Assembly: GCA_018663865.1 (NCBI GenBank) | Contig: JABJPM010000025.1 | Span: 9,024 to 73,023 of the forward strand | Length of the DNA stretch: 64,000 nucleotides | Reading direction: 5' to 3' | From: Candidatus Woesearchaeota archaeon | GTDB taxonomy: Archaea; Nanobdellota; Nanobdellia; SCGC-AAA011-G17; PNOQ01 | Shown here: piece by piece, positions 1 to 64,000 of the stretch | How the letters are laid out: every line of letters begins with the position of its first letter | Position numbering within the stretch: the stretch's first letter is position 1 | Position numbers and translations under genes: made by a program | The notes under the pieces: generated by a model | What the model was told of the DNA's origin: nothing | Databases searched by the model: none | What the model saw: only the letters and a program-made list of their open reading frames with translations

Positions 1-217
1 TATCTTTTTCTAAATTTGCAGAATACCCAAGGGATTTGATTTTTTTGATAAAGTCATTTTCACTAATTTTTGATTCATTATATTCTATATTTGCATTAGA
101 GGTAGAAAAATTAACATTAGAGATTTTTACTCCATCTAATTTTTTAAGAGATTTTTCTATCAAAGTAGAACAACTTGCACAATGCATTCCAGAAATATTT
201 AATTTAATTTTTTTCAT
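1..217 (-). CDS. Partial CDS (its 5' end is in the window; the rest lies past position 1) encoding an HMA (heavy-metal-associated) domain. It could be the N-terminus of a CopA-type P1B ATPase or a CopZ-like chaperone.
   Basis: Translating the minus strand from the ATG at 217 gives MKKIKLNISGMHCASCSTLIEKSLKKLDGVKISNVNF..., which carries a GMxCxxC metal-binding motif. It is not in the ORF track because it runs off the window. Confidence 0.5.
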   Translation of the reverse strand, partial: MKKIKLNISGMHCASCSTLIEKSLKKLDGVKISNVNFSTSNANIEYNESKISENDFIKKIKSLGYSANLEKD

Positions 218-232
218 TTTAAAAAATTATCT

Positions 233-1639
233 TTATCCTCCACATCCACATCCGCCACCAGTTGCTCCGCAAGAACCTCCTGTTGGGGCAGGAAGCTTTT
301 TTATTGCAGATTGATCATAGTCACTCAGATCATCAACAACGATAAATGTGCCAGGTATCATCCCCATCCAACAACTCCAAGAGATAGTTCCACTTTCAGT
401 TGGAGTAAATTCCACAATTTGTTCACCAGGTATTACATTAAATCCCAAATCATATTTTGGAACTTGTATTGCATTATTACAACCACTTATCTCAATTCCG
501 TTTACTATCCATTTAACAGGAATTCCTTTTTGCAAAACAAATTTATTTGGAGACCAACCACTATACATCACATCCATTTTTATTTCTTGATATCCATCTT
601 TTAATACTGCAACTTCATTCGATGGCAAATCGTCATAATTTGATCCAATTGTATTACCCGTAATTAAGCTATTGGCATCATATCCGCTTCCAGTTAATGC
701 GATTCCCCTATTCATCATAACCGCACCAAGAAGAATCACAACAATTGCAGATACCTTGAGGATTTTTTTGGTAGAATTTGCGCTGATTAGTGAAGTAACA
801 AATCCAAATCCGATTAATACTGGCAATGTCCCTAATCCAAATGCAGTTAAACTTAATGCTCCATCAATCATATTTCCAGTTCCGGCTGCGTAGATATACA
901 TTGCTTGTAATGGTCCGCATGCAATAAGTAAACTATTCAATAGTCCAATTTTAAATGGATTTTTAGATTTATGTGATTCTGCAGCATATTTATTCAAAAA
1001 TTTTGGGGATTTTATTCTAATTTTTTTTAACCAAGGAAATATGTTTAACATATTTAGACCAAAGATTACGAGGAATAATCCTGCAAATAAAGCAGCATAA
1101 CCTCTCAATTGCGGAGTAAATGCTATGAACGATCCAAATAAACCAAACAATCCACCAATTGCCGCATAACCAATTGTTTTACCTAGACCATATTCAAAAT
1201 GAGATTTAAATTTGCTTTTTGATTTAGTTGCATAAGATACAACAAATCCACCACACATACCAACACAATGAAATCCAGTTAATAATCCCAAAAAGAATAA
1301 AATTCCTAAAGAGACTTCTTTTGTTAAATCAGGAAAAAAATCAAAACCAATTGTGCCTTTAACAATTATGTATGTTCCAAATAATAAGAATGCAATTCCT
1401 GCAGCCCATAAATACATAGTATTCTTTTTAGGTTTGGATGTTGAGGGAGTATACCCCTTTTTTATTATTATATCAAAGATTTCATTTTGAGTAATTTTAT
1501 TTTCATCAAATCTTATCACAACTTTGCCTTCCCCATAGTTTGCATTTATTTCTTCAACTCTATGCTCTAATGTCTTTTCTAATATTTTTTCACAACCAGT
1601 ACAAGTCATGCCAGAAATATATATTGTTTTTTCTATCAT
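233..1639 (-). CDS. Polytopic membrane protein with an N-terminal HMA domain (MTCTGC), a DsbD_2-like transmembrane core (HCVGMCGG and ACGP motifs) and a C-terminal cupredoxin-like domain ending in a Cys/Gly-rich tail. Putative copper/heavy-metal handling protein.
   Basis: 468-aa ORF. I recognised the GMTCTGC HMA motif, GFHCVGMCGG within transmembrane helices, a C-terminal beta-rich domain with Cys/Met candidate ligands (SWSCWMGMIPG), and the tail GGSCGATGGGCGCGG. Confidence 0.6.
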   Translation of the reverse strand: MIEKTIYISGMTCTGCEKILEKTLEHRVEEINANYGEGKVVIRFDENKITQNEIFDIIIKKGYTPSTSKPKKNTMYLWAAGIAFLLFGTYIIVKGTIGFDFFPDLTKEVSLGILFFLGLLTGFHCVGMCGGFVVSYATKSKSKFKSHFEYGLGKTIGYAAIGGLFGLFGSFIAFTPQLRGYAALFAGLFLVIFGLNMLNIFPWLKKIRIKSPKFLNKYAAESHKSKNPFKIGLLNSLLIACGPLQAMYIYAAGTGNMIDGALSLTAFGLGTLPVLIGFGFVTSLISANSTKKILKVSAIVVILLGAVMMNRGIALTGSGYDANSLITGNTIGSNYDDLPSNEVAVLKDGYQEIKMDVMYSGWSPNKFVLQKGIPVKWIVNGIEISGCNNAIQVPKYDLGFNVIPGEQIVEFTPTESGTISWSCWMGMIPGTFIVVDDLSDYDQSAIKKLPAPTGGSCGATGGGCGCGG

Positions 1640-1839
1640 ATTTTATATCCCTCATCCATTATCAATTCTTTAATCAATTTTAATGTTTCACTAGATCCAT
1701 TAAAATTCAATTTAATTATGTCTTTTTCATGATCGGGGATTGCATTTACAACTCCAGAAATATTTTCAAGTTCTCCTTTCAAAATAATTTCGCAACTTTT
1801 ACAATGCATACCTTCAACTTTCAATATTACCGCATCCAT
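1636..1839 (-). CDS. copZ: CopZ-like heavy-metal (copper) chaperone, a single HMA domain.
   Basis: 67 aa with GMHCKSC (MxCxxC) in a ferredoxin-like HMA fold length. It overlaps the upstream HMA membrane protein by 4 nt, which suggests an operon. Confidence 0.7.
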   Translation of the reverse strand: MDAVILKVEGMHCKSCEIILKGELENISGVVNAIPDHEKDIIKLNFNGSSETLKLIKELIMDEGYKI

Positions 1840-1892
1840 AATAGAATTAGTGGATGAAACACCTTATAAGCGATTGTAAGAAACTAGTTTCT

Positions 1893-2357
1893 TTATTTGA
1901 GTATAACCACATTGGTCATTCCACGTCGTTTTCTTTCAATAATGTTCAGCCCTTCTAATCGATCTAGGATTCTGGTGATTTTGACTTTATTAAATTCCGT
2001 TTTTTCAACTAACGTTGATTGAAAAATACTCCCATCTTCTTCTTTTATTTTATCTAAAACAAATTTTTCATTTTCATTCAACTTTTTTAAAATTTCACTA
2101 TAGTCTTTTTTAGATTCTATTGGAGAATTTATTTTTTTTCCAGAAAAAAATAGGTATGCCCCGCCAAATAATATAAATAAAACTAATCCAATACTAATAT
2201 TCGTTTGCAATTCAATAGTTCCCCACATCGCACATTCTGAACCATGGGAACAAGAATCTGCAACAATATCTTTCAAAGCCTTGTTAAATGAGAAAACTAT
2301 AAATCCAATTAATAGTGATACCCCCATTAATAATGTGCCAACTTGTTTATTCTTCAT
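1893..2357 (-). CDS. Membrane-anchored protein with a C-terminal winged-helix-like segment. Possibly a metal-responsive regulator, but uncharacterised.
   Basis: 154 aa with two N-terminal transmembrane helices and a CSHGSECAMWG Cys/His cluster between them. The C-terminal ...KITRILDRLEGLNIIERKRRG resembles a wHTH recognition helix and wing. It overlaps the glyS end by 4 nt. Confidence 0.35.
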   Translation of the reverse strand: MKNKQVGTLLMGVSLLIGFIVFSFNKALKDIVADSCSHGSECAMWGTIELQTNISIGLVLFILFGGAYLFFSGKKINSPIESKKDYSEILKKLNENEKFVLDKIKEEDGSIFQSTLVEKTEFNKVKITRILDRLEGLNIIERKRRGMTNVVILK

Positions 2358-3790
2358 TTCAAATCCTCAAACTTTAAATCACCGCTAAGCAATTCTCTAA
2401 AAATATTTTTCAATTCAGAAACTTTAACCCTAACTTGATTCATACTAGAAATTTCTCTAAGGGTAACATCTCCATCCGTCAAAGAAGCATGATCTACAGT
2501 TATACAAAATGAAGTACCAACTTCATCCATTCTCCTATATCTCCTTCCTATTGAACCAGAATCATCATAAATGCACGCAAATTCTTTATCTAAATCTGAA
2601 AACAATTCTTTGGCTAAATCTCCCATGCCATCTTTTTTCATTAAAGGGAATATTGCCACATCTATTGGGGCCATACCAGGTTCAAATTTTAACCAATCTC
2701 TCTTATCATCATCTACTAATGAGTTTTCTAATAATGCATATGCAGACCTTTCTAAACCAAAAGCTATTTCCAAAATTGTTGGGATTTCTCCCTGAACTTC
2801 CATTTTAGTTTTGGAAAATTCAGCATGCCTTTTCAAATCATAATCCTGTCTATCGTGGACACCACAGATTTCCATCCACCCATACCTTTCAGTATTGATT
2901 TCAATATCCCATGCATCCTCAGCATAAAATGCTAATTCCGAAGGATCGTGTTGTCGAATTCTTAATTTAGTTTTATCAAATCCCATGTCCAACATTAATT
3001 TGTATGCAACATAATTCATAAATGCATAAGATTCTTTTTTCATGAATTTCTTCTCAACACTTTCACCAAGTTTAATGTATTCTATTTTATCCGATCCAAA
3101 TTTCATCAAAGGCAATTCATTTTCAGAATAATCATTAAAATGCTCTTTCAATAAAAATAATTGGGCCTCCATTTGAGTAAATTCTCTGGTTCTAAAAACA
3201 CTTTGACGAGGACTTATTTCATTTCTATATGCCTTCCCAAGTTGAAAAACACCAAATGGCATCTTTGTTCTAAAAAATCTATATAGTTCTGGGAACAATA
3301 AATAAGTTGTAGTCGCTGTTTCAGGTCTTAAAAAAACTTCCTCATCAATTCCAACCACAGTACTCATCATCAAATTAACTGGTTCAACTGATCCAAATCC
3401 CCCCTTATTACAGGAAGGGCATTTTATATCTTTTTCAATCAATAGTTTACTTAATTTTTCTTCATTAAAATCATCAATATCTTCAATTAAATGGTCGACC
3501 CGATGGGATGCACCACATTTAATACATTTAGTAACATAATCTACAAAACTATCTAAGTGTCCAGATGCTTCCCAAACTTTCTGAGGCATAACTGTTGGGC
3601 ATTCAACTTCCCAAAAACTAAATCCTGAAAATCCTTTTCTTAAAACATTCTCAACTTTATTTTTTAATAATTTACCAAGTGGACCCCAATCATAAAATCC
3701 TCTCAACCCACCATCATAAATGTTTGGGCTAGGTCCCCATATGAATCCTCTTCGTTTTGCTAAATCTAGAACTTTATCTTCGATTTTCAT
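2354..3790 (-). CDS. glyS: Glycyl-tRNA synthetase, archaeal/eukaryotic class II type.
   Basis: The N-terminus LAKRRGFIWGPSPNIYDGGLRGFYDWGPLG is the hallmark of alpha2-type GlyRS. 478 aa. Confidence 0.9.
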   Translation of the reverse strand: MKIEDKVLDLAKRRGFIWGPSPNIYDGGLRGFYDWGPLGKLLKNKVENVLRKGFSGFSFWEVECPTVMPQKVWEASGHLDSFVDYVTKCIKCGASHRVDHLIEDIDDFNEEKLSKLLIEKDIKCPSCNKGGFGSVEPVNLMMSTVVGIDEEVFLRPETATTTYLLFPELYRFFRTKMPFGVFQLGKAYRNEISPRQSVFRTREFTQMEAQLFLLKEHFNDYSENELPLMKFGSDKIEYIKLGESVEKKFMKKESYAFMNYVAYKLMLDMGFDKTKLRIRQHDPSELAFYAEDAWDIEINTERYGWMEICGVHDRQDYDLKRHAEFSKTKMEVQGEIPTILEIAFGLERSAYALLENSLVDDDKRDWLKFEPGMAPIDVAIFPLMKKDGMGDLAKELFSDLDKEFACIYDDSGSIGRRYRRMDEVGTSFCITVDHASLTDGDVTLREISSMNQVRVKVSELKNIFRELLSGDLKFEDLK

Positions 3791-3828
3791 AATAACTTAG
3801 AATTTATCTTCATTTTTATAAGTTTTGT

Positions 3829-4509
3829 TTAATAACTGTGGTAATCGACTAATTTGCTCCCAATTATATCTTTGAGAGAAACAATATTATTCGCTTCCAA
3901 CCTAGGGCAAGAAGTATTTACCCATAATTTAATGTCATTAAAATCTTCTAATTTAGCAACATCAATCTCATTTTCCATAAAAACATATGCCTCTTTTCCA
4001 CAATTTTTAGCAAAATTCAAAGCGACTTTCAATGCCTGTTGCCCAGGTTTAACTGAAACCAAAATTCCAATTTTGTCTGCCATGAGGTACCTCTTTATTT
4101 TGCCTTCATTTTTTCTCTCTAGTTTAATCAAATCCTTTTTTTCAAATTTAGTAATATTGTGTGAAACAGGATTAACTAAGTAAACAGCATTAACTCCAGA
4201 ATAATTAACTAATTCAAGTGGATGAAATTCCCCACTCCCAATAAATACATATGTATCTACTTCATCTTTTATTTTAATGGCATTAGACGAGTTACAACCC
4301 ACCATTTGTCCAGCAATCACTACAGAATGGCCCTCACCCTCCAAATATTTTTCAACTTGATCTAGATAATCTATATATTGAATTGCAGAAATTAAACCAA
4401 TTCTTTTCTCTTTAATCTTTAATTTTTTAAGAACCGGCATTACATCAATATTTTTTGCTTTAGCAGGGATAAATATTGTCTTCAATCCACTGATTTTTTT
4501 ATTTTCCAT
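3829..4509 (-). CDS. Dph2-like diphthamide biosynthesis protein (2-(3-amino-3-carboxypropyl)histidine synthase family), shortened form.
   Basis: 226 aa with three spaced Cys residues including a WVNTSCPRL (CPR) motif like the Dph1/Dph2 Fe-S cysteines. It is shorter than the canonical ~340 aa. Confidence 0.4.
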   Translation of the reverse strand: MENKKISGLKTIFIPAKAKNIDVMPVLKKLKIKEKRIGLISAIQYIDYLDQVEKYLEGEGHSVVIAGQMVGCNSSNAIKIKDEVDTYVFIGSGEFHPLELVNYSGVNAVYLVNPVSHNITKFEKKDLIKLERKNEGKIKRYLMADKIGILVSVKPGQQALKVALNFAKNCGKEAYVFMENEIDVAKLEDFNDIKLWVNTSCPRLEANNIVSLKDIIGSKLVDYHSY

Positions 4510-4543
4510 AGAAATAATAAAAAAACGATGTTAAAAAACCTTT

Positions 4544-5062
4544 CTATTTCAATTTAGAAACTTCAGTTTTATCAGATATAATCGCAGAATTCCCACTCTT
4601 ATCTTCAATAATGATTTTCAAAGGGATTTCCCCCAATTTAACTTTCCATATTTTTTTTAATAAATTCTTTGCTTTTTTACGAATAGTCTTATCATCAGTC
4701 GTATCTCTCTGGGTTTCTAAAATCTTTTCAAATCTCCCTATTAATCCTTCGACATTGGTAACAAAACCTTCCGAATTCTCTCCAGGATCCATAGACATTC
4801 TTAAACCAGGAAGTTTAACTTTAGCAGTACTAGATTTAATCACTCTTGAAAATAAATCTTCCTCACAATTAACTTCAAATACTATTTTAGCAGGATCTTT
4901 TTTCTCTTTAAATTCAACATCTGCTTTAGAGAATCCACATTCAGAACACTGCATAGCAAAAACAAAAGTTTTACCAAAATATGGAACCTCAATTTCTCTA
5001 TCTCTTAACGTCAATCCATTTTTCCCACAAACGGGGCAAGGTTGTTTAGTCGATTCTTCCAT
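4544..5062 (-). CDS. ZPR1-type zinc-finger protein.
   Basis: 172 aa with CPVCG...CSECG (C4 zinc ribbon) followed by a ZPR1-like beta domain. Confidence 0.65.
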   Translation of the reverse strand: MEESTKQPCPVCGKNGLTLRDREIEVPYFGKTFVFAMQCSECGFSKADVEFKEKKDPAKIVFEVNCEEDLFSRVIKSSTAKVKLPGLRMSMDPGENSEGFVTNVEGLIGRFEKILETQRDTTDDKTIRKKAKNLLKKIWKVKLGEIPLKIIIEDKSGNSAIISDKTEVSKLK

Positions 5063-5094
5063 AATTAATAAAAAAAGAATAAGTATTTATAAAA

Positions 5095-5499
5095 TTATTC
5101 GTCTCCAAATGATTCCATTGCATTAGTTCTATGTACACTGGCAAAACTAGGAGTAACTACTATCCAATCTCCACCAAATCCTGCGATATCACCATCTATT
5201 GCATCACAAGTTTTTTTCAATTTATTAACTGCTCTTTTTAATTCAATCATATCTCTTTCTCTCAATGGCCCAATATTAACTAAAGCAATTGTATATCCTT
5301 CTCTCAATGAATCAAGTACAGGTTTTATATCTGAAAAATCTTGAACAATAAATGGCCTAACTACTATTCTAGCTTTGGGAACATCCCCGTCGGCAGTTAA
5401 TTCAACATAATCTTCTTCGAACTCTTTAGGCATATCTTCATCATAGGAAAATTCTTTTTGTCCCACACTACTTTTTATTTTTGAAAGGAATTTTTTCAT
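5095..5499 (-). CDS. sepF: Cell division protein SepF (DUF552), the archaeal FtsZ membrane anchor.
   Basis: 134 aa with the SepF-core-like ...RIVVRPFIVQDFSDIKPVLDSLREGYTIALVNIG...DGDIAGFGGDWIVVTP. ftsZ is about 2.6 kb away. Confidence 0.7.
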   Translation of the reverse strand: MKKFLSKIKSSVGQKEFSYDEDMPKEFEEDYVELTADGDVPKARIVVRPFIVQDFSDIKPVLDSLREGYTIALVNIGPLRERDMIELKRAVNKLKKTCDAIDGDIAGFGGDWIVVTPSFASVHRTNAMESFGDE

Positions 5500-5536
5500 C
5501 TTAACAAGGGAAATATTAGCAAATTTATAAACATTT

Positions 5537-5791
5537 CTATTGTTTAATACATTCTAATTTTGATACTATAGAATAAATTTGAGTTTTTGTAAAAGCAGGC
5601 AAATTTGAATTTTCAGAAACATCATCCAATTCTTGCAAAGATGAATCAACTTTCATAAAAATATCTCTTTCTTTACAATTCAATGCATCGATCGCACATC
5701 CAATTTTCTTCCGGATATTTCTTGGAATATCTTCATCTTTGTGCAATTCAGAAAGTAAATCTAATATTTCTAAAACCTGATCATTGTTCAT
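5537..5791 (-). CDS. UPF0147 family small archaeal protein.
   Basis: 84 aa. The IPRNIRKK motif and C-terminal SKLE.IK match my memory of UPF0147 proteins. Confidence 0.45.
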   Translation of the reverse strand: MNNDQVLEILDLLSELHKDEDIPRNIRKKIGCAIDALNCKERDIFMKVDSSLQELDDVSENSNLPAFTKTQIYSIVSKLECIKQ

Positions 5792-6119
5792 TTTTCATAG
5801 ATTCCATAACTTCTTTTTGTAATTCAGATGCCTCTTCTCTCAGTTTTCCTTCTTCTTTTTCTAAATTTGAAATTTTCATATCAGCCATTTCTTTTTTTGA
5901 CGTTAATTCTTCTTTCAATTTAGCCTTATCTACTGAGATCATAACATTACCTACAACTTTGTAAGTATCATCAGAATTATCAATTTCTTTTAAAGCGTTA
6001 TCGGATTCCATACTTTGAGTTTGAAATGATTGTTTTTGCATTGCGAAACTTTGCAATCTTTGTTCCAACATTTGTAGTTTAGAAATTTTCTTTTTTGTAT
6101 TGTCATCTATATTTTCCAT
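5781..6119 (-). CDS. pfdB: Prefoldin beta subunit.
   Basis: 112 aa with a coiled-coil/beta-hairpin/coiled-coil layout (QMLEQRLQSF...YKVVGNVMISVDKAKLKEEL...). It sits in the conserved L37ae-rpoP-pfdB neighbourhood. Confidence 0.75.
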   Translation of the reverse strand: MENIDDNTKKKISKLQMLEQRLQSFAMQKQSFQTQSMESDNALKEIDNSDDTYKVVGNVMISVDKAKLKEELTSKKEMADMKISNLEKEEGKLREEASELQKEVMESMKNEQ

Positions 6120-6120
6120 T

Positions 6121-6258
6121 TTAAACCGCCTTTACCTTGGTGCTAACGGATCTAGGTTTAAATAATATCTTTGATCCGCAATATATACACCTAATTCTTT
6201 TTCTTAAGGATGTACTTTCTATTTTTTTCCCACAATTAAAACATTTATATTCAGCCAT
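6121..6258 (-). CDS. rpoP: DNA-directed RNA polymerase subunit P (Rpo12/RpoP).
   Basis: Manual translation of the minus strand gives MAEYKCFNCGKKIESTSLRKRIRCIYCGSKILFKPRSVSTKVKAV, 45 aa, with a CxxC...CxxC zinc ribbon. It lies 2 nt downstream of L37ae. It is not in the ORF track because it is under 60 aa. Confidence 0.8.
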   Translation of the reverse strand: MAEYKCFNCGKKIESTSLRKRIRCIYCGSKILFKPRSVSTKVKAV

Positions 6259-6259
6259 T

Positions 6260-6472
6260 TTATTCACCTAGTGTATATGCCCTTCCAGCAAATTTAGTAT
6301 CACATTTATGGCAATGCCAAATTCCAGAACTAACTCTTTTAACACTATGTTTTAAACATAATGGGCATTCATAAAGTTTTTTTTGTTTCTCTTCAATATT
6401 AAGTCTCTTTCGCTTCAATGGTGCACCGTATCGTGCCCCGAATCTTCCGCTTCCTTTAGTTTTTTTTACCAT
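6260..6472 (-). CDS. rpl37ae: Ribosomal protein L37ae (eL43).
   Basis: 70 aa with MVKKTKGSGRFGARYGAPLKRK...CPLC...CHKC zinc ribbon. Confidence 0.9.
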   Translation of the reverse strand: MVKKTKGSGRFGARYGAPLKRKRLNIEEKQKKLYECPLCLKHSVKRVSSGIWHCHKCDTKFAGRAYTLGE

Positions 6473-6533
6473 CTTTCTAAAACTCTACTTTCAGAGTTAA
6501 ATTTCCGTTTAAAAGCCTTTCTAATTTTGAATA

Positions 6534-6606
6534 TGGGGTAACGAGGATTTGAACCCCGATTCCGACGCCCCAAACGTCGAGTGCTACCAAGTTACACCAT
6601 TACCCC
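6534..6606 (-). tRNA. tRNA-Pro (anticodon UGG).
   Basis: I folded the cloverleaf manually on the minus strand. The acceptor stem GGGGTAA/TTACCCC is fully Watson-Crick, the anticodon stem is CGACG/CGTCG with loop TTTGGGG (UGG), the T-loop is TTCAAAT, and the discriminator is A. No CCA is encoded. Confidence 0.85.
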
Positions 6607-6660
6607 TCAATAGTTCAACCGGTTTTAATGTATTAATAAATGTTACTAAAATAAAAAAAA

Positions 6661-7323
6661 TTAAGAAGATGGCTCTTCTTTTTCAGTCGCTTCTTCAGCA
6701 ATTGCAGTATCAGCAGCTTTATCTTCTTCGATTTTAGCCAATTCTTTACTGTACCTTTCCTCTAAAGAATCATTTACACTCTTTAAATCAGAACTTAATT
6801 GTTTAAGTTTATCCTCACTAACTTCTGTTTTTCCAGAATTTATTAGATCATCATATTTGCCATCATCAATTTCCTTAAGAATTATATTTAATTGTTTACC
6901 TTCAACAATAATTCCCATCGGTCCACAACTTCCAACAACTGTTTTTACAGATGCCTTAAGATCTTTAGATAACATAGAATCTGTTTTCATTTTAGCAACC
7001 TTGATAATTTGTTCAATTGCCATATTAGCAGATTTTTTAATTTTTTGTAATCCTGAGCCCTTTTGGATATTAAGTTCTTTTTTCATAAGTTCAGAAACAG
7101 GTGGTGTACCAATTTCCAAATCAAAAGATTTATCATCAGTATCCACAATAACTGTAACTGGGACTTTCATACCTTTAAAATCTGCAGTTTTTTCATTAAT
7201 TTTCGCTAAAATCTCTTGAATATTTACTCCAAGTGGACCAAATGCTTGTCCCATTGCAGGACCTGCTGTAGCTTTTCCGCCTTCAACCATTACTTCTACT
7301 TTTTCGTTACTCATCTTTTTCAT
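6661..7323 (-). CDS. rpl11: Ribosomal protein L11 (uL11) with an acidic C-terminal extension.
   Basis: MVEGGKATAGPAMGQAFGPLGVNI is the L11 signature. 220 aa. Confidence 0.9.
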   Translation of the reverse strand: MKKMSNEKVEVMVEGGKATAGPAMGQAFGPLGVNIQEILAKINEKTADFKGMKVPVTVIVDTDDKSFDLEIGTPPVSELMKKELNIQKGSGLQKIKKSANMAIEQIIKVAKMKTDSMLSKDLKASVKTVVGSCGPMGIIVEGKQLNIILKEIDDGKYDDLINSGKTEVSEDKLKQLSSDLKSVNDSLEERYSKELAKIEEDKAADTAIAEEATEKEEPSS

Positions 7324-7795
7324 CTCCTTCCCTTCTTATCACTTTAACTGAATCCAAACTTACAGTAATTGGAATCGGAACTGCAGCCTCTAATAATTCA
7401 ACTACTACTTCCTCTTTTGTTTCGTCAATTCTAACTATTTTTGCCTTTTCTCTTTTGAAAGGGCCCGAAATAATTTCAACAATATCATTCTTTCTAATAT
7501 CTACTGTGGCCTTTGCCTGTTCAATCATATGTTCAATTTCAGAATAATCTAAATTACCTGGCAATATTCCTCTTGCATATGGGACTCCGGCACATGCTTC
7601 TTCAGCATCTGCTCTGCTTCGTGCCTCGATAAATACATAACCCCTTAATCCATGAGGTTTAAATATACTATAAACGTGCAATCCTTTTTTTTCAACATTT
7701 GCAGAGACAAAATCTAAAACTTGATCCTCTCTGTTTGCCGTTGTCCTTAAAGTTAATATTTCTACTTCCTGAGTTGTTGTTGTTTCTGATTCCAT
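7307..7795 (-). CDS. spt5: Transcription elongation factor Spt5 (archaeal NusG).
   Basis: 162 aa with an NGN domain plus a KOW motif (...IVEIISGPFKREKAKIVRID...). It sits between secE and L11 as in other archaea. Confidence 0.85.
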   Translation of the reverse strand: MESETTTTQEVEILTLRTTANREDQVLDFVSANVEKKGLHVYSIFKPHGLRGYVFIEARSRADAEEACAGVPYARGILPGNLDYSEIEHMIEQAKATVDIRKNDIVEIISGPFKREKAKIVRIDETKEEVVVELLEAAVPIPITVSLDSVKVIRREGDEKDE

Positions 7796-7796
7796 T

Positions 7797-7997
7797 TTAA
7801 CCTATTAATAATCTCCATACCAAATGAATTAAAAAACCCATGGCACCAATCAATAATATTCCAATTCCTGTAACTTTTACCGTGATTTTTAACTCTTCAT
7901 TTGTTGGTTTTTTTGTAATCTTGAATACTCTCTTACTTTGAGTTATAAAACTTTTCAATTTCGAGATTATGCTTCTTTTTCTGTTTTCGTGTTCCAT
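7797..7997 (-). CDS. secE: Preprotein translocase subunit SecE (Sec61 gamma).
   Basis: 66 aa with a single C-terminal transmembrane helix and a basic N-terminus, in the conserved position upstream of spt5. Confidence 0.7.
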   Translation of the reverse strand: MEHENRKRSIISKLKSFITQSKRVFKITKKPTNEELKITVKVTGIGILLIGAMGFLIHLVWRLLIG

Positions 7998-8082
7998 CTT
8001 GGGCTATTAACTCCTTAGAATAACATATGTTGAGGAAAATATTTAATTTATAAAGGTTTCTAAAATAAAAAGAAAAGTAGAT

Positions 8083-9210
8083 TTAATCTACAAAATCAAT
8101 ACCAAGTTCATTTTCAATTTCTTTTTTCTCAACTTCTTTATTGATTTTCCTTGGTCCGAAGATTTGAGGGCTGTGAACACCTGTGACAATCAACATAACC
8201 CTCAATGTTTTTTCTAAATCTTCCATAACTTGTGCTCCCCAAATAATTCTTGCATCTTCATCAAGTTTTTCAGAAACAGATTCGACAACTTTTTTTGCTT
8301 CTTCCAAAGTCATATCTGCGCCACCACAAACATTGATCAAAGCGCCGTTTGCACCAGTTATATCTACATCTAATAATGGATTATGGATTGCCTTTTCTAC
8401 AGCTTCTCCTGCACGATTTTCACTATCGGATTCACCGACGCCAATCATTGCAACCCCGCCATTCCCCATCACAGTTTTTATGTCTGCAAAATCAAGATTA
8501 ACCAATCCTGCTTTAGTAACTAACTCTGCAATGCCTTTTACCGCATTCGTCAAGATTTCATCTGCAACCTTAAATGCTGTGTGCAATGGTAGATCGGGAG
8601 CTAACTCCAACAATTTATCATTCGGTATAACAATTAATGTATCCACAATACTCTCCATTTTTTCAAGGCCAAGTATTGCATTCTCATATCTCCTGTGGCC
8701 TTCCATTTCAAAAGGAAGTGTAATAATTCCAACAGTCAATATACCTGCTTTTTTAGCAATATCTGCAATAACGGGTGCAGCACCTGTTCCAGTTCCACCG
8801 CCCATTCCACATGTGATAAATGCCATATCTGCGCCTTTTATAACTTCGCGAATGTCATGTTCACTCTCTCTTGCAGATTCTTCCCCAACTTGAGGAATAC
8901 TTCCTGCTCCAAGTCCCTGAGTCAATTCTTTACCAATTAAAATTTTATGATCTGCATTAGTATATAATAAATCTTGGGCATCAGTGTTAACTGCAACCGT
9001 TTCAGCACCAGTAATTCCCACTTCAGAAATCCTATTAATGGTATTATTTCCTCCACCACCAGCACCAATAACTTTTATTTTCGCCTTCTGTTTTGATAAA
9101 ATTGCTTCCAATTCTTCATCAACAGAGCTTAACCTTTCAGGCATCCTTTTGTCATATCTATTAGGAATAACTGGATTCCTATCTTGAACGTTTTGAATCA
9201 TACTATCCAT
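8083..9210 (-). CDS. ftsZ: Cell division GTPase FtsZ.
   Basis: KVIGAGGGGNNTINRI tubulin signature (GGGTGTG-type) together with the T7 loop. 375 aa. Confidence 0.95.
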   Translation of the reverse strand: MDSMIQNVQDRNPVIPNRYDKRMPERLSSVDEELEAILSKQKAKIKVIGAGGGGNNTINRISEVGITGAETVAVNTDAQDLLYTNADHKILIGKELTQGLGAGSIPQVGEESARESEHDIREVIKGADMAFITCGMGGGTGTGAAPVIADIAKKAGILTVGIITLPFEMEGHRRYENAILGLEKMESIVDTLIVIPNDKLLELAPDLPLHTAFKVADEILTNAVKGIAELVTKAGLVNLDFADIKTVMGNGGVAMIGVGESDSENRAGEAVEKAIHNPLLDVDITGANGALINVCGGADMTLEEAKKVVESVSEKLDEDARIIWGAQVMEDLEKTLRVMLIVTGVHSPQIFGPRKINKEVEKKEIENELGIDFVD

Positions 9211-9291
9211 TTAAAATCCCCCTTATATTTGTCATATGGTATCAAGAAAGGGAATCCAATTTAATTTATAAAGTTAATTATCCTAAAGTGG

Positions 9292-9963
9292 TTATTTAGG
9301 TTTTTCCTCTATAAATTCAATTTTTTTAAGCTCAGGAACTAGTTTTTTGAATTTTTCTGCAAAACTTTTCTGAATTTGTTCCGGCATTTTAATTTTAGAA
9401 GTAATTTCAAGATTTCCCTCTGTTAAAGTCTTACTAAACATGTCAGGGCCAAACATTTCTAACCCAAATTTCATAACACTGTTTACCTTTTCTTTAATAT
9501 CCTCAACTTTTTTTAAAATTTTGAAAGTATAAACTAATTCTCTTCCTGCCAACGGATGGTTAAAATCTAAATTGACCCTCCCTCCACTAACACTTCGAAC
9601 AGTTCCGATCATTCCATCTGCATTAATTTGTAACCCTGGATAAGGGTTCATTTTTTGTTTTCTAAATAAGGACATGGAGACAATTTTCATTTTTTTGGGA
9701 TCTTTTTTACCAAATGCATTATCAGGAGATACCACTATTTCATATTCTTTATCTATATCTTTATCCCCTAATTCAGAATCTAATCCCTGTAAAACATTTT
9801 TTTCACCAATACAAATTGTAATTGGGCCATACTTCATTTTTTCATTATAAATATCATTAGTTTTTGCAATTTTTTGATCGGAAGTATCAAACACTTTATT
9901 CATCAATTTAATCTTACCTGTATATTCCAATTCAACGAAATCGCCTTTCTTTACTTTTACCAT
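9292..9963 (-). CDS. FKBP-type peptidyl-prolyl cis-trans isomerase, long archaeal form with an insert-in-flap domain.
   Basis: MVKVKKGDFVELEYTGK...VNLDFNHPLAGRELVYTFKIL is an FKBP core. 223 aa. Confidence 0.85.
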   Translation of the reverse strand: MVKVKKGDFVELEYTGKIKLMNKVFDTSDQKIAKTNDIYNEKMKYGPITICIGEKNVLQGLDSELGDKDIDKEYEIVVSPDNAFGKKDPKKMKIVSMSLFRKQKMNPYPGLQINADGMIGTVRSVSGGRVNLDFNHPLAGRELVYTFKILKKVEDIKEKVNSVMKFGLEMFGPDMFSKTLTEGNLEITSKIKMPEQIQKSFAEKFKKLVPELKKIEFIEEKPK

Positions 9964-10048
9964 AGTATAGTTTGAGTTTAGACTTATTATTTAAATTTAA
10001 CTGTACAACAAAAACTTTTTAAATTTATTCCCACTCCCCCATGGTAAG

Positions 10049-10336
10049 ATGAACTGGAGAAATGAAATAGAACCGGCAATAAGGGACCATGTTGAAGGGA
10101 GAATAACACAGGCTTCGACAAATAGAGAATCATTAATTCTTTCAAAAAATCCAAGAGAGGCACAACTTTGGTGCGCATTGGGAAATATATCTAAAGAATT
10201 AGCTGAAACAAATATTAAATTAAAATACATGGAAAAAATATTGGCGGATACTTTAATGGAAAAGAAAAAAAAAGTAAGATCCAAGAAGCAACAAAAGGAA
10301 ATTGATGATATTGTAAAGACTTTGGCAAGACTATAA
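10049..10336 (+). CDS. Hypothetical small protein.
   Basis: 95-aa ORF in the fkbp-aIF5A intergenic region with a protein-like composition. The overlapping minus-strand ORFs are Phe-rich and look like junk. No recognisable domain. Confidence 0.3.
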   Translation: MNWRNEIEPAIRDHVEGRITQASTNRESLILSKNPREAQLWCALGNISKELAETNIKLKYMEKILADTLMEKKKKVRSKKQQKEIDDIVKTLARL

Positions 10337-10378
10337 ACAAAAATTTTATAAACTCCCGACTTTCTTTCTTTTTTTATA

Positions 10379-10765
10379 ATGGATACAAAATTAATTCATG
10401 CAAATGGTTTGAAAGTAGGTGGCTTCGTTATTTTCGATGACAAAGCCTGCAAAGTAACATCTATTGAAATTTCCAAAACTGGAAAACACGGACATGCAAA
10501 AGCAAGAATTGCTGCAGCCTCAATAACTGATGGTTCAAAGATCATCAAAGTGTTTCCAGGGCACGACAAAGTTGCAGTTCCAATTATTGAAAAAGAAACT
10601 GCTCAAGTATTGTCTATTGCTGGAGATAAAGCAAATGTTATGGATATGAAATCCTATGAAACATTCGATTTGAATATACCGGAAGATTTAAAAGACCAAG
10701 TAAACGAAGGTGATCAAGTAAATTATTGGATTATCTTAGGTAAAAAAGTCTTAAGATCTAAATAA
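10379..10765 (+). CDS. eif5a: Translation initiation factor 5A (aIF5A).
   Basis: The hypusination loop STSKTGKHGHAK is present. 128 aa. Confidence 0.9.
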   Translation: MDTKLIHANGLKVGGFVIFDDKACKVTSIEISKTGKHGHAKARIAAASITDGSKIIKVFPGHDKVAVPIIEKETAQVLSIAGDKANVMDMKSYETFDLNIPEDLKDQVNEGDQVNYWIILGKKVLRSK

Positions 10766-10767
10766 AA

Positions 10768-10935
10768 ATGGCATCTAAATTTGAAGAAACTCAAGCAAGA
10801 CTATTCAAAAATGTCTTCGTATGCAAGAAATGCAAATCTAAACAAAAGTCTACAACTCAAAAAGTATTGCAAGGAAAAATTCTTTGTAGGAGTTGCGGTG
10901 CAAAAGCGTTTAGAGTATTGAGAAAGTCGAAATAA
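10768..10935 (+). CDS. rpl40e: Ribosomal protein L40e (eL40).
   Basis: Manual translation gives MASKFEETQARLFKNVFVCKKCKSKQKSTTQKVLQGKILCRSCGAKAFRVLRKSK, 55 aa, which fits the L40e pattern ARL..N..VC.KC...N......C..CG...LR.K. It starts 2 nt after the aIF5A stop. It is not in the ORF track because it is under 60 aa. Confidence 0.8.
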   Translation: MASKFEETQARLFKNVFVCKKCKSKQKSTTQKVLQGKILCRSCGAKAFRVLRKSK

Positions 10936-10943
10936 TAATTAAA

Positions 10944-12167
10944 ATGGTGATATCTACTTTTATAGCCGCAAATACGGATTATGTAATGTTAATTTTATTT
11001 GCACTTGTGATGTCAGTAATTTTATATTTCAAAAGAAAGAATTTAGAAGTTCAAAAAATATTATTTCCTTTTTTATATTTAATTATGTACAAAACAAAAT
11101 GGGGCCTAACAAAAATGGATTCCATTGCAAAAAGACTTGAAAAACATAAAAATAAATTAAGTTATACTTCTATTATAGTGGGATTCACAGGAATGGCCAT
11201 TATGACCGCCTTGTTCCTAATGTCCGTTTACAAATATTTCTTTGTTGAACGAGCAGCAGTGGTGGCACCGTTATTGCCTGGATCAACAATACCAGGGATG
11301 CCAACATTATCTTTTGTACACTGGATAATTGCAATTTTCGTTTTAGCAACAGTTCATGAGTTTTCACATGGGATCTTTGCAAGGATGCATAAAATAAAAG
11401 TAAAATCCTCTGGATTCGCATTTATGGGAATAATACTCCCTATAATTCCTGCAGCATTCGTTGAACCGGATGAGGAACAAATGCAAAAGAAATCAAAAAA
11501 AGCACAACTATCTGTACTTTCAGCAGGAACATTTTCAAATTTCATTTTCGCAGGAATATTTTTCCTAATATTATCATTTGTATTAACTCCCATTTCTGGA
11601 GCAATAATGGAACCGCAAGGAGTCATGATTGCAGGTGTTTATGATGGCTCTCCAGCATTCGAAGCAGGAGTAAATGATGGGGAAATTATAGATTCTTATA
11701 ATGGTGTAAAAATAGATTCAACAGATCAATTATTTATAGAATTAAACAAGACGAGCCCATTTGAAAAAGTAGTTTTAGTAACAAAAGAAAATTCATATAA
11801 TGTCGTTCTTGGAGAACACCCAGAGGGTGAAGAAAGGGGTTATATGGGGATTGGATTAGCAAATAAATCTGGAGTAAAACAATCAATACTAGAAAATGTG
11901 GGAAAAATACCAATAAAAATATTTGCTTGGATTTCAGTCTTGATCTATTGGTTATTCTTGACAAATTTAATGGTGGGGCTAGTTAATTTATTGCCACTCG
12001 GAATAGTAGATGGTGGACAAATGTTCTATATCGCATTAGGTTCAATAATTAAAAATGAAAAAACAGTAAAATCCATTTTTGCAGTAGTAAGCATAGCGTT
12101 ATTATTATTATTATTATTCTTTTTACTTCCTGCAATGTGGGGATATTTCACATCACCATTCCAATAA
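10944..12167 (+). CDS. Site-2 protease (M50 family membrane zinc metalloprotease) with a PDZ domain.
   Basis: HEFSHGIFA (HExxH) lies in a transmembrane helix, a PDZ-like segment sits in the middle, and NLLPLGIVDGG (LDG motif) is present. 407 aa. Confidence 0.85.
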   Translation: MVISTFIAANTDYVMLILFALVMSVILYFKRKNLEVQKILFPFLYLIMYKTKWGLTKMDSIAKRLEKHKNKLSYTSIIVGFTGMAIMTALFLMSVYKYFFVERAAVVAPLLPGSTIPGMPTLSFVHWIIAIFVLATVHEFSHGIFARMHKIKVKSSGFAFMGIILPIIPAAFVEPDEEQMQKKSKKAQLSVLSAGTFSNFIFAGIFFLILSFVLTPISGAIMEPQGVMIAGVYDGSPAFEAGVNDGEIIDSYNGVKIDSTDQLFIELNKTSPFEKVVLVTKENSYNVVLGEHPEGEERGYMGIGLANKSGVKQSILENVGKIPIKIFAWISVLIYWLFLTNLMVGLVNLLPLGIVDGGQMFYIALGSIIKNEKTVKSIFAVVSIALLLLLLFFLLPAMWGYFTSPFQ

Positions 12168-12198
12168 TTTTAAAAACTAATTCTGTTTCTAATAATCT

Positions 12199-12933
12199 AT
12201 GTTAGTTGATGTCCACACTCATTTAGATTTACTAGAAAAAGAAAAAGATTTAGACAAAGTGTTAAAAAATTCTGAAAAAGTAAAAGTAATTATTACAAAT
12301 GGCACTGGCCCAGAATCAAATAGGAGAGTATTGGAGATTTCAAAAAAATATGAAAAAGTAAAACCTGCATTGGGCCTTTATCCAGATAAGGCAATCTCTC
12401 TAACCGATGAAGAAATAGAAGATGAAATCAGATTTATAAAAAGTAAAAAACCTGTTGCAATTGGTGAAGTAGGATTAGACAACTACCGGATTGAAAACTT
12501 AGAAAGGCAGAAAAAAGTCTTAATTAAATTCATAAAATTATCAAAAGAATTGGATGTGCCAATAATTATTCATTCAAGAAAAGCAGAGGAAGAAACTTTA
12601 AACATATTAGAAAAAAATGATGCGAAAAAGGTGATTATGCATTGTTTTTCTGGAAACAAGGAGTTAACAGAAAGGGCAGTATCACTAGGATATTATTTTA
12701 CCATCCCTTGCACAATAACAAGAAATAAAACGTTTAGAAAATTATCCAAAAGAATCCCTCTGAATAGATTATTAACTGAAACCGATGCGCCTTATCTTTC
12801 ATCAAGGGATGAAGCAAACGAACCTGCATTTATCGAAGATTCAATAAAAAAGATTGCAGAATTAAAACAATTGAATGAAGAAGAATTAGAAAAAATAATT
12901 TTTATGAATTATCAAAACATATTTTTAAAATGA
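12199..12933 (+). CDS. tatD: TatD-family metal-dependent hydrolase/DNase.
   Basis: MLVDVHTHLD at the N-terminus and a later HCFSG. 244 aa with a TIM-barrel TatD pattern. Confidence 0.85.
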   Translation: MLVDVHTHLDLLEKEKDLDKVLKNSEKVKVIITNGTGPESNRRVLEISKKYEKVKPALGLYPDKAISLTDEEIEDEIRFIKSKKPVAIGEVGLDNYRIENLERQKKVLIKFIKLSKELDVPIIIHSRKAEEETLNILEKNDAKKVIMHCFSGNKELTERAVSLGYYFTIPCTITRNKTFRKLSKRIPLNRLLTETDAPYLSSRDEANEPAFIEDSIKKIAELKQLNEEELEKIIFMNYQNIFLK

Positions 12934-13859
12934 ATATAGATAAAAAGATTTTAGAAAAACAAGGATATAGATTTACGGGCGATCATAGTTCAGTAAAAAT
13001 CTGCTCCTGGACAAAGAACTCATTGCAAGATAAGGGAGAATGTTATAAAAAAAAGTTCTATGGGATAAAAACTCATCGATGTGCCCAAATGACCCCCTCA
13101 ATGATTTGCCCAAACAGATGCGTGTTTTGTTGGAGAGATTTAGACTATTACACTGCAGAGAAGATGGACAAAATTGACGATCCAAAAGAAATAATAAAGA
13201 ATACAATCGAACAACAAAGAAAATTATTATCTGGGATGAAAGGAAACAAAAATATAAATCTAAAAAAATTCCATGAGGCGCAAGATCCAAATCAATTCGC
13301 AATTTCCCTAACTGGCGAACCAACCATTTATCCACGGTTAAACGAATTGTTAATAGAAATTCACAAACTAAATGCAACTTCTTTTTTGGTAACAAATGGG
13401 ATGTTCCCAGATGCACTAAAAAGTTTAGAAGAACTCCCGACCCAAGTCTATCTTTCATTAGATGCTCCAACAAAAGAGATGTACCGGGCAACCGACAACC
13501 CACTAATAAAAGATTTCTGGGAAAGATTAAACAAATCATTAAGGATAATCTCAGAATTAAAAACTAGGACAGTAATACGGATAACGGCCGTAAAAGGAAT
13601 AAATATGTCTAATGAAAAAGAGTATGCAGATTTAATTAAGATTGCGAATCCAAATTGGGTAGAGATAAAATCTTACTCCTTCATTGGCGAATCTAGGGCA
13701 AGATTGGTACAAGAAAATGTACCGACATTCAATGAATGTAAAATTTTTGCAGAAAACATTGGAAAATTTTTGGGTATGAAAATCATAGATACTCACGAAA
13801 GATCAAAAGCAATATTGTTAGCAAAAGAAGAAACAAAAGACAGATTACTCAACAAGTAA
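12930..13859 (+). CDS. taw1: tRNA 4-demethylwyosine synthase (Taw1/TYW1), radical SAM.
   Basis: CPNRCVFCWR (CxxxCxxC radical-SAM motif) plus an upstream Cys cluster for a second Fe-S. The N-terminus ...RFTGDHSSVKICSWTK is typical of Taw1. Confidence 0.8.
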   Translation: MNIDKKILEKQGYRFTGDHSSVKICSWTKNSLQDKGECYKKKFYGIKTHRCAQMTPSMICPNRCVFCWRDLDYYTAEKMDKIDDPKEIIKNTIEQQRKLLSGMKGNKNINLKKFHEAQDPNQFAISLTGEPTIYPRLNELLIEIHKLNATSFLVTNGMFPDALKSLEELPTQVYLSLDAPTKEMYRATDNPLIKDFWERLNKSLRIISELKTRTVIRITAVKGINMSNEKEYADLIKIANPNWVEIKSYSFIGESRARLVQENVPTFNECKIFAENIGKFLGMKIIDTHERSKAILLAKEETKDRLLNK

Positions 13860-14411
13860 ATCAAGACTATTTAAATCGTCATCAATTCTATCTTGACGAG
13901 TATAAATTCCAAATGATGGGCCCAAATCAAACAAGGTTGCCCTTTTGGAATCTTGGACCAAGATATTCGAAGATACAATGTCTAATCCCGCATATCCTCT
14001 TGAATGCATCTCATCTATTTGTGATTTGACACAATTATATTGATGAAAATTCAATAGTTCTCCTTCGACATTTTTCAAGATTGTCCCCGGAATATATTCT
14101 TTTATTAATATTGCAGGATTTCTCCTCCTCCAACCTCCCATTTTGAATGATTCTAAAATTTCAAATTCTTTTTCACTACTGCCCATATAATCTCGATATA
14201 ACATAATTCTTGGCATCCAATCCAAATCTTGATTTTCACGTAATCTTTCCCTTTCTTCATAAAGATCTTGGGCATTTTCAGATTTAACTGCAATCTTTGC
14301 GATAGCAAAATTATCCTCTTTTTCAATTTTATAAACTGCAACGCTACTTGGGCCAATACACTTTAATGGTTCATATCCGAATATCCTAATGTAATCTTTT
14401 TCCCAACACAT
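13845..14411 (-). CDS. Atypical small protein-kinase-like protein (Bud32/RIO/Kdo-kinase superfamily).
   Basis: 188 aa with AIAKIAVK (VAIK-like lysine), HSRGYAGLDIVSSNILV (catalytic-loop-like H..D....N) and LFDLG (DFG-like). Confidence 0.4.
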   Translation of the reverse strand: MCWEKDYIRIFGYEPLKCIGPSSVAVYKIEKEDNFAIAKIAVKSENAQDLYEERERLRENQDLDWMPRIMLYRDYMGSSEKEFEILESFKMGGWRRRNPAILIKEYIPGTILKNVEGELLNFHQYNCVKSQIDEMHSRGYAGLDIVSSNILVQDSKRATLFDLGPSFGIYTRQDRIDDDLNSLDLLVE

Positions 14412-14472
14412 AATATTATTTTTCTGGCATTGTTTATAAGCTTTACTATTTGTAACTACTATTAAGAAATAA

Positions 14473-15060
14473 CTAAACTTTCAAAATCTTCCCTTTATCT
14501 CCAGGATTAATTATTACTGTTTTCCCAACACTATCAATTTGATTGAAATTTTCTTCAATATGTCCGCAAATAACAAGCATTGGTTTTACCTCTTTAATTA
14601 ATTTCAATGCAGATTTACTTCCAACATGTCCTGCCCACTCAATATAATCTGTTTTCGTCCCATATATTGGAGCATGGGTAACAAAAATAACTTTTTTTCC
14701 CTTCGAACGTTTTTTTAAGGAAGGAATAATTTTTTCTAAATCCTTATATCTTTCTGAAAATCCGCCGTACCCATATCCAAAGAATAAGTAATCTCCAACG
14801 ACAATACTTTTTTTATGAAGGAATTTAACTTTTTTATTATTTTTTAATATAGAAAAATCCTCTCCCTCTTCGTGGTTTCCAGGGATGATCAATGTTGGTT
14901 TTTTGAACTTATTAAAATCCTTAATTAGTTTATTAAAATTTTTCCCAAAGTTAGTAAAATCTCCAGCGCAGACAACAATATCTGCCTTTTTTGCCTTGGC
15001 AATTAATCTACTATTTATTGCCCCATAAAAATGAGGATCCGTAAATGCTAATATATTCAT
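14473..15060 (-). CDS. Calcineurin-like metallophosphoesterase (YfcE/MJ0936-like).
   Basis: The DPH, GDFT, GNHE and VTHAPIYG motifs appear in order. 195 aa. Confidence 0.8.
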   Translation of the reverse strand: MNILAFTDPHFYGAINSRLIAKAKKADIVVCAGDFTNFGKNFNKLIKDFNKFKKPTLIIPGNHEEGEDFSILKNNKKVKFLHKKSIVVGDYLFFGYGYGGFSERYKDLEKIIPSLKKRSKGKKVIFVTHAPIYGTKTDYIEWAGHVGSKSALKLIKEVKPMLVICGHIEENFNQIDSVGKTVIINPGDKGKILKV

Positions 15061-15370
15061 AAAAAAAGTTAAATTTAAGGTTTTTTAAAGCTTATTATGC
15101 TTCCAAAAATCCTTGCATGAACCCAGAATCATTGGGATCGATGTCTCCATCCTCTTCAAGGCGGATTACACATTCGATTTCATAGAAATTTGGATCATCC
15201 ATTTTCACACCTTCAGGTGGCAAATTGCACCATTATGAATTAATTTCCAAAATTTCATTTCTAATTCTTCTTCAACAAAATCTTCCCATTGTAAATATTT
15301 AACCATTCAGCATCACCTCCATGACGTATTCAAATTATGTGAAAAATTGTTTATATACCTCACCCGCGAG

Positions 15371-15388
15371 TTTGGCAAGCTGTCAAGC
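15371..15388. repeat. Left copy of a perfect 18-bp inverted repeat, TTTGGCAAGCTGTCAAGC. It contains an internal CAAGC-N3-CAAGC direct repeat.
   Basis: It is the exact reverse complement of 17903-17920. It lies between a TATA-like box (TTTATATA at 15345) and the ATG at 15400. Confidence 0.85.
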
Positions 15389-15399
15389 TAAAAACCAAT

Positions 15400-15825
15400 A
15401 TGGATACCTTTATAAACAGACGATTTAGCCAAGAATTCATGGTAATGCCAAAAAGTAAAGGAAAAAAGAATAATCGTTCAAAGAAAAGTCAAACATTTGA
15501 AGAATATTCAGAAGGAAAAGATTTTTCCAAAAAAGGTTCAAGGAATTCAAAAAGTAGATCTTACGGTAGAGGAGACTCCAAAAGGGGTAATTCGGAAAGA
15601 AGAGATTCAAGAAGAAGAGATAATACTCGGATAGAGAAGACTACTGTTACATGCGATGATTGTAAGGAAAAATGCGAAGTGCCATTCAAACCAACATCTA
15701 ATAAACCAATCTTTTGTGATAATTGTTTCAAAAAGAACAAAGATCAAAAAGATAATAAACACATTAAGGAATTAGAATTAATTAATGAAAAATTAGATAA
15801 AATAATGGTTGCCTTAAAAATTTAG
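15400..15825 (+). CDS. Basic Arg/Ser-rich protein with a C-terminal C4 zinc ribbon. Putative nucleic-acid-binding protein.
   Basis: 141 aa. The middle is an RS/RD-type low-complexity stretch (SRNSKSRSYGRGDSKRGNSERRDSRRRD). The C-terminus is TCDDCKEKCEVPFKPTSNKPIFCDNCF (CxxC-x15-CxxC). Confidence 0.5.
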   Translation: MDTFINRRFSQEFMVMPKSKGKKNNRSKKSQTFEEYSEGKDFSKKGSRNSKSRSYGRGDSKRGNSERRDSRRRDNTRIEKTTVTCDDCKEKCEVPFKPTSNKPIFCDNCFKKNKDQKDNKHIKELELINEKLDKIMVALKI

Positions 15826-15870
15826 ATTTCTAATGGAAAAACATATAAATTAGAAATCTATAATTCTATC

Positions 15871-16437
15871 ATGAGTGATAGGAAATTAGTAAAGTTAGCA
15901 AAAGACTATTGTTACAATTATCACGAGGGTCAATTAAGGAAAGGAACCAAACTTCCTTATCATACCCATCCAATTGCAGTGGCAGAAATTTTAGACGAAT
16001 TTGGATACACAGATGCAACCACAAAATGCATAGCATTATTACATGATGTAATTGAGGATTCTCCAGTAATCACTGGTGAAATAAAGGAAAAATTTGGTTA
16101 TGAAATCGCAAACGGAGTTTATATTCTATCAAAAAATACAATCAATAAAGAGATAATAAAACAATTAGACAATAGTTCACAAATAGACATAAAAAAATTA
16201 TCCCCCGATCAAGTATACAAATTTAGATTATCTTTTGCAAGAAAAAAAGTAAAAAGAATAAAAATAGCAGATTTAATTCACAATACAAGAGATTTAAAAT
16301 CATTGAGTGACAGAGGGATTAAGAAAAAACTTACTAATGCAAAAGAATTTTACATCCCATTGGGAAAAAGAATTGCCCCGTTGATGATAAAAGAATTAGA
16401 AAAAAATATAGTGAAATATAAAAAACAACAAATTTAA
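15871..16437 (+). CDS. HD-domain phosphohydrolase of the RelA/SpoT type. Putative (p)ppGpp pyrophosphohydrolase (small alarmone hydrolase / Mesh1-like).
   Basis: YHTHPIAVAEIL...TKCIALLHDVIEDSPVITGEIKEKFG matches the Rel/Spo HD signature (HP..VA, LLHDvvEDt...I...FG). 188 aa. Confidence 0.7.
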   Translation: MSDRKLVKLAKDYCYNYHEGQLRKGTKLPYHTHPIAVAEILDEFGYTDATTKCIALLHDVIEDSPVITGEIKEKFGYEIANGVYILSKNTINKEIIKQLDNSSQIDIKKLSPDQVYKFRLSFARKKVKRIKIADLIHNTRDLKSLSDRGIKKKLTNAKEFYIPLGKRIAPLMIKELEKNIVKYKKQQI

Positions 16438-16464
16438 ATACAATTAATCAAATTCAATTTTATA

Positions 16465-16818
16465 ATGACAGATTTAATAGCATTTTTATCAACAGGAAAG
16501 GGAACATGGGGCCAAGTAAGTGCCTTAATTAATGCAGAGGGTTGGGATAAAGTTTATTTATTAACAAATGATTTTGGAAAAGAAAAATTCACTGCTGAAG
16601 AAAATACCGAATTAATAGTTGTAAATTCATCCGCCCCCGAAGGGGAATTGAGAGATGAGATTGCAGAAATTCTAAAAGAAAAAGTAAATGGTGAAATTGC
16701 AATAAATTTTGTTTCTGGAACGGGAAAAGAACACATGGCCCTAATTGCAGCACTAATGAAGTCCGGGGTAGGATTTAGATTCGTAGTGCAAACCGATGAA
16801 GGTACAAAAGAACTTTAG
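16465..16818 (+). CDS. Hypothetical small Rossmann-like protein. It may be a CARF/SLOG-like ligand-binding domain.
   Basis: 117 aa. The N-terminus LIAFLSTGKGTWGQV and the C-terminus INFVSGTGKEHMALIAAL resemble the GxS and TGGxK motifs of CARF-type domains, but the match is weak. Confidence 0.3.
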   Translation: MTDLIAFLSTGKGTWGQVSALINAEGWDKVYLLTNDFGKEKFTAEENTELIVVNSSAPEGELRDEIAEILKEKVNGEIAINFVSGTGKEHMALIAALMKSGVGFRFVVQTDEGTKEL

Positions 16819-16853
16819 ATAACTTTATATCTTTCTTTATTTTTATTAAAATC

Positions 16854-17900
16854 ATGAGTGGATTATTTGACAACATTTTACATGACAATGAGAGCTTATT
16901 CTTAGATGAAATTGCACTAGATTATGATTATATTCCGAAGCAAATACCCTATAGAGAAACCCAACAACAATTTATTGCAGAATGCATTTCACCTTTATTA
17001 CAAAATAAAACTGGAAGAAATTTATTCATCCAGGGAGCCCCAGGAATTGGAAAAACATTAGCCGCATTATATGTAAAAAGAGAGTTAGAAGAAAAAACTA
17101 GCGATGTAAAAACAATTTACATTAATTGTTGGAAAAAAGATTCAAGCTACAAAATTTTATTAGAGATTTGTAACCAAGTTGGATACAAATGGACACAGAA
17201 TAAACGAACAGATGAATTGATGGACATCGTTGCAAAAGAATTAAACAAAGGGACAGTAGTTTTATTTTTAGATGAAATCGACAAAGTAAGAGAAGTAGAT
17301 ATATTATATTCTTTTTGCGAGGATTTGCTAAAAAAATCATTAATTCTTATAGCAAATAATAAAGAATGGTTAAATCAATTGGATGATCGGGTAAAATCAA
17401 GGCTAATGCCCGAATTATTAGAGTTTAATGAATATAATGCGAAAGAGACCGAAGGAATTTTAAGGGAGCGAACAGATTATGCATTCGCAAAGGGAATCTG
17501 GGATCCGGATGCTTTGCAAGCAGTAATAAATAAAACAATTCAAATGGGTGATATTCGTTCAGGATTATTCATATTAAGGGAATCTGGAAATTGTGCAGAA
17601 GCAAAAGCATCTAGGAAAATAAATATCGAACACGCACATAAGGCGCTATCAAAATTAGAGGGATTCAAAATAAAAAATTCATTAGATTTTGGAGATGATG
17701 AGCAATCAATTTTGGACTTAGTAAGGGGAAATTCTGGAAAAACAGTAAAAGAATTGCATTCTCTTGTAGAAAAAAAGTTTTCATATCGAACATTTCATCG
17801 GAAAATAGATGAATTAAGAAAAAATAATATGTTGGATGTTTTAGAAGTTCCAGGGAAATCATCTATAGTAAATTATTCTAAAAAATTAACGGAATTTTAA
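16854..17900 (+). CDS. orc1: Orc1/Cdc6 family AAA+ initiator protein.
   Basis: The N-terminus FLDEIALDYDYIPKQIPYRETQ is present. Walker A is QGAPGIGKT and Walker B is LFLDEID. The sensor-2-like GDIRSGLFILRESGNCAEAK follows, with a C-terminal winged helix. 348 aa. Confidence 0.85.
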   Translation: MSGLFDNILHDNESLFLDEIALDYDYIPKQIPYRETQQQFIAECISPLLQNKTGRNLFIQGAPGIGKTLAALYVKRELEEKTSDVKTIYINCWKKDSSYKILLEICNQVGYKWTQNKRTDELMDIVAKELNKGTVVLFLDEIDKVREVDILYSFCEDLLKKSLILIANNKEWLNQLDDRVKSRLMPELLEFNEYNAKETEGILRERTDYAFAKGIWDPDALQAVINKTIQMGDIRSGLFILRESGNCAEAKASRKINIEHAHKALSKLEGFKIKNSLDFGDDEQSILDLVRGNSGKTVKELHSLVEKKFSYRTFHRKIDELRKNNMLDVLEVPGKSSIVNYSKKLTEF

Positions 17901-17902
17901 TT

Positions 17903-17920
17903 GCTTGACAGCTTGCCAAA
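17903..17920. repeat. Right copy of the 18-bp inverted repeat, GCTTGACAGCTTGCCAAA.
   Basis: It is the exact reverse complement of 15371-15388. It sits 3 nt after the orc1 stop and just upstream of the TATA-like box of the next gene. Confidence 0.85.
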
Positions 17921-17962
17921 CGCTAAGAAACAATTTATAAACATTGATTAATAATTTCTAGC

Positions 17963-18418
17963 ATGGCCAAAACAATTTCAAAAGATACCCCATTATCTGA
18001 GATAACGCTTAGGAGATATGAAAAACCTTCCGCGTGCTCGAAAAGGGATTTAACAAGAAAGGTCTGCCTTTCAATAGGATTGTTACAGCCAGGAGATTCA
18101 AGAGACATAATTGTAGATATTTTGCAAGTTTTGATGGAAAATAAAGAAGGCCAAGTATTCATGAATTCTGAAGAGATAAGGAGTAAAGTAATTTCTCATA
18201 GAAAAAAACAAAAACTTCCAATTAAGGGTGTAGCCCCCTCCAATGTCCGGAGACAATTAAAAAGATTAAGAGATATATATTTAGTTGAAACGATAAGAAA
18301 CGAATACAGGATTGCAGAATTTGAAGAATTGCATGTAATTTTCAAAAAACAAATAAAAGATTTCTATTTAAAGAATATCTTGGAAAGAGTAGAAGATTAT
18401 TTCAAGGAGATAAAATGA
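17963..18418 (+). CDS. Hypothetical protein, possibly a winged-helix DNA-binding protein.
   Basis: 151 aa with a basic, helix-rich composition and no diagnostic motif. It overlaps the downstream methyltransferase by 4 nt. Confidence 0.35.
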   Translation: MAKTISKDTPLSEITLRRYEKPSACSKRDLTRKVCLSIGLLQPGDSRDIIVDILQVLMENKEGQVFMNSEEIRSKVISHRKKQKLPIKGVAPSNVRRQLKRLRDIYLVETIRNEYRIAEFEELHVIFKKQIKDFYLKNILERVEDYFKEIK

Positions 18419-18933
18419 TTTACGAACCAGCAGAAGATTCATACTTACTTCAAAAACAAGTAGAGAAATTTATAAAAAAAGAAATGGATGTTTTAGATAT
18501 TGGCACAGGATCAGGAATCCAAGCATTGACCGCAAAAAAACAAGGGGCAAATGTTATTGCAGCAGACATTAACTCAGAATGTGTAACTCACGTAAACAAA
18601 TTAGGAATAAAAACGCTACAATCGGATTTATTTGAAAATATAACTGGAAAATTTGATTTAATAATTTTCAATCCACCATACCTTCCAGAAGATGAAAGAG
18701 AGCCAGAAGATTCAAAACTAGTTACCACTGGTGGAAAAAAGGGTAATGAAATTCTTGCAAGATTTTTGGCAGGGGCAAAAGATTATTTGAAAGAAGATGG
18801 AAAAATTTTGATAGTATTCAGTTCATTAACTCCGGATGTAGATCAATTAGTGGAAGAGAATAAATTTACTTTTGAAAAAATTTCAGAACAAAAAATAGAT
18901 TTTGAAAAATTAATAGTTTATGAATTAACCTAG
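18415..18933 (+). CDS. HemK/Mtq2-like SAM-dependent methyltransferase (protein N5-glutamine methyltransferase family).
   Basis: VLDIGTGSGI (SAM motif I) and FNPPYLP (NPPY motif) are present. 172 aa, the size of archaeal Mtq2. Confidence 0.7.
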   Translation: MIYEPAEDSYLLQKQVEKFIKKEMDVLDIGTGSGIQALTAKKQGANVIAADINSECVTHVNKLGIKTLQSDLFENITGKFDLIIFNPPYLPEDEREPEDSKLVTTGGKKGNEILARFLAGAKDYLKEDGKILIVFSSLTPDVDQLVEENKFTFEKISEQKIDFEKLIVYELT

Positions 18934-19629
18934 TGGATAAACTTTTTTATCCATAATATCTTTAGAAATTTTAAAAGAATCAATCATCTCATTTTTTTCA
19001 ACAGGGAATTCACCAAATTCATCCAAATAATAAAATGGTTTACCAAATTTAATTTTCGCACTTTCAAATTTTGGCCACAAATTGTCTTTTTTCCCATTTA
19101 TTCGAATATTAACTGGAAAAATTTGAGGATTATCCAAATTAGAAACTAATCTTCCCAATCCAGGATATATCTTAGTCCCCACGCTATCCACCAGTTTAGA
19201 TTTTTGTCCACTATTGCCCTCTGGAAATATTAAAACATATTCATTCTTTTCTAAATAATTTCTGGATGGATCTATTATCCCATATTTTGACGCAGGAATT
19301 TGCTGTAATGCTTCAAGCAATCCCTTGCGCAGTCGATTTTTATAGTGTGCCTTCGAAACAATCGCGTGAAATTTTTGATCAGAATTTAAATATGCCGCAA
19401 TTAATAGTTGATCTACTGAATGTGTATGTAAAATAATTTTGCCCTCTTTATCTTTTTTATATATCCAATCTTCCTGAGGAGTATCATGATTGGAAACAAT
19501 GATTCCGCCCTTTTTATCATTAATTATATTTTCTAATCCCTCGATCTCAACATCATAATAATTTTCAAAAATAAAATTGCAGGCCCCACTAATGAAATCA
19601 TAATTCCAATTTCTTATTACATCCCTCAT
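18925..19629 (-). CDS. PlsC/LPLAT-family acyltransferase (1-acyl-sn-glycerol-3-phosphate acyltransferase-like).
   Basis: VSNHDTPQED (HxxxxD acyltransferase motif) and IFPEGNSG (FPEG motif) are present. 234 aa. Confidence 0.65.
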   Translation of the reverse strand: MRDVIRNWNYDFISGACNFIFENYYDVEIEGLENIINDKKGGIIVSNHDTPQEDWIYKKDKEGKIILHTHSVDQLLIAAYLNSDQKFHAIVSKAHYKNRLRKGLLEALQQIPASKYGIIDPSRNYLEKNEYVLIFPEGNSGQKSKLVDSVGTKIYPGLGRLVSNLDNPQIFPVNIRINGKKDNLWPKFESAKIKFGKPFYYLDEFGEFPVEKNEMIDSFKISKDIMDKKVYPLG

Positions 19630-19630
19630 T

Positions 19631-20320
19631 TTAAATTAAACTCTCCAACGTATGCACCTTTTCTTCCATAATATGTTTTGAGATTTCTATCATCTCTTTC
19701 CTACCAGGCTCATTAAAAAGATATTTTTCAATATTTTTCATATCTTTAAAAAAATAATAAGGTTCTCCTATTGAAACACTCGCTTTATTATAATCTGGGA
19801 TAATGAAGTTTCCGCCATCAATAGAATTCACATCTACCCTAACTGGAATAATTGGTTTTGTTGGAGAATCAATTACTAATTTTCCCAAACCAGGATAATA
19901 TTTTTTCCCATTTTGTTTTCGTTTCAAAATATTGCTACTCATCCCTTCCGGAAATATTGCGACACAATCATCTCTGCTCAAATACTCTTTTGCGAGTTTA
20001 AAACATTCCTTATTTATCTTAGAAGCAAAAGATCCTGGATTAACAGGGATTTGTTTAGTTTGATTTAAAACAAATCTTAAAGCAGGATTTCGATAAATTC
20101 CGCTATAAACAAAAAAGTGTAATGGGATATCAATTCCAAATGCAGAGCATACCAGTAGATGGTCTTTTGATCTCTCTCCTGCCCCAGAATGATTTATTGC
20201 AACAATGCCACCATCAATATTTTCTAGATTTTCTTGTCCAAAAACATTTATATCTACATGATGATTTATGTATTTATTACTTAAATTACATATGTTTTTA
20301 TACACTTTTGATGATTTCAT
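19631..20320 (-). CDS. PlsC/LPLAT-family acyltransferase, a tandem paralog of the previous gene.
   Basis: The INHSGAGERSKDH and IFPEGMSS motifs are present. 229 aa. It lies 2 nt from the upstream paralog. Confidence 0.65.
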   Translation of the reverse strand: MKSSKVYKNICNLSNKYINHHVDINVFGQENLENIDGGIVAINHSGAGERSKDHLLVCSAFGIDIPLHFFVYSGIYRNPALRFVLNQTKQIPVNPGSFASKINKECFKLAKEYLSRDDCVAIFPEGMSSNILKRKQNGKKYYPGLGKLVIDSPTKPIIPVRVDVNSIDGGNFIIPDYNKASVSIGEPYYFFKDMKNIEKYLFNEPGRKEMIEISKHIMEEKVHTLESLI

Positions 20321-20409
20321 ATAAATGTGGAGTCACGAAACATTTATAAATCTTACAATTCGACTTATTTCATACCCAATATCACTACATGATGTAGGAG
20401 GGAGTTCAA

Positions 20410-21102
20410 ATGAATAAAAAAATAATATTAGATTCTATAAAAAAACTAAGGGAAATCTCTAAACAGAGGAAATTCCCACAAACATTGGACGTTTCAGTTA
20501 ATTTGACTAAGCTTAATTTTAAAAAAAATCCTGATCAAAAAATAGATTTATTCCACAAACTGCCACATAACACTGGAAAAAAACCAAAAATATGTGCTTT
20601 AGTTGGAAAAGAATTAGAAACAAAAGCAAAAATTTTCGATAAAGTTATTCTAAATGAAGAATTTGGAAATTTAGTAAAAGATAAAAAAGCATTAAAGAAA
20701 TTAGCAAGAGAATATGATTATTTTGTAGCACAAGCAAATTTGATGGCAGATATTGGAGCAAAATTCGGTAGAGTTTTAGCACCAATTGGAAAAATGCCAA
20801 ATCCAAAAGCTGGATGCATTGTACCTCCAACTGCAAATTTAGAACCATTATTGGAAAGGTTAGAAAGCACATCAAGGTTACAAACAAGGGATCAAGCTAG
20901 CATAAAGGCTATTGCTGGATCAGAAACAATGTCTGATGATACTTTAGCAGACAACATAAATTCAATATTCAATACAGTTTTACATGAATTGCCACAAGAA
21001 AAAGCAAACATAAAATCATTGATAATTAAATTTACAATGAGTAAACCAATAGAAGTAACTGATAAAGGCCCAATATTCAAGGCGGAGGCAAAGGAAGAAT
21101 GA
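20410..21102 (+). CDS. rpl1: Ribosomal protein L1 (uL1).
   Basis: 230 aa with an L1 fold pattern (...FVAQANLMADIGAKFGRVLAPIGKMPNPKAG). Confidence 0.9.
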   Translation: MNKKIILDSIKKLREISKQRKFPQTLDVSVNLTKLNFKKNPDQKIDLFHKLPHNTGKKPKICALVGKELETKAKIFDKVILNEEFGNLVKDKKALKKLAREYDYFVAQANLMADIGAKFGRVLAPIGKMPNPKAGCIVPPTANLEPLLERLESTSRLQTRDQASIKAIAGSETMSDDTLADNINSIFNTVLHELPQEKANIKSLIIKFTMSKPIEVTDKGPIFKAEAKEE

Positions 21103-22133
21103 AAGCTCACGTTTCCGATAAGAAAAAGAAAAAGGTAACTGAATTAGTTAAAGATTTACAATCAGAACCAATTATTGGAATAATTGATTTAACAAGTTTG
21201 CCTTCTGCACAATTTCAAAAGATCAAACACAAATTAAGAAAAGATTTCAAAGTTGTTGTAGCAAAAAAATCATTAATAAAAATTGCAATTGAAAAGGTAA
21301 AAGATTCGAAAAAAGGAATCGAAAAATTAGATGCATATTTAGAAAATGCTATGCCTGCAATCCTATTCACAAAACAAGACGCTTTCAAGGTAGCAAAATC
21401 TCTATCGAAAAACAAATCTTCAACAGCTGCAAAACCAGGGCAAATTGCTCCAAAAGATTTAAACGTTCCTGAAGGGCCAACTGCATTCGCACCAGGACCA
21501 ATTATTGGAGAATTAGGTGCAGCAGGGATTAAAGCATCAATAGAAAATGGAAAAGTTATTATCAAGGAAGAATCGACAATTGTGAAAAAAGGTGAAGAGA
21601 TAACCCAATCTCAAGCAGACATGCTTGCCAAATTCGGCATTGAGCCAATGGAAATTGGATTAAATATCACTGCAATTTATCAAGATGGAAACATTTTTGA
21701 TAGCGAAGTATTATCTATTGATGATGCTGAATATTTGAATAGAATCAAATTGGCAGCTACTGAAGCATTGAATCTTGCAGTTTTTGTAGTATATCCAACA
21801 AAAGAAACTGTTGAAATATTGTTACAAAAAGCTGAAAGAGAAAAGCTATCGATAGAATCAAAACTTCCAGCAGAGGAAACTCTAAAAGAAGAGCCAAAAA
21901 CTGAAGAACAACCAGTGGAACAAAAAACAGAAGATAAAGTTGAAGAAAAATCAACTCAAGATTCTGATAAAGAACCAGAAGTTAAAGACGAAGCTCCAAA
22001 AACACAGGGGAAAGAAGAAGATCAAAAATCAGAAGAAAAGCCATTAGAAACAAAAGATCAAAGTGGCTATTCTGAAGATTCGGCCAAAAAAGCTGAACAA
22101 CTTTTAGATCAATTAAAACAGGATAATATATAG
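21099..22133 (+). CDS. rplP0: Ribosomal stalk protein P0 (uL10) with a long acidic K/E-rich C-terminal extension.
   Basis: 344 aa with an L10 N-domain and a stalk-binding region. The C-terminus is ...EEKPLETKDQSGYSEDSAKKAEQLLDQL. Confidence 0.9.
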   Translation: MKAHVSDKKKKKVTELVKDLQSEPIIGIIDLTSLPSAQFQKIKHKLRKDFKVVVAKKSLIKIAIEKVKDSKKGIEKLDAYLENAMPAILFTKQDAFKVAKSLSKNKSSTAAKPGQIAPKDLNVPEGPTAFAPGPIIGELGAAGIKASIENGKVIIKEESTIVKKGEEITQSQADMLAKFGIEPMEIGLNITAIYQDGNIFDSEVLSIDDAEYLNRIKLAATEALNLAVFVVYPTKETVEILLQKAEREKLSIESKLPAEETLKEEPKTEEQPVEQKTEDKVEEKSTQDSDKEPEVKDEAPKTQGKEEDQKSEEKPLETKDQSGYSEDSAKKAEQLLDQLKQDNI

Positions 22134-22142
22134 GAGGACAAA

Positions 22143-22442
22143 ATGGAATTAATATATGCAGCATTACTTATTCACAAAGCTGGCAATGAGGTCAATGAAG
22201 AAAACTTGAAAAAGGTTTTAGCATCCGCTGGAGCAAAAGCAGATGATTCAAAGATTAAAGCTTTAGTTGCAGCACTTGATGGCGTAGACATTGAGCAAGC
22301 AATAAAAGAAGCAGCTACAGTTAGTGCAGCTCCAGTAGCTACAGCAACTGAAGAAGCACCAGCTAAAGAAGAAGAAAAGAAAGAAGAAAAGAAAGTAGAT
22401 GACGGACAAGCAGCAGCAGGTCTAGGCGCACTTTTCGGATAA
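22143..22442 (+). CDS. rplP1: Ribosomal stalk protein P1 (L12e).
   Basis: [26 protein letters not shown]...[10 protein letters not shown] is the classic P1 protein. Confidence 0.9.
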
Positions 22443-22495
22443 ATTTTTCTTTTCTTTTTATTTTTTTTATTTTTAAAACAGACGTAGGACAAACA

Positions 22496-23332
22496 ATGAC
22501 ATCAGAAAAAGAACTAAAAAAAGGAATTACAGAGTTAAAAGAAACTCTCAATATTTTGAATGTAGAAAAAGAAGAGTGGTTTACAAAAAAAGAGAGCTTA
22601 AAAAAAGAAGTTTCTAATCTAATTTCACAAATTAAAAAAATTAAATTTCCAAAAGATTCCGAAAGTGCAGAAGTAAAAAAATTAAAATCAAAAAGAGATA
22701 AATGCAATAAGGAAGTTCAAAAATTAATCAAGCAATTCAAAAAATTAAATTCTGAAAAATTAAAAATTATGAAGGATAAGAAAATAACATTTAATCCTGC
22801 AGAGATATCAAAACAAATTGAAACACTAGATTATTCTATTCAAACTGAAGCATTATCTTTCGATAAAGAAAAGAAGATAATGATTCAAATTAAACATTTA
22901 AAAAAACAAATGGCAAATGCGGGAGATGCGCAAGGAGTATTTAAAGAGTTAAAAGAAGTTTCAGACAAGATAAAAAAAGCAAAAGATATTGCAGAAGAAC
23001 ACCATAAGAAGTTACAAAAAGAAATAAAAGATAATAAACCTGATTATGAAGAATTCAGAAAGTTAACAAAACAAATTAATGAATTAAAGAAAAAACAAGA
23101 GAAAGCATTTGCAAATTTTATAGATTCAAAAAATAAATTTTCAGAAATTAATTCTCAATTAAAGGGAAAATTAAAAAATACAAAAGGCATGAGAACTGAA
23201 TCAGATTTCAAGTACAAAAAAGAAAATGCAAAATTACTTGAAGAAAAAACAAAAGAAGTAGAAGAAAAATTAAAGAAAAAGAAAAAATTAACAACAGAAG
23301 ATCTTCTAATCTTTCAAGGTTCTAAAAAATAA
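22496..23332 (+). CDS. Lys/Glu-rich coiled-coil protein of unknown function.
   Basis: 278 aa, predicted to be almost entirely alpha-helical coiled coil. Confidence 0.4.
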   Translation: MTSEKELKKGITELKETLNILNVEKEEWFTKKESLKKEVSNLISQIKKIKFPKDSESAEVKKLKSKRDKCNKEVQKLIKQFKKLNSEKLKIMKDKKITFNPAEISKQIETLDYSIQTEALSFDKEKKIMIQIKHLKKQMANAGDAQGVFKELKEVSDKIKKAKDIAEEHHKKLQKEIKDNKPDYEEFRKLTKQINELKKKQEKAFANFIDSKNKFSEINSQLKGKLKNTKGMRTESDFKYKKENAKLLEEKTKEVEEKLKKKKKLTTEDLLIFQGSKK

Positions 23333-23374
23333 TTTTACCACAAACTAATTAAATACTTTATTCGATTAAGTTTT

Positions 23375-23830
23375 ATGAATAATTTAATCTATGGCATAAT
23401 TTTAAGTGCATTGCCAATTGCAGAATTAAGAGGGGGAGTGCCACTTGCAATGTCCTCTGGTGCACCGATCTGGATGGTATTCATATTATGTGTTTTAGCA
23501 AATATTTTAATTATTCCAGTAGTATTTTTCTTTTTAGATTTTTTGCATGAGAGATTTATGGGCAGAAGATTTTACAGGGTTTTATTTTCAAAAATAGTAA
23601 ATAGGACAAGAAAGAAAATAGAGCACAGAATTGGGACAAAATGGGAATATCCAGCATTACTTTTATTGGTTGCAATCCCATTTCCAGGGACAGGGGCATA
23701 TGCCGGGTCTTTGGCAGCATGGCTGTTCAAATTAAATCGGAAAAAATCATTAATTACAATTGCATTGGGAGTTTTAATCGCAGGGGTATTGGTAACATTT
23801 GCATCATTAGGAATTTATTCTCTTATATAA
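23375..23830 (+). CDS. Putative small multidrug export protein family member (PF06695-like membrane protein).
   Basis: The N-terminal LPIAELRGGVPLA motif and about 4 transmembrane helices are present. 151 aa. Confidence 0.5.
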   Translation: MNNLIYGIILSALPIAELRGGVPLAMSSGAPIWMVFILCVLANILIIPVVFFFLDFLHERFMGRRFYRVLFSKIVNRTRKKIEHRIGTKWEYPALLLLVAIPFPGTGAYAGSLAAWLFKLNRKKSLITIALGVLIAGVLVTFASLGIYSLI

Positions 23831-24364
23831 TTCTTTAATATCCGAAATGAGGGGTATATTCTCCACTTTGAATTTTTTAACCAAATAAATCCATACTATT
23901 GCAACATAAACACCCGAAACAAAATTCCAAAAAATCATGTGTGTTTTTTCAAAAAGATCAGAACCAAATTCCATTAGAATAAAGATTAACAAATCAATTC
24001 TTAAAATATTCATTGCTAGAATTAATCCTGCCCCAATAAAAAACATTTTAAAACTTTCATTTAATGAAATTCCCCTAGTAAACAATATTAGGAATAATAG
24101 CAAAGAATATGCCATTCCGGCAACACATGCAGGAATTATATTGACCATATTTCCACCAATGAATATAGCATCATTGATCATATTAGCAGGATATCCCAAT
24201 TTAATAAAGAAGTAAGCAGGATATGCAGTTAAAGGGAAAATAATTTTATGGAAAAATCCATACAAATTAACAAAGAGGATGGCAAAGGCCAACCTCAGTA
24301 TAATATTCTTATAATATTTCATTGTTGTTGTTTGTTTTAACAAATTTATAAGCTTTAGTAACAC
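23807..24364 (-). CDS. Polytopic membrane protein, possibly an archaeosortase/exosortase-like transpeptidase.
   Basis: 185 aa with 5-6 transmembrane helices. A Cys lies in a transmembrane helix (IPACVAGM) and a later AMNILRID motif resembles the conserved Cys and N..R(I/V) of exosortase/archaeosortase. This is a weak, memory-based assignment. Confidence 0.3.
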   Translation of the reverse strand: MLLKLINLLKQTTTMKYYKNIILRLAFAILFVNLYGFFHKIIFPLTAYPAYFFIKLGYPANMINDAIFIGGNMVNIIPACVAGMAYSLLLFLILFTRGISLNESFKMFFIGAGLILAMNILRIDLLIFILMEFGSDLFEKTHMIFWNFVSGVYVAIVWIYLVKKFKVENIPLISDIKELYKRINS

Positions 24365-24426
24365 TTATAAAGCGATTTACAACTCCAGAAGTGTAACAAA
24401 ATCATGATTTTGGAGGATATACAAAA

Positions 24427-26076
24427 ATGAATAAAAAATTATCAATTATTGGAATGTTATTAATATTAGTTTTCTCAGCTGGGGCAGCGATAATACCTGG
24501 CACGATGGATACAACTTTAAATCCTGGAGAAGAATTCAATGGAGCATTTACAATAAATAATACACATGGTACAAATTTAACAAATATCACATTCGAATTA
24601 AATGTTTTCAATGGAGTTATTGTAGAGGCATTCACACCAAGCCTAATAGAACAATTAAATAATTCAGAAATTAGTGATGAAATAACTTTCAAGTTTACAG
24701 TTCCAGCAGGAACTGAACAAAACAATTATACTGGGACATATTCATACTCTGCTGATCAATTAAATTCAACACAATTTGAATCTTTCAATTTCACAGTTAA
24801 TGAAGTCAAAGATATTGCTATTGATTTCAATCAAGCAAATCTTAATGATTTATTGCCGGGGGAAAGTAGAAATACTACTTTGGTAATAACTAACACTGGA
24901 AATGTGGATTTAACAAATATATCTATTTCACACGATTTAACAGATTTCATGGATGCGGGCGATAATCAAATAGATATTAATTTTTCAGAAGAAAATGGAT
25001 TTGATTTATTGGTAAATTCCCAAGCAAAGGAAATAATTGTTACAGTAACAACACATACAAATCAGTATTTCTATCCTGAAGAAACAAATGATTATTCTGG
25101 GCCTATAACTATTGCTAGTGCAGAATATACTGAAAGTTTCAATTTAAACGTAGATTTAGAGATGATGGCATTTAAGAATATAGAGATAACAAATTTAGGG
25201 GATTTTGAAGATTTAATTCCTGGAGAGGAATTCGATATAGAAATTGAATTTGATTATGCAAAATTTGATATTGACGATATAGAAGTTGAAATGGTAATTT
25301 CAGATTTTGATGCCGGAGATGATCTAGAAATGGATTCAGATGAATTCAATATGGATCATAAAGAGGATTATGAGTTAGAATTCAGTTTAGGAGTTCCCCT
25401 AGATGTAAATGATGACAGATATGGGATTTTACTAAATATCAATGGTGATTCAGATTCTGATGATGAATTAGATGAGGATTTCGAATATAATGTATATTAT
25501 GGGCGGGCCATAGATGTAAAAAAAGATGAAAATTATGATGCAGGATTTAATTTTGTAAGATTGGAGCCTGAACTGCCAATGTGTGGGGGATCATTCACTT
25601 TAACTGCAGAGGTAATCAACACTGGAGAAAAACGATTAAATGATATGTATATCAAGTTAAAGATTAATGAATTAGATATTTTGGAAATCTCTGAAGAATT
25701 CGATCTAAAAATAACCGAAAATAACAGAGACGAAAAAGTTGAATTTTTCATAAATCTTCCAACTGGAATGGAAGCTAAAGAATACGATATCGAAATAATC
25801 GCTTATGATGAAGATAATGACATAATTGGAAGTGAAATAGTAACATTCACTCCATATGGAAACTGTGTTCAAGTTGAAGCTGAACAAGAAGAATCATCTG
25901 AAGAACCTTCTAGTGCAGATTCACCCGAAGGGACACTTTTCATGCCAACAGGATGGTCCGTAGGTAATTTCTTAGGAAATGATACTGCAAAAACATCATT
26001 TTGGGTTATTGGAGATTTAGCTTTAATAGTGATAATAACTTATTTCCTTTTTCTTTTCTTTAAGAAAAGGAAATAA
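24427..26076 (+). CDS. Secreted, highly acidic cell-surface protein with a C-terminal transmembrane anchor and basic tail.
   Basis: 549 aa with an N-terminal signal peptide (MNKKLSIIGMLLILVFSAGAA), a D/E-rich repetitive beta-rich body with N-glycosylation sequons, and a C-terminus ...FWVIGDLALIVIITYFLFLFFKKRK. Confidence 0.6.
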   Translation: MNKKLSIIGMLLILVFSAGAAIIPGTMDTTLNPGEEFNGAFTINNTHGTNLTNITFELNVFNGVIVEAFTPSLIEQLNNSEISDEITFKFTVPAGTEQNNYTGTYSYSADQLNSTQFESFNFTVNEVKDIAIDFNQANLNDLLPGESRNTTLVITNTGNVDLTNISISHDLTDFMDAGDNQIDINFSEENGFDLLVNSQAKEIIVTVTTHTNQYFYPEETNDYSGPITIASAEYTESFNLNVDLEMMAFKNIEITNLGDFEDLIPGEEFDIEIEFDYAKFDIDDIEVEMVISDFDAGDDLEMDSDEFNMDHKEDYELEFSLGVPLDVNDDRYGILLNINGDSDSDDELDEDFEYNVYYGRAIDVKKDENYDAGFNFVRLEPELPMCGGSFTLTAEVINTGEKRLNDMYIKLKINELDILEISEEFDLKITENNRDEKVEFFINLPTGMEAKEYDIEIIAYDEDNDIIGSEIVTFTPYGNCVQVEAEQEESSEEPSSADSPEGTLFMPTGWSVGNFLGNDTAKTSFWVIGDLALIVIITYFLFLFFKKRK

Positions 26077-26126
26077 TCTTTTTTTTATTTAGTTAGTTTT
26101 ATATATTTCTTAGACAATTAATCCCT

Positions 26127-26888
26127 ATGGAAAAAAGAGAAGAGGGAAAGGTAATTATTGAATTAAAAAACGTTTGTAAATATTATCGAATGGGGGATAA
26201 TATTGTAAAAGCAGTTGATAATGTTTCTTTGATGATTAAACGTGGAGATTTTGTAGCAATAATGGGGCCATCAGGTTCAGGAAAATCAACGATGATGAAC
26301 CTAATTGGAAGTTTAGATGTTCCAACAAGGGGAAAAATATTTTTAGACCAGCACGATATTTCCACATTGACAGAATCAGAGCTTGCGCAAATAAGGGGAA
26401 AAAAAATTGGATTCATATTTCAATCTTTCAATCTAATTAATAATTTGACAGCAAAGGAAAATGTAATGATTCCAATGCTATTTCAAAATAATTTAAAAGA
26501 TGAGAAAAATTTTAGGGCAACCAAATTAATGGAGTTGGTAGGTCTAAAAGATAGGATGCATCACACTCCAAATGAGTTATCAGGTGGGCAACAACAAAGA
26601 GTTGCTATTGCCAGGTCATTGGCAAATTCTCCAGAGGTAATACTTGCAGATGAACCAACAGGAAATTTAGATACAAAAACGGGTGCATCGGTAATGGAAT
26701 TTTTAGAAAATTTAAATAAAAAAGGAAAAACAATTATTATGGTTACACACGATCCAGATTTAGCAAAAGATCATGCAGATATAATTTTCTGGTTAAAAGA
26801 TGGAAAAGTAGAAAAGATAACTGGGAAAAAAGATGGATGGAGTAAGTTAGGAAAAGAAAGATTAAAAGAGTTGAAGGAGAATAAGTAG
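26127..26888 (+). CDS. ABC transporter ATP-binding protein, MacB/LolD-like.
   Basis: Walker A GPSGSGKST, signature LSGGQQQRVAIARSL and Walker B ILADEPTGNLD. Confidence 0.9.
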   Translation: MEKREEGKVIIELKNVCKYYRMGDNIVKAVDNVSLMIKRGDFVAIMGPSGSGKSTMMNLIGSLDVPTRGKIFLDQHDISTLTESELAQIRGKKIGFIFQSFNLINNLTAKENVMIPMLFQNNLKDEKNFRATKLMELVGLKDRMHHTPNELSGGQQQRVAIARSLANSPEVILADEPTGNLDTKTGASVMEFLENLNKKGKTIIMVTHDPDLAKDHADIIFWLKDGKVEKITGKKDGWSKLGKERLKELKENK

Positions 26889-28112
26889 ATGATATCTGAT
26901 CTTTTCTCTTTAGCATCTAAAAATATCAAACGCAGAGGTTTGAGATCATGGTTAACATTATTAGGAATTTTTATAGGAGTTACTGCAGTAGTAGCATTAA
27001 TATCATTAGGAAATATTTTGCAATTAGCAGTTTCAAGTCAGTTAGGTTTGGATACTAATGAGTTCATAACAGTCCAGGCTGGAGGCCTGAGTGGATATGG
27101 CCCACCCGGGAGCAATGTTGTAGATCCTCTGCGGGAAGATGATGCAAATGCTATCGAGAGGTTGGGCAGTGCAAAAAATACCATAAAAAGAAATATGGTT
27201 TCTACAAAAATAGAATTTAATGAAATAATTGATTATAAGTATGCTGGGAGTCTCCCAAATAATAAAAAAGATTTAGACTTAGTTTATGCTCAACTTGGTT
27301 TGGATATTTTCGAAGGAAGATTGATGAGCCCTTCAGATTCTGGAAAAATAATTTTAGGATATAATTTTTATAATAAAAAAGAAAATTGGGGCGGAAAACA
27401 AATCACTCCCGGAAAAACAGTTTATGTAAATGATGAAAAATTTCAAGTAATTGGAATATTAACAAAAGAGGGCAGTTTAATCAAGGACAATATGGTTCTA
27501 ATGAATGAAGATGATATGGGTGATATCTTTGATTATGGGGACGAGGTAGATGTAATAGTTGTTGAACCAGAAAACAAAGATAAAATACAAAAAACCAAGG
27601 AAGATATTGAAGAATTACTTAGAAAAAGGAGAGGAGTAAAAAAAGGGGAAGAAGATTTCGAGGTAAGTACTCCAGAAGCAACACTTTCAACAGTTAACAA
27701 TCTTCTAAAAGGGGTCCAAATTTTCATAGCAATAATTGCATTAATTTCAGTATTTATTGGGGCAATTGGAATTGTTAATACTATGACTACTTCTGTATTG
27801 GAAAGAAAAAGAGAGATTGGAGTAATGAAGTCTGTTGGAGCAAAAAATAAACATATATTCTTACAATTTTTTATCGAATCAAGTTTACTGGGATTAGTTG
27901 GGGGTGTAGCAGGGGTATTGTTTGGAACATTAATAGGATTCGCTGGTGCGATAGCAATGAATAATTTTGCAGGGACAGAAGTAACTCCAGAAATAAATTT
28001 AATTTTAATATTATCAGTACTGGCTGGAAGTTTTCTAATTGGGGGAATTGCAGGAATAATCCCCGCATTAAATGCAGCTAAACAAAATCCAGTGGAGGCA
28101 TTAAGGTCATGA
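26889..28112 (+). CDS. ABC transporter permease, FtsX/MacB type with a large extracytoplasmic domain.
   Basis: 407 aa with an N-terminal transmembrane helix, a roughly 230-aa external domain and a C-terminal FtsX 3-transmembrane bundle. The start overlaps the ATPase stop. Confidence 0.8.
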   Translation: MISDLFSLASKNIKRRGLRSWLTLLGIFIGVTAVVALISLGNILQLAVSSQLGLDTNEFITVQAGGLSGYGPPGSNVVDPLREDDANAIERLGSAKNTIKRNMVSTKIEFNEIIDYKYAGSLPNNKKDLDLVYAQLGLDIFEGRLMSPSDSGKIILGYNFYNKKENWGGKQITPGKTVYVNDEKFQVIGILTKEGSLIKDNMVLMNEDDMGDIFDYGDEVDVIVVEPENKDKIQKTKEDIEELLRKRRGVKKGEEDFEVSTPEATLSTVNNLLKGVQIFIAIIALISVFIGAIGIVNTMTTSVLERKREIGVMKSVGAKNKHIFLQFFIESSLLGLVGGVAGVLFGTLIGFAGAIAMNNFAGTEVTPEINLILILSVLAGSFLIGGIAGIIPALNAAKQNPVEALRS

Positions 28113-29314
28113 TAAATAAAGAAAGCATGAATTATTCTCTGAGAAATTTGAATAAAAATAAGGGGAGGAGCCTCCTAACAATTTTTTCAATACTAGTCGG
28201 AATAACAACAATTTTCATATTTATTAGCTTTGGATATGGATTATATGATTATACAAATGAATTAACCTCTGGTTCATCTGCAGACAAAGTATTAATCATA
28301 CCAAAAACCGCAGGAGGATTTGGGGCCCCAGATGAAATAATTTTAAATGAAGATGATGTAGATGAAATTAAAAAATCAACCGATGTATTGGATGCAACTG
28401 GATTATATTATGATGCAGTCTTAGTTAAACAAAATAGTGACCAAAAGTATACATTCATAATTGGATATGATCCAAAAAAAGATTTTGTTATGGAATCTTT
28501 CAATATTGGTGCAGACGAAGGAAGGATGTTGAAATCAGGCGACATGGGGAAAGTTGTTTTGGGCCACAATTATAAAATTAAAAATAAAATTTTCGATAAA
28601 GCTTACGAACTAAATGATAATATAGAATTAAATGGAATCGATTTAAAAGTAGTCGGATTCATGGAAGAAATTGGAAATCCCCAAGATGATTCTCAATTAT
28701 ACATAAGTGATAGCCAATTTGAAGAATTATTCACGGATGTAAACTCCTATGGCCAAATAATTGCGAAAGTGGATATCAGCGAATTAGAGAAGGTCATAAA
28801 AAGTATAGAACATAATTTAAGAAAATCTAGAGATTTAGAAGAAGGAAAAGAAGATTTCTATGTGCAATCATATGATGATCTAATTGAATCATTTACCGGG
28901 GCACTAAATATAATAGTAATATTTATAATTTTCATAGCATTAATTTCAGTAATAGTATCTACGATAAATACTGCAAACACAATGATAACTTCTGTTTTAG
29001 AAAGATACAAGGAAATCGGAGTGTTAAAAGCAATGGGTGCAAAAAACAATAATATTTTTGAAATATTTTTATTTGAAAGTTCACTATTGGGCACAATTGC
29101 AGGAGTATTTGGAGTAATCTTCGGATGGGCAATTTCTTATACATTCGGAGTTATATTGGATAACATGGGGTGGGGATTTTTAAGTCCACATTTTTCAATA
29201 TATTTATTTGGAGGGCTGATATTATTCTCGGGTATAACTGGGGCGATCTCGGGTGTTTTTCCTGCAATCCAAGCAGCAAAAACAAATCCAGTAGATGCAT
29301 TGCGAACGGAATAG
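28109..29314 (+). CDS. ABC transporter permease, FtsX/MacB type, the second paralog.
   Basis: 401 aa with the same architecture. It overlaps the previous gene by 4 nt. Confidence 0.8.
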   Translation: MINKESMNYSLRNLNKNKGRSLLTIFSILVGITTIFIFISFGYGLYDYTNELTSGSSADKVLIIPKTAGGFGAPDEIILNEDDVDEIKKSTDVLDATGLYYDAVLVKQNSDQKYTFIIGYDPKKDFVMESFNIGADEGRMLKSGDMGKVVLGHNYKIKNKIFDKAYELNDNIELNGIDLKVVGFMEEIGNPQDDSQLYISDSQFEELFTDVNSYGQIIAKVDISELEKVIKSIEHNLRKSRDLEEGKEDFYVQSYDDLIESFTGALNIIVIFIIFIALISVIVSTINTANTMITSVLERYKEIGVLKAMGAKNNNIFEIFLFESSLLGTIAGVFGVIFGWAISYTFGVILDNMGWGFLSPHFSIYLFGGLILFSGITGAISGVFPAIQAAKTNPVDALRTE

Positions 29315-29355
29315 GTAAAGTTTATATAGTAAAAATGCAACAAAATACATAAAAG

Positions 29356-30237
29356 ATGGTGAATAAAAAAATAATAATAAGTTTATTAATTTTAGTAATC
29401 TTGCCAATGTTATCGGTAGATGCAAAGGCAGAGTGCAATATCAATTCAAATTTAATTTACCAGGATCCTCATCCAGCTTTGCCAGGAGATTATGTTGAAG
29501 TATTGTTTCAAATTTCCGGGGTAAGTAGTGGGTGCGAAGATGGCGCATCAATAGATTTAATTTATGATTATCCATTTTCATTAGATGGAAAATCAAGTAA
29601 AAAGAATTTGAATGCAAATACCTATGTTGGGTATAATTATGGATCAAATTGGAACGTAGTATATAATTTAAGAATTGATGAAAATGCAATTAAGGGAGAC
29701 TACGAATTAGAATTAAGGTATAAGGAAGGAGCAAATGCAAGTTGGAATAATTACGGATTTGATAATTTCAATATAACCATTGAAGATGGGAGAACTGATT
29801 TCGAAATCCACATACAAGATCATAATATTTTAGAAAGGAATATTGTTTTTGAAGTTCTAAATATTGGGGATCAAGATATAGAGGCTCTAACTTTAGAGAT
29901 TCCTAAACAAGAAAATATAGAAATAAAGGGTTCAAATAGAAACATCGTTGGTGACTTGGATTCAAATGAATATACTACTGCAGATTTTGAGGCAATTCCC
30001 GCAGATGGAGAAATTTTAGTAAGATTATATTATACTGATTCTACAAATGAAAGAAGAATGATAACAAAAACTGTTGTATACGATTCGACTTATTTTCTAG
30101 GTGCATTAGAAAATGTAGCGGAAGATAAAACTTTAACATACTTTATTATTGCAGCTGTAATGTTGGGAATAGGATTAATTTTCTTAAGGAAACGCAAATT
30201 AAAAAATCATAAAAAAAGAAAAAAATTCGAAATTTAA
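29356..30237 (+). CDS. Secreted surface protein with a C-terminal transmembrane anchor and polybasic tail.
   Basis: 293 aa with a signal peptide (MVNKKIIISLLILVILPMLSVDAKA) and a C-terminus ...YFIIAAVMLGIGLIFLRKRKLKNHKKRKKFEI. Confidence 0.55.
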   Translation: MVNKKIIISLLILVILPMLSVDAKAECNINSNLIYQDPHPALPGDYVEVLFQISGVSSGCEDGASIDLIYDYPFSLDGKSSKKNLNANTYVGYNYGSNWNVVYNLRIDENAIKGDYELELRYKEGANASWNNYGFDNFNITIEDGRTDFEIHIQDHNILERNIVFEVLNIGDQDIEALTLEIPKQENIEIKGSNRNIVGDLDSNEYTTADFEAIPADGEILVRLYYTDSTNERRMITKTVVYDSTYFLGALENVAEDKTLTYFIIAAVMLGIGLIFLRKRKLKNHKKRKKFEI

Positions 30238-30282
30238 TTTCTAATATCAATTTATTATCTTCTAACTATTATGGGAATTATA

Positions 30283-30354
30283 AGCGCACGCCCGGACTCG
30301 AACCGGGGATCAGAGGGTTGCAGCCTCTTGCCTTAGCCGCTTGGCTACGCACGC
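30283..30354 (-). tRNA. tRNA-Cys (anticodon GCA).
   Basis: Manual fold of the minus strand. The anticodon stem is AGAGG/CCTCT with loop CTGCAAC (GCA), the T-loop is TTCGAGT, and the discriminator is U. The acceptor stem has two G-U pairs. Confidence 0.75.
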
Positions 30355-30404
30355 ATATAAATAGCAAACAATATTCACTTATAAAAATATCGAAAAATAA
30401 TGAG

Positions 30405-30480
30405 CGGGCGCGAAGGGATTTGAACCCTCGACCCCTAGCTTAGAAGGCTAGTGCTCTAATCCAAGCTGAGCTACGCACCC
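30405..30480 (-). tRNA. tRNA-Arg (anticodon UCU).
   Basis: Manual fold. The acceptor stem is GGGTGCG/CGCGCCC, the D-arm is GCTC...GAGC, the anticodon stem is CTAGC/GCTAG with loop CTTCTAA (UCU), the T-loop is TTCAAAT, and the discriminator is G. Confidence 0.8.
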
Positions 30481-30505
30481 GTTAACAATTTAAGAGCACT
30501 TATTT

Positions 30506-30519
30506 CATTTATAAACATT
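30506..30519. promoter_or_regulatory. TATA-box element (CATTTATAAACATT) placed to serve the divergent tRNA-Arg(UCU) gene and leuS.
   Basis: The palindromic TTTATAAA core is centred about 31 nt upstream of the tRNA-Arg 5' end on the minus strand and about 50 nt upstream of the leuS ATG. Confidence 0.45.
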
Positions 30520-30565
30520 ACCCCTAAACCAAAATTATATAAATATACTATGGGACAAAAATGTT

Positions 30566-33193
30566 ATGGTTAACTTCAATGCGATAGAACAGAAATGGCA
30601 GAATAGATGGGAAGAAGAAAAAGCATTTGAAGTAAAAGAAACCAAAAAGAAAAAATTCTACGCATTAGAGATGTTCCCCTATCCATCCGGAACAGGATTG
30701 CACATAGGGCACGCATTCAACTTTACAATAACAGACATAATTTCAAGATTTAAACGATTAAATGGATTTAATGTTCTTTATCCAGTGGGCTATGATTCGT
30801 TTGGATTGCCGGCAGAAAATGCAGCAATAAAAGCAAAAAAACATCCAAAAGAATATACTGAAGCAGCAATAAAAAATTTCATAAAACAACAAAAAAAATT
30901 AGGATTTTCTTATGATTGGTCAAGATTAGTTTCAACCTCCAGCCCAGATTATTACAAGTGGGATCAATGGATATTTTTAGAGATGTATAAGAAAGGTTTA
31001 GCGTACAAAAAAAATGCACCTGTTAATTGGTGTTCAAAATGCAATACAGTTTTAGCAAATGAGCAAGTTCATGATGGGAAATGTTGGAGACATGAAACTA
31101 CCGATGTAGAAGTTAAAAATCTTAATCAATGGTTTCTAAAAACAACTGCCTATGCAGATGAGTTATATGAGGGGATAAAAGATCTAAAAGGTTGGCCAGA
31201 AGATATTAAAAAATTACAAAAGAATTGGATTGGGAAATCAAATGGAACAGAGATAAATTTTGAAATCGAAACTCCGCCTCACAAGGAAGGCACAATAGGT
31301 CCTACAACTACGTTGTACAATGTTTTTACAACTCGCCCAGATACACTATATGGCGTAACATTTTTAGTAATTTCTGCACAACATCCAAAGTTAATGGAGT
31401 TAGTAACCTCGGAACAAGAGAATAAAGTTAAAAAATTTACAAAAAAATTAAATTCAGTATCTGCAGAAGATATAGATAAATTGGAGAAAGAGGGAGTATT
31501 TACCGGGAGCTATGCAATTCATCCATTAACAAATAAAAAGATTCCAGTTTATGCTGGGAATTTCGTTTTGGCATCCTATGGTTCCGGAATGGTTATGGCT
31601 GTACCTGCACATGATCAGAGAGATTACGAGTTCGCAAAAAAGTATAATATTCCAATAAAGGTAGTAATTTCCCCAGAAAATAAAACATTAAATGAAGAAG
31701 ATATGACCAAAGCATACCAAGAAAGAGGAATACTAGTAAATTCCGAACAATTTAATAAATTACATTCAGAAAAAGCAAAAGAAAAAATAACAAAATATTT
31801 AGAAAAGCAAAAGAAAGGTAAAAAAACAGTAAATTTCAGATTGAAAGATTGGCTGATTTCGAGACAAAGATTCTGGGGAACCCCTATTCCAATAATACAT
31901 TGTGAAAAGTGCGGGGAAGTTCCAGATGAAAATCTCCCAGTAACTTTGCCAGAGAATATAATTCTAAAGGCTGGAAAAAATCCATTGGAAACATGCGATG
32001 ATTTCGTAAATGTAAAATGTCCAAAATGTAATGGTAATGCAAAACGAGAAACAGATACTATGGACACCTTCACAAATTCATCTTGGTATTATTTGAGATA
32101 TGCAGATTCAACAAATGAAAAACAAATTTTCGATAAAAAGAAAATAAAATACTGGTGCCCCGTGGATTTCTATATCGGTGGAAGGGAGCATGCATGCATG
32201 CATTTGATATATATACGGTTCTATACCAAATTTTTAAGAGATTTGAAATTATTAAATTTTGATGAACCATCAATAAATCAATTCAATCAAGGGATGGTGC
32301 ATGCAGAAGATGGACGGAAAATGTCAAAGTCATATGGGAATGCAATAGATCCCTTAACAGTTATCAAAGGATCTAGTGCAGACGCATTGAGGTTATTCTT
32401 AGTATCTGTTGCTAACCCAGATAAAGATTTTAGCTGGAATACAAGGGGATTGGAAAGTAATCACAGATTCATTTCAAAAATTTATGATCAATTTAATGAT
32501 TTGAAAATAGGGGAATCTTCAAAAAAAACAGAACATAGGATAAATAATGCAATAAAAAAAGTAACGAAATACATTGAAGAAATAAAATACAATTTAGCTA
32601 TAATCGAGATAAAAAATTTATTCAACACATTAGAAAATGAAATTTCAAAAAAAGATTATGAGTCTGCAATAAAATTATTATCTCCATTCTGCCCACACAT
32701 TGCAGAAGAGATATGGGAGAAAATGGGAAATAAGGAACTACTTTCTACAAATGTATGGCCCAAATATGAAGAAAATAAAATAAATATCGAATTAGATGCA
32801 GAAGATGAATTAATATTCAATACAATAAAAGATATACAAAATATTTCCAAATTTATAAAATCAAAACCAAAAAAAGTAATAATTTCAGTATCTGAAGAAT
32901 GGAAATATAAAACAATCAAAAGAATAAAAAAAGAAATGGAAACCGATTTCGAAATTTCACGAATAATGAAGAAAGTGATGGATAAGGATCATGCAAAAGA
33001 GATTTCAAAATTAGTTCCGCAGTTTATTAAAAATCCAAAAAAACTTCCAGAAATATTACTTTCTCAAGAAATAGAATTAAAAGTATTACAAAAGAACATA
33101 TCCGAATTTAAAGATAAATTTGATTTAGAAATTGAAATAAAATCAAATGATCCAAAAGCAATGCCTGGAAAACCGGCAATATTATTCGAATAA
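30566..33193 (+). CDS. leuS: Leucyl-tRNA synthetase, archaeal/eukaryotic type.
   Basis: MFPYPSGTGLHIGHAFNF (HIGH) and KMSKSYGN (KMSKS) motifs are present, with a CP1 editing insertion. 875 aa. Confidence 0.9.
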   Translation: MVNFNAIEQKWQNRWEEEKAFEVKETKKKKFYALEMFPYPSGTGLHIGHAFNFTITDIISRFKRLNGFNVLYPVGYDSFGLPAENAAIKAKKHPKEYTEAAIKNFIKQQKKLGFSYDWSRLVSTSSPDYYKWDQWIFLEMYKKGLAYKKNAPVNWCSKCNTVLANEQVHDGKCWRHETTDVEVKNLNQWFLKTTAYADELYEGIKDLKGWPEDIKKLQKNWIGKSNGTEINFEIETPPHKEGTIGPTTTLYNVFTTRPDTLYGVTFLVISAQHPKLMELVTSEQENKVKKFTKKLNSVSAEDIDKLEKEGVFTGSYAIHPLTNKKIPVYAGNFVLASYGSGMVMAVPAHDQRDYEFAKKYNIPIKVVISPENKTLNEEDMTKAYQERGILVNSEQFNKLHSEKAKEKITKYLEKQKKGKKTVNFRLKDWLISRQRFWGTPIPIIHCEKCGEVPDENLPVTLPENIILKAGKNPLETCDDFVNVKCPKCNGNAKRETDTMDTFTNSSWYYLRYADSTNEKQIFDKKKIKYWCPVDFYIGGREHACMHLIYIRFYTKFLRDLKLLNFDEPSINQFNQGMVHAEDGRKMSKSYGNAIDPLTVIKGSSADALRLFLVSVANPDKDFSWNTRGLESNHRFISKIYDQFNDLKIGESSKKTEHRINNAIKKVTKYIEEIKYNLAIIEIKNLFNTLENEISKKDYESAIKLLSPFCPHIAEEIWEKMGNKELLSTNVWPKYEENKINIELDAEDELIFNTIKDIQNISKFIKSKPKKVIISVSEEWKYKTIKRIKKEMETDFEISRIMKKVMDKDHAKEISKLVPQFIKNPKKLPEILLSQEIELKVLQKNISEFKDKFDLEIEIKSNDPKAMPGKPAILFE

Positions 33194-34576
33194 TTAATTT
33201 AATTTAACCACTTGATTCAATTTAGGAATAAAAGACTTAAATCCTTTTTTATCTATTTTTTCTTTGAATGCAATTGCTGAAGTTTCTTCACCATGCGCAA
33301 TAAATACTTCAATCGGTTTTTTCTTAAATCCCAATAACCATTTAATTAATTCGCGATAATCAGCATGTGCAGAAAAACTGTTTATTTTAACAATTTTAGC
33401 TTTAACTACAGTTTCAGTACCAAGCATCCTAACTTTTTTTGCACCCTCTAGGATATGCCTTCCCAATGTTCCTTCTGCCTGATACCCCACAAATAATACT
33501 GTATTCTTAGGATCCCATAAACCATGTTTAAAGTGATGTTTTATTCTTCCACCAGTGCACATCCCACTTCCAGCAATAATGACTGCGGGCTCACGATAAT
33601 TGTTTAGCATCATAGATTCATTAGCTTTTTGAGTAAATTTTAATCCTTCAAAATTGAATGGTTCTGGCAATTCCTTCTTAATTTCTTCATCATACACTTC
33701 ATGGTGTTTATTAAAAACTTTAGTAGCCCGTATTGCAAGTGGACTATCTAGGAATACTTTTTCCTTTGGCATTTTGCCTTCCTTAGAAAGTTTGTGCATT
33801 GCAAATAATAATTCTTGCGTTCGTTCAATAGCAAAAGAGGGAATAAGTAATTTTCCTCCACGTTTATACGTGTCAGATATATGTTTCAATAATAATTCTT
33901 TGCTTTTTCCCTTGTCTTTATGAATTCGATCACCATACGTAGATTCAATGAAAACATAATCTGCTTCAGAAATTAATGTCGGATCTTTAACGATTGGGAT
34001 ATTCCATTGACCAAGATCTCCAGAGAATACTAGTTTTTTCTCTTTTCCACCATCATTAATAAACATTTCAATTATTGCTGCCCCAACAATATGCCCCGCA
34101 TCCCGATATCGAACTTTAACTTGATCATCAACAGTATACATTTTACCATATTTTATATTTCTAAAATGTTTAATGGAATGTTTTGCATCCTCAACAGTAT
34201 AAAGTGGTTTTCTTGCGGGCAAACCTTGTCTTAATCTCATCCGATTTTCTCGTTCAGTATCTGATTCTTGAATTCCTGCACTATCTACAAACATAATCTT
34301 ACATAAATCTGTAGTTGCAGAAGTAGTTAAAATTCTACCTCTAAATCCCTGTGAAACCAATTTCGGAATTAATCCAGAATGATCTATGTGCGCATGGGTT
34401 AAAAACAAATAATCTATTTTTTTAGGATCAAAAGCAAATTTTTCATAATTAAGTTTGGTAATTTCTTTTTTACCTTGAAACATTCCACAATCAACTAAGT
34501 ATTGTTTACCTTTTATTTCCAGGTGATAACAAGATCCAGTAACAATTCGGGCAGCGCCACAAAATTTAACTTTCAT
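33194..34576 (-). CDS. Beta-CASP family metallo-beta-lactamase ribonuclease (archaeal RNase J-like).
   Basis: LFLTHAHIDHSG (HxHxDH) is present, followed by beta-CASP motifs. 460 aa with no KH domains, so it is RNase-J-like rather than aCPSF1-like. Confidence 0.75.
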   Translation of the reverse strand: MKVKFCGAARIVTGSCYHLEIKGKQYLVDCGMFQGKKEITKLNYEKFAFDPKKIDYLFLTHAHIDHSGLIPKLVSQGFRGRILTTSATTDLCKIMFVDSAGIQESDTERENRMRLRQGLPARKPLYTVEDAKHSIKHFRNIKYGKMYTVDDQVKVRYRDAGHIVGAAIIEMFINDGGKEKKLVFSGDLGQWNIPIVKDPTLISEADYVFIESTYGDRIHKDKGKSKELLLKHISDTYKRGGKLLIPSFAIERTQELLFAMHKLSKEGKMPKEKVFLDSPLAIRATKVFNKHHEVYDEEIKKELPEPFNFEGLKFTQKANESMMLNNYREPAVIIAGSGMCTGGRIKHHFKHGLWDPKNTVLFVGYQAEGTLGRHILEGAKKVRMLGTETVVKAKIVKINSFSAHADYRELIKWLLGFKKKPIEVFIAHGEETSAIAFKEKIDKKGFKSFIPKLNQVVKLN

Positions 34577-34606
34577 ATCATAATTTCAGTTTCAAGGTTT
34601 AAATAG

Positions 34607-36346
34607 TTATCCCTCCAAAATAGCTTTAATTCTTCTCACACCAGCACCAACAGATTTCTGTTTTACAATTTTAAAAGTTCCAAGTTTTGAAGCATTTGAA
34701 ACATGTGGGCCAGAACAGATTTCTTTTGAAAATTTCCCAATTGAATAAACAAAAACAGTTTCACCATATTTGTGGGAGAATTCCCCAAGTGCACCAGATT
34801 TTTTAGCTTTATCCACGTTCATTTCCTCTTTTGAAACTTTAACTTTATCCTTGATTTGTTTATTAACCATATCTTCAACTTTTCTAACTTCATTTTCTTC
34901 TAATTTTCTGTCAAAACTAAAATCAAATCTTAATCTCTCTGGATTGATATTTGATCCTTTTTGTTTACAATCATCCCCTAAAACTTTAATCAATGCAGAA
35001 TGCAATAAGTGGGCAGCAGTATGCAATTTAATTGTCTCTTCAGATTGATCTGCTAATCCAGATGCAAACTTCCCCTTTGTCGCAGTTCGCGAAAGTTTTT
35101 GGTGAGTTATAAATTCAGATTTATATCCTTTCAAATCAACTTTCATCCCTTTTTCAGATGCCAATTCTTGAGTCATCTCAATTGGGAAACCATATGATTG
35201 AAATAATAAAAAAGCTTCAGTACCAGAAACTTTTTCCCCAGAAATTTTCCCAAAAACACTCATTCCTTTTTTCAAGGTACGTTCAAATTTTCTCTCTTCT
35301 TTATCGATCTCAGTAATTATAAATAAACTATTTTTTTTTAAGTGACTATACTCCTCACTGTAATTATCAATTATAGTTTTTGCAATTTTTGAAACAAATC
35401 TATCTTCAATTCCCAATAATTTTCCCCTTCTTATTGCCAGTCTAATCAATTTTCGCAACACATATCCTTGCTCGATATTTGAGGGGGCAATTTTTTCAGC
35501 TAATAAAAATGTGGCAGAACGCAAATGATCTGCAATAATTCGTAAAGATTTTTCATCTTCAGAACTAGATAACTCAAGTATTTTTTCAATTATTGGGGTA
35601 AACAATGAGCTTTCATAAATATTCTCTACGCCTTCCAAAATAGAAAAAACTCTTTCATACCCCATGCCGGTATCAACATTTTTCTGTTTAAGTGGTTTAT
35701 ATTTCCCAGATGAATCTTTATCATATTCCATGAACACATCATTCCAAATTTCAACCCACCCAGAATTAGAGGGATCAAATTTTTCAGGAACATCCTCTGG
35801 TGAACTCCAGTAAAACATTTCACTGTCTGGTCCGCAAGGTCCAGTTTTTCCTGCTGGTCCCCACCAGTTATCCTTTTTTCCGAGACGAGCAATTCTTTCA
35901 GAAGAGATTCCAAGAGATTCCCATATTTTTTCACTTTCTTCATCTGCCGGAGCATCTTTATCTCCTCCGAACACACTGACACCCAATTTTTCAATTGGAA
36001 ACCCAAGATATTTCTTAGAGGTCAAAAATTCAAAACTCATTTCAATAGCTTCTTTTTTCCAATAATCTCCAAAACTCCAATTTCCAAGCATATTAAAAAA
36101 AGTTAAATGAAATTCATCTCCAACTTCCTCAATATCTCCAGTACGGAGACATTTCTGAATATTGACTAATTTTTTCCCAGAAGGATTCGGTTGCCCAAGT
36201 AAGAAAGGAACTAATGGGTGCATGCCTGCAGTAGTAAATAGGACAGTAGGATCATTGTATGGAATTAATGGTGAATCAACGATCTCTTTGTGGCCATTAT
36301 TAATAAAAAATTCAATGTATTTTTTCTTTAAATTTTTTGATTTCAT
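34607..36346 (-). CDS. alaS: Alanyl-tRNA synthetase, a shortened form lacking the C-Ala domain.
   Basis: The class II core FTTAGMHPLVPFLLG...QKCLRTGDIEEVG...HLTFFNMLGNWSFGDYWK is present, together with the editing-domain HTAAHLLHSAL motif. 579 aa. Confidence 0.85.
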   Translation of the reverse strand: MKSKNLKKKYIEFFINNGHKEIVDSPLIPYNDPTVLFTTAGMHPLVPFLLGQPNPSGKKLVNIQKCLRTGDIEEVGDEFHLTFFNMLGNWSFGDYWKKEAIEMSFEFLTSKKYLGFPIEKLGVSVFGGDKDAPADEESEKIWESLGISSERIARLGKKDNWWGPAGKTGPCGPDSEMFYWSSPEDVPEKFDPSNSGWVEIWNDVFMEYDKDSSGKYKPLKQKNVDTGMGYERVFSILEGVENIYESSLFTPIIEKILELSSSEDEKSLRIIADHLRSATFLLAEKIAPSNIEQGYVLRKLIRLAIRRGKLLGIEDRFVSKIAKTIIDNYSEEYSHLKKNSLFIITEIDKEERKFERTLKKGMSVFGKISGEKVSGTEAFLLFQSYGFPIEMTQELASEKGMKVDLKGYKSEFITHQKLSRTATKGKFASGLADQSEETIKLHTAAHLLHSALIKVLGDDCKQKGSNINPERLRFDFSFDRKLEENEVRKVEDMVNKQIKDKVKVSKEEMNVDKAKKSGALGEFSHKYGETVFVYSIGKFSKEICSGPHVSNASKLGTFKIVKQKSVGAGVRRIKAILEG

Positions 36347-36380
36347 AAAAATAAAAAAGAAGGATTATTTAAAAAATTAT

Positions 36381-36788
36381 CTAAAGATCAAGTTCGGCCA
36401 ATTTCTGTTTTATATCATCCAATTCAGCATCTAACCCACTCAAATGATCGATTTTCTTTTTTTCTGGCATTTTGACAGTTTCAGGAACAATAATTTTTTC
36501 TTTTTCCTGGAGGTCCTTGACTTTTGGCAATTCAGATTTAAATTTTTTAAATTCTTTCTCAATTTCACCCATTATTAAATGAAGATTTTTTATTTCCTTC
36601 ATTTTCAATTCCTTGAGAAGCTTATAGCTCTCAACATGTTTTAATAATGTGCCCGCTTCAATGGCAGTGCCAAGAAGATTCTTTCTGAAAGTAATTGCAT
36701 TATCAATTTTAACGTAAGTAGGATCTTCTTCTCTAACCCTTCTTCTTACAACTTTCTTCTTAACCGTCTTCTTTTTTTTAGCAACCAT
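36381..36788 (-). CDS. Hypothetical protein with a basic N-terminus and a helical C-terminus.
   Basis: 135 aa with an MVAKKKKTVKKKVVRRRVRE basic tract. No recognisable domain. Confidence 0.35.
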   Translation of the reverse strand: MVAKKKKTVKKKVVRRRVREEDPTYVKIDNAITFRKNLLGTAIEAGTLLKHVESYKLLKELKMKEIKNLHLIMGEIEKEFKKFKSELPKVKDLQEKEKIIVPETVKMPEKKKIDHLSGLDAELDDIKQKLAELDL

Positions 36789-36791
36789 CGT

Positions 36792-37286
36792 TTAAACTTC
36801 AAATAATTTTTTATCCACCAATAAAATTTTATCTTTTATTTTATCGACTTCTTCTTGCCATTTATTTAATTCTCTATCTTCTTCATCTCGCAATTTACTA
36901 ATTGAACTCAATGCTTTATCAGCTTCATTGCATAGTGCTTTTATTTTATCTACTTGAGTCATGGCAGATTTGTATTGCTCCATCTTTACATAAATTGGTT
37001 TATCTCCAACAATTGGCCTTTCAATTTCTACCGGGGCTCTTTGTACATGCTCAATTTTTTTCGGTACTTCAATATGTTTTGGAGCACTAAATGTCGGTTT
37101 AGAAATTTCTTTTTTTATATTATTGAATTCACTTTTGTAAGATGGAAATAATTCTTTTTCCTCTTTTGGTAAAACAGGTAATTTATTCTCATGTTTATTA
37201 GAAATTGGTTTAAAATCAGGAATTTCTTGAGAAAAATCTTCATGTTTTTTGTCTTTTTTTGATTTGAATAAACCCATAAATATCAA
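36792..37286 (-). CDS. Hypothetical protein with a C-terminal coiled coil.
   Basis: 164 aa with a Lys/Pro-rich N-terminal half and the C-terminus ...MTQVDKIKALCNEADKALSSISKLRDEEDRELNKWQEEVDKIKDKI. Confidence 0.35.
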   Translation of the reverse strand: MIFMGLFKSKKDKKHEDFSQEIPDFKPISNKHENKLPVLPKEEKELFPSYKSEFNNIKKEISKPTFSAPKHIEVPKKIEHVQRAPVEIERPIVGDKPIYVKMEQYKSAMTQVDKIKALCNEADKALSSISKLRDEEDRELNKWQEEVDKIKDKILLVDKKLFEV

Positions 37287-37428
37287 CCTCCGCTTAATAA
37301 AAAACCGATTTTACCTATTAAAAAGCTTTTTTACCACTCAGATGTTGTAAATTCGCCAAATACAGCTCAAAACAAGCCAAATGAAAACCTTTTTAAGTAC
37401 ATATATTAAAAAAATACTAAGGTGATTT

Positions 37429-37983
37429 TTGGTGATGGTATCAAGAGAAAAGATCAACCAACTTGCTATGCAAATTGGAGGGGAATTAGGAACTCAAGTA
37501 GTTGAGATTCTATTGGATCAAGGAGATAACACCTCAGAATTTTTAATTGCAGAAAAACTTGAAGTAAAAATTAATGTAATCAGAAAAACATTATACATGT
37601 TACAAGATGCGAATTTAGTTAATTCAATGAGAAAAAAGGATAAGAAAAAAGGATGGTATATTTACTACTGGACCTTTGATGAAATCCAAGCAAATGCCCT
37701 AATAAACAAAATGAGGGAAATGCGAATATCAAATTTAAAAAAGAGACTAAATGCAGAGCAAAATATAAGTTACTATACTTGTAAAAAACAATGCATTCGT
37801 ACAACATTAGAAAGAGCATTAGAAAGTGATTTTACATGCCTTGAATGTGAGAAAGTTATGCATGAGGTTGATAATTCTAAAAAAGTAAAATTGATCAAAG
37901 AAGAATTAAGTTTTCTAGAACAACCAGAGGAATTGGCAGAAGCTTTGATTGAAGAAACTAATACTGCGGAAGCAGAAGCTTAA
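37429..37983 (+). CDS. tfe: Transcription factor E (TFE, TFIIE-alpha homolog).
   Basis: An N-terminal winged helix (...FLIAEKLEVKINVIRKTLYMLQDANLV...) precedes a zinc-ribbon-like C..C....C..C (YYTCKKQC...FTCLECEKV). 184 aa. Confidence 0.7.
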   Translation: MVMVSREKINQLAMQIGGELGTQVVEILLDQGDNTSEFLIAEKLEVKINVIRKTLYMLQDANLVNSMRKKDKKKGWYIYYWTFDEIQANALINKMREMRISNLKKRLNAEQNISYYTCKKQCIRTTLERALESDFTCLECEKVMHEVDNSKKVKLIKEELSFLEQPEELAEALIEETNTAEAEA

Positions 37984-38546
37984 CTTGGTGGACCAAAAAA
38001 TACTTTAGCACCATCGAATGGTCCAAATGGTATCATATTGAAGAAAAATAATAAGATATTAACTTTCTGACTCATTAATAACGCAGCCCTTTGAGTCATA
38101 TTCATCTTTTTCAATTTTTTTAATAATGTTTTCGAAATTCCCCATAAAATCAAATTTGTAAGTGGGCCAGCAAAAGCAATTAATCTATATGCCATGGCAT
38201 TACTAAATGCTGCTTGGCTAATCGTTACATATCCTGGAGCTATAATCAGGAATGGTGATCCAATTGCTTTCAGGAAAACTCCCAAAATCAATCCAAATGA
38301 AAATAATTCAAAGGTAGCATTGAACCCAAATCCCATTGCAACAAATTTGTGTGCTAATTCATGCAAAATTATTGCTGGAGCGGCAACTATCGCTGCAAAC
38401 TTAAAATCTTCAAGTTTCACTTTTTTAGGATGCATCCTATCCCAAACAGTTCTAGGTCTCTTTACAAAAATTCCTGTAAAAATATATCCTATTGCAAGTG
38501 TTAGTATTGCAAAATAAAAAATTTCCTTGAATGTGATAAACTCCAT
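37980..38546 (-). CDS. M50-family (S2P/SpoIVFB-like) membrane metalloprotease, minimal form.
   Basis: HELAHKFVA (HExxH) lies in a transmembrane helix and NMIPFGPFDG (LDG-like motif) is present. 188 aa. Confidence 0.55.
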   Translation of the reverse strand: MEFITFKEIFYFAILTLAIGYIFTGIFVKRPRTVWDRMHPKKVKLEDFKFAAIVAAPAIILHELAHKFVAMGFGFNATFELFSFGLILGVFLKAIGSPFLIIAPGYVTISQAAFSNAMAYRLIAFAGPLTNLILWGISKTLLKKLKKMNMTQRAALLMSQKVNILLFFFNMIPFGPFDGAKVFFGPPS

Positions 38547-38580
38547 AATATCACAATTGGATAAGCACTTTTAAAACTTA

Positions 38581-39777
38581 CTAAAAAAATTCACTAATCC
38601 TCTTTTGAGTATTAATTTCATTCAAAACTTTACTAATGTTTAAAATTTCAGAAATATTTTGTCCAAATTTTTTTTTAACAAATGATTCTAGATATTCTAT
38701 TGCCAACTTTTTATCTTCAAATTCAATAAAACCTCCATTAACAGATGTCCTAGTTGCTTCCCTGCAAACCCACACTCCCAATGGATATTTGTCCTCGGCA
38801 GTTATAAACCTTAATGCCAAAACGGATCCTTGGATTCCAAGCTTTTTCAATTTTTCAATTATTCCAAGTCGGCAAGCGTAATATCCTCCTGCGGTTTCAG
38901 ATGCATAATTTTTTCTTGAATCAAACTTCTCATAATCAGTAGCATAATATTTTCCATTTTTGCTCCACGGATTTTCCTTGAATGGGACCTCCATTTCAAA
39001 CAATTCAAAGTTCCATACGCCTGGAAAAAAAGCAATCAAATATTGGTTTCCCAAATTTCCCCCAAAATAAACACGCGTATGGTCTATGCAATTTTCAAAT
39101 TTAACATCTTTCAACATTTCTTTTCCGAGTGTATCATCTATGGCAGTAATGCTCCATCGGGTAGGGACTAGTTTTCTATTTTTTTTCAATCCAAGTAATC
39201 CTATGGATAAAATTTTGCTGAGGAAATTTTCATCAATGCCTCGATCATACAATTTCTTCAATCCCCCGACTGACTTCAAATCAATGTCCGAAATTGTTTT
39301 ATCCACAATTGTTTTTATTTTTGGATTTTCCGTTAACCGAATATTCTTTGCATTAGCATTATTACTTAATGGGTTCCCAATCCTATCTAATTTTAGTTTA
39401 TTAATTGGTTTATTTTTCAACTCAACTTCAATTTCGACAGGTTTATGTGCCATCCCAATTTCTTGAGATAAATTAATAAATTTATGATTAAATCCCTTGA
39501 TTTTAGTTTTGAATCGAGAATTGACCAATTTCGATCTCAATTTTAATATATCTTCATCTCCAAAATTCATTTTTATCCAATCTTTCGGGGAATCCAACAT
39601 ATGGGCATCTTTCATAGTTTTTACAGGACTCAAAACTCCAACATTCACATCTGGATACCCGTGCCTACCCACGAAAACAGAGGGCGGAGAGTTTCCAAAA
39701 AATTCATTTTTATTTAAATCTAAATTTTCAAAATTAAATTTTATTATTTCTCGTTGCCCATATCCACTCTTTTGCAT
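38581..39777 (-). CDS. Conserved hypothetical protein, possibly in the Nre (DUF650/DUF651, COG1602) family.
   Basis: 398 aa and soluble. The N-terminus PPSVFVGRHGYPDVNVG vaguely recalls archaeal Nre-like proteins. Low confidence. Confidence 0.3.
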   Translation of the reverse strand: MQKSGYGQREIIKFNFENLDLNKNEFFGNSPPSVFVGRHGYPDVNVGVLSPVKTMKDAHMLDSPKDWIKMNFGDEDILKLRSKLVNSRFKTKIKGFNHKFINLSQEIGMAHKPVEIEVELKNKPINKLKLDRIGNPLSNNANAKNIRLTENPKIKTIVDKTISDIDLKSVGGLKKLYDRGIDENFLSKILSIGLLGLKKNRKLVPTRWSITAIDDTLGKEMLKDVKFENCIDHTRVYFGGNLGNQYLIAFFPGVWNFELFEMEVPFKENPWSKNGKYYATDYEKFDSRKNYASETAGGYYACRLGIIEKLKKLGIQGSVLALRFITAEDKYPLGVWVCREATRTSVNGGFIEFEDKKLAIEYLESFVKKKFGQNISEILNISKVLNEINTQKRISEFF

Positions 39778-39871
39778 GAGTTAGTTAATGGTGCATTATT
39801 TATATATCTAATCTCGGTGTTTGGCAAGCGTAGAAACATTTATAAATAAAACATTGTCCTCAGAATCTACG

Positions 39872-40429
39872 ATGTATAAATATATCCGAAATTTATGGAA
39901 AAAACCAAGTTCAGAATTGTTAAGGGCAAGATTGATCAAATGGAGAAAAGAAGAATCCTTTGTAAAAATTGATAAACCTACAAATATAGCAAGAGCAAGG
40001 CAATTAGGATATAAGGCTAAACAAGGATATATAGTTGTAAGAGTAAAACTTCCACGTGGTGGACGTATGAGACCTTTGATAAAAAAAGGTAGAAGATCCA
40101 AGCATAGAAGAAGATTAAAGATTCTAGGTAAAAACTATCAACAAGTTGCGGAAGAAAGAGCTTCAAGCAAATTCGTAAATTTGGAAGTATTAAATTCATA
40201 TAAATTAGCAAAAGATGGTAAACATTATTGGTTTGAAGTTATTTTAGTTGACCCAAATCACCCAGTGATAAAATCTGATAAAAAAATTAATTGGATTGGA
40301 GAACATAAGGGAAGAGTAAATAGGGGACTAACATCTGCGGCTAAGAAATCAAGGGGACTAAGGAATAAGGGCCTTGGAGCAGAGAATATAAGGCCATCTC
40401 AAAGAGCAAATAAGAGAAAGGCTAAATAA
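39872..40429 (+). CDS. rpl15e: Ribosomal protein L15e (eL15).
   Basis: [27 protein letters not shown]... is the L15e signature. I chose the ATG at 39872 over the track's longer non-ATG start. A TATA-like box lies at 39838-39850. Confidence 0.9.
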
Positions 40430-40463
40430 TTAGTCTTATATACCCTTTTTATATTTTATTTTC

Positions 40464-41498
40464 ATGTTATCTACTAAACAAATAGAGGAAATCAGAGGAT
40501 ATTTAAAGAAATCAGAAAATCCTCTATTCTTTTTTGATGATGATCCAGATGGATTATGTTCATACTTACTTTTAAAAAAATATATTGACAAGGGTAAAGG
40601 CGTAGTTCTAAAAACAAAACCAATTTTAGAAGAAGGACTATACATGAAAGTCAGAGAATATAATCCCGATTATATTTTTATTTTAGATATTCCGATTGTA
40701 GAACAAGAATTTATTGATAAAGCAAATGTTCCAATAATATGGTTGGATCATCATAAACCAATTGATAGAAAAGGGGTAAAATATTTCAACCCTAGGTTAA
40801 ATGATGACAAAAACAATAAACCAACAACTTACTGGGCACACAAAATTACTGAAGAAAAATTTCCTTGGTTAGCTGCAGTAGGGACAATATCTGATTGGTA
40901 TTATCCTTCATTTGCAAAAGAATTCTCAAAACAAAATCCAAAACTTTTGCCAACAAAAATTAAAACTCCGGATGAGGCAATATTCAATTCTAAACTGGGA
41001 GATATAATTACAATATTTACAATGGTTTTAAAGAATGCAACATCGAAGGTTCATCGCATGGCCAATTTATTGATGAAAATAGAAGACCCATGGGAATTAT
41101 TGGAAAATGAAACATCTCGATCAAAATTTATAAATCGAGAAATTTCAAAACATATGAATGAATATGAGATTTTATTCGAAAAAATTGACAAGTTAAAACC
41201 AACTAAAGAAAAAATATTTCAAGTTTACTTGCCTCCGACAAAAAATTCATATACCAGTACAATTTCAAATTATCTAATCTATAAATATCCTGAGAAAGTA
41301 ATTATGGTAATAAGGCAAAATGAAGAAAAAGTGATAATGAGTTTAAGGAGTACAAAAACAAAATTGCCAGATGCAATTTCAACCGCATTAGAAGGATTAG
41401 ATGGATTCGGTGGGGGCCACGAACTAGCATGTGGGGCAGGAGTCGCGAAGGACCAATTCCCAGAGTTTTTTGAGAGATTACAATCGCAACTTATATAA
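40464..41498 (+). CDS. DHH/DHHA1-family phosphoesterase (NrnA-like nanoRNase or RecJ/GAN-like).
   Basis: The DHH motifs FFFDDDPDG and WLDHH are present, and the DHHA1 motif GFGGGHELACGAG lies at the C-terminus. 344 aa. Confidence 0.75.
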   Translation: MLSTKQIEEIRGYLKKSENPLFFFDDDPDGLCSYLLLKKYIDKGKGVVLKTKPILEEGLYMKVREYNPDYIFILDIPIVEQEFIDKANVPIIWLDHHKPIDRKGVKYFNPRLNDDKNNKPTTYWAHKITEEKFPWLAAVGTISDWYYPSFAKEFSKQNPKLLPTKIKTPDEAIFNSKLGDIITIFTMVLKNATSKVHRMANLLMKIEDPWELLENETSRSKFINREISKHMNEYEILFEKIDKLKPTKEKIFQVYLPPTKNSYTSTISNYLIYKYPEKVIMVIRQNEEKVIMSLRSTKTKLPDAISTALEGLDGFGGGHELACGAGVAKDQFPEFFERLQSQLI

Positions 41499-41521
41499 AT
41501 AATTTTTTTCAATTTAATTAA

Positions 41522-43435
41522 ATGATAAAAAGATTAATTTTGATTATATTTATATTATTAATCATGCCCTTAACTTTTGCACAGCAAGAAAATTACAATG
41601 ATCGTACAGGATTAATAATTAATTACGATTCACATGGTGAAATTATTTTAGAGGGGCAATCAGGATTTAATTCTTTAACAACTACATTAAATTTAAACCC
41701 ATTAGAATCTCCAAGGCAAATAGTAAAATCCCTTTCGACAGATCCCGAACATTATTTAGATGAAGAAAATTTAGTTTTTGAGTGGGGAACATTTCAAAAT
41801 CCTTTTTCATATAATGTGAATTCTCAGATAGAGACAAAAAATAATCTTTACCCGGTCAAACATATACAATTCCCAATACAAAATTTAGAATCAAAATATG
41901 AAAAATATCTGGATGCAGGGGAGATAATTGATATAACTCCAGAAATTGTAAATAAGGCATCAGAAATAGTTAGCGGAGAAACAGACCTTTATTCTGCAGT
42001 ATTCAAGATCTCAGAATGGGTAAATGCGAATATAGAGTATAATCTTTCATCAACAACTGCTGATGCGGCATTACAATCTTCATGGGTATTGGATTCTCGA
42101 GAGGGCGTTTGCGATGAGATCTCATCGCTATTCATTTCATTGTCTAGGTCAGTGGGAATTCCAGCAAGATTCATTTCAGGATTTGCTTATTCAAACTTAA
42201 ATTACGATTTTGAAAATCATGGGTGGGCAGAAGTTTATTTTCCTGGAGAAGGATGGGTACCATATGATATTACTTTTGAACAATTTGGCTGGTTAGATCC
42301 CACTCACATAGCGTTGGACAAATCGATTGATTCGGGGGAGGCCTCAGTAAGATATACTTGGAGGGCAACAAATACAGAATTAGAATCTTCTTCATTTGAA
42401 GATGAAAAAACAATAGTTAGCACTGGGGAAAAAGTAGACAATCCATTCAATTTCGAAATTGAGCCATTATTTTATGAGGTGCAGCAGGGAAGTCATGTTC
42501 CAGTGAAAGTAACAATGAAAAATCCATTTGAAAATAAATATGTTTCAAATACAATAACAATCACAAAGGGGCCGACAATAATAGAAAACAATAGAAAACA
42601 AATTTTATTGAAACCGGGTCAAGAGGGGACGGTTTACTGGATAATGAGGGTTCCAAGCAATCTAAGTAAAAATTTGATATATACTGCAGAATTAGAAGCA
42701 AAAGATTTATTTGAAAAAAGAAAGTCCTCTCAAATTAAATTTGGAGATTCATTTGATTTTATTTCCGAGCAGGAAGCAAATGAATTGGTGGAAAGTTTAC
42801 TAGAAAAAGAAGATAGAAAATATTCGGAAGAATTATCTATCTCTTGCGAATCAGAAAAAGAATATTATTATGACTTTGAAGAAATAAACATACTTTGCGA
42901 TGTAAAAAATCTTGGAAACACGTTGCTAAAAAACACAAAAATATGTTTGGACACAAATTGTAAAAATATGGACTTAAAAATTGGTGTAAAAGAGACACTA
43001 ACATTTAGCAATGTAGAAAAGAAAGATCCAATATTAATTACTGCAAAAGTAAATGAAATTGATTTACTAACTGAGATAGGTGTAAAAATATTTTCAGAAC
43101 CCGATGTAAAGATTCTCGGGCTAAGCTATCCAAAACAAATTGAATATGGTAAAAATTTCAACATCACTTTCACAATAACTTCAATAGCAAAAGTAGAAAA
43201 TTTAAATATAAAATTGAATAATAAGGATCCATCAAATTTAAAAAAAGATTCATTATCTGAATCAGTAGTTATGGTTGCAAATTCAAAAGATTTTCTTTCT
43301 GGAGAAATATTCCTAAAATTAGATTATACTGATGAATATGGAAATGAATTTTTTCAAAAAAGGAATTCAGAAATAACAATAACTGCACTACCTTGGTATG
43401 CGAAAATAATTAGTATTTTCTATAATTTATTTTAA
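41522..43435 (+). CDS. Secreted transglutaminase-like (Cys protease fold) protein.
   Basis: A signal peptide is present. The core GVCDEISSLFISLSRSVGIPARFISGF...HGWAEVYFPGEGWVPYDIT gives a Cys-His-Asp transglutaminase-like triad context. 637 aa. Confidence 0.7.
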   Translation: MIKRLILIIFILLIMPLTFAQQENYNDRTGLIINYDSHGEIILEGQSGFNSLTTTLNLNPLESPRQIVKSLSTDPEHYLDEENLVFEWGTFQNPFSYNVNSQIETKNNLYPVKHIQFPIQNLESKYEKYLDAGEIIDITPEIVNKASEIVSGETDLYSAVFKISEWVNANIEYNLSSTTADAALQSSWVLDSREGVCDEISSLFISLSRSVGIPARFISGFAYSNLNYDFENHGWAEVYFPGEGWVPYDITFEQFGWLDPTHIALDKSIDSGEASVRYTWRATNTELESSSFEDEKTIVSTGEKVDNPFNFEIEPLFYEVQQGSHVPVKVTMKNPFENKYVSNTITITKGPTIIENNRKQILLKPGQEGTVYWIMRVPSNLSKNLIYTAELEAKDLFEKRKSSQIKFGDSFDFISEQEANELVESLLEKEDRKYSEELSISCESEKEYYYDFEEINILCDVKNLGNTLLKNTKICLDTNCKNMDLKIGVKETLTFSNVEKKDPILITAKVNEIDLLTEIGVKIFSEPDVKILGLSYPKQIEYGKNFNITFTITSIAKVENLNIKLNNKDPSNLKKDSLSESVVMVANSKDFLSGEIFLKLDYTDEYGNEFFQKRNSEITITALPWYAKIISIFYNLF

Positions 43436-44889
43436 TAACTTTTACCAAAGTAAGTAACAAATTTAGATTCCAATTCACAAGCAAAACATTTCCCAGTTAC
43501 TTTTCCATCAAACTCACTATTCAAACTTTTAGCACCAGTTTCACCTTTTATATTTTCTTCACAAGAGGGATTTCCACACCAGTTAGCTTTGCCAAATTTT
43601 TTAGAGTCAACTTCTCTTTTCAAATCCGAAATATTAGAAACTGATACAATGGAATTGTCCAATAATTTCCGTGCTCGCTCAAACATATCTGACTGAATTC
43701 GATCTAATAATTGAGTAACTCTTTCTGAGACTTTTGAAATATTTACAAATTCCTTTTCTCCAGTATCTCTTCTAACTAAAACAACCTGTTTCTTTTCGAC
43801 ATCCCTTGGGCCAATTTCTATTCTAATTGGGATTCCCTTCAATTCCCACTCATTAAATTTCCATCCAGCACTATATTCTGTCCTATCATCGAAAACTGCG
43901 GAAAATTTCCTTAATTTTTTGAAAATTTCTTTTGAAAATTTCAAAACATCTTCAGATTTGTTTTTGAATAAAATTGGAACAATTACAATCTTTTCAGTAG
44001 CAATTTTTGGAGGTATAACTAATCCCTTGTCATCCCCATGGACTGCGAACATAACTCCCAACATTCTAGTACTAATTGCCCAAGTATTCTGATATGGCAA
44101 TTGTTTATCTCCATTTTCATCTAAAAAATTAATATCAAACGCTTTAGCAAAATTTTTACCATCAAAATGTGCATCTGGGCCCTGAATTGCTTTACCATTT
44201 GGCATTAAGAATTCAGTACTCCAAGTATATTCTGCTCCAGCAAATTTTTCTTTTTCTGACTTTTGTCCAACCAATGAGGGCAGTGCCAAGTAATCGCTAC
44301 AAAAAGAATCCCACAATTTAATAATATCCTTCATTTCCTTTTCAGCTTCTTTTCTTTTTGCAAATACGGTGTGCCCTTCATTCCATAAAAATTCTCTCCC
44401 TCTCAAAAATGGGACTGCATGTTTGAATTCCCACCTAACTACATTATTCCACTGATTCAATTTTAAAGGTAAATCTTTCCAAGATCTAATCCACTTTGCA
44501 TATGATGGATACATGATTGTTTCAGAAGTAGGCCTAATTGCAAGACGCTCATCAAGTTTTGAATTTCCCGCATGAGTCACCCATGCAACCTCTGGAGAAA
44601 ATCCCTCTACATGATCTTCTTCTTTCATTAAATATTTTTCAGGAATAAATAGTGGAAAATAAGCATTCTGAACGCCCAATTTTTTTAATCTTTTATCCAC
44701 TTCTTTTTGAATAGATTCCCAAATAGAATAACTTCGGGGCCTATAAACTATTGAACCCGATACAGCAGTATAATCTGCCAATTCACTTTTTATGATAGTT
44801 TGAGTATACCACTCTGAAAAATTTTCAGATTTTTTAACAGTAATTCCCTGTTGAATTTCTTTTTTCATACAACAAGATTCAATTAGCAT
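43432..44889 (-). CDS. proS: Prolyl-tRNA synthetase, archaeal/eukaryotic type.
   Basis: FSEWYTQTI..., class II motifs and a C-terminal Zn-binding domain ending in ...Y are present. 485 aa. Confidence 0.9.
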   Translation of the reverse strand: MLIESCCMKKEIQQGITVKKSENFSEWYTQTIIKSELADYTAVSGSIVYRPRSYSIWESIQKEVDKRLKKLGVQNAYFPLFIPEKYLMKEEDHVEGFSPEVAWVTHAGNSKLDERLAIRPTSETIMYPSYAKWIRSWKDLPLKLNQWNNVVRWEFKHAVPFLRGREFLWNEGHTVFAKRKEAEKEMKDIIKLWDSFCSDYLALPSLVGQKSEKEKFAGAEYTWSTEFLMPNGKAIQGPDAHFDGKNFAKAFDINFLDENGDKQLPYQNTWAISTRMLGVMFAVHGDDKGLVIPPKIATEKIVIVPILFKNKSEDVLKFSKEIFKKLRKFSAVFDDRTEYSAGWKFNEWELKGIPIRIEIGPRDVEKKQVVLVRRDTGEKEFVNISKVSERVTQLLDRIQSDMFERARKLLDNSIVSVSNISDLKREVDSKKFGKANWCGNPSCEENIKGETGAKSLNSEFDGKVTGKCFACELESKFVTYFGKSY

Positions 44890-44997
44890 ATTTTTAAACC
44901 TTTTTATTCTTCAATGAAAATTAACGAAAAACATTTAAATAAAATAAATGAATTACACTCATCTTAAAGGGAGAAGAATATTATTTAAAAAAATAAA

Positions 44998-45459
44998 ATG
45001 TATCCACTAACTCATTTCTTGTTTGCATTAGTAATTGCATCAGTATTGCATCTTTACCAAATTTTCAATATATATTTTGTAATCTTAACTGCGATAATTG
45101 GAGTATTAGTAGATCTAGACCATTATTTGCATAGAATAATAAAATTCAAAGATTACAATATCAAAAATTGTTGGAACAGATCAATATTACACAAAGATAA
45201 AAAACAAAGAACATTGATCCATCACAAAAAAGGTGCAATGATAATAAGTGTAATATTACTAGGGATATATTTCATTTCAAAATCATTATTTTTGGCTGGA
45301 GCAATAGGATATTATTCTCACATATTTTTAGATAATCTACATTATAAATTAAAAGAAAAAATAAAATTCAAAGAATTCGGATTTATTGTGAGGATGCCAA
45401 TCCATGAACTAATTTTTGAAGTTATTTTAGCAATTTTAGTATTGTTGATTTATTTATAG
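44998..45459 (+). CDS. Membrane-bound metal-dependent hydrolase-like protein (DUF457/YdjM-like).
   Basis: 153 aa with 4 transmembrane helices and His/Asp motifs in helices (VLVDLDHYLH, HIFLDNLHY). Confidence 0.45.
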   Translation: MYPLTHFLFALVIASVLHLYQIFNIYFVILTAIIGVLVDLDHYLHRIIKFKDYNIKNCWNRSILHKDKKQRTLIHHKKGAMIISVILLGIYFISKSLFLAGAIGYYSHIFLDNLHYKLKEKIKFKEFGFIVRMPIHELIFEVILAILVLLIYL

Positions 45460-45464
45460 AAACC

Positions 45465-45538
45465 TGGCACCGCCCGAATTTGAATCGGGGTTATAAGGCC
45501 CCCAGCCTTATGTGATAACCAAGCTACACTACGGCACC
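45465..45538 (-). tRNA. tRNA-Pro (anticodon GGG).
   Basis: Manual fold. The anticodon stem is TAAGG/CCTTA with loop CTGGGGG (GGG), the T-arm is CCCGA-TTCAAAT-TCGGG, the acceptor stem is GGTGCCG/CGGTGCC, and the discriminator is A. Confidence 0.75.
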
Positions 45539-45551
45539 AAATAAAAAAAAG

Positions 45552-45625
45552 CGGCCTCGAGGGGATTTGAACCCCTATCTACCGGGCCGAAACCGATGGC
45601 TCTATCCAAATTAAGCTACAAGGCC
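45552..45625 (-). tRNA. tRNA-Arg (anticodon UCG).
   Basis: Manual fold. The acceptor stem is GGCCTTG/CGAGGCC, the anticodon stem is ATCGG/CCGGT with loop TTTCGGC (UCG), the T-arm is AGGGG-TTCAAAT-CCCCT, and the discriminator is G. Confidence 0.75.
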
Positions 45626-45710
45626 AACTCACGTTTAACATCGGAGAAAGCGTCACAGTTAGTTCGCACATAAACTCGGCTCCTTCGGCACAACATTAAA
45701 CAAGAATTAT

Positions 45711-48350
<2,640 letters not shown>

Positions 48351-48382
48351 CTATTTAAAACAAAATTTCCAAAATTAACATA

Positions 48383-49516
48383 ATGGAGTCATTAAAAACC
48401 CTGAGGGCAACAGCATTACTAACAGGCACTGTAATAGGGGCAGGAGTTTTAGGAATACCCTTTGCAATTGCAAAAGCAGGATTTCTTACCGGGTTATTGA
48501 TGATTGTTTTACTTGGTGCAGCAATGTTAATTTTAAATTTATTTTTTGGAGAAATAATTTTAAGAACTTCTGGAAGTCATCAATTTTCTGGTTATGCTGA
48601 AAGATATCTTGGTAAGTGGGGAAAATATCTTGCATCATTCGCATTATTTTTCGGGATATATGGTGCATTGATTGCATATATGGTTGGAGAGGGAGAGGCC
48701 CTTTCTGCAATTTTCGGACTGAAACCAATAATTTTCACATTAATATTTTTTGTATTAGTTGCAGCAATAGTTTTCAAAGGATTAGAGGCAATTTCAAAAT
48801 CAGAAATTTATCTTCTAAGTATAGTCTTATTATTGGTTGCAGTAATTTCAGTGATTACAATTTCATCTGGAAAGTTTGACATATCAAATTTAACTACATT
48901 CAATATATATCATATATTTATTCCATTCGGAGTAATATTATTTGCATTCAGGGGATTTGAAGCAATTCCTGAAATGAGGGAATATTTACAAAGAGATAGA
49001 AAAAAATTAAAAAAAGCAATAATAATTGGATCATTAATACCGTTGGTAGTATACATAATATTTGCATTTGCGACACTAGGAATAACTGGGGCAAATACCA
49101 CCGAAATCGTGACAATCGGACTTGGAGAATCTCTGGGCGAGGGAATGTTAATACTTGGAAGTTTATTTGCAATATTTGCAATGTTAACTTCATTTCTAAC
49201 TTTATCTCTAGCAATGAAAGAAATTTACATGTTTGATTATAAATTAAGTCCAAACAAATCCTGGGCTTTAACAATGTTTATCCCCATAATCATAATTTTG
49301 GCGGGAGCCACAGATTTCATAAAAGTGATCGGAATTACTGGCGCATTATCCGGGGGAATAGAGGGAATAATAATAGTTTTAATGCATAGAAAAGCAAGAA
49401 AACATGGGAACAGAGTTCCAGAATTTAAATTGGGAAAGAAAACCGGAATTGGACTATTTTTAATCTTATTGTTCATCCTTGGAATAATTTATCAGATATT
49501 ACAAATGATAAAATAG
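48383..49516 (+). CDS. Amino-acid permease (APC/aromatic amino acid transporter-like family).
   Basis: 377 aa with about 11 transmembrane helices. The N-terminus LLTGTVIGAGVLGIPFAIAKAGF is typical of amino-acid transporters. Confidence 0.65.
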   Translation: MESLKTLRATALLTGTVIGAGVLGIPFAIAKAGFLTGLLMIVLLGAAMLILNLFFGEIILRTSGSHQFSGYAERYLGKWGKYLASFALFFGIYGALIAYMVGEGEALSAIFGLKPIIFTLIFFVLVAAIVFKGLEAISKSEIYLLSIVLLLVAVISVITISSGKFDISNLTTFNIYHIFIPFGVILFAFRGFEAIPEMREYLQRDRKKLKKAIIIGSLIPLVVYIIFAFATLGITGANTTEIVTIGLGESLGEGMLILGSLFAIFAMLTSFLTLSLAMKEIYMFDYKLSPNKSWALTMFIPIIIILAGATDFIKVIGITGALSGGIEGIIIVLMHRKARKHGNRVPEFKLGKKTGIGLFLILLFILGIIYQILQMIK

Positions 49517-49551
49517 GAAAGTTTTAAATAATTATTAGGTTCACTTTTACT

Positions 49552-50856
49552 ATGTTAGCTAATAGGATTTTAATAAGGGATGCACTGGTAAAAAACCCAT
49601 CTTCTGAAGCAGTAGTTTCAGGATGGATAAAACAAATAAAACCTTTGGGAAAATTAATTTTTATAACTTTAAGGGATAGATCTGGCGAGATACAATTAAT
49701 TGCAAAAAAAGAACTGGACAATTTCAAAGTTCTTTCAAAAGTCACAAGGGAATCTTCACTAGTATTTAAAGGGAATATTCAAGAAAGTAAACAAAAATCA
49801 GGTGGAAACGAATTAGAAATAAAAGATTTTGAAATTTTAAATCAAGCAGAAACCCCCTTGCCAATAGATGTAGGGGCAGGAACTTCAAATATCGATAAAA
49901 GATTAGATCATAGATTTTTAGATACTAGGGAAGAAAAAATAAATGCAATTTTCAAGATAAGGAGCAAAATATACAAATTAACAACAGATTTTTTCGACGA
50001 TAATGATTTCACAAACATAACTACTCCAAAAATAACAAGTGCAGGAGTAGAATCTGGGGCAGAATTATTTGAGATGAAATATTTCAATAAAAAAGCATAT
50101 CTTTCTCAAAGTCCACAAATATACAAACAAATGTTTGTTGCAGGCGGATTCGAAAGAGTATATGAGTTGGCACCAGTTTTCAGGGCAGAGAATAGTAACA
50201 CAACAAGGCACCTAACTGAATTTACTGGAATAGATATGGAAATGGGGTTTATACAAAGCGAATCAGATGTAATGGATGTCATAGAAGAATTATTCAAATT
50301 TATTTTGAACAAATTAAAAAAAGAATGCAAAAGGGAACTAGAATTATTGGGGGTAAATCCTATTGTTCCAAAAAAAATACCTCGGTTATCAATGAAAGAA
50401 GTAAAAGAGATGCTCTCTGAAAAAGGGAAATCACTTTTAGAATCAGATGATCTAGATTCAGAAGCAGAATCAATAATTGGAAAAATAATAAAAGAAAAAT
50501 ACAATGAGGAATTTGTTTTTGTAACAAATTATCCGTGGGAGATTAGGCCCTTCTATCATATGAAACCAGAAGATGATAAAAATGGAACAAAATCTTTTGA
50601 TTTGATTTGGAATGGGGTGGAGATCGCAACCGGTGCACAAAGAGAGCATCGTTATAATATATTAAAAGAACAAGCAAAAGAAAAAGGAATAAATTTAGAT
50701 GAGATGGAATCCTATGCGGAAATTTTCAAATTTGGTTGTCCACCTCACGGAGGGATCGGGCTTGGTCTAGACAGGATGGTTCAAAGATTATTAAATTTAG
50801 ATAATGTTCGAGAGGCAATATTGCTCCCAAGAGATCCGGAAAGGTTAACACCCTAG
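49552..50856 (+). CDS. aspS: Aspartyl-tRNA synthetase (class IIb).
   Basis: An N-terminal OB anticodon-binding domain is present. The AspRS-specific QSPQ flipping-loop (LSQSPQIYKQ), the FRAE motif 2 and the GLGLDR motif 3 are present. 434 aa. Confidence 0.8.
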   Translation: MLANRILIRDALVKNPSSEAVVSGWIKQIKPLGKLIFITLRDRSGEIQLIAKKELDNFKVLSKVTRESSLVFKGNIQESKQKSGGNELEIKDFEILNQAETPLPIDVGAGTSNIDKRLDHRFLDTREEKINAIFKIRSKIYKLTTDFFDDNDFTNITTPKITSAGVESGAELFEMKYFNKKAYLSQSPQIYKQMFVAGGFERVYELAPVFRAENSNTTRHLTEFTGIDMEMGFIQSESDVMDVIEELFKFILNKLKKECKRELELLGVNPIVPKKIPRLSMKEVKEMLSEKGKSLLESDDLDSEAESIIGKIIKEKYNEEFVFVTNYPWEIRPFYHMKPEDDKNGTKSFDLIWNGVEIATGAQREHRYNILKEQAKEKGINLDEMESYAEIFKFGCPPHGGIGLGLDRMVQRLLNLDNVREAILLPRDPERLTP

Positions 50857-50893
50857 AAACATTTTTATAGATTATGAGGTATTTTAATAAAAA

Positions 50894-52192
50894 ATGGAAT
50901 ATTTATCAATAGAAAAAACATTTGAGAAAAAAGGAACAGTGAAAGTAAGAGGGTGGATACACCGAATTAGAAAAATGAAAGATAAGGTTTTTATTGTTCT
51001 TAGGGATTCTTCAGATGTTATTCAATGTGTGGTGAAAGATCCAGAAATAGTAAAGATTGCAGATGAATTATTGGTTGAAAGCTCATTAGAAATTGAAGGT
51101 AAAATTTACGAAGAAAAAAGGGCCCCAACTGGATATGAAATAGAAGTTTCAAAATTAAATATTGTACATCCTGCAGAGGATTTCCCAATAGGCAAAGATC
51201 AAAGTCCAGAATTTTTATTAGATCAAAGACATTTATGGTTAAGGTCAAGAAAAATGACTGCCATAATGAAAATCAGGAGTACAATTTTTGGCGCAATTCA
51301 CGAGTATTTTAGAAAAGAGGGATTTTATGAACATCAATCTCCGACTATGTTGGGTGCAGCAGGAGAAGGAGGATCATCAGTTTTTGAAGTAAATTACTTT
51401 GGAAAAAAGATCTATCTTGCACAAACTTGGCAATTACATGCAGAGGCAATGATGTTTGCATTGGAGAAAATATATACCCTTGCACCCTCATTTAGAGCAG
51501 AAAAATCATCAACTTCTAGACATTTAACAGAATATTGGCATGCAGAAATGGAAGTTGCATGGTGCAATTTCAAAGATTTACAAGACCATGTTGAAAAATT
51601 AGTAAAACACATTGTAAATAATGTCCTAAAAGAAAATAAAAAAGAATTAGAATTATTGAAGAGGGATTTAAAAACATTGGAAGCAACATCAAAAAAATCA
51701 TTTCCAAGAATGACATATGATGAAGTTTTAGAATTACTAAAAGAAAAAGCAGATTTGAAGATTCCTTGGGGAAAAGACCTTAGGACAATAGAGGAAGATA
51801 AATTATCTGCTTTATTCGATACCCCTGTAATTGTAACTGATTATCCTAAAAAAGTTAAAGCTTTTTACATGAAGGAATCTCCAGAAACTATAGATAAACC
51901 AGAAAATAAGAAAACTGTACAGGGATTCGATTTGATCGGCCCAGAAGGATATGGTGAATTAGTTGGGGCTTCACAGAGGGAAGAAAATATTGAAATAATA
52001 AAAGATAATCTAACAAAGGAAGGAGAGGATTTAAAAAATTATGAATTTTATCTTGATACTAGAAGATATGGTTCAATCCCTCACGGCGGTTTTGGGATGG
52101 GGGTAGAGAGGGTAATCTCCTGGATATGTGGATTAGATAATATAAAAGATGCAATCGCGTTTCCACGAACAATGACGCGGATGTCGCCATAG
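50894..52192 (+). CDS. asnS: Asparaginyl-tRNA synthetase (class IIb).
   Basis: It is a paralog of AspRS with AQTWQ in place of QSPQ, plus FRAEKSSTSRHLTEYWHAEMEVA and GFGMGVER. 432 aa. tRNA-Asn lies 38 nt downstream. Confidence 0.75.
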   Translation: MEYLSIEKTFEKKGTVKVRGWIHRIRKMKDKVFIVLRDSSDVIQCVVKDPEIVKIADELLVESSLEIEGKIYEEKRAPTGYEIEVSKLNIVHPAEDFPIGKDQSPEFLLDQRHLWLRSRKMTAIMKIRSTIFGAIHEYFRKEGFYEHQSPTMLGAAGEGGSSVFEVNYFGKKIYLAQTWQLHAEAMMFALEKIYTLAPSFRAEKSSTSRHLTEYWHAEMEVAWCNFKDLQDHVEKLVKHIVNNVLKENKKELELLKRDLKTLEATSKKSFPRMTYDEVLELLKEKADLKIPWGKDLRTIEEDKLSALFDTPVIVTDYPKKVKAFYMKESPETIDKPENKKTVQGFDLIGPEGYGELVGASQREENIEIIKDNLTKEGEDLKNYEFYLDTRRYGSIPHGGFGMGVERVISWICGLDNIKDAIAFPRTMTRMSP

Positions 52193-52230
52193 AAAAGCTT
52201 TTAAATTACCCACCTACCTTTTTTATTTAT

Positions 52231-52305
52231 GCCCCGGTGGCTCAGTCTGGTTAGAGCACATGGCTGTTAACCATGGGGTCGCAAGTTCAAATCTTGCCCG
52301 GGGCG
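52231..52305 (+). tRNA. tRNA-Asn (anticodon GUU).
   Basis: Fully canonical cloverleaf. The acceptor stem is GCCCCGG/CCGGGGC, the D-arm is GCTC-AGTCTGGTTA-GAGC, the anticodon stem is CATGG/CCATG with loop CTGTTAA, the T-arm is GCAAG-TTCAAAT-CTTGC, and the discriminator is G. Confidence 0.9.
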
Positions 52306-52324
52306 CTCATTTTCGACAAAACAA

Positions 52325-52338
52325 AACACTTATAAACC
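52325..52338 (+). promoter_or_regulatory. Putative BRE/TATA promoter element AACACTTATAAACC upstream of the DEAD-box helicase gene.
   Basis: An identical 14-mer recurs at 55527-55540 upstream of another gene. It fits the local consensus AACAnTTTATAAAC that I saw upstream of several genes (17927, 39833, 10343). Confidence 0.4.
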
Positions 52339-52423
52339 CTTCAAAAAACAATCAAATTAGTATTAAATGGAGATTGAAAAAGCAGTAATTACAATTACAC
52401 ACTTTTTCTAAACAAAATTTAAA

Positions 52424-53614
52424 ATGGAAAAATTTAAAGAATTAAATATAGGAAAATCAATATTGCAAGCTTTGCAAGAAGAAGGATTCGAAACTCCGAC
52501 GGAGATTCAAGAAAAATCCATCCCTTCTGCAATTGCAGGAAAAGATTTATTGGCTGGATCTGCAACAGGTTCAGGAAAGACATTAGCATTTGGAGCAGGA
52601 ATAATTCAAAACTCAGTAAAGGGTAATGGTATTCAAGCTCTAATTTTGACGCCGACAAGAGAATTAGCTCAACAAGTTAAAGAAGCATTAAAAAAATTCT
52701 CAAAACATAAACCTCTAACAATTTCAGCAGTTTATGGTGGGATGCCAATTGACCGGCAATTCAGAAGACTTAGAATTGCAGATATTGTAGTTGGAACTCC
52801 AGGAAGAGTCCTAGATCACATTAAAAGAAAAACAATAAAATTAAACAATGTAAAAACTTTAGTTTTAGATGAAGCAGATAGAATGCTTGATATGGGATTT
52901 ATAGACGATGTTGAGAGAATAATAAAAAGTGTACCAAATGAAAGGCAAACATTATTATTTTCTGCAACAATCCACGGGATGGTTGCAAACATAATAGAAA
53001 AATATCTAAATGATCCTGTAAAGATTGAAGTGCAATCTCATGTAGATCCAGCAAAATTAATACAAGGTTATTATGACGTTCCAGATCAATTGAAGTTTTC
53101 ATTATTAGTGCATTTACTAAAAGCAGAAACTTCTGGTTTAGTGATGGTATTTTGTAATACTAGGCACAACACTGATTTTGTTGCGAACAATTTAAAGGGA
53201 TTAGGAATACCTGCGGAAGCAATCCATGGTGGATTCACACAGGGAAAACGAAATAAAATCCTTGAAAGATTCCATTCTCAAAAAGTTTTAACATTGGTCT
53301 GTACTGATGTTGCAGCAAGAGGATTGGACATACCAAACATTTCTCACGTATATAATTATGATCTTCCAATAGATCCTAAGGATTACGTACACAGAATTGG
53401 GAGGACCGCAAGGGCAGGGAAAGAAGGGATTGCAGTAAACATTCTTGCATCTCGAGACCACGACAATTTCGGAAGAGTTTTAAAAGAAAATAAAATTAAA
53501 ATTCCGAAATTAGAAATGCCGCGGATTGAAAGAATAGAATTAAATTGGAGAGCCAAACCTAAAAAGTTCGGCGGCGGAGGCGGCAGCGGAGGGGGAAGAG
53601 GGCGGAGACGTTAA
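52424..53614 (+). CDS. DEAD-box ATP-dependent RNA helicase with a C-terminal Gly/Arg-rich tail.
   Basis: The Q-motif, GSGKT, PTRELA, DEAD, SAT, RGLDIP and HRIGRTARAG motifs are present. The tail is GGGGGSGGGRGRRR. 396 aa. Confidence 0.9.
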   Translation: MEKFKELNIGKSILQALQEEGFETPTEIQEKSIPSAIAGKDLLAGSATGSGKTLAFGAGIIQNSVKGNGIQALILTPTRELAQQVKEALKKFSKHKPLTISAVYGGMPIDRQFRRLRIADIVVGTPGRVLDHIKRKTIKLNNVKTLVLDEADRMLDMGFIDDVERIIKSVPNERQTLLFSATIHGMVANIIEKYLNDPVKIEVQSHVDPAKLIQGYYDVPDQLKFSLLVHLLKAETSGLVMVFCNTRHNTDFVANNLKGLGIPAEAIHGGFTQGKRNKILERFHSQKVLTLVCTDVAARGLDIPNISHVYNYDLPIDPKDYVHRIGRTARAGKEGIAVNILASRDHDNFGRVLKENKIKIPKLEMPRIERIELNWRAKPKKFGGGGGSGGGRGRRR

Positions 53615-55437
53615 TCTCCCCTCATAAAATCTTTCACATCTTCATAACTTCTAGCACCTTTCAAATTTATATGTTCAGGAAAATTTTTACGATAATTTCC
53701 CCACGCATACCGTTCATCTAAATAAATAATTATTCCTTTATCAGTTTCACTTCTAATACATCTTCCAGCATTTTGCATAATGGATGTAAATGCGGGCATA
53801 ATATAGGCATATTCCATTCCCTTGCCAAATCGCTCATCATAATATCTTGTCAGTTCCTTTATTTCCAAATCATTTCTAGCAAATGGCACCCCAACAATAA
53901 TTACACCCTTGAGTTTATCCCCATCAAGATCAATACTTTCTCCAAAGCTACCAGAACTAACCGCAAACAATGTAGCTCCTTTGTCTTTCATAGAAATAAA
54001 TTTTTTCAATATCAATTCTCTAGAATATTTGTCCATTCCAGGACTTTCAATAAATGTTTCTTCGTCTATATGTTCCAATACTTTGCCCATTATTGCATAA
54101 CTTGGAAAAAAGAAAATTTTGTTTCCATTGATTATCCCCATTAATTCCGAAACATGATGTGCAATTTTCTCATACATCTGACCATTCCTCTGATCAAATT
54201 TAGTAGAGATTGCAGGAACAACTAAATCTAACCTATTTTCTGCAGGGAATGGATTTGGATATTCCACTTTTAATGGTAACTTCAACCCAAACATCTCTTC
54301 ATACATTGTAAGGGGATAAAGAGTTCCACTCATAAAAATATTTGAATGTGATTCTTCCAAAATTGGATCGAGTACAATGCTAGGGTCAAGACAATTATAA
54401 AATAAACTAATAATTGGTTTCCCAGTTCTTGTAAAACTCCTTTTCAAAATTCTTGAAAATTTATCATTTTCTTTTTTCCATATTTGAAGAAAATTAACTA
54501 ATGAATTCAGATAACTTCGTTGTTCTTCCTCAACAACTTTGCTAGAAGTTTCATAAATTTTAGTAATCAGCTCATCATTTACAGAAATAAAATCATTTTT
54601 TGAAACAATAGTTTCATTTTTTTTCAATCCAAGTTTAGAACTCATATTTAATAGACTATTGCCGATTTCAACTATTTCTGGTTCAAGTTCCTGATTGAAT
54701 TTTCCTGCCTCTCGAACTGCAGAATCTAAACTTATTGTGCTAACATGTTCGCTCATCAAAGATCTTGCACGCGATGGAAGATTATGTGCTTCGTCCCAAA
54801 TCAAAATGCAATCTTTCAATTCCTTTCCGATTTTTTTAAAGAATCTCTCCCGCGTCCCAGAATTCAAAACATGAAAATAATCTAAAATTATAACTCTTGA
54901 TTTTTTTGCCAAATCCGATGCTGCCTCGAAACTACAAACCTCCGCATTACGACACTTATCTACAAGTTCATCAACATTCAATATATTGGTTTTTAATTCA
55001 TCAATTAATATCTTCTTTACGAATATTTTTTCTTTATTTCTATAGTTCTCATAATACTCGCATTCTTTATTCTCAACAACCGATTTACAAAATTCTCGAA
55101 ATTCCATGGAGTTCAAATTTGAAATATCCTCTCTTGGACACATCCATCGTTTCCCAATAAAATCCGCAACTTGAAAATTTATATCACTTTTTTCCTTTAT
55201 TTGTTTTAGAGTATCCACAACAACCTTGTGATGAGTATGTTTCGAAGTTAAAAAAAGTACAGTTTTATCATTTTCTATCGCATATTTTAATGAAGGAGCC
55301 AAAGTAGCAGCAGTTTTACCAACGCCAGTAGGGACTTGGGCCAATACATCTTTTTTATGGTTTAATGCGGTATTTACAACTCTAATGAAGGATTCCTGGC
55401 CCTTTCTATAGCTATCAAATGGAAATAAATCTTGCAT
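53611..55437 (-). CDS. xpd: XPD/Rad3-family 5'-3' DNA helicase with an Fe-S domain.
   Basis: PTGVGKT (motif I), DEAHN (motif II) and a Cys cluster in the insert (MCPRE...FCKS...KECE...) are present. I placed the start at MQDLFPFDSYRKGQ (55437). The track's 664-aa version has a hydrophobic, Cys-rich N-terminal extension that is unlikely to be real. Confidence 0.8.
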   Translation of the reverse strand: MQDLFPFDSYRKGQESFIRVVNTALNHKKDVLAQVPTGVGKTAATLAPSLKYAIENDKTVLFLTSKHTHHKVVVDTLKQIKEKSDINFQVADFIGKRWMCPREDISNLNSMEFREFCKSVVENKECEYYENYRNKEKIFVKKILIDELKTNILNVDELVDKCRNAEVCSFEAASDLAKKSRVIILDYFHVLNSGTRERFFKKIGKELKDCILIWDEAHNLPSRARSLMSEHVSTISLDSAVREAGKFNQELEPEIVEIGNSLLNMSSKLGLKKNETIVSKNDFISVNDELITKIYETSSKVVEEEQRSYLNSLVNFLQIWKKENDKFSRILKRSFTRTGKPIISLFYNCLDPSIVLDPILEESHSNIFMSGTLYPLTMYEEMFGLKLPLKVEYPNPFPAENRLDLVVPAISTKFDQRNGQMYEKIAHHVSELMGIINGNKIFFFPSYAIMGKVLEHIDEETFIESPGMDKYSRELILKKFISMKDKGATLFAVSSGSFGESIDLDGDKLKGVIIVGVPFARNDLEIKELTRYYDERFGKGMEYAYIMPAFTSIMQNAGRCIRSETDKGIIIYLDERYAWGNYRKNFPEHINLKGARSYEDVKDFMRGD

Positions 55438-55526
55438 CAAAGAATAACAATTGAGACATTTATAAAAACATAGGGACTCTAAACAAGGGAATATATTTAC
55501 TACTATTGAATAACAATAAATGGAAA

Positions 55527-55540
55527 CACTTATAAACCAA
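55527..55540 (+). promoter_or_regulatory. Putative BRE/TATA promoter element AACACTTATAAACC about 20 nt upstream of the 55558 ORF, which suggests a leaderless transcript.
   Basis: It is identical to the 14-mer at 52325-52338. Confidence 0.4.
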
Positions 55541-55557
55541 TTTAAGAATAATAAATT

Positions 55558-56067
55558 ATGAAAATATATCATTTTACTTCGGAACAGAATTGGAATCAGA
55601 TTCAAGAAGAATGGGCATTATTTCCCAGTTCCACCTATCGGAATATCTCCAATCATTTGGCACCACACCCTTCAATAGGCATATCAAGAATATATGGTTC
55701 TGGAATGAAACAATTTAATGTAGCATTGCAAAATGAAAGCGCATGGGAAGAATATGGATTATTAAAAACATTATTGAACCATACAACTGGAAAAATAAAA
55801 TTAGAATTAGATATGAAAAACAAAGAGGGAATTTTAGTTAGGGATCATGTTCATTTTTCACCAAAAAGAACAAAAGAATTGTATGGGGAGGATTTTTTCC
55901 ATGGATTAATTTCTGGTTCAAGTTCAAGAGATAATAAGGATCTGCATGATGCAATGGGAATGTACTATAATTCAACAATAAAATTAGAAGATTACAGTGG
56001 AAATTACAATGTTCCAGAGATTTGGATTCCCAACAGAATACCACTTTCAGAAATAATAGAAAGATAA
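55558..56067 (+). CDS. Hypothetical protein.
   Basis: 169 aa and globular-looking with Trp/His-rich, non-repetitive composition. No recognisable motif. A promoter-like element lies immediately upstream. Confidence 0.4.
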   Translation: MKIYHFTSEQNWNQIQEEWALFPSSTYRNISNHLAPHPSIGISRIYGSGMKQFNVALQNESAWEEYGLLKTLLNHTTGKIKLELDMKNKEGILVRDHVHFSPKRTKELYGEDFFHGLISGSSSRDNKDLHDAMGMYYNSTIKLEDYSGNYNVPEIWIPNRIPLSEIIER

Positions 56068-56068
56068 T

Positions 56069-56623
56069 TTATTTTTTTCTTAATCCAACAATATAAAATT
56101 CTTTACTTCTTTTTCTACTTCCAACCGGTTTAACAATTTTTGTAGTAAAAAAAGTTTTTTTAACCTCTTTAACAAATTTAGGAGAGAATTCACTTTGAAA
56201 TATTTTACAAACAAATTTACCATTTTTTTTAAGTACCTTTTTTGCAATCTCCAATGCCTTCATGCTAAGGTCATATGAATCCTCATTATCCAATGTGCGG
56301 ATACCAACTGTTTTTGGAGCAAGATCACTAAGAACAATGTCATACTCTTTTGAAATTTTTTCAAATAATGAATCAGAATAGATATCAACTTTTATCCAAT
56401 TGCCAAATTTAACTTCATTAACATCAACAGCATCAACTTTTGCACCCAATTCATCAACATATTGTGTCCAAGATCCGGGCGCGGCACCAAGGTCCAAAAC
56501 TTTATCTCCGGCCCTAATAACTTTAAATTTAGTTTGAATATCTTTTAGCTTATATACACTTCTTGCAAAATAACCTTCATATTTTGCCTTCCTAGTAAAT
56601 TTATCTCTTTGCATTATATCCAC
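56069..56623 (-). CDS. rlmE: FtsJ/RrmJ-type rRNA 2'-O-methyltransferase (RlmE-like).
   Basis: ARSVYKLKDI...VLDLGAAPGSWTQY...DIVLSDLAP matches the FtsJ K-D-K-E fold motifs. 184 aa. Confidence 0.85.
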   Translation of the reverse strand: MDIMQRDKFTRKAKYEGYFARSVYKLKDIQTKFKVIRAGDKVLDLGAAPGSWTQYVDELGAKVDAVDVNEVKFGNWIKVDIYSDSLFEKISKEYDIVLSDLAPKTVGIRTLDNEDSYDLSMKALEIAKKVLKKNGKFVCKIFQSEFSPKFVKEVKKTFFTTKIVKPVGSRKRSKEFYIVGLRKK

Positions 56624-57549
56624 TTCTTATATCTAAAGAATATAAAAAGTAATACTATGCTAAAAAACATAAATATTAGTGGTATAAAAAATCCATTTGG
56701 ATCATTATAGAAGGGGATTTTAGCAAAATTCATGCCCCATATTCCAGAAATCAACATAGGCAACAACAAAACAGATGCCAAAACTGTAAATGAGCGCATA
56801 ACATCATTTAAATTATTAGAAACCGAGGACATATGCATTTCAGAAATTCCCCTTATTTTCTCACCCTGATAACGGATCATATTTTCTGCTTGAGCAATTT
56901 CGACATGAGCACTATTTATGAAAATGTAATTTTTATCTGCAATAAATTTACTGGTTTTATTCAATAATTTATCTATAATCTCCAAATTTGAACTAATTGC
57001 CCTACCATAGCGAGATATTTGTTTTTTCAATGGAAAAATTTCATTAATATTATTCATTTTATTTTTTAAAACTTTATATTCAATCGCATCTAGCTTATCA
57101 TCAAAATCATTCAAATCCTTGTGCAAATTTCGGTTCATCTCAGAGACTATCTTATAGAATAAAAAATCAATTCCCCGCCCAAAGAATTCCGGACCTTCGG
57201 AAGTAAACATTATCTTAAAAAAGGTTGATATGGGTTTTAGAGGTTTAGCATGAATAGTAATTATAAAATTTTTACTTAAAAATATTCCAACTGGAACAGA
57301 ATTTTTCCCAATTAATGATCTAAAAACAATAAAAGAATATCGGTCCCTCGTTGATAATCTCGGAATTTCATTTTCATCTAAACTATCCACCAAATCTCGA
57401 GCATACAGTTTAAATTTATTTTTTAGTTTGTCTAATTCTTTCTCATTTGGAGATATAACATTGACCCAAACGCGATCTCTAATCAAATTAACTTTATCTA
57501 ATTCAACAGAGCTAGTTTTCTTTCCAGAATATTTAACACATTTAATCAT
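56614..57549 (-). CDS. corA: CorA-family Mg2+/Co2+ transporter.
   Basis: The C-terminal two transmembrane helices carry GMNF (WGMNFAKIP), and an acidic-loop soluble N-domain is present. I chose MIKCVKYSGKK (57549) as the start rather than the track's longer version. Confidence 0.8.
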   Translation of the reverse strand: MIKCVKYSGKKTSSVELDKVNLIRDRVWVNVISPNEKELDKLKNKFKLYARDLVDSLDENEIPRLSTRDRYSFIVFRSLIGKNSVPVGIFLSKNFIITIHAKPLKPISTFFKIMFTSEGPEFFGRGIDFLFYKIVSEMNRNLHKDLNDFDDKLDAIEYKVLKNKMNNINEIFPLKKQISRYGRAISSNLEIIDKLLNKTSKFIADKNYIFINSAHVEIAQAENMIRYQGEKIRGISEMHMSSVSNNLNDVMRSFTVLASVLLLPMLISGIWGMNFAKIPFYNDPNGFFIPLIFMFFSIVLLFIFFRYKKWI

Positions 57550-57618
57550 TACTCTAATTTTATTTTTTTTCTTTATAAATTTTCCTACCAATAGTCTTTT
57601 AAAGATAATTGTAAATAA

Positions 57619-57960
57619 ATGCCTATGCACGAGGGAATACATCATATTCAAAAAAGAAAAAGGACAAAGGGCAAGCATGAACCTTATCCTAGTAAAGATT
57701 TTTTAAAAAATATTTTAGATAGGGCGATTTATATTGCGGGAATTTTTGGGCTTGTAATGACCATCCCGCAAATATTAAAAATTTATGTAGAACAAAATGT
57801 TTCAGGAATTTCAGTTCTAACATGGGTTGCATATCTCCTAATGTCCCTGACTTGGGTAGCATACGGAATTGTTCACAAAGAAAAACCATTGATAATTACC
57901 TATTCGTTATGGGTAATAATGAAATTAGTAATTATTTTTGGAGTAATGTTATATAATTAA
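57619..57960 (+). CDS. Small PQ-loop/SemiSWEET-like 3-transmembrane membrane protein.
   Basis: 113 aa. A PQ motif lies in TM1 (VMTIPQILKIY) within a 3-transmembrane bundle of SemiSWEET size. Confidence 0.45.
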   Translation: MPMHEGIHHIQKRKRTKGKHEPYPSKDFLKNILDRAIYIAGIFGLVMTIPQILKIYVEQNVSGISVLTWVAYLLMSLTWVAYGIVHKEKPLIITYSLWVIMKLVIIFGVMLYN

Positions 57961-57961
57961 A

Positions 57962-58681
57962 ATGGATACATTAATTTGGATATTATTGGCAACATTATTT
58001 GTAAGTTTATTATCGTTAATTGGAATTATAACAATTTCTTTAAAAACTAAAATTTTAAAAAAAATATTATCTTTTTTAATTGCACTTTCTGCGGGAGCAT
58101 TATTGGGGGGAGCATTCATACATTTAATTCCAGAATCTCTAGAAACAACCACTGCCACGACCACATTCACATTTTTATTAATTGGGTTTATATTGTTTTT
58201 ATTAATTGAGAAAATTTTACATTGGAGACATTGTCATGATGTTGAGTGCAAGGTCCATACTTTTGCATACATGAGTTTATTTGGGGATGCGGCCCACAAT
58301 TTCATAGATGGGTTAATTATTGCTGTAAGTTTTATGACAAATATACAACTTGGTTTAACGACAACGTTGGCAGTAACTCTTCATGAAATTCCGCAAGAAA
58401 TAGGGGATTTTGGAGTATTGATCCATGGCGGGTTTTCAAAATTAAAAGCATTAACATATAACTTTATTTCAGCACTCGCGGCAATGGCAGGTGGACTGAT
58501 TGGATTTTTGCTACCTGTAAACAACATAGCACATTACTTGATCCCCATTGCAGCAGGAGGATTCATTTATATCTCTGCATCAGATTTAATCCCTGAACTT
58601 CGAAAAGAAACAAATTTAAAAAAATCAATGTTGAATTTATTGGTGTTCATAATTGGTATCTCAATCATGTATTTAATTTAA
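57962..58681 (+). CDS. zupT: ZIP-family divalent metal transporter (ZupT-like).
   Basis: The ZIP signature HEIPQEIGDFGVLIHGG is present with 8 transmembrane helices. 239 aa. Confidence 0.85.
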   Translation: MDTLIWILLATLFVSLLSLIGIITISLKTKILKKILSFLIALSAGALLGGAFIHLIPESLETTTATTTFTFLLIGFILFLLIEKILHWRHCHDVECKVHTFAYMSLFGDAAHNFIDGLIIAVSFMTNIQLGLTTTLAVTLHEIPQEIGDFGVLIHGGFSKLKALTYNFISALAAMAGGLIGFLLPVNNIAHYLIPIAAGGFIYISASDLIPELRKETNLKKSMLNLLVFIIGISIMYLI

Positions 58682-58747
58682 CATTACTTAAAAGTAGTAA
58701 AAATAGTAACATTTATAAATAAATAATTAATTTAGATAATACTAAAA

Positions 58748-59701
58748 ATGGATAAAGATAGTATTATTGCAACATATTCAAGGGATATCGCTAGATATGG
58801 CGGAATATTGGATGATTGTGAGCAAAAGGATTTGGCAGAATCAATCACATACAATAAATCCATTTCAAAAATTTATGCAAAGTCCCTAAACGATAAAAAT
58901 TTATCAATTAAATCCAGAGAAAGATTAAAATTAGAGTATGACGAAATAGAATCTAAAATTAATTCTGCAAGGGAAACATTAGCAATCACGAATTTACCAT
59001 TTGTAATTGCAAAAGCTAGAAAATTTGCCGGCAGGAATGTAGATATATTGGATCTAATCCAAGAGGGCAGCCTGAAACTTTATCAGAAAGCAACAGATAT
59101 GTATGATCCAAATCATTCTTCAAATTCAAAGTTTATATCTTATGCAGGATGGTGGGTAGATCATTCAATGCGTAGGACCCTTTCGAATCAATCTAGACAT
59201 ATTAGGTTACCAGTGCATGCAAGTGATCTAGAAAGAAAAATAAAATTATTCACAGATAATTTTGTGAATGAAAATCTAAGGGCGCCAAGTTCAGAAGAAA
59301 TTTCAGAAGGAATTGAAGAAAAACTAAAAAAAGTAAATGAAATGCAAATTAATGAAAGATTGAGAGATACCTTGAGTTTAGATTATCAAGGAGATAATGA
59401 CCATTCCACATTATTAGATACCATTTCTTACGATCCTCAGCAGGAGATGGATGGACAAATGAATTTTCACCAAGCAGGGATAATTGAAAAATTATTAAAA
59501 ACCGCAAAATTAACTGAAAAAGAAAGACTAATTATAGATGACAGATTTGGACTGGAATCTGGAAACGCACGTACATTGGCAGAAGTTGGTGATGAATTAA
59601 AATTGACAAGAGAAAGAATTCGCCAAATTGAAACGATGTCCTTAAAGAAATTAAAAAGGGCAGCAAAAAAAATGAATTTGAATTTTGAAGATTTGTTCTA
59701 A
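58748..59701 (+). CDS. Sigma-70 family RNA polymerase sigma factor (bacterial type), with regions 2, 3.0 and 4 present.
   Basis: Region 2 is LPFVIAKARKFAGRNVDILDLIQEGSLKLYQKATDMYDP...FISYAGWWVDHSMRRTLSNQSRHIRLPVHA (compare bacterial LDLIQEGNIGLMKAVDKFD...F.TYA.WWIRQAI...RTIRIPVHM). Region 4.2 is LTEKERLIIDDRFGLESGNARTLAEVGDELKLTRERIRQIETMSLKKLK. 317 aa. Its AT-richness is like its neighbours. Confidence 0.8.
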   Translation: MDKDSIIATYSRDIARYGGILDDCEQKDLAESITYNKSISKIYAKSLNDKNLSIKSRERLKLEYDEIESKINSARETLAITNLPFVIAKARKFAGRNVDILDLIQEGSLKLYQKATDMYDPNHSSNSKFISYAGWWVDHSMRRTLSNQSRHIRLPVHASDLERKIKLFTDNFVNENLRAPSSEEISEGIEEKLKKVNEMQINERLRDTLSLDYQGDNDHSTLLDTISYDPQQEMDGQMNFHQAGIIEKLLKTAKLTEKERLIIDDRFGLESGNARTLAEVGDELKLTRERIRQIETMSLKKLKRAAKKMNLNFEDLF

Positions 59702-60352
59702 TTATCTAGAATTATTAATATTATTTCGTTTACAATATTTTTTTATAACGCATTTACTGCAAAATGGAGATATTGGTGAACAAGTATTTTGACCATGGGA
59801 AACCAATAAATAATTAATTCTTTTCCAATATTTTTTTGGTAATTTTTCACGTAGTTTCATCTCGGTTTCATAAGGAGTATCGGTTTTAAGATATCCAATT
59901 CTATTAAAAATTCTGTGGACATGGGTGTCAACACAAATACCATATTTATCAAATGCAGAAATTCTAACAAGGTTGGCAGTTTTTCTCCCGACACCTGGCA
60001 ATTTAATTAAATCATCAATTTCTTCAGGAATTTTCCCATCAAATTCCTCAAAAATAACTCCTGGCAATTTTTTTAATTGTTTTGATTTATTTTTATAAAA
60101 ACCCACTGGATAAATTAGCTTTTCAATTTGCTTCAAGTTTAATTTTTTCAAATCCTTGAAGTTTTCAACTTTCTTAAATAGTTTTTCACAAACCTTTACA
60201 GTAGTTTCATCCCGTGTTCTAGCACTAAGAATGGTGGCAACTAAAATTTTGAATGGTGATTCAGTTTTTACTTTAATTAAATCAACAACCGGAACGTTAT
60301 AATTTTTAACTTCCTTATTCAGAATAAAATATATCTTATCTATGTTTGACAT
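59702..60352 (-). CDS. nth: Endonuclease III (Nth), a HhH-GPD DNA glycosylase with a [4Fe-4S] cluster.
   Basis: The HhH is LPGVGRKTANLV with catalytic K/D context, and the C-terminus is C-x6-C-x2-C-x5-C (CSPISPFCSKCVIKKYC). 216 aa. Confidence 0.9.
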   Translation of the reverse strand: MSNIDKIYFILNKEVKNYNVPVVDLIKVKTESPFKILVATILSARTRDETTVKVCEKLFKKVENFKDLKKLNLKQIEKLIYPVGFYKNKSKQLKKLPGVIFEEFDGKIPEEIDDLIKLPGVGRKTANLVRISAFDKYGICVDTHVHRIFNRIGYLKTDTPYETEMKLREKLPKKYWKRINYLLVSHGQNTCSPISPFCSKCVIKKYCKRNNINNSR

Positions 60353-60367
60353 AGTAAAAATATAAGA

Positions 60368-60745
60368 TTATGAGTCTCCCCATAATCCATGTAGATTGCA
60401 ATATGCTCTTACTCCGAAACTAGAATCCACATTATCAAATATTGCTTCTGGATTTTGCCCAGGTTTAAGCTGTTTCCTATAAACTCTATCCTCTGTTAAT
60501 AACTCAATCCATTCTATGTAATGATCTTCATCCATTGGATGATCGATTGATCCAACCCTAACACGGATGCTATTTTCTATTTTTTCAATTATGGGGACAT
60601 GTTTTTCCTCTGCAGCATCCTCATTATTTTCCTTCATTTCAATCATCGGCTTACCACAACAAAATAATGGAACTGGCGCACTATGCAAAATTTCAACGAG
60701 ATTCCCACATGTCGGACATTTATATATTTGATTTATTTCTGTCAT
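60368..60745 (-). CDS. dfx: Desulfoferrodoxin-type superoxide reductase (2Fe-SOR).
   Basis: An N-terminal desulforedoxin-like domain (YKCPTCGN...FCCGKPM) is followed by a C-terminal neelaredoxin domain (EEKHVPII...HPMDEDHYIEWIEL...AYCNLHGLWG). 125 aa. Confidence 0.85.
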   Translation of the reverse strand: MTEINQIYKCPTCGNLVEILHSAPVPLFCCGKPMIEMKENNEDAAEEKHVPIIEKIENSIRVRVGSIDHPMDEDHYIEWIELLTEDRVYRKQLKPGQNPEAIFDNVDSSFGVRAYCNLHGLWGDS

Positions 60746-60813
60746 TTTATATTCTCCTTATCAAAACAATTCATACTTAAATCTTTCTAAAAATAAAAAA
60801 AAATAAAAAAAAA

Positions 60814-61032
60814 TTAACAAGCCGATGTGCTATAGTGTAATTTTTTGATACCAACCAAAATTAACACGATTGCAAAAACTTGTGTAAGATTCAAATACCC
60901 GAACCATAAAATCAAACCTAATAATATTGATATTATGCCTCTAAATGCAAAAGCACCTTTGCCAGAATGACAACCTACTGCACAAGTATTACTTTCTTTT
61001 TTAACAACTTTTTTTCTTTTTTTAGCAACCAT
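60814..61032 (-). CDS. Small 2-transmembrane membrane protein with an N-terminal basic/Cys segment.
   Basis: 72 aa: MVAKKRKKVVKK...CAVGCHSGKGAFAFRGIISILLGLILWFGYLNLTQVFAIVLILVGIKKL. It lies upstream of dfx in the same orientation. Confidence 0.45.
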   Translation of the reverse strand: MVAKKRKKVVKKESNTCAVGCHSGKGAFAFRGIISILLGLILWFGYLNLTQVFAIVLILVGIKKLHYSTSAC

Positions 61033-61045
61033 TTTTCACCTCCGT

Positions 61046-61207
61046 TTATTTAGCAAAAATTCCCCAAAAGATTTTAGAAAATCCAGCTATGAACAATAGC
61101 AATGCAAATAGTTGTTCTAATGTCAATATCGCGCTCCATAATGCCCAGCCCAATATTAATGAAACTATTCCTGCAAAAATTAATCCAGACCTAGCCCTAG
61201 AACCCAT
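61046..61207 (-). CDS. Small 2-transmembrane membrane protein, a paralog of the adjacent 72-aa protein.
   Basis: Manual translation gives MGSRARSGLIFAGIVSLILGWALWSAILTLEQLFALLLFIAGFSKIFWGIFAK, 53 aa. It aligns with the previous protein as G-I-[IV]-S-[LI]-[IL]-L-G-x-x-L-W-...-L-x-L-x-Q-x-F-A. It is not in the ORF track because it is under 60 aa. Confidence 0.4.
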   Translation of the reverse strand: MGSRARSGLIFAGIVSLILGWALWSAILTLEQLFALLLFIAGFSKIFWGIFAK

Positions 61208-61328
61208 CCCTTTTTTCTTAACCATTAAATATCACCCTCCTATCCTAATTTTTATTTTTTCTATTTAAATACTTTTTCCTAGAATATATATAATCAATTG
61301 GGACAATCTTTAAAATAAGATCAAACAT

Positions 61329-62174
61329 TTGATATACATGGCCCAAAGAATACAAAGTCCAAGTTCAATAAATACTTTCAAACAATGTCAAAGAAAGTAT
61401 TACTATCAATATATTCTAAAGTTGGCACAAAAGGTGCCATCAATCCATTTACAAAGAGGAAAAATAGTTCATGAGGCACTGGAAGACTTATTCAAGATAG
61501 ACATTTCCAACATGGACAAAGAATATTACGAATTCGAGTTAAAAACACTATTACAAAGTCTATTCAAACAAAAATGGACAGCAGAAAAAAAAGAGTTAGA
61601 CAGAATTGGGATGACTCCGGAACAATTAGAATTTTATTTCAGAGAATCTCTTTATATGGTGAACAATTGGTTTAGAAATTTTATGAAAATCCTGGGCCCA
61701 AAAGTTGAAAAAGAAGGCCTAGTCGAAGGATTCAATCATGTTAAACCAAAAACAGAAGTATATTTTCTATCTGAAGAACATCAAGTAAGGGGATTCATTG
61801 ACGCAATTCATGAGATTGACGGGGAAGTATCGTTAATGGATTACAAAACCTCAAAGAGAGAAAAAATGAGTCCGGAGTATCGGTTACAACTTGCGATATA
61901 TGCTTTACTCTATGAGGAAAAATATGGAAAAAAGCCGCAATTGGTGGGGATAGATTTTCTAAGGCATAAACAACATTACTTGGATGTGGACCAAGATTTG
62001 GTGGATTTTGCAAAATTAGAATGTAAGTTTATTCAAGAGCAAACAATTTCTGAAGATATTTCAGATTATTCAAGAAAGAAAACTCCCCTATGCAATTATT
62101 GTGATTTTCAAGATGTATGTTTTGGACAGAAAACAATGGACGAATTCATAGCAGAAAATGGACCTAATAGATAA
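61329..62174 (+). CDS. Cas4/RecB-family PD-(D/E)xK nuclease (DUF83-like) with a C-terminal Fe-S cysteine cluster. It is stand-alone, with no CRISPR locus nearby.
   Basis: An N-terminal Cys (FKQCQRKYYYQYI) and the motifs GFIDAIH...DGEVSLMDYKTSK (D...D/ExK) and QLAIYALL (QxxxY) are present. The C-terminus is CNYCDFQDVC. 281 aa. Confidence 0.75.
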   Translation: MIYMAQRIQSPSSINTFKQCQRKYYYQYILKLAQKVPSIHLQRGKIVHEALEDLFKIDISNMDKEYYEFELKTLLQSLFKQKWTAEKKELDRIGMTPEQLEFYFRESLYMVNNWFRNFMKILGPKVEKEGLVEGFNHVKPKTEVYFLSEEHQVRGFIDAIHEIDGEVSLMDYKTSKREKMSPEYRLQLAIYALLYEEKYGKKPQLVGIDFLRHKQHYLDVDQDLVDFAKLECKFIQEQTISEDISDYSRKKTPLCNYCDFQDVCFGQKTMDEFIAENGPNR

Positions 62175-62403
62175 ATTCATAGTAGAATATTCGCCAGTAA
62201 TAATAAATTCCATAAGGGAATATAATCTAAGTCTAGCAAATTTTACAAATGAAAGATATTATCGAGATATTGGGCAATATTTTGATGAAATCAGTTTCGA
62301 GGATTTAGAGAGAAGCATTTTTTTATATGAAAAATCTCGAGAATTAATTGAAGATGCCTGGGAATTAGCAATAGAAAAAGATAAAATTTATTTAATTAAA
62401 TGA
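62158..62403 (+). CDS. Hypothetical small acidic protein.
   Basis: 81-aa ORF overlapping the end of the Cas4-like gene by 17 nt. No recognisable motif. Confidence 0.3.
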   Translation: MDLIDKFIVEYSPVIINSIREYNLSLANFTNERYYRDIGQYFDEISFEDLERSIFLYEKSRELIEDAWELAIEKDKIYLIK

Positions 62404-62415
62404 GATTAAAAAATC

Positions 62416-62691
62416 TCATTTATGTTTAATCATTTCTTCTATTTCACTATCTGGAAATTTATGTGTCCCAATTATCCGATCTAATTTCTTTTTTCCTTCA
62501 GAATCATTTTCATCTAGTGCCCCATACATTGATGCCTGAGTAAAGATATCTATCCTTGAATTACTATCATACATTTGCTCAAAAAATTTTGCAGCCTCAT
62601 CATAATTGCCATCAGTATTATTTAATACCTGTTCCGCACTTTCCCTTTTTATGTGATAATTCTTAACTAATTTTTCTATTTTATTTTCCAT
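62416..62691 (-). CDS. Small protein with a UBA-like (NAC-alpha/HYPK-like) helical domain.
   Basis: The start is taken at MENKIEKLVKNYHIKRESAEQVLNNTDGNYDEAAKFF, where a compact three-helix UBA-like signature E..A..AL....G....A resembles those seen in NAC-alpha and EF-Ts N-termini. The track's longer version begins with an unlikely MIRFIMCFSFQIIK. Confidence 0.35.
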   Translation of the reverse strand: MENKIEKLVKNYHIKRESAEQVLNNTDGNYDEAAKFFEQMYDSNSRIDIFTQASMYGALDENDSEGKKKLDRIIGTHKFPDSEIEEMIKHK

Positions 62692-62736
62692 TTTAATAAT
62701 TTGAAAACTGAAACACATTATAAATCTTATCAATGA

Positions 62737-64000
62737 TTATATCTTATATTTCGCAATTAAAGTAGAGGCTAACTTCCCATCAACCTTGCCAGAATATTTT
62801 TTCATTACTTCGCCCATTAATGCACCCATGCTCAAATCTTTATTTTTCTCAACAAGTGTTTTAATTTCTTTTTCTAATTTTGAATCATCAACTGGAGAAT
62901 AATTTTTCAAATTAATTTTTCTTCCTTCTGCAATATCTTTGAAAATATTAATCACCGAATCTTTTGTGATTTTTTTCAATTCTAATGCATTCAAAACAAG
63001 TCTGAAATCATTCTCACAAAATTCATGTTCTAACTTATATCTGGATTTAATATCTTTCGGAATTTCAACAAGAATATTCGAAATCAACTTTATATCTAGA
63101 TTGTACTGATAATCATCCAAATTAAATCCTGCTTTAACTAAGCCCCTGGATAAGGATGGATTCAATCCAAGTTTTTCATATTCCAAAATTTTATTATCGA
63201 TCAACTCAGAAACTTTTACCTCATCCAACAATCTCTTATCAATAATTATTGGTTTGACATCGGTTTCAGGATACATCCTGGATGCACCCGGCATTGGTCG
63301 CATAAATGTGGTTGTTCCATCAGGATTAGCGCCACGGACTTCAGGTTTAACTTTTATTTTTAATTGCCTCTTAATTTCCCCATCAATTATCTTGGGAATA
63401 TTTTTCAAATCCTGAAAACCTTTTATTTCAACTCTTTCACCATTCTTTATTGAAACGTTAACATCTTGCCTTATCACTCCGATCCCTCTTTTCACCTTTC
63501 CAGTACTTCGAAGAATCATTCCAAGTTTTTCTGCAGTTTCTTTACACTGAGTTGGATTTTTTATATCTGGACAAGTGGCAATTTCAACAAGGGGAATGCC
63601 CAATCTATCTAATCTATAAATGATTGATTTTTCTTTGTTAGTCTTAGTAGACAAAATTTTTCCAACTCTTCTTGCAGAATCTTCTTCTAAACAAACACTA
63701 TCAATTCCAACCCTGCCATGAGAGGTTTCTAAATATCCGCCCTGCCCAACCAACATGGTCCTTTGGAACCCGGAAGTATTACTTCCATTCACCACAGTTT
63801 TCCGCATAACTTGAATTTCATTAACAACATCACAGTTAAGCATCTTACAAATTTCTAATGTTATTTCTAATGCATTTTTGTTTAAATCATGAGGGGGCTC
63901 TTCATCAAATTCAACAGAACAAGTACTATCCGAATATCCCTCGTAGGTAAACTCTAATTCTTTATCTCTTTCATGTTTTGCAGCGATATCAATTTCCCCT
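62737..64000 (-). CDS. GatB/GatE-family aminoacyl-tRNA amidotransferase subunit. Only the C-terminal portion is in the window, and the gene continues beyond position 64000.
   Basis: The cradle-domain pattern GIGVIRQDVNVSIKNGERVEIKG is present, with a C-terminal GatB/YqeY-like helical domain (...LMGEVMKKYSGKVDGKL...). The reading frame stays open upstream to the window edge. Confidence 0.7.
   Translation of the reverse strand, partial: GEIDIAAKHERDKELEFTYEGYSDSTCSVEFDEEPPHDLNKNALEITLEICKMLNCDVVNEIQVMRKTVVNGSNTSGFQRTMLVGQGGYLETSHGRVGIDSVCLEEDSARRVGKILSTKTNKEKSIIYRLDRLGIPLVEIATCPDIKNPTQCKETAEKLGMILRSTGKVKRGIGVIRQDVNVSIKNGERVEIKGFQDLKNIPKIIDGEIKRQLKIKVKPEVRGANPDGTTTFMRPMPGASRMYPETDVKPIIIDKRLLDEVKVSELIDNKILEYEKLGLNPSLSRGLVKAGFNLDDYQYNLDIKLISNILVEIPKDIKSRYKLEHEFCENDFRLVLNALELKKITKDSVINIFKDIAEGRKINLKNYSPVDDSKLEKEIKTLVEKNKDLSMGALMGEVMKKYSGKVDGKLASTLIAKYKI

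What the first reader, a model, noticed from the sequence alone, without database searches (positions are those of the whole stretch)
1..2357. Copper-handling cluster with an unusual HMA / DsbD_2-like transmembrane / cupredoxin fusion protein
Three consecutive minus-strand genes each carry an MxCxxC HMA domain. The first is a partial gene at the window edge that may be the CopA N-terminus. The second is a 468-aa membrane protein. The third is a CopZ-like chaperone. A membrane-anchored wHTH-like protein follows. The 468-aa protein combines an N-terminal cytoplasmic HMA domain, a transmembrane core with HCxxMCGG and ACGP motifs of the DsbD_2 type, a C-terminal extracytoplasmic cupredoxin-like domain and a Cys/Gly tail (GGSCGATGGGCGCGG). 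This architecture suggests relay of copper or electrons across the membrane and is not a standard annotated family combination.
Basis: partly seen in the sequence, partly recalled or inferred. Interest (0 to 1): 0.55.

Follow-up and report, generated by a model that had tools for sequence, protein, structure and literature searches.

The report
Archaeal copper operon with membrane relay protein
This is a conserved copper-resistance operon of a DPANN (Woesearchaeota-like) archaeon, and its 468-residue membrane protein, common in databases but never studied, probably passes copper between a binding domain inside the cell and a CupA-type copper-binding domain outside it.

Summary
Window 1-2357 (minus strand) carries four genes. 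They are a membrane-anchored wHTH regulator, a CopZ chaperone, a 468-aa HMA / 7-TM DsbD_2 / cupredoxin-like fusion, and the first 72 codons of a CopA Cu(I) ATPase. The fusion is one intact ORF. An identical copy and relatives 80-82% identical and of almost the same length exist, so it is not a frameshift artefact.

The claim that the architecture is non-standard fails. Thousands of homologues exist in DPANN archaea, methanotrophs, Firmicutes and Actinobacteria. They are named "sulfite exporter TauE/SafE/copper chaperone CopZ" or "possible membrane copper tolerance protein". I found no functional study.

Most likely the protein relays Cu(I) across the membrane by ligand exchange, alongside CopZ and CopA. 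The direction is unresolved. A DsbD-like electron relay remains a live rival.

I also found a 12-bp palindrome flanking the cop TATA box. It is strongly conserved and covaries with the subtype of the membrane-anchored regulator. Interest is moderate.

The parts
1..217 (-). 5' end (72 codons) of copA, a P1B-1 Cu(I)-exporting ATPase, comprising its N-terminal HMA metal-binding domain. The gene is cut by the window edge.
   Evidence: Pfam HMA E=2.9e-18. It is 79% identical over 72 aa to the start of the 718-aa ATPase in syntenic locus L001. That ATPase has CPC, YN, MAMSS and DKTGT.
233..1639 (-). 468-aa fusion protein: cytoplasmic HMA, TM0, 6-TM DsbD_2 core, extracytoplasmic CupA-like domain and Cys/Gly tail.
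1442..1639 (-). HMA domain of the fusion (residues 1-66, GMTCTGC).
1352..1417 (-). Extra helix TM0 (residues 75-96), which lets a cytoplasmic HMA precede an N-out 6-TM core.
   Evidence: Hydropathy and loop-charge analysis. The helix spans residues 75-96 in the AF2 model. It is absent from the bacterial relatives of 335-400 aa that lack the fused HMA; the 426-aa Chlorohelix protein has an N-terminal extension with a TM0-like helix but no HMA.
695..1309 (-). 6-TM DsbD_2 core (residues 111-315), with HCxxMCGG in TM1 (nt 1247-1270) and ACGP in TM4 (nt 911-922).
   Evidence: Pfam DsbD_2 158.9 bits and DsbD_TM 31.3 bits. Invariant columns are listed. C125 and C241 are invariant even in relatives only 23-27% identical.
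332..610 (-). CupA-type cupredoxin-fold Cu(I)-binding domain (residues 344-436). Predicted ligands are C387, C423, M425 and M427.
236..280 (-). C-terminal Cys/Gly tail GGSCGATGGGCGCGG (residues 454-468), predicted disordered.
   Evidence: C457, C464 and C466 are at least 90% conserved. pLDDT is below 50 for residues 445-468.
1636..1839 (-). copZ, a 67-aa HMA metallochaperone. Its stop codon overlaps the fusion's start codon (ATGA).
   Evidence: Pfam HMA E=7.5e-8 and NCBIfam CopZ model E=2.9e-11, the latter below its cut-off. It lies upstream of the fusion in 48 of 63 assessable archaeal loci.
1855..1891 (-). cop promoter and operator: palindrome GAAACTAGTTTC (1880-1891), TATA-like CTTATAAGG (1862-1870) and half-site GTTTCA (1855-1860), ending 15 nt before the copZ ATG.
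   Evidence: It is the only site in the window. It is invariant in 8 aligned relatives. It is exact in 30 of 84 loci, and within 1 mismatch in 35 of 80, always in the same layout.
1893..2357 (-). 154-aa membrane-anchored wHTH regulator. It has a 2-TM helical hairpin with a C36-x-H38-G-x-x-C42-x-M44-W45 tip (nt 2223-2252), a disordered linker, and a MarR/ArsR-like wHTH (nt 1896-2102).
   Evidence: Pfam DUF7343 41.3 bits. At least 1372 homologues. Invariant C36, H38, G39 and C42. AF2 model. Foldseek top matches are ArsR/MarR proteins. It lies upstream of the fusion in 51 of 63 archaeal loci.

Best explanation
The region is a conserved DPANN-archaeal cop operon: regulator, then promoter/operator, then copZ, the fusion gene and copA.

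The 468-aa fusion is most likely an accessory soft-metal relay or transporter, with Cu(I) (possibly also Ag(I)) as substrate. It would move the ion by ligand exchange along a chain of sulfur sites:
1. The cytoplasmic HMA CxxC, which can exchange Cu(I) with CopZ.
2. An intramembrane site built from C125 in TM1 and C241 in TM4, supplemented in this subfamily by H124, M128 and C129.
3. The extracytoplasmic CupA-type binuclear site (C387, C423, M425, M427).
4. The flexible Cys/Gly tail.

The gene is co-transcribed with a Cu(I) exporter from a promoter that carries a repressor-type operator. I therefore infer that it works under copper excess and moves or hands off Cu(I) outward, or captures Cu(I) released by CopA at the outer face. 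I estimate roughly 60:40 for outward against inward.

Shown here: the domain identities, motif conservation, gene linkage, and topology by charge rule and by a fused LysM domain.

Inferred only: the substrate, the relay itself and its direction.

The 2-TM wHTH protein is inferred to be the operon's regulator. It would sense metal at the Cys/His/Met tip of its extracytoplasmic hairpin and bind the palindrome that flanks the TATA box.
For: Domains:
- HMA and DsbD_2 by Pfam.

Soft-metal ligands: His, Met and Cys (H124, C125, M128, C129, C241) are invariant in TM1 and TM4 of 61 homologues. His and Met are not needed for thiol-disulfide exchange.

The HMA partner is always present. It is fused in archaea, Firmicutes and proteobacteria. 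It is encoded as a separate 72-aa gene immediately downstream in Actinobacteria, Deinococcus and Chloroflexi. This is Rosetta-stone evidence that the core works with a metallochaperone domain.

Linkage:
- copA lies within 2.5 kb downstream in 60 of 61 assessable archaeal loci.
- The relative's CopA has the P1B-1 Cu(I) motifs.
- The proteobacterial homologue sits beside a CusAB-like RND pump.

Separate CcdA+TlpA genes sit beside the bacterial versions. A dedicated thiol-reducing pathway therefore exists in addition to this protein.

Topology is N-in, C-out, supported by the LysM fusion.

The DsbD family belongs to the LysE superfamily of heavy-metal exporters, and copper and mercury resistance are among its reported roles (PMC4608589).

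Regulator and operator:
- The palindrome is conserved at a fixed distance from the TATA box and the ATG.
- 31 of 35 palindrome-bearing loci also carry the 2-TM regulator.
- By my reading of the alignment against the table, every locus with the CxHGxxCxM-type regulator (or its close variant CTCGDxCxM) except L019 has the palindrome. None of the 22 loci with other loop types has it.
- About half of those 22 loci carry a different recurring element, TAAACGnTCTGGGAC-like.
Against: - There is no experimental datum for any family member.
- Relatives only 23-27% identical keep just one Cys in TM1 and one in TM4. This is exactly the CcdA/DsbD redox-pair arrangement.
- The direction is unresolved. The closest functional analogies, MerP-MerT-NmerA and CopC-CopD, are importers, and two bacterial relatives sit next to merA or merB.
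- A passive or pmf-driven exporter beside an ATP-driven one looks redundant.
- The topology is predicted, not measured.
- The ArsR-type gene downstream of copA in the closest relatives could be the real copper sensor.
Confidence: 0.5

Rival explanations
1. DsbD/CcdA-like electron conduit. The TM1 and TM4 cysteines form a redox-active pair that carries reducing equivalents from the cytoplasm to the outside. There they keep the cysteines of the cupredoxin domain and tail reduced so that these can bind Cu(I). Alternatively they drive reduction of Cu(II) to Cu(I) at the CupA-like S1 site, making the protein a transmembrane cupric reductase or thiol-repair system.
For: - Pfam DsbD_2 and DsbD_TM hits.
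- The only universally invariant TM residues across distant relatives are one Cys in TM1 and one in TM4, as in CcdA.
- The C-terminal domain sits where DsbD's periplasmic gamma domain sits.
- CupA reduces Cu(II) in vitro through C74 and C111, and needs an unidentified reductant (PMC5646241).
- Thioredoxin reductase and thioredoxin genes lie 4-5 genes downstream in syntenic contigs.
- DsbD-family members are described as electron carriers with roles in copper resistance (PMC4608589).
Against: - HMA domains are metal-binding modules, and I know of no case where one serves as an electron donor (background knowledge). Yet an HMA is fused or adjacent in every lineage examined.
- No thioredoxin-fold acceptor is fused or adjacent in the archaeal operon.
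- The invariant H124 and M128 next to the cysteines are metal ligands and are not needed for disulfide exchange.
- The bacterial loci carry separate bona fide CcdA+TlpA genes.
- Making Cu(I) outside the cell is not an obvious benefit under copper stress.
Confidence: 0.2
2. Inward relay (importer) analogous to MerP-MerT-NmerA or CopC-CopD. The outer cupredoxin domain and tail capture Cu(I), Ag(I) or Hg(II). The TM thiols pass it inward to the HMA and CopZ, either for sensing and controlled re-export by CopA, or for reduction by MerA in the bacterial mer-linked versions.
For: - The layout has the same logic as the Mer relay: an outer binding module, TM cysteines and a cytoplasmic HMA.
- The Tsukamurella relative lies directly upstream of an HMA gene and merA, and the Deinococcus relative lies near merB and a MerR gene.
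- From memory and not tested here: InterPro names the DsbD_2 domain 'UreH-like', and UreH-type proteins are nickel importers.
- From background knowledge: CopCD is a precedent for an importer inside a resistance operon.
Against: - The window and its syntenic relatives have no merA; the nearby pyridine-nucleotide oxidoreductase is a 312-aa thioredoxin-reductase-sized protein.
- The gene is co-transcribed with a Cu(I) exporter, so induction under copper excess would be self-harming.
- The Met-rich CxMxM site is typical of Cu(I)/Ag(I) rather than Hg(II).
- The MerTP model matches only the HMA part, at 38.6 bits against a cut-off of 180.
Confidence: 0.2
3. Passive extracytoplasmic Cu(I) buffer. 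The cupredoxin domain and Cys tail simply sequester Cu(I) at the cell surface, as S. aureus CopL does. The membrane core is only an anchor or an evolutionary relic.
For: - The outer domain and tail together offer about 5 Cys and 2 Met.
- Tandem duplication of the CupA-like domain in Altiarchaeota-type homologues raises binding capacity.
- From background knowledge: surface Cu(I)-binding lipoproteins occur in Gram-positive cop operons.
Against: - The strict invariance of the intramembrane H/C/M/C and CGP motifs and of the cytoplasmic HMA CxxC is not expected of a mere anchor.
- Stoichiometric binding is a weak resistance mechanism.
Confidence: 0.07

Closest known systems
CupA, the membrane-anchored Cu(I) chaperone of Streptococcus pneumoniae (PDB 4F2E/2MRY), and the cupredoxin-type metal-binding domain of its CopA (4F2F)
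   Same: - Same ligand pattern, one Cys followed about 36 residues later by CxMxM.
- Also encoded in a cop operon next to a Cu(I) ATPase.
   Different: - CupA is a small protein with one N-terminal anchor helix, acts on the cytoplasmic side, and pairs with a CopA that has a cupredoxin-type MBD (PMC7558416).
- Here the domain is the C-terminus of a 7-TM protein, is predicted to be outside the cell, is followed by a Cys/Gly tail, and the partner CopA has an ordinary HMA domain.
- CupA is described as restricted to a few streptococci. This domain has 2137 cluster representatives in the 1.84-billion-protein library.
DsbD/CcdA transmembrane thiol-disulfide electron transporters (TC 5.A.1; Pfam DsbD_TM and DsbD_2, LysE superfamily)
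   Same: - Homologous 6-TM core.
- One conserved Cys in TM1 and one in TM4, each beside Gly or Pro.
- N-out/C-out core with an extracytoplasmic C-terminal acceptor domain.
- Reported involvement in copper and mercury resistance (PMC4608589).
   Different: - The cytoplasmic partner is an HMA metallochaperone domain, not thioredoxin.
- The outer domain is a Cu(I)-binding cupredoxin fold, not a thioredoxin fold.
- Extra invariant His, Met and Cys are present in TM1.
Mer relay (MerP, MerT, NmerA, and MerTP fusions)
   Same: The design is the same: an outer metal-binding module, intramembrane cysteines, a cytoplasmic HMA domain, and hand-over by thiol ligand exchange. Some bacterial relatives are mer-linked.
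   Different: - There is no homology of the membrane part to MerT. Only the HMA portion matches the MerTP model, far below its cut-off.
- The outer module is cupredoxin-like rather than HMA.
- The operon partner is a Cu(I) exporter, not MerA.
Canonical copZ-copA operons with a soluble repressor (CopY, CsoR, CueR, or the archaeal TRASH-domain CopR)
   Same: It has a CopZ chaperone, a P1B-1 ATPase, and a palindromic operator overlapping the promoter.
   Different: - An additional polytopic membrane protein is present.
- The linked regulator is anchored in the membrane by a 2-TM hairpin, and its conserved Cys/His/Met cluster lies on the extracytoplasmic side. This resembles ToxR/CadC-type one-component membrane regulators more than any characterised copper sensor.

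Membership tests
HMA (PF00403) metallochaperone-type domain | Ferredoxin-like beta-alpha-beta-beta-alpha-beta fold with a GMxCxxC metal-binding loop | tested here: met
   [not shown]
DsbD_2 (PF13386), LysE/DsbD clan | 6-TM core matching the family profile above the gathering score | tested here: met
   158.9 bits against a cut-off of 24.9, covering profile positions 2-198 of 199. DsbD_TM scores 31.3 bits against 27.1.
DsbD/CcdA electron transporter (function) | One essential redox-active Cys in TM1 and one in TM4 | tested here: met
   C125 and C241 are invariant in 61 close relatives and in the 7 distant relatives aligned with the window protein. Their redox activity was not tested.
DsbD/CcdA electron transporter (function) | Thioredoxin-fold acceptor (fused gamma domain, or a TlpA/ResA/CcmG partner) and cytoplasmic thioredoxin as donor | tested here: not met
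   The fused outer domain has the CupA cupredoxin fold. No thioredoxin-fold gene lies in the operon; the thioredoxin gene is 5 genes away in relatives. Dependence on a thioredoxin donor is not testable in silico.
CupA-type Cu(I) chaperone | Cupredoxin-like beta-barrel with a binuclear Cu(I) site formed by Cys74, Cys111, Met113 and Met115 | tested here: met
   [not shown]
CupA-type Cu(I) chaperone | Single N-terminal membrane anchor, cytoplasmic location, and a cognate CopA with a cupredoxin-type MBD | tested here: not met
   The domain follows 7 TM helices and is predicted to be outside the cell. The adjacent CopA starts with an HMA domain.
Type-1 (blue) copper cupredoxin, electron transfer | His...Cys-x(n)-His-x(n)-Met copper ligands | tested here: not met
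   The ligand loop is SCWMGMIPG, and no conserved His occurs in the domain.
Pfam Cupredoxin_1 (PF13473) | Score at or above the gathering cut-off of 27 bits | tested here: not met
   The window's domain scores 15.5 bits, E=0.018, though it covers profile positions 18-104 of 104. Homologues P0021 and P0069 pass with 47.6 and 36.6 bits. Membership of the wider family is therefore likely, but this sequence is below threshold.
TauE/SafE sulfite exporter (the name NCBI and JGI give to homologues) | Match to the TauE family profile | tested here: not met
   No TauE hit at E<=0.1 in Pfam. Only DsbD_2, DsbD_TM and HMA passed their cut-offs. The database name is a clan-level carry-over and says nothing about substrate.
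MerT/MerTP mercury transporter | Match of the membrane part to the MerT or MerTP models above cut-off | tested here: not met
   NF033556 MerTP scores 38.6 bits against a cut-off of 180, and only over the HMA portion, residues 4-64.
P1B-1 Cu(I) ATPase CopA (the partial gene) | CPC in TM6, YN in TM7, MxxSS in TM8 and the DKTGT phosphorylation site | not testable with these tools
   Only 72 codons lie in the window. The ATPase of syntenic locus L001, 79% identical over those 72 residues, has CPC370, DKTGT414, YN670 and MAMSS699.
MarR/ArsR-type wHTH regulator (DUF7343) | Winged helix-turn-helix domain matching the profile, plus a palindromic operator | tested here: met
   DUF7343 scores 41.3 bits against 27.6; MarR scores 23.5 against 24.6. 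The top Foldseek matches are ArsR, MarR, CzrA and NolR proteins, with weak E-values of about 5e-3. A conserved palindrome covaries with the regulator subtype. DNA binding was not tested.

The most novel reading that the evidence does not exclude
The HMA / DsbD_2 / CupA-like proteins are a previously unrecognised class of non-ATPase, thiol-lined Cu(I) transporters derived from the DsbD electron-carrier fold. They would hand copper between a cytoplasmic metallochaperone domain and an extracytoplasmic CupA-type site. In DPANN archaea they would be controlled by a new kind of one-component sensor: a wHTH repressor held in the membrane by a helical hairpin whose Cys-His-Cys-Met tip reads copper outside the cell.
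Probability: 0.3. Interest if true: 0.7.

Novelty: new variant of a known kind. Interest (0 to 1): 0.4.

Why it matters
How copper crosses membranes without P-type ATPases or RND pumps is poorly understood, above all in archaea.

This family is very widespread. At least 558 species-level genomes carry it, across DPANN archaea, methanotrophs, Firmicutes and Actinobacteria. It is almost always linked to CopA and an HMA chaperone, yet it is mislabelled 'sulfite exporter' and I found no functional study of it.

Three points follow:
- CupA-type copper sites are not confined to a few streptococci.
- In this family they are predicted to sit on the outer face of the membrane.
- The DsbD fold may have been recruited for metal relay, or conversely may supply electrons to a copper site.

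The conserved operator and the membrane-anchored regulator also give a directly testable model for copper sensing in organisms that cannot yet be cultured alone.

For this particular window, however, the locus is an ordinary member of that family in a housekeeping chromosomal context.

Tried and rejected
1. Frameshift or artefactual fusion. Rejected: the ORF is continuous, an identical protein exists, and many relatives have the same length.
2. Blue-copper electron-transfer cupredoxin. Rejected: there are no His ligands, and the best matches are CupA and the CopA-MBD.
3. Sulfite exporter TauE/SafE, the database name. Rejected: there is no TauE profile match.
4. MerT-like mercury transporter in this locus. 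Not supported: only the HMA part matches MerTP, and no merA is present.
6. Literature searches for DsbD_2/PF13386, TauE with copper, cycZ-like, the mer operon with TauE, DUF7343, and DPANN with copper. None found a functional study.
7. Sigma-70 promoter and terminator scan. Uninformative for an archaeon, with counts at shuffle level.
8. The ArsR-type gene downstream of copA as the palindrome's binder. Considered less likely, because it occurs in only 8 of 80 loci against 31 of 35 for the 2-TM regulator. It is not excluded.
9. Horizontally acquired metal island. Not supported. GC content is uniform at 0.27-0.35. The flanking genes are housekeeping genes: a class-II aaRS, diphthamide synthase, ZPR1, SepF and prefoldin. 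The order is syntenic in several relatives.


Full report
**1. What is in the sequence**

Window 1-2357 holds four minus-strand genes. In order of transcription they are:
- A 154-aa ORF (1893-2357). Its ATG overlaps the stop codon of the preceding class-II aminoacyl-tRNA synthetase gene.
- A 53-nt intergenic region.
- A 67-aa HMA protein (1636-1839).
- A 468-aa ORF (233-1639). Its ATG overlaps the stop codon of the 67-aa gene (ATGA).
- After 15 nt, an ORF that begins at 217 and runs off the window edge.

Pfam confirms an HMA domain in all three metal-binding proteins. It places a DsbD_2 core (158.9 bits) at residues 114-306 of the 468-aa protein and a DUF7343/MarR wHTH at residues 95-153 of the 154-aa protein.

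**2. The partial gene is copA**

Contigs from related Woesearchaeota MAGs carry fusion proteins 80-82% identical to this one. They show the same gene order: aaRS, DUF7343 protein, HMA protein, fusion, then a 718-aa HMA + E1-E2 ATPase + hydrolase protein. An ArsR-type gene, rubrerythrin, glutamate dehydrogenase, thioredoxin reductase and thioredoxin follow.

The 72 residues in the window are 79% identical to the start of that ATPase. The ATPase carries CPC, YN, MAMSS and DKTGT. By established classification these are the P1B-1 Cu(I)/Ag(I) exporter signatures.

**3. The fusion is real, and its parts**

The ORF is uninterrupted. An identical protein and many relatives of the same length occur in independent assemblies. 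In an alignment of 61 homologues (A1):
- The HMA GMxCxxC is at least 90% conserved.
- H124-C125-x-x-M128-C129-G-G in TM1 and A240-C241-G-P in TM4 are invariant.
- C387 and S422-C423-x-M425-G-M427 in the C-terminal domain are invariant.
- The tail cysteines C457, C464 and C466 are at least 90% conserved.

Pfam gave no match for the C-terminal 130 residues when the whole protein was scanned at E <= 0.1. The isolated domain scores only 15.5 bits against Cupredoxin_1, below the 27-bit cut-off. Other evidence settles the fold:
- A sequence search of solved structures hits the S. pneumoniae Cu(I) chaperone CupA (E = 1.7e-12) and the cupredoxin-type metal-binding domain of its CopA (E = 6e-6).
- The aligned residues are the CupA ligands Cys74, Cys111, Met113 and Met115 described in PMC5646241 and PMC7558416.
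- There are no type-1 His ligands.

The cupredoxin fold is therefore confirmed, but it is a Cu(I)-binding CupA-type site, not an electron-transfer blue-copper site.

**4. Topology**

Hydropathy analysis and the AF2 model both give seven helices. The first, TM0 (residues 75-96), precedes the six-helix DsbD_2 core. K+R counts in successive loops are 12 (N-terminal part), 1, 4, 1, 8, 0 and 2. This is a clean positive-inside pattern for an N-in, C-out protein.

Two further observations agree:
- Most bacterial relatives without the fused HMA also lack TM0 and start directly with TM1. This fits an N-out/C-out six-helix core as in CcdA (established knowledge).
- The Methylocapsa acidiphila homologue carries an additional C-terminal LysM peptidoglycan-binding domain, which must be periplasmic.

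The CupA-like domain and the disordered Cys/Gly tail (pLDDT below 50) are therefore predicted to be extracytoplasmic. This is the opposite side from CupA itself. It is an inference and has not been measured.

**5. How common is it**

The architecture is not unusual:
- The word-indexed search returned 3801 proteins at E <= 1e-5. All of the top 120 carry DsbD_2, 119 of them also HMA, and some also Cupredoxin_1.
The best 80 are mostly DPANN archaea (Woese-, Nano-, Alti-, Micr-, Aenigm- and Undinarchaeota). Methanoperedens, methanotrophs (Methylocapsa, Methylocella, Methylocystis, Methylothermaceae) and other Proteobacteria also appear.
- A Clostridia homologue is 39.5% identical over 96% of the length.
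- The CupA-like domain alone has 2137 cluster representatives in the 1.84-billion-protein library. It is often in two or three tandem copies. CupA is described in the literature as confined to a few streptococci.
- Database names include 'sulfite exporter TauE/SafE/(plastocyanin domain-containing protein/)copper chaperone CopZ' and 'heavy metal transporter'.
[quoted passage not shown] Neither assigns a function.
- The TauE name has no support from profiles.

**6. Gene linkage**

I screened ORFs in the 80 fetched loci with phmmer. Among the archaeal loci:
- copA follows within 2.5 kb on the same strand in 60 of 61 loci with enough downstream sequence.
- A free-standing copZ precedes the fusion in 48 of 63.
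- The 2-TM wHTH gene lies upstream in 51 of 63.

In Methylocapsa the neighbour is instead a CusA/CusB-like RND pump.

On actinobacterial, Deinococcus and Chloroflexi plasmids the relative has no fused HMA. In five loci examined (Tsukamurella, Deinococcus, Mycolicibacterium, Streptomyces, Chlorohelix) a small separate gene, annotated as an HMA-domain protein in four and as a cation transporter in one, follows immediately. A P1B ATPase lies beside it in three, a MerR-type regulator in two, and CcdA and/or TlpA genes in three. merA plus a multicopper oxidase, or merB, lie nearby in two. This split-versus-fused pattern is Rosetta-stone evidence that the core works with an HMA domain.

**7. Mechanism**

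Two readings fit the anatomy.

(a) A metal relay. Cu(I) is handed by ligand exchange between the HMA CxxC, an intramembrane thiolate site and the outer CupA-type site and tail. This is the logic of MerP-MerT-NmerA.

(b) A DsbD-like electron relay. Reducing equivalents pass from the cytoplasm through the TM1/TM4 cysteine pair to the outer cysteines.

In favour of (a):
- The HMA partner is universal.
- His124 and Met128 are invariant beside the TM cysteines in this subfamily.
- The outer site is Met-rich and of the Cu(I) type.
- Genuine CcdA/TlpA genes sit next to the bacterial versions.
- The DsbD family belongs to the LysE superfamily of metal exporters.

In favour of (b):
- In relatives only 23-27% identical, one Cys in TM1 and one in TM4 survive and the other TM ligands do not. 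This is exactly the CcdA arrangement.
- CupA reduces Cu(II) in vitro through its two cysteines, using an unknown reductant.

I rate (a) at about 0.5 for relay with outward or exchange function, plus 0.2 for the inward variant. I rate (b) at about 0.2.

Direction is inferred only from co-transcription with a Cu(I) exporter, which favours outward movement or capture. The importer analogies and the mer linkage count against it.

**8.

The 154-aa protein belongs to a family of at least 1372 members, named hypothetical, 'uncharacterized membrane protein' or MarR.
- C36, H38, G39 and C42 are invariant, and M44 and W45 nearly so.
- The AF2 model shows two long helices (residues 3-35 and 43-74) joined by this Cys-His-Cys turn, then a disordered linker and a wHTH. 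The best fold matches of the wHTH are ArsR/MarR repressors.
- Given the lysine-rich N-terminus and the cytoplasmic wHTH, the metal-ligand tip should project on the outer side of the membrane.

Immediately after the regulator's stop codon lies a perfect palindrome, GAAACTAGTTTC (1880-1891). A TATA-like CTTATAAGG (1862-1870) follows after 9 nt. A third half-site, GTTTCA (1855-1860), comes next, and the copZ ATG lies 15 nt further on.
- This layout is invariant in eight relatives whose fusion proteins are as little as about 51% identical to this one.
- The exact 12-mer occurs once in the 64-kb window.
- It occurs in 30 of 84 loci, and within one mismatch in 35 of 80 loci, almost always in front of copZ or the fusion. 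I estimate that well under one exact occurrence would be expected by chance in the 0.9 Mb searched.
- 31 of the 35 palindrome-bearing loci encode the 2-TM regulator, while only 8 encode the ArsR-type protein.
- By my reading of the alignment against the table, every locus with the CxHGxxCxM-type regulator (or its close variant CTCGDxCxM) except L019 has the palindrome. None of the 22 loci with other loop types has it.
- About half of those 22 loci show a different recurring element, TAAACGnTCTGGGAC-like.

This covariation makes the membrane-anchored wHTH protein the likely operator-binding regulator. An operator flanking the TATA box is typical of archaeal repressors (established knowledge). 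No binding has been shown.

**9. Verdict**

It is wrong on rarity.

The locus is an ordinary, chromosomally embedded member of a very large family. GC content is uniform and the flanks are syntenic housekeeping genes. That family is consistently linked to CopA and has no characterised member I could find.

Relative to characterised systems (CopZ/CopA, CupA, DsbD/CcdA, Mer) it is a new variant: a cop operon with an added HMA / DsbD-fold / CupA-fold membrane protein and a membrane-anchored regulator. Interest is moderate at 0.4. A copper-homeostasis specialist would find the extracytoplasmic, widespread CupA-type domain and the regulator-operator pair worth testing. Nothing here, however, overturns current understanding, and the mechanism remains inferred.

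Noticed in passing
window 1855-1891 (also L001 7749-7760, L004 7418-7429 and 26 further loci): A 12-bp perfect palindrome, GAAACTAGTTTC, lies upstream of a TATA-like CTTATAAGG and a third half-site GTTTCA, ending 15 nt before the copZ ATG. The layout is conserved across DPANN lineages. It co-occurs with the regulator subtype that has a CxHGxxCxM (or CTCGDxCxM) loop.
   Followed up: yes
window 2223-2252 (residues 36-45 of the 154-aa regulator): An invariant C-x-H-G-x-x-C-x-M-W motif forms the tip of a predicted 2-TM helical hairpin. It is a candidate extracytoplasmic metal-sensing site on a membrane-anchored wHTH protein. The family has at least 1372 members, and I found no papers on DUF7343.
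   Followed up: partly
window 2354-2357 and 1636-1639: There are two ATGA stop/start overlaps. The regulator's start overlaps the stop of the upstream class-II aaRS gene, so the regulator is probably expressed with a housekeeping gene and lies outside the regulated promoter. The stop of copZ overlaps the start of the fusion, which suggests translational coupling.
   Followed up: no
P0018-P0036 and P0021 (621 aa); one search hits with 2-3 matched stretches: Altiarchaeota-type homologues of 589-675 aa carry two tandem CupA-like domains. Many proteins of 280-330 aa consist of two such domains without the DsbD_2 core.
   Followed up: partly
L068 5851-7713 (Methylocapsa acidiphila B2) and neighbours at 899-5296: The methanotroph homologue has an extra C-terminal LysM domain and lies divergently from a CusA/CusB-like RND efflux pair. 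Several methanotrophs (Methylocapsa, Methylocella, Methylocystis, Methylothermaceae) and Methanoperedens carry the family.
   Followed up: partly
L085 5725-8606 (Tsukamurella plasmid); L086 5764-7011 and 9550-10985 (Deinococcus plasmid): In the bacterial two-gene version a DsbD_2-cupredoxin protein is followed by a separate 72-aa HMA gene. In Tsukamurella it sits between a P-type ATPase and merA plus a multicopper oxidase. In Deinococcus it is near merB and a MerR gene. This raises the possibility that some subfamilies handle mercury.
   Followed up: partly
L001 11639-11929, L004 11278-11568 (beyond the window's left edge): In the closest relatives a 96-aa ArsR/SmtB-type HTH_5 protein with three cysteines follows copA. 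It may be a second, cytoplasmic metal sensor of the operon. Whether this genome has it cannot be seen from the window.
   Followed up: no
window 1-10000: All called genes in the first 6 kb are on the minus strand. GC skew is negative throughout, GC content is 0.27-0.39, and the housekeeping neighbours are syntenic. The cop operon is part of the core chromosome, not an island.
   Followed up: partly
window 6534-6606, 30283-30480, 45464-45625, 52231-52306: There are six tRNA genes (Pro-TGG, Cys-GCA, Arg-TCT, Pro-GGG, Arg-TCG, Asn-GTT). No other Rfam family reached its gathering score in the window.
   Followed up: no

What the first reader, a model, noticed from the sequence alone, without database searches (positions are those of the whole stretch)
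15371..17920. Perfect 18-bp inverted repeats bracketing a 2.5-kb four-gene segment that contains orc1/cdc6
TTTGGCAAGCTGTCAAGC at 15371-15388 is the exact reverse complement of 17903-17920. Each copy is about 50% GC in an otherwise ~30% GC window and contains an internal CAAGC-N3-CAAGC direct repeat. By my rough estimate a perfect 18-mer inverted pair is very unlikely to arise by chance in 64 kb. The enclosed segment carries an RS-rich zinc-ribbon protein, a RelA/SpoT-type HD hydrolase, a small CARF-like protein and Orc1/Cdc6. I see three possibilities. The repeats may be origin-recognition-box-like initiator binding sites flanking the orc1 locus, since archaeal origins sit next to orc1 and use inverted ORBs. 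They may be terminal inverted repeats of a non-autonomous mobile cassette, since I found no transposase or integrase inside. Or they may be paired operator sites for a local regulator. I found no target-site duplication immediately flanking the repeats.
Basis: seen in the sequence. Interest (0 to 1): 0.65.

Follow-up and report, generated by a model that had tools for sequence, protein, structure and literature searches.

The report
Shared promoter element, not origin
The two inverted 18-mers around orc1 are real, but they are two copies of a conserved promoter-upstream motif that in related DPANN archaea also precedes DNA-repair genes such as Lhr and NreA, so they most likely mark a small undescribed regulon rather than a replication origin or a mobile cassette.

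Summary
TTTGGCAAGCTGTCAAGC (15371-15388) is the exact reverse complement of 17903-17920. The perfect match is 19 nt, and 0.01 matches are expected by chance.

The bracketing of orc1 looks incidental. Read in its own orientation, each copy (GCTTGACA-GCTTGCCAAAC, a tandem 8-bp repeat) lies 11 nt upstream of a TATA box that points outward. One promoter serves two tiny ORFs and a phosphoesterase. The other serves a 151-aa winged-helix protein.

A third copy in the window (39829-19, proximal half only) has the same register upstream of the repair gene NreA. In related Woesearchaeota/Nanoarchaeota contigs the motif keeps the same offset and orientation. There it precedes Lhr(-MPE), NreA, and PIN, LAGLIDADG and 81-aa genes, with no orc1 nearby. 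Loci chosen by gene alone confirmed it for NreA (2/3) and Lhr (2/3).

The enclosed gene content differs between relatives, while the motif stays with the outward genes. There is no ORB core, no repeat cluster or unwinding element, no target-site duplication and no skew switch.

Best reading: an upstream binding site for an unidentified transcription factor, probably an activator, that controls a repair-enriched regulon. This is a new member of a known kind and moderately interesting.

The parts
15370..15388 (-). Site 1: tandem motif GCTTGACA-GCTTGCCAAAC, read on the minus strand. It lies in a divergent promoter region.
   Evidence: Exact match. Orthologous copies in L007/L089, L110, L050 and L111.
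15350..15357 (-). TATA box (TATATAAA) of the outward promoter of site 1, 12 nt after the motif.
   Evidence: Aligns in register with site 2. Same offset in 13 of 14 low-GC contexts.
15205..15306 (-). Small ORF 1 (33 aa), preceded by the Shine-Dalgarno-like GGAGGTGA. First gene behind site 1.
   Evidence: Conserved as a separate ORF in L007, L110, L050 and L111.
15095..15202 (-). Small ORF 2 (35 aa), in a different frame. Its ATG lies 2 nt after the stop of ORF 1.
14473..15060 (-). 195-aa calcineurin-type metallophosphoesterase, last gene of the putative operon behind site 1.
   Evidence: Pfam Metallophos 65 bits. Only weakly YfcE-like in NCBIfam. Syntenic in L007, L110, L111 and L050.
17903..17921 (+). 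Site 2: the same tandem motif, read on the plus strand, starting 2 nt after the orc1 stop codon.
   Evidence: Orthologous copies in L007/L089 and L110.
17934..17941 (+). TATA box (TTTATAAA) of the outward promoter of site 2. The ATG lies 29 nt downstream, so the mRNA is probably leaderless.
17963..18418 (+). p151: a 151-aa protein with a predicted winged helix-turn-helix and a long C-terminal helix. Target of site 2 and one candidate for the binding factor.
   Evidence: About 4,900 homologs in Woesearchaeota/Nanoarchaeota, some labelled ArsR regulator by JGI. AlphaFold2 pLDDT 79.5. Nearest folds are Fur/MarR/TrmBL2/Sso10a DNA-binding domains, none significant.
39819..39829 (-). Site 3: single core GCTTGCCAAAC (proximal unit only).
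   Evidence: Conserved upstream of NreA in L115 and L116.
39799..39806 (-). TATA box (TATATAAA) of the NreA promoter, in the same register as sites 1 and 2.
38581..39777 (-). NreA DNA-repair protein gene, target of site 3. Its ATG lies 52 nt from the start of the core.
   Evidence: Pfam Nre_N 256.7 bits and Nre_C 81.6 bits.
15409..15416 (+). Inward TATA box (TTTATAAA) on the other side of site 1, 20 nt from the motif. It serves the Zn-ribbon gene, which probably starts at ATG 15439.
   Evidence: Read from the sequence. The 30-nt spacing from TATA box to ATG matches the other leaderless promoters.
15400..17900 (+). Enclosed genes, which I do not count as part of the element: Zn-ribbon, HD_4 hydrolase, p117 and Orc1/Cdc6.
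   Evidence: The content differs in relatives: L007 has p117 + Orc1 + a 78-aa ORF; L110 has p117 + Orc1 + 260-aa and 75-aa ORFs.

Best explanation
The two 18-mers are two copies of a conserved promoter-upstream element. The unit is an 11-nt core, GCTTGCCAA(A/C)C, that ends 11 nt before the TATA box. That puts it at about -52 to -42 from the transcription start, just upstream of where the TFB-recognition element should lie. At strong sites the core is preceded by a second 8-bp unit (GCTTGMCA), which makes the tandem 19-mer. I infer that a sequence-specific transcription factor binds it, one protomer per 8-bp unit, head to tail. Because the site lies upstream of BRE/TATA and does not overlap them, the factor most likely helps recruit TBP/TFB, that is, it activates. 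In this window the element serves three promoters: (1) two small ORFs plus a phosphoesterase, (2) the 151-aa winged-helix protein, (3) NreA. The first two genes happen to be transcribed away from each other on either side of the orc1 segment, and that is why the two copies look like inverted repeats bracketing it. In related genomes the same element drives the Lhr-MPE helicase/nuclease operon, NreA, and PIN, LAGLIDADG and 81-aa genes, so the regulon is enriched in DNA-repair functions. Shown: the motif, its fixed register and orientation relative to TATA boxes, its conservation at orthologous promoters while the spacers drift, and its presence at unlinked promoters. Inferred: protein binding, activation rather than repression, the DNA-damage theme, and the identity of the factor, which is unknown (p151 and Orc1 are candidates).
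For: An ungapped alignment of site 1 (minus strand) with site 2 (plus strand) gives 19 identical nt, a divergent 11-12 nt spacer, then T.TATAAACA in the same register.

Exact-motif scans of public collections were done without regard to genes. In low-GC DPANN-like contigs, 13 of 14 distinct contexts have a TATA box at the fixed downstream offset, against 2 of 14 at the mirrored upstream position. In higher-GC contigs the figure is 3 of 75.

The genes behind the motif are Lhr helicase (L003, L009, L021/L033), p151, the small ORFs plus phosphoesterase, a PIN protein, an HTH-LAGLIDADG protein and an 81-aa protein.

One genome (CAYFOF01) has at least three copies on two contigs.

The window has a third copy upstream of NreA.

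Tests on loci chosen by protein only: NreA orthologs at 87% and 65% identity keep GCTTGCCAA(A/C)C at the same register while the spacer changes, and the 61% ortholog has only a degenerate version. Lhr orthologs at 86% and 71% identity keep it, and the 64% ortholog does not.

A core-plus-TATA scan over 17 DPANN loci found 17 hits against 1.05 in shuffles. In four unrelated leaderless genes the ATG lies 52-53 nt from the core start.

Per-position information is high only in the motif and the TATA box.

Repair context: Lhr passes NF010338 (1169 bits against 849). The Lhr-linked phosphoesterase passes TIGR00024, with PdeM as second hit. The Lhr-MPE cluster is a known repair module (PMC7826289; PMC8301817). 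NreA is a repair factor in Haloferax (PMC7776575).
Against: No binding or expression data exist, and the factor is unidentified.

Most instances were found by exact-match searching, so the motif's invariance in those is built in. Only the gene-first loci and the TATA register are independent evidence.

Only two of about seven target families (Lhr-MPE and NreA) have an established repair role. The window's own phosphoesterase is a different paralog and is not PdeM-like.

p151 promoters in more distant relatives lack the motif, and some relatives (L112, L113, L120) show no copy at all.

In L009, L021 and L118 the motif promoter lies about 70 nt upstream of a second TATA box that sits closer to Lhr. 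In L015 it faces the 3' end of a convergent gene, which I interpret as an orphan promoter left after loss of Lhr-MPE.

Activation rather than repression is inferred from position alone.
Confidence: 0.75

Rival explanations
1. Origin-recognition boxes. The two copies are Orc1-binding sites flanking the initiator gene and mark a replication origin, as in Thermococcales, where cdc6/orc1 lies between two ORB clusters.
For: The copies flank the only Orc1/Cdc6 gene in the window, and they also do so in L007 and L110. In Pyrococcus, cdc6/orc1 lies between two ORB clusters (PMC1904270). The raw cumulative GC skew has a broad minimum at 9-16 kb.
Against: The motif has neither of the conserved ORB core elements 'TTCC' and 'GAA' on either strand (one search compared). 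There is only one tandem site per gap, in gaps of 62 and about 115 bp, with no other repeats and no AT-rich unwinding element. Archaeal origins are defined as a DUE flanked by several ORBs (PMC5333045). The same motif sits upstream of Lhr, NreA and other genes with no Orc1 gene in the locus. In L111 only one copy remains near orc1, and in L112 none. The raw skew follows gene orientation. Once that is removed, the strand component has the same sign on both sides of the locus (-0.11 and -0.07). The fixed register with TATA boxes is unexplained by an origin function.
Confidence: 0.05
2. The element is a transcription-factor site as in the best explanation, and the factor is the neighbouring Orc1/Cdc6 protein acting as a damage-response regulator, like Orc1-2 of Sulfolobales.
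For: In Saccharolobus, Orc1-2 binds a promoter motif (ANTTTC) and activates DNA-damage-response genes (PMC6061795). Here orc1 lies between two sites, its operon shares the divergent promoter region of site 1, and the regulon includes repair genes.
Against: The motif bears no resemblance to ANTTTC or to ORBs. Linkage between orc1 and the motif is limited to one clade. This is the only Orc1 seen in the window and fits the general initiator family model. In Sulfolobales the regulator is a dedicated extra paralog. Nothing here tests binding.
Confidence: 0.08
3. Local autoregulation. The 151-aa winged-helix protein downstream of site 2 is the factor. It binds its own promoter and the other copies.
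For: p151 is predicted to have a winged helix-turn-helix and a long helix that could mediate dimerisation. Some sources label family members as ArsR-type regulators, and its taxonomic range (Woesearchaeota/Nanoarchaeota) matches that of the motif. The motif lies in its promoter in three lineages.
Against: Fold matches are not significant (best E = 0.04, TM about 0.4), and no Pfam or NCBIfam model reaches its threshold. p151 promoters in L111-L114 have no motif although L111 keeps the copy at the small-ORF promoter. The very high conservation and the position next to the L1/L10/L12 ribosomal genes would also suit a general chromatin or housekeeping protein.
Confidence: 0.15
4. Terminal inverted repeats of a non-autonomous mobile cassette, or recombination sites of an invertible segment that carries orc1.
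For: A perfect 19-nt inverted pair spans 2.5 kb. The enclosed content differs between relatives. The p117-orc1 module has the opposite orientation in L111, L112 and L114.
Against: There is no target-site duplication and no transposase, integrase or invertase inside. Elsewhere the motif occurs as single copies at promoters. The repeats stay with the outward genes while the inside changes. The Zn-ribbon plus HD indel lies inside the pair, not with it. Between the two copies only the motif and the TATA box are conserved and the spacer differs, which indicates selection on function rather than a recent duplication. Genomes with the inverted module have one copy or none. There are no promoter-type copies in 2.9 million viral contigs. 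The one contig that seemed to show the segment in a different context (L047) is a chimeric assembly.
Confidence: 0.02
5. An extended core-promoter element read by a general factor, for example an alternative TFB/TBP paralog, rather than by a dedicated regulator.
For: The strict distance to the TATA box and the single orientation are what a core-promoter extension would show.
Against: It is present at only 3 of about 73 genes in the window, it is GC-rich, and it is doubled at some sites. That fits a specific regulator better. No TFB or TBP paralog was examined.
Confidence: 0.05

Closest known systems
GvpE-responsive upstream activator sequence of haloarchaeal gas-vesicle promoters (PA/PD)
   Same: Two 8-nt portions lie just upstream of BRE, their distance to BRE is critical, and one element sits between two divergent promoters (PMC2241852). 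Here two 8-bp units lie at a fixed 11 nt from the TATA box, and site 1 sits between divergent TATA boxes.
   Different: The sequence is unrelated. The units here abut with no 4-nt spacer. The proximal unit alone is kept at some promoters (NreA, and Lhr in L119). The binding factor is unknown. The organisms are DPANN, not haloarchaea. No mutational data exist.
Sulfolobales DNA-damage-response element (5'-ANTTTC-3') bound by Orc1-2
   Same: A short promoter motif shared by a set of damage-response genes in an archaeon, with an Orc1/Cdc6 family protein involved (PMC6061795). Here a promoter motif is shared by repair genes and two copies lie next to orc1.
   Different: The sequence and length differ. 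The Sulfolobus motif lies 23-55 bp upstream of the start codon of most identified DDR genes, whereas this motif sits at a fixed position upstream of BRE. The targets there are pili, DNA import and tfb3 rather than Lhr and NreA. No evidence here shows that Orc1 binds or that the genes respond to damage.
Archaeal origin recognition boxes (ORB / mini-ORB)
   Same: Short repeats in inverted orientation near an orc1/cdc6 gene. Thermococcales have ORB clusters on both sides of cdc6 (PMC1904270).
   Different: No TTCC/GAA core, no clusters, no AT-rich unwinding element, not linked to orc1 in most genomes, and locked to TATA boxes.
Bacterial and archaeal Lhr-Core/MPE DNA-repair gene cluster
   Same: In L003, L009, L118 and L119 the motif precedes an Lhr helicase gene followed by a TIGR00024/PdeM-related phosphoesterase. 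That gene pair is already described, including in DPANN (PMC7826289; PMC8301817).
   Different: This comparison concerns the cargo and not the element. No shared promoter motif has been described for the cluster in the papers I could search. The window itself has no Lhr gene, and its phosphoesterase is another paralog.

Membership tests
Archaeal transcription-factor binding site / upstream activator sequence | Fixed distance and orientation relative to BRE/TATA | tested here: met
   13 of 14 low-GC contexts have a TATA box at the same downstream offset, against 2 of 14 at the mirrored position. The ATG lies 52-53 nt from the core start in four unrelated leaderless genes.
Archaeal transcription-factor binding site / upstream activator sequence | Conserved at orthologous promoters while the flanking and spacer sequence drifts | tested here: met
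   NreA promoters in the window, L115 and L116; small-ORF promoters in five lineages; Lhr promoters in L003, L119 and L118.
Archaeal transcription-factor binding site / upstream activator sequence | Present at several unlinked promoters of one genome (a regulon) | tested here: met
   Three sites in the window (15.4, 17.9 and 39.8 kb). Three sites on two contigs of assembly CAYFOF01.
Archaeal transcription-factor binding site / upstream activator sequence | Specific protein binding and an effect on transcription | not testable with these tools
   Needs EMSA or footprinting and reporter or in vitro transcription assays.
Origin recognition box (ORB / mini-ORB) | Sequence related to the ORB core (conserved TTCC and GAA motifs) | tested here: not met
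   Neither strand of GCTTGACAGCTTGCCAAAC contains TTCC or GAA (one search compared with PMC1904270). ORB sequences do vary between lineages, so this alone is not decisive.
Origin recognition box (ORB / mini-ORB) | Several repeats flanking an AT-rich unwinding element in one non-coding region | tested here: not met
   Each gap (about 115 bp and 62 bp) holds one tandem site and promoters only, with no further repeats. Definition from PMC5333045.
Origin recognition box (ORB / mini-ORB) | Consistent linkage to the initiator gene across related genomes | tested here: not met
   No Orc1 gene in the L003, L009, L015, L021, L027, L062, L076, L086 or L101 loci. One copy or none near orc1 in L111-L114.
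Origin recognition box (ORB / mini-ORB) | Switch of replication-strand compositional skew at the site | tested here: inconclusive
   The GC3 skew component has the same sign left (-0.11) and right (-0.07) of the locus. However, only 5 and 3 genes are in the minority classes, and only 64 kb is available.
Origin recognition box (ORB / mini-ORB) | Binding by Orc1/Cdc6 and origin activity | not testable with these tools
   Needs EMSA, ChIP or marker-frequency analysis.
Transposon or MITE-like cassette with terminal inverted repeats | Target-site duplication directly outside the repeats | tested here: not met
   The outside flanks are ...GCGAG and CGCTA....
Transposon or MITE-like cassette with terminal inverted repeats | The whole unit is present or absent, or found in other contexts, with both repeats travelling with the cargo | tested here: not met
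   The repeats stay next to the same outward genes while the cargo differs. Elsewhere copies are single. The apparent alternative context (L047) is a chimeric contig.
Transposon or MITE-like cassette with terminal inverted repeats | A transposase or integrase in the element, or many paired copies in the genome | tested here: not met
   None among the four enclosed genes. No other pair in the window.
Invertible DNA segment (site-specific inversion) | A recombinase gene in or beside the segment, and both orientations flanked by the same repeats | tested here: not met
   No recombinase was found. Genomes with the inverted p117-orc1 module carry one motif copy or none.

The most novel reading that the evidence does not exclude
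The motif defines a transcriptional DNA-repair regulon (Lhr-MPE, NreA, nucleases and small unknown proteins) shared across Woesearchaeota and Nanoarchaeota. That would be the first such network proposed for DPANN archaea and one of very few in any archaeon outside Sulfolobales. Its regulator would be encoded at this locus: either the Orc1/Cdc6 protein acting like Sulfolobus Orc1-2, or the universally conserved 151-aa winged-helix protein. In that case the divergent site 1 would couple expression of the orc1 operon to the repair response.
Probability: 0.2. Interest if true: 0.7.

Novelty: new member of a known kind. Interest (0 to 1): 0.45.

Why it matters
Almost nothing is known about how archaea outside Sulfolobales control DNA-repair genes, and nothing at all for the uncultivated, genome-reduced DPANN lineages. 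This work gives a sharply defined 11-19 nt element at a fixed promoter position, shared by Lhr-MPE, NreA and a few unknown genes across many genomes. That provides a concrete handle. The 19-mer can be used as bait to find the factor. Its target list predicts new repair-linked genes: the two tiny ORFs, p151 and the 81-aa protein. It also shows that small DPANN genomes keep dedicated regulons. For the scan itself, the lesson is that a perfect inverted repeat around a conspicuous gene can simply be two outward-facing promoters sharing one regulator site.

Tried and rejected
- **Raw GC skew as an origin marker:** it follows gene orientation. I replaced it with a comparison of coding-strand GC3 skew.
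- **L047 as evidence for mobility:** the four enclosed genes are 100% identical to the window while the flanking genes are diverged. The contig proved to be a chimeric, low-coverage assembly that switches to another strain on one side and to high-GC sequence on the other.
- **The window's 195-aa phosphoesterase as the MPE/PdeM nuclease:** not supported. It is only weakly YfcE-like and shows no cross-hit with the Lhr-linked paralog.
- **The two small ORFs as one frameshifted gene:** rejected. They are separate ORFs in different frames in every relative. The 66-aa ORF behind the L114 variant is unrelated.
- **Sequence searches of p151 and the 81-aa protein against solved structures:** nothing significant.
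- **Rfam:** only tRNAs, none near the sites.
- **Sigma-70 promoter and terminator scan:** uninformative for an archaeon.
- **The gap at 60.9-61.4 kb as an alternative origin:** it holds two small membrane-protein genes.
- **Viral contig scan:** no promoter-type copies.
- **Literature searches for the motif or a DPANN repair regulon:** nothing relevant, only unrelated primers.
- **One locus (P0128):** returned no DNA.

Full report
**1. The observation**

The window is about 31% GC and gene-dense, with leaderless-type TATA promoters. It belongs to a DPANN archaeon: its closest public relatives are Woesearchaeota assemblies.

TTTGGCAAGCTGTCAAGC lies at 15371-15388, and its exact reverse complement lies at 17903-17920. 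No other copy exists in the window even with three mismatches allowed, against 0.01 expected by chance. The perfect match extends to 19 nt.

The enclosed genes are:
- a Zn-ribbon protein;
- an HD_4 hydrolase;
- a 117-aa protein with no significant family match ('CARF-like' is not supported, E = 0.21);
- an Orc1/Cdc6 protein.

There is no target-site duplication.

**2.

I read site 1 on the minus strand and site 2 on the plus strand and aligned them without gaps. Both give GCTTGACAGCTTGCCAAAC, then 11-12 unrelated nucleotides, then T.TATAAACA in the same register. So each copy sits at the same distance upstream of a TATA box, and the two promoters point outward.

- Site 2 drives the 151-aa gene at 17963, whose ATG lies 29 nt after the TATA box.
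- Site 1 drives two tiny ORFs of 33 and 35 aa, the first preceded by GGAGGTGA, followed by a 195-aa metallophosphoesterase.
- Site 1 also lies 20 nt from an inward TATA box that serves the Zn-ribbon gene, so it sits in a divergent promoter region.

The motif itself is a tandem 8-bp direct repeat, GCTTGMCA-GCTTGCCA, followed by AAC. In relatives the first unit is often GCTTGCCA, which makes the duplication perfect.

**3. The same element elsewhere**

An exact scan of one genome per species gave nine hits, three of them in DPANN archaea. A metagenome scan gave 100 stretches.

Sorted by composition:
- 13 of 14 distinct contexts in low-GC contigs carry a TATA box at the fixed downstream offset;
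- only 2 of 14 carry one at the mirrored upstream position;
- only 3 of 75 higher-GC (bacterial, mostly coding) contexts carry one downstream.

The genes behind the motif are:
- an Lhr-type helicase in three lineages (L003; L009; L021/L033);
- p151;
- the small ORFs plus phosphoesterase;
- a PIN-domain protein;
- an HTH-LAGLIDADG protein;
- an 81-aa protein.

None of these other loci contains an Orc1 gene. L009 and L110 are two contigs of one assembly. That genome therefore has at least three copies: at the small-ORF operon, at p151, and at Lhr on another contig.

**4. A third site in the window, and two prediction tests**

A relaxed scan found GCTTGCCAAAC at 39829-39819 on the minus strand. 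It has the same spacer length and a TATATAAA box, and the ATG of a gene lies 52 nt from the core start. That gene is NreA (Nre_N 257 bits, Nre_C 82 bits). The distal unit is absent there, so the 11-nt proximal core is the minimal element.

I then fetched loci chosen only by protein similarity.

NreA orthologs:
- 87% identity: core kept at the same register, spacer changed;
- 65% identity: core kept at the same register, spacer changed;
- 61% identity: only a degenerate CTTGTCAAG at that position.

Lhr orthologs:
- 86% identity: the full tandem is kept;
- 71% identity: the single core is kept;
- 64% identity: no motif, and a LAGLIDADG gene is fused upstream.

Across 17 DPANN loci, core plus TATA occurs 17 times against about 1 in shuffled sequence. 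Every hit is one of the promoters above. An anchored alignment of 21 promoters shows information only in the motif and the TATA box.

**5. The enclosed segment is not a unit**

Relatives at about 81% DNA identity (L007/L089) have the two copies around p117 + Orc1 + a 78-aa ORF, with no Zn-ribbon or HD gene. L110 has p117 + Orc1 + 260-aa and 75-aa ORFs. In L111, L112 and L114 the p117-Orc1 pair is inverted relative to p151, and those genomes have one motif copy or none.

The motif stays with the outward genes, most consistently with the small-ORF promoter. The p151 copy is limited to the window's clade. A contig that seemed to place the segment in another context (L047) is chimeric.

**6. Against an origin**

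- Archaeal origins are an AT-rich unwinding element flanked by several ORBs (PMC5333045). The conserved ORB core motifs are TTCC and GAA (PMC1904270).
- This motif has neither core motif.
- The two gaps are 62 and about 115 bp and hold only promoters. No further repeats are present.
- The raw GC skew tracks gene orientation. With coding-strand effects removed, the strand component has the same sign on both sides of the locus. Gene numbers are small, so I treat this as weak evidence.
- The strongest argument is that the motif is shared with unlinked repair-gene promoters and keeps a strict register with TATA boxes.

**7. What it most likely does**

The core lies at about -52 to -42 from the start site and the distal unit reaches about -60. 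That is directly upstream of the expected BRE. Archaeal activators work from this position. In the best-studied parallel, the GvpE-responsive element consists of two 8-nt portions next to BRE, is sensitive to distance, and is shared by divergent promoters (PMC2241852).

I therefore propose a sequence-specific factor that binds head to tail on the 8-bp units and promotes TBP/TFB recruitment. This step is inferred, not shown.

The targets with known roles point to DNA repair:
- Lhr passes NF010338 (1169 bits against a cut-off of 849).
- In L003, L009, L118 and L119, Lhr is followed by a phosphoesterase that passes TIGR00024 and has the bacterial damage-response endonuclease PdeM as its second hit.
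- The Lhr-MPE cluster is a described repair module in bacteria and archaea, including DPANN (PMC7826289; PMC8301817).
- NreA acts in mitomycin C damage repair in Haloferax (PMC7776575).
- L015 looks like the Lhr-MPE locus after loss of both genes, with an orphan motif promoter facing the neighbouring alkylation-repair gene.

The other targets (the small ORFs, p151, the 81-aa protein, and the PIN and LAGLIDADG proteins) have unknown or only loosely related functions, so the repair theme is probable rather than established.

**8. Who binds it**

The factor is unknown. There are two local candidates.

- **p151.** It has a confident predicted winged helix-turn-helix and a long C-terminal helix (pLDDT 79.5). 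Its nearest folds are Fur/MarR/TrmBL2/Sso10a DNA-binding domains, but none is significant. It is nearly universal in the same taxa as the motif. However, its own promoter carries the motif in only one clade.
- **Orc1.** There is a precedent in Sulfolobus Orc1-2, which binds ANTTTC in damage-response promoters (PMC6061795). Nothing here links Orc1 to the motif beyond proximity in one clade.

**9. Novelty and verdict**

I found no description of this motif or of a DPANN repair regulon in the searchable literature. The kind of element is well known; this instance and its regulon appear to be new.

The finding as written, repeats bracketing orc1 as an origin or a cassette, is not supported. The operator-site alternative is partly right. 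Interest is moderate: the element is ordinary in kind, but it gives a specific, testable entry point into gene regulation in DPANN archaea.

Noticed in passing
window 15306-15205 (-) and 15202-15095 (-): Two tiny ORFs (33 and 35 aa; the first has a GGAGGTGA ribosome-binding site) are conserved as two separate ORFs in different frames in the window, L007/L089, L110, L050 and L111. They sit directly behind the most widely conserved motif copy and have no family match.
   Followed up: partly
window 16465-17900; L110 7465-8897; L111 8100-9892; L112 8481-9915; L114 6482-7931: The 117-aa protein and Orc1/Cdc6 form a conserved gene pair in every Woesearchaeota locus examined. The pair is inverted relative to the neighbouring p151 gene in L111, L112 and L114. 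p117 has no significant family hit, so its link to the initiator is unexplained.
   Followed up: partly
L009 4390-4296 (-); L021; L118 5860-6000: In three Lhr loci the motif promoter lies about 70 nt upstream of a second TATA box that serves Lhr. Between them is CACCTC followed by a T-run, and in L118 a hairpin (AGGTGgaatttaCACCT) plus T6. This could be a short terminated leader, an attenuator or a small RNA containing an anti-Shine-Dalgarno-like sequence.
   Followed up: no
L015 2740-2815: An orphan motif-plus-TATA promoter faces the 3' end of a convergent DNA-alkylation-repair gene. Comparison with L118 and L119 suggests the Lhr-MPE operon was deleted here.
   Followed up: partly
window 15399-16421: The Zn-ribbon and HD_4 hydrolase genes are an insertion or deletion relative to L089, and its boundary lies about 10 nt from site 1. 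Other gene-content differences between these relatives occur at 12.9-14.5 kb and 18.9-20.3 kb.
   Followed up: partly
window 15400-15441: The Zn-ribbon gene probably starts at ATG 15439 (TATA box 15409-16, 30 nt upstream, leaderless geometry) rather than at the first ATG at 15400.
   Followed up: no
L047 (marine metagenome contig OREN01010808): This low-coverage contig is identical to the window from 15053 to 18342. It then switches to another strain's phosphoesterase on one side, and on the other to a p151 fusion followed by high-GC sequence. It is a chimeric assembly that could mislead presence/absence analyses.
   Followed up: yes
L003 2095-6074; L120 5007-6026: The Lhr gene of L003 carries an intein with a LAGLIDADG domain (1326 aa). 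In L120 a free-standing LAGLIDADG gene overlaps the Lhr start, and in L027 an HTH-LAGLIDADG gene has the motif promoter. LAGLIDADG genes recur around this regulon.
   Followed up: no
window 60814-61225 (-): An apparent 300-bp non-coding gap with T-rich direct repeats actually holds two paralogous small membrane-protein genes (72 and 59 aa). It is not an origin candidate.
   Followed up: yes
L123 6068-6083 (viral contig, GC 0.28): This is the only viral-collection hit in low-GC DNA with a nearby TATA box. GCTTGCCAGCTTGCCA is followed by TATATAAT after 18 nt, which is a different offset from the cellular promoters.
   Followed up: no

What the first reader, a model, noticed from the sequence alone, without database searches (positions are those of the whole stretch)
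23807..30237. Surface-protein island: an archaeosortase-like membrane protein next to C-terminally anchored acidic secreted proteins and a MacB/FtsX-type ABC exporter
A 185-aa polytopic protein has Cys-in-transmembrane and N..R(I) motifs reminiscent of exosortase/archaeosortase. It is transcribed divergently from a 549-aa secreted, extremely acidic protein. That protein ends in a hydrophobic helix plus KKRK, a tripartite arrangement typical of sortase-type sorting signals. Downstream lie an ABC ATPase, two FtsX-type permeases with large external domains, and a second secreted protein that also ends in a transmembrane helix plus a polybasic tail (293 aa). The locus may represent a dedicated cell-surface protein processing and export module. 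The two C-termini share no obvious PGF- or PEF-like tripeptide, so a new signal class is possible. Alternatively they are ordinary type-I anchors.
Basis: partly seen in the sequence, partly recalled or inferred. Interest (0 to 1): 0.55.

Follow-up and report, generated by a model that had tools for sequence, protein, structure and literature searches.

The report
Archaeosortase with its dedicated surface protein
A small DPANN-type archaeon encodes an archaeosortase-family membrane enzyme next to the one acidic surface protein it most likely trims and anchors; NCBI's protein-family library already lists this pairing, though nobody has studied it experimentally, and the ABC-transporter genes next door are a separate module.

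Summary
The "185-aa" protein (probably 171 aa, starting at Met15) matches NCBIfam NF033505 "pacearchaeosortase" at 129 bits (cutoff 80) and the exosortase/archaeosortase signature TIGR04178 at 37 bits (cutoff 23). Cys80, Arg122 and His142 are invariant in 80 distinct relatives.

The divergently transcribed 549-aa protein (pI 4.05) is a divergent relative of the paired model NF033506 "PACE-CTERM-PROT, putative S-layer protein" (106 bits, cutoff 110). In 37 of 45 loci with enough flanking DNA, a signal-bearing protein lies near the enzyme, and in 34 of these at most one gene separates them. Its C-terminus is more conserved than its ectodomain, so this looks like a one-enzyme, one-substrate sorting pair.

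The ABC ATPase, the two MacB/FtsX permeases and the 293-aa protein form a different module. The 293-aa family lies near such permeases in 63 of 80 independent loci but near an archaeosortase in only 6. It lacks the sorting signal and its anchor is poorly conserved.

The "integrated processing-and-export island" does not. The "new signal class" is a clade variant of a signal that is already curated but unpublished. Cleavage and lipid anchoring are inferred by analogy with Haloferax ArtA.

The parts
23807..24322 (-). Pacearchaeosortase gene. It is 171 aa from the ATG at 24320-24322; the mechanical ORF extends to a GTG at 24364, giving 185 aa. Residues below use the 185-aa numbering.
   Evidence: NF033505 at 129.4 bits (cutoff 80) and TIGR04178 at 37 bits (cutoff 23). 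All homologs start at Met15. AlphaFold2 model is an all-helical membrane bundle with a short beta-hairpin loop, pLDDT 81.
24125..24127 (-). Codon of Cys80, the putative catalytic nucleophile, in the motif I-P-A-C-V-A-G at the start of a hydrophobic helix.
   Evidence: Invariant in 80 of 80 distinct family members. Coordinates verified.
23999..24001 (-). Codon of Arg122 in the N119-x-x-R122-I motif. It lies 42 residues after the Cys; ArtA Cys173 to Arg214 is 41.
   Evidence: Asn119 and Arg122 are invariant in 80 of 80. ArtA residues from PMC9263693.
23939..23941 (-). Codon of His142, the third member of the family's suspected Cys/Arg/His triad.
   Evidence: Invariant in 80 of 80. The triad is as stated in Haft 2023, doi 10.1101/2023.06.07.544157.
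24323..24426 (.). Divergent intergenic region with TATA-like elements (TTTATAA, CTTATAAAG) and a GGAGGA ribosome-binding site 8 nt before the ATG of the 549-aa gene.
   Evidence: Read directly from the sequence. The promoter assignment is inferred.
24427..26076 (+). Cognate substrate, 549 aa: a secreted, very acidic protein of about four beta-sandwich domains (putative S-layer or surface protein). It is a divergent relative of PACE-CTERM-PROT.
   Evidence: NF033506 at 106.4 bits (cutoff 110), covering model positions 7-458 of 627. pI 4.05, 11 N-x-S/T sequons. AlphaFold2 model is all-beta, pLDDT 70. Foldseek finds Ig-like/macroglobulin-type arrays.
24427..24489 (+). Sec-type signal peptide, residues 1 to about 21 (MNKK, a hydrophobic core, then SAGAA).
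   Evidence: Hydropathy peak at residues 5-23. The feature is conserved in all family neighbours. The cleavage site is inferred.
25939..25956 (+). Upstream box F505-M-P-T-G-W510 in the disordered acidic linker. It is clade-specific and a candidate part of the recognition or cleavage site.
   Evidence: P507, T508 and G509 are invariant in alignment A2. (F/Y)(L/M)PTG(W/F) occurs in 9 of 10 clade members. A TG dipeptide occurs in 27 of 52 family members against a 16% background.
25999..26073 (+). C-terminal sorting helix plus tail: F525-W-V-I-G-D-L-A-L-I-V-I-I-T-Y-F-L-F-L-F-F-K-K-R-K549.
   Evidence: Clade HMM E=5e-31 and family HMM E=4e-17; it is the only hit among 363 window ORFs. Family consensus is W-x-I-G-x-x-N...R-x-x-R-R. 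The last 30 residues are more conserved than the ectodomain.
26077..26126 (+). Spacer after the substrate gene: an oligo-T run (TCTTTTTTTTATTT) and a TATA-like TTTATATATTT ahead of the ABC gene. This fits separate transcription units.
   Evidence: Read directly from the sequence. Weak evidence in a 31% GC genome.
26127..26888 (+). ABC ATPase of the MacB/LolD/FtsE type. It belongs to a separate neighbouring module, not to the sorting system.
   Evidence: PF00005 at 123 bits. Best NCBIfam similarities are MacB, LolD and FtsE, all below equivalog cutoffs. Absent next to most family archaeosortases.
26889..28112 (+). Permease 1: MacB periplasmic core domain plus FtsX domain, four hydrophobic helices.
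   Evidence: PF12704 at 73 bits and PF02687 at 79.5 bits. Hydropathy.
28109..29314 (+). Permease 2: MacB_PCD plus FtsX. It overlaps permease 1 by 4 nt, suggesting a LolC/LolE-like heterodimer.
   Evidence: PF12704 at 66.7 bits and PF02687 at 70.9 bits.
29356..30237 (+). A 293-aa secreted, membrane-anchored protein of a CARDB-type family. It is a conserved partner of MacB/FtsX ABC modules and not an archaeosortase substrate.
   Evidence: 1087 cluster representatives at E<=1e-3. 13 of 34 homologs hit CARDB. Near permeases in 63 of 80 loci and near an archaeosortase in 6 of 80. No signal-HMM hit. Anchor 28% identical against 52% for the ectodomain.

Best explanation
The locus holds two independent modules that happen to be neighbours in this lineage.

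Module 1 (23807-26076) is a dedicated one-enzyme, one-substrate protein-sorting pair of the kind NCBIfam calls pacearchaeosortase / PACE-CTERM protein.

Proposed mechanism:
1. The 549-aa acidic, four-beta-sandwich protein is exported through Sec using its N-terminal signal peptide.
2. It is held transiently in the membrane by its C-terminal helix, with KKRK on the cytoplasmic side.
3. The small polytopic archaeosortase (Cys80/Arg122/His142) recognises the conserved start of that helix (F-W-x-x-G-D/N). It may also recognise the upstream F-L-P-T-G-W box.
4. The enzyme cleaves off the helix through a thioacyl intermediate.
5. By analogy with Haloferax ArtA, it transfers the protein to a membrane lipid, leaving a lipid-anchored surface (S-layer-like) protein.

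Shown here: family membership of the enzyme, invariance of the triad, conserved adjacency, a single signal-bearing protein per locus, and a conserved C-terminal signal. Inferred: cleavage, the cleavage site, lipid attachment, and the S-layer role.

Module 2 (26127-30237) is a LolCDE/MacB-like type VII ABC system: one ATPase, two different MacB_PCD-FtsX permeases and a conserved CARDB-type membrane-anchored partner. It is widespread in related archaea without any archaeosortase. Its substrate is unknown.
For: Enzyme: NF033505 at 129.4 bits (cutoff 80) and TIGR04178 at 37 bits (cutoff 23). Cys80, Asn119, Arg122 and His142 are invariant in 80 distinct relatives of 29-75% identity. The Cys-to-Arg spacing is 42 residues, against 41 in ArtA. 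The family's suspected triad is Cys/Arg/His. The AlphaFold2 model is a helical membrane bundle, pLDDT 81.

Substrate: NF033506 at 106 bits over the N-terminal two-thirds. Neighbours in Pacearchaeota loci are full-length NF033506 members at 279-760 bits, and their enzymes score 183-220 bits on NF033505.

Pairing: in 37 of 45 loci with at least 3.5 kb of flank, a signal-bearing protein lies near the enzyme. In 34 of those, 0-1 genes intervene. This holds in both tandem and divergent orientation. 65 of 84 loci have exactly one such protein. In the 64-kb window only the 549-aa protein matches the signal HMMs.

Signal: the last 30 residues are more conserved than the ectodomain (36% against 27%, higher in 69% of pairs). 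The 293-aa control family shows the opposite (28% against 52%, higher in 1% of pairs). This meets Haft's criterion for dedicated systems, namely adjacency of enzyme and target.

Separate ABC module: ABC/permease/293-aa genes accompany the archaeosortase only in the nearest clade. 293-aa homologs lie near MacB/FtsX permeases in 63 of 80 loci, in several arrangements, but near an archaeosortase in 6 of 80. In L001/L002 the permeases have decayed while the enzyme/substrate pair is intact. In L003/L007 three genes separate the substrate gene from the ABC genes. An oligo-T run and a TATA-like element lie between the substrate gene and the ABC gene.
Against: There is no experimental evidence for any pacearchaeosortase, and no paper in the searchable library mentions the family.

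The substrate scores just below NF033506's cutoff. Its C-terminal third, including the signal, is not matched by that model.

The helix Asn typical of the family signal is replaced here: Ala at that position and Asp two residues earlier.

No equivalent of ArtA's essential Arg253 could be identified.

Only 64 kb of the genome is visible, so further substrates elsewhere cannot be excluded. One unrelated 172-aa protein in L131 carries the same signal.

DPANN archaea are generally thought to have limited lipid biosynthesis (background knowledge). No PssA/PssD-like genes occur in the window. The lipid-attachment step is therefore the weakest inference.

Synteny of the ABC module with the pair persists within the clade down to about 46% enzyme identity, so a clade-specific functional link is not excluded.
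Confidence: 0.75

Rival explanations
1. One reading: all six genes form one dedicated module for processing and exporting surface proteins. The MacB/FtsX ABC system exports or extracts the two C-terminally anchored proteins, and the archaeosortase processes both.
For: The five plus-strand genes are tightly packed and co-directional: gaps of 50, 0, -4 and 41 nt. The order substrate, ABC, permease, permease, 293-aa is kept in the window's clade (L006, L011, L012, L086, L088-L091, L094). Both flanking proteins have a signal peptide plus a C-terminal helix and basic tail.
Against: Most family archaeosortase loci have no ABC, permease or 293-aa genes nearby. 74 of 80 loci with a 293-aa homolog have no archaeosortase within about 7 kb, while 63 of 80 have MacB/FtsX permeases. 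The 293-aa protein does not match the sorting-signal HMMs. Its family has a different, poorly conserved anchor with a long variable tail. The permeases have decayed in L001/L002 while the enzyme/substrate pair is intact. The flanking ribosomal-protein and LeuRS genes are equally syntenic in the clade, so the shared order may simply reflect relatedness.
Confidence: 0.1
2. The C-terminus of the 549-aa protein is an ordinary permanent type-I membrane anchor. The archaeosortase homolog acts on something else or is inactive, and the adjacency is only conserved synteny.
For: No PGF, PEP or VPXXXP motif is present. The substrate falls below the NF033506 cutoff and the model's C-terminal part is not matched. 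Hydrophobic helices are compositionally similar, which inflates apparent conservation.
Against: Adjacency persists across enzymes as low as 29% identical and in two different gene orientations. Specific non-hydrophobic positions (W, G, N or D) are conserved at the start of the helix. The C-terminus is more conserved than the ectodomain, whereas the 293-aa control family, also a helix plus basic tail, shows the opposite. The catalytic triad is invariant, which argues against an inactive enzyme. No other candidate substrate occurs in the loci.
Confidence: 0.07
3. Same pair, different chemistry. The enzyme is a simple endopeptidase (a sheddase or maturase) that releases the surface protein from its helix so it can join a non-covalently attached layer or be secreted. 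There is no lipid transpeptidation.
For: Whether archaeosortases are one-step transpeptidases is unresolved even for ArtA. ArtA substrates need PssA/PssD-dependent lipid chemistry (PMC9263693), and no such genes are in the window. DPANN archaea are generally thought to have reduced lipid biosynthesis (background knowledge).
Against: The Cys/Arg/His triad matches that of transpeptidating sortases. A released, extremely acidic protein (pI 4.05) would need some other way to stay on the cell. Only 64 kb of the genome was examined, so lipid-pathway genes may lie elsewhere.
Confidence: 0.2

Closest known systems
Pacearchaeosortase (NCBIfam NF033505) with PACE-CTERM-PROT 'putative S-layer protein' (NF033506)
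   Same: The enzyme scores above the curated cutoff (129 against 80 bits). It has the same minimal size of about 170 aa and the same invariant Cys/Arg/His, Asn119, Trp146, Trp158 and C-terminal I-P-x-x-x-D motif. Its neighbour is a secreted 520-700-aa beta-sandwich protein ending in a helix plus a basic tail. The host lineage is DPANN.
   Different: The window's clade (MAGs labelled Woesearchaeota) is a divergent branch. The substrate matches only model positions about 7-458 of 627 and falls at or below the cutoff (no hit to 158 bits, against 279-760 bits in Pacearchaeota). The genes are divergent rather than tandem. The signal reads F-W-x-x-G-[D/N]-x-[A/V]-L...Y-F...KKRK with an extra F-L-P-T-G-W box, instead of W-x-I-G-x-x-N...R-x-x-R-R. 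The family has no publication in the searchable library.
Haloferax volcanii archaeosortase A (ArtA) with PGF-CTERM substrates, including the S-layer glycoprotein
   Same: Same superfamily signature (TIGR04178). Conserved Cys and Arg with the same spacing (42 against 41 residues). Tripartite C-terminal signal. The substrate is a major acidic surface protein with N-glycosylation sequons. The motif lies at the start of the helix.
   Different: ArtA is roughly twice the size (my recollection, not checked here). It serves several substrates, nine in H. volcanii, spread around the genome. Its signal is PGF. Arg253 is essential in ArtA, and no equivalent was found here. ArtA's cleavage and lipid attachment have been shown experimentally; here they are only inferred.
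Dedicated one-to-one C-terminal sorting systems, for example JDVT-CTERM with its adjacent myxosortase-type protease (Haft 2023)
   Same: One target per genome or locus, encoded next to its processing enzyme. Conserved residues inside the transmembrane helix point to recognition within the membrane.
   Different: The enzyme family is unrelated: a CPBP/Rce1-like glutamic protease there, a Cys-based archaeosortase here. The signature motif also differs.
Sortase A with the LPXTG signal
   Same: Cys/His/Arg chemistry and a tripartite signal. In the window's clade a P-T-G box lies upstream of the helix and is separated from it by a spacer (14 residues between Trp510 and Phe525), as LPXTG signals are.
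   Different: The fold and the membrane topology are unrelated. There is no peptidoglycan acceptor in archaea. The LPXTG anchor model TIGR01167 did not hit the 549-aa protein, and it hit the 293-aa protein only below its cutoff. The resemblance of the P-T-G box may be coincidental.
LolCDE / MacB / FtsEX type VII ABC systems (for the neighbouring module)
   Same: A separate ATPase plus two different permeases, each with one N-terminal helix, a large external MacB_PCD domain and a three-helix FtsX domain.
   Different: All equivalog models (MacB, LolC/E, FtsX, DevC) score far below their cutoffs. The host is an archaeon with no outer membrane. The conserved partner is a CARDB-type type-I membrane protein, not a MacA-like adaptor or a hydrolase activator.

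Membership tests
Exosortase/archaeosortase superfamily (TIGR04178 signature) | Signature-domain HMM above the curated cutoff | tested here: met
   37.0 bits against a cutoff of 23, residues 74-161. Pfam gave no hit on this protein at E<=0.1, although homologs P0012-P0014 carry a precomputed PF09721 hit.
Exosortase/archaeosortase superfamily (TIGR04178 signature) | Near-invariant Cys, Arg and His (the suspected catalytic triad) | tested here: met
   Cys80, Arg122 and His142 are each present in 80 of 80 distinct relatives. The triad definition comes from Haft 2023.
Exosortase/archaeosortase superfamily (TIGR04178 signature) | Polytopic integral membrane protein with the Cys at the start of a transmembrane helix | tested here: met
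   Four hydropathy peaks. The AlphaFold2 model has long helices at 2-33, 35-55, 83-94, 101-133 and 135-164, with Cys80 at the start of a helix. The orientation, with Cys and His at the outer face, is inferred from the positive-inside rule only.
Exosortase/archaeosortase superfamily (TIGR04178 signature) | Second essential Arg (ArtA Arg253) | tested here: inconclusive
   There is no invariant Arg about 39 residues after Arg122. The nearest basic positions are 163 (72% K/R) and 166 (88% K/R). An invariant Arg24 lies in the first helix. No direct alignment to ArtA was made.
Exosortase/archaeosortase superfamily (TIGR04178 signature) | Endopeptidase or transpeptidase activity on the C-terminal signal | not testable with these tools
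   This needs biochemistry or proteomics. No solved homolog was found in the PDB by sequence or by fold.
Pacearchaeosortase (NF033505) | Family HMM above the curated cutoff | tested here: met
   129.4 bits against a cutoff of 80, covering model positions 3-166 of 167. Pacearchaeota relatives score 183-220 bits and clade member L012 scores 148 bits.
Pacearchaeosortase (NF033505) | Encoded next to its putative target protein (a dedicated system) | tested here: met
   Here the target is the immediate divergent neighbour, 104 bp away. Family-wide, 37 of 45 well-flanked loci have a target nearby, and 34 of those have 0-1 intervening genes.
PACE-CTERM-PROT putative S-layer protein (NF033506), for the 549-aa protein | Family HMM above the curated cutoff, full length | tested here: not met
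   106.4 bits against a cutoff of 110, and only model positions 7-458 of 627 align. Other clade members range from no hit to 158 bits. It is homologous but a divergent branch, and NCBI's pipeline would probably leave it unnamed. Homolog P0019 is called 'hypothetical protein'.
PACE-CTERM-PROT putative S-layer protein (NF033506), for the 549-aa protein | Tripartite C-terminal signal: signature motif, hydrophobic helix, basic cluster | tested here: met
   F-W-V-I-G-D, then a hydrophobic stretch, then KKRK. An HMM built here from family C-termini gives E=4e-17. The W and G positions are shared with the family consensus; the helix Asn is replaced.
PACE-CTERM-PROT putative S-layer protein (NF033506), for the 549-aa protein | Actually forms an S-layer | not testable with these tools
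   The model shows about four beta-sandwich domains. Foldseek finds only generic Ig-like/macroglobulin arrays with TM-score about 0.2. That is compatible with an S-layer subunit but not diagnostic.
PGF-CTERM / PEP-CTERM / VPXXXP-CTERM signals | Family-specific signature tripeptide or motif abutting the helix | tested here: not met
   NCBIfam gave no hit to these domain models for either protein. No such motif is seen in the C-termini.
MacB / LolCDE / FtsEX type VII ABC transporters (neighbouring module) | ABC ATPase plus permease(s) with a MacB_PCD external domain and an FtsX transmembrane domain | tested here: met
   PF00005 at 123 bits; PF12704 at 73 and 67 bits; PF02687 at 79.5 and 71 bits.
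MacB / LolCDE / FtsEX type VII ABC transporters (neighbouring module) | Equivalog-level match to MacB, LolC/E, LolD, FtsE/X or DevA/C | tested here: not met
   All scores are far below the curated cutoffs, for example MacB 123 against 966 bits, lolCE 58 against 362, FtsX 54 against 255.
CARDB-domain surface proteins (for the 293-aa protein) | Pfam CARDB (PF07705) match | tested here: inconclusive
   The window protein itself has no Pfam hit at E<=0.01. 13 of 34 homologs match CARDB (best E=6e-12) and 6 of 34 match NPCBM_assoc. Membership therefore rests on transitive homology.
LPXTG sortase substrates (for the 293-aa protein) | LPXTG anchor domain model above its cutoff | tested here: not met
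   TIGR01167 scores 14.6 bits against a cutoff of 15.9, and the match covers only the helix plus basic tail. There is no LPXTG motif.

The most novel reading that the evidence does not exclude
The window's Woesearchaeota-like clade uses a distinct, modular, two-part sorting signal. A P-T-G-W box (F-L-P-T-G-W) is separated by a short spacer (14 residues in the window protein) from an F-W-x-x-G-D helix and a KKRK-type tail. The enzyme and the signal have co-evolved through polar contacts inside the membrane: enzyme Asn93 with a helix Asn in Pacearchaeota, against enzyme Asn147 with a helix Asp here. If the P-T-G box is the cleavage site, this would be an archaeosortase signal with an LPXTG-like spaced layout, unlike all described exosortase/archaeosortase signals, whose motif abuts the helix. 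The 549-aa protein would then be the lipid-anchored S-layer subunit of a DPANN lineage whose envelope is uncharacterised.
Probability: 0.2. Interest if true: 0.55.

Novelty: new member of a known kind. Interest (0 to 1): 0.3.

Why it matters
Published reviews place archaeosortases in 'a subset of Euryarchaeota' and report 'limited to no information' on S-layers of Woese- and Pacearchaeota. This locus, with the 80 related loci analysed here, shows that DPANN archaea with very small genomes keep a minimal (about 170 aa) archaeosortase tied to a single surface protein.

That gives a concrete candidate for the main envelope protein of these uncultured episymbionts. It also offers a compact enzyme/substrate pair for studying archaeosortase specificity and chemistry.

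For annotation, three practical points follow:
- The enzyme's start codon should be moved to Met15.
- The curated substrate model misses the window's clade.
- The adjacent ABC/CARDB genes should not be annotated as part of the sorting system.

The finding does not reveal a new kind of system.

Tried and rejected
- Pfam on the 185-aa protein gave no hit at E<=0.1. Only NCBIfam/TIGRFAM models recognise it.
- Searching the 5.8-billion-protein index with the 55-aa C-terminal signal alone, to find unrelated passengers, failed because too few 5-residue words were shared.
- A PDB sequence search with the enzyme profile found nothing.
- The AlphaFold database library was not available.
- hhalign of the 293-aa protein against the 549-aa family found no relationship (probability 0.7%). 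The idea that they are paralogous substrates was dropped.
- A recurring protein of about 580-600 aa upstream of 293-aa homologs was suspected to be a distant equivalent of the substrate. It is a translation-factor GTPase (GHVDHGKTS motif) and irrelevant.
- The first attempt to fetch 293-aa loci failed because the 34-sequence alignment was too diverse. A tighter alignment worked.
- Literature searches for a described link between CARDB proteins and MacB/FtsX transporters in archaea found nothing specific.
- 'Genomic island' in the mobile-element sense was rejected. GC content is uniform at 0.29-0.36, and the neighbours are housekeeping genes that are syntenic in relatives.

Full report
**1. What is in the sequence**

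The window has a uniform 29-36% GC. It carries archaeal ribosomal proteins L1, P0 and P1 upstream of the locus and LeuRS downstream, and the rest is housekeeping genes. The locus is therefore not a mobile island.

The closest relatives of its proteins come from MAGs labelled Woesearchaeota, Pacearchaeota or Nanoarchaeota, which are DPANN archaea.

The 185-aa ORF begins at a GTG inside the A/T-rich divergent intergenic region. All 11 aligned homologs start at the residue equivalent to Met15 (MKYY...). The gene is therefore most likely 23807-24322, encoding 171 aa.

**2. The small membrane protein is an archaeosortase**

- Pfam gives no hit.
- NCBIfam gives NF033505 'pacearchaeosortase' at 129.4 bits (cutoff 80, E=1.4e-37) over essentially the whole model. 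The superfamily signature TIGR04178 scores 37 bits (cutoff 23).
- A scan of one genome per GTDB species found 144 relatives. I analysed 80 loci.
- In 80 distinct enzyme sequences of 29-75% identity, Cys80 (I-P-A-C-x-A-G), Asn119, Arg122 (N-x-x-R-I) and His142 are invariant. So are Arg24, Thr46, Trp146, Trp158, Pro171 and Asp175.
- The family's suspected catalytic triad is Cys/Arg/His (Haft 2023).
- ArtA mutagenesis showed Cys173, Arg214 and Arg253 to be critical (PMC9263693). The Cys-to-Arg spacing here (42 residues) matches ArtA (41).
- I could not find an equivalent of Arg253.
- An AlphaFold2 model (pLDDT 81, pTM 0.72) is a helical membrane bundle with a short beta-hairpin loop before the Cys helix.
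- No solved homolog exists in the PDB by sequence or by fold (generic helical bundles only).

**3. The 549-aa protein is its cognate substrate**

Properties of the protein:
- It has an N-terminal signal peptide, pI 4.05, 20.4% Asp+Glu and 11 N-x-S/T sequons.
- Its C-terminal helix is followed by KKRK.
- It matches NF033506 'PACE-CTERM-PROT, putative S-layer protein' at 106.4 bits, just under the cutoff of 110, and only over model positions 7-458 of 627.

Evidence for the pairing:
- In Pacearchaeota loci, the equivalent neighbour is a full-length NF033506 member (279-760 bits) beside an enzyme scoring 183-220 bits on NF033505.
- In 45 distinct loci with at least 3.5 kb on both sides of the enzyme, 37 have a signal-bearing protein of at least 300 aa nearby. 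In 34 of those, 0 or 1 genes intervene.
- The arrangement is mostly tandem (28 loci) but divergent in the window's clade (8 loci).
- Several of the 8 misses are explained by runs of N or by longer tails.
- HMMs of the C-terminal segment find one such protein per locus in 65 of 84 loci. They find only the 549-aa protein among all 363 stop-to-stop ORFs of the window.

This fits the published criterion for a dedicated one-to-one sorting system, in which enzyme and target are encoded by adjacent genes.

**4. The sorting signal**

Across 54 distinct neighbours the consensus is [G/D]-N-x-x-[Y/L/F]-[L/I/F]-W-x-I-G-x-x-N, then hydrophobic residues, then R-x-x-R-R. Counts are W 42/54 (plus Y 9), G 34/54 (plus A 10) and N 34/54.

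The window's clade has a variant: F-W-[V/I]-x-G-[D/N]-x-[A/V]-L...Y-F...KKRK. In the window protein, 14 residues upstream of this helix in a disordered acidic linker, lies a conserved (F/Y)-(L/M)-P-T-G-(W/F) box.

The last 30 residues are more conserved than the ectodomain: 36% against 27% mean pairwise identity, and higher in 69% of pairs. In the 293-aa family, which also ends in a helix plus a basic tail, the anchor is much less conserved than the ectodomain: 28% against 52%, and higher in only 1% of pairs. The first behaves like a recognition element and the second like a generic anchor.

Three further leads, none of them proven:
- A 'T-G' dipeptide occurs 15-25 residues upstream of the helix in 27 of 52 proteins, against a 16% background.
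- In L018 the P-T-G box directly abuts the F-W helix start.
- Polar residues co-vary between clades. In the Pacearchaeota clade the enzyme has Asn93 and the substrate helix has Asn. In the window's clade the enzyme has Ile93 and Asn147 and the substrate helix has Asp. This is a single evolutionary split.

**5. What the substrate looks like**

The AlphaFold2 model was built from only 6 sequences (pLDDT 70, pTM 0.48). It shows about four beta-sandwich domains (roughly 30-125, 130-245, 249-365, 372-475). These are followed by a low-confidence acidic linker (pLDDT below 50 over 482-527) and a terminal helix modelled at 519-548.

Foldseek against the PDB returns arrays of Ig-like or macroglobulin-type domains (complement C3, A2ML1, hydin-like proteins). 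Probabilities are high but global TM-scores are only about 0.2. This fits an S-layer subunit or an adhesin and proves neither.

**6. The ABC genes and the 293-aa protein are a different module**

- The ATPase (PF00005) and the two permeases (MacB_PCD plus FtsX each) form a LolCDE/MacB-like type VII ABC system. All equivalog models score far below their cutoffs.
- Among archaeosortase loci, these genes appear only in the window's nearest clade.
- The 293-aa family is large: 1087 cluster representatives at E<=1e-3. 13 of 34 sampled members match CARDB.
- In 80 metagenome loci centred on 293-aa homologs, MacB/FtsX permeases are nearby in 63, in co-directional, convergent and divergent arrangements. 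An ABC ATPase is nearby in 34. An archaeosortase is nearby in only 6, all from the window's clade.
- The 293-aa protein shows no relationship to the 549-aa family (hhalign) and no match to the signal HMMs. It has its own C-terminal pattern with a long variable tail.
- In L001/L002 the permeases have decayed to a 120-aa fragment while the enzyme/substrate pair is intact. In L003/L007 three other genes separate the substrate gene from the ABC genes.
- In the window, an oligo-T run and a TATA-like element lie between the substrate gene and the ABC gene. This is weak evidence in such AT-rich DNA.

**7. Mechanism**

Shown here:
- the enzyme's family membership;
- an invariant triad;
- conserved adjacency with one signal-bearing protein per locus;
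- a conserved C-terminal signal.

Inferred by analogy with ArtA/PGF-CTERM:
- Sec export;
- transient anchoring by the C-terminal helix;
- recognition of the helix start within the membrane;
- cleavage through a Cys80 thioacyl intermediate;
- transfer to a lipid.

The lipid step is the least certain. No PssA/PssD-like genes lie in the window. Whether archaeosortases are true transpeptidases is unresolved even for ArtA. A simple 'sheddase' role remains a live alternative.

**8. Comparison with what is known, and novelty**

The enzyme is a bona fide member of a family that NCBIfam already curates. However, no paper in the searchable library mentions 'pacearchaeosortase' or 'PACE-CTERM' (0 of 110 archaeosortase papers). 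Reviews still describe archaeosortases as euryarchaeal and DPANN S-layers as unknown.

The window adds a divergent sub-branch with a divergent gene arrangement, a substrate below the curated cutoff and a variant, possibly two-part, signal. I classify it as a new member of a known kind. Interest is modest (0.3).

The 'integrated processing-and-export island' is not supported. The 'new signal class' is at most a clade variant.

Noticed in passing
L131:5210-5728 (+) (metagenome contig Ga0272443_10001110): A small 172-aa secreted protein, not detected as a homolog of the 549-aa family by phmmer, ends in ...LGTGWTTSFNVIFEEQESGTSFTWIVLGLILVVLILGIVIFVLIRRRR. This is the same two-box C-terminal signal as the window's 549-aa protein (clade HMM E=4e-6). 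It lies two genes upstream of a 293-aa homolog, with no archaeosortase in the 14.7 kb held. It suggests the signal is modular and can sit on other passengers.
   Followed up: partly
window 25939-25956 and L018 (443-aa neighbour, C-terminus): The P-T-G box is separated from the F-W helix by a 14-residue spacer in the window protein (spacers of similar length across its clade). In L018 it abuts the helix directly (...DGIPTGFWIALDVII...). The spaced form may have arisen by insertion or duplication.
   Followed up: partly
window 24086-24088 (enzyme residue 93), 23924-23926 (residue 147) and 26014-26016 (substrate Asp530): Polar residues in membrane helices co-vary between clades. Pacearchaeota-type enzymes have Asn93 (40 of 45) and their substrates a helix Asn. 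The window's clade has Ile93 and Asn147 (9 of 10), and its substrates have Asp or Asn right after the conserved Gly. This is one evolutionary split only.
   Followed up: partly
window 23807-23860 (enzyme residues about 165-185): The family has a strongly conserved cytoplasmic C-terminal motif, F-K-I-K-x-I-P-x-Y-S-D-x-K-x-L, with Pro171 and Asp175 invariant in 80 of 80. It folds as a separate terminal helix in the model. Its function is unknown; it may be a partner-binding element.
   Followed up: no
window 58748-59701 (+): A 317-aa bacterial-type sigma-70 homolog in an archaeal genome: Pfam Sigma70_r2 and r4 above their cutoffs, and RpoD/SigA-like at 172 bits in NCBIfam but below equivalog cutoffs. 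Already reported as prevalent in Woesearchaeota (Castelle et al. 2021, PMC8204110).
   Followed up: yes
window 18925-19629 (-) and 19631-20320 (-): Two tandem PlsC-type acyltransferase genes (PF01553), a bacterial-type lipid acyltransferase family, next to the ribosomal protein cluster of an archaeon. One copy is syntenic in relative L001.
   Followed up: no
L001:6392-7478 and L002:964-2050: In a close relative the two permease genes are reduced to a single 120-aa MacB_PCD fragment. The 293-aa homolog has lost its signal-peptide region (239-248 aa). The archaeosortase/substrate pair remains intact, so the ABC module decays independently.
   Followed up: partly
L034 (JAHYJW010000002.1, 147 kb contig): A contig deposited as 'Patescibacteria group bacterium' carries a pacearchaeosortase (213 bits on NF033505) and a Pacearchaeota-type gene neighbourhood. 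It is probably an archaeal contig mis-binned into, or mislabelled as, a bacterial MAG.
   Followed up: no
window 30283-30354 (-) and 30405-30480 (-): Two tRNA genes lie immediately downstream of the 293-aa gene and mark the end of the co-directional cluster. Four more tRNAs are at 6534-6606, 45465-45538, 45552-45625 and 52231-52305.
   Followed up: no
window 41522-43435 (+) and 10944-12167 (+): A 637-aa transglutaminase-core protein and an M50 site-2 protease with a PDZ domain. Both could be envelope-related enzymes, but neither is adjacent to the locus.
   Followed up: no
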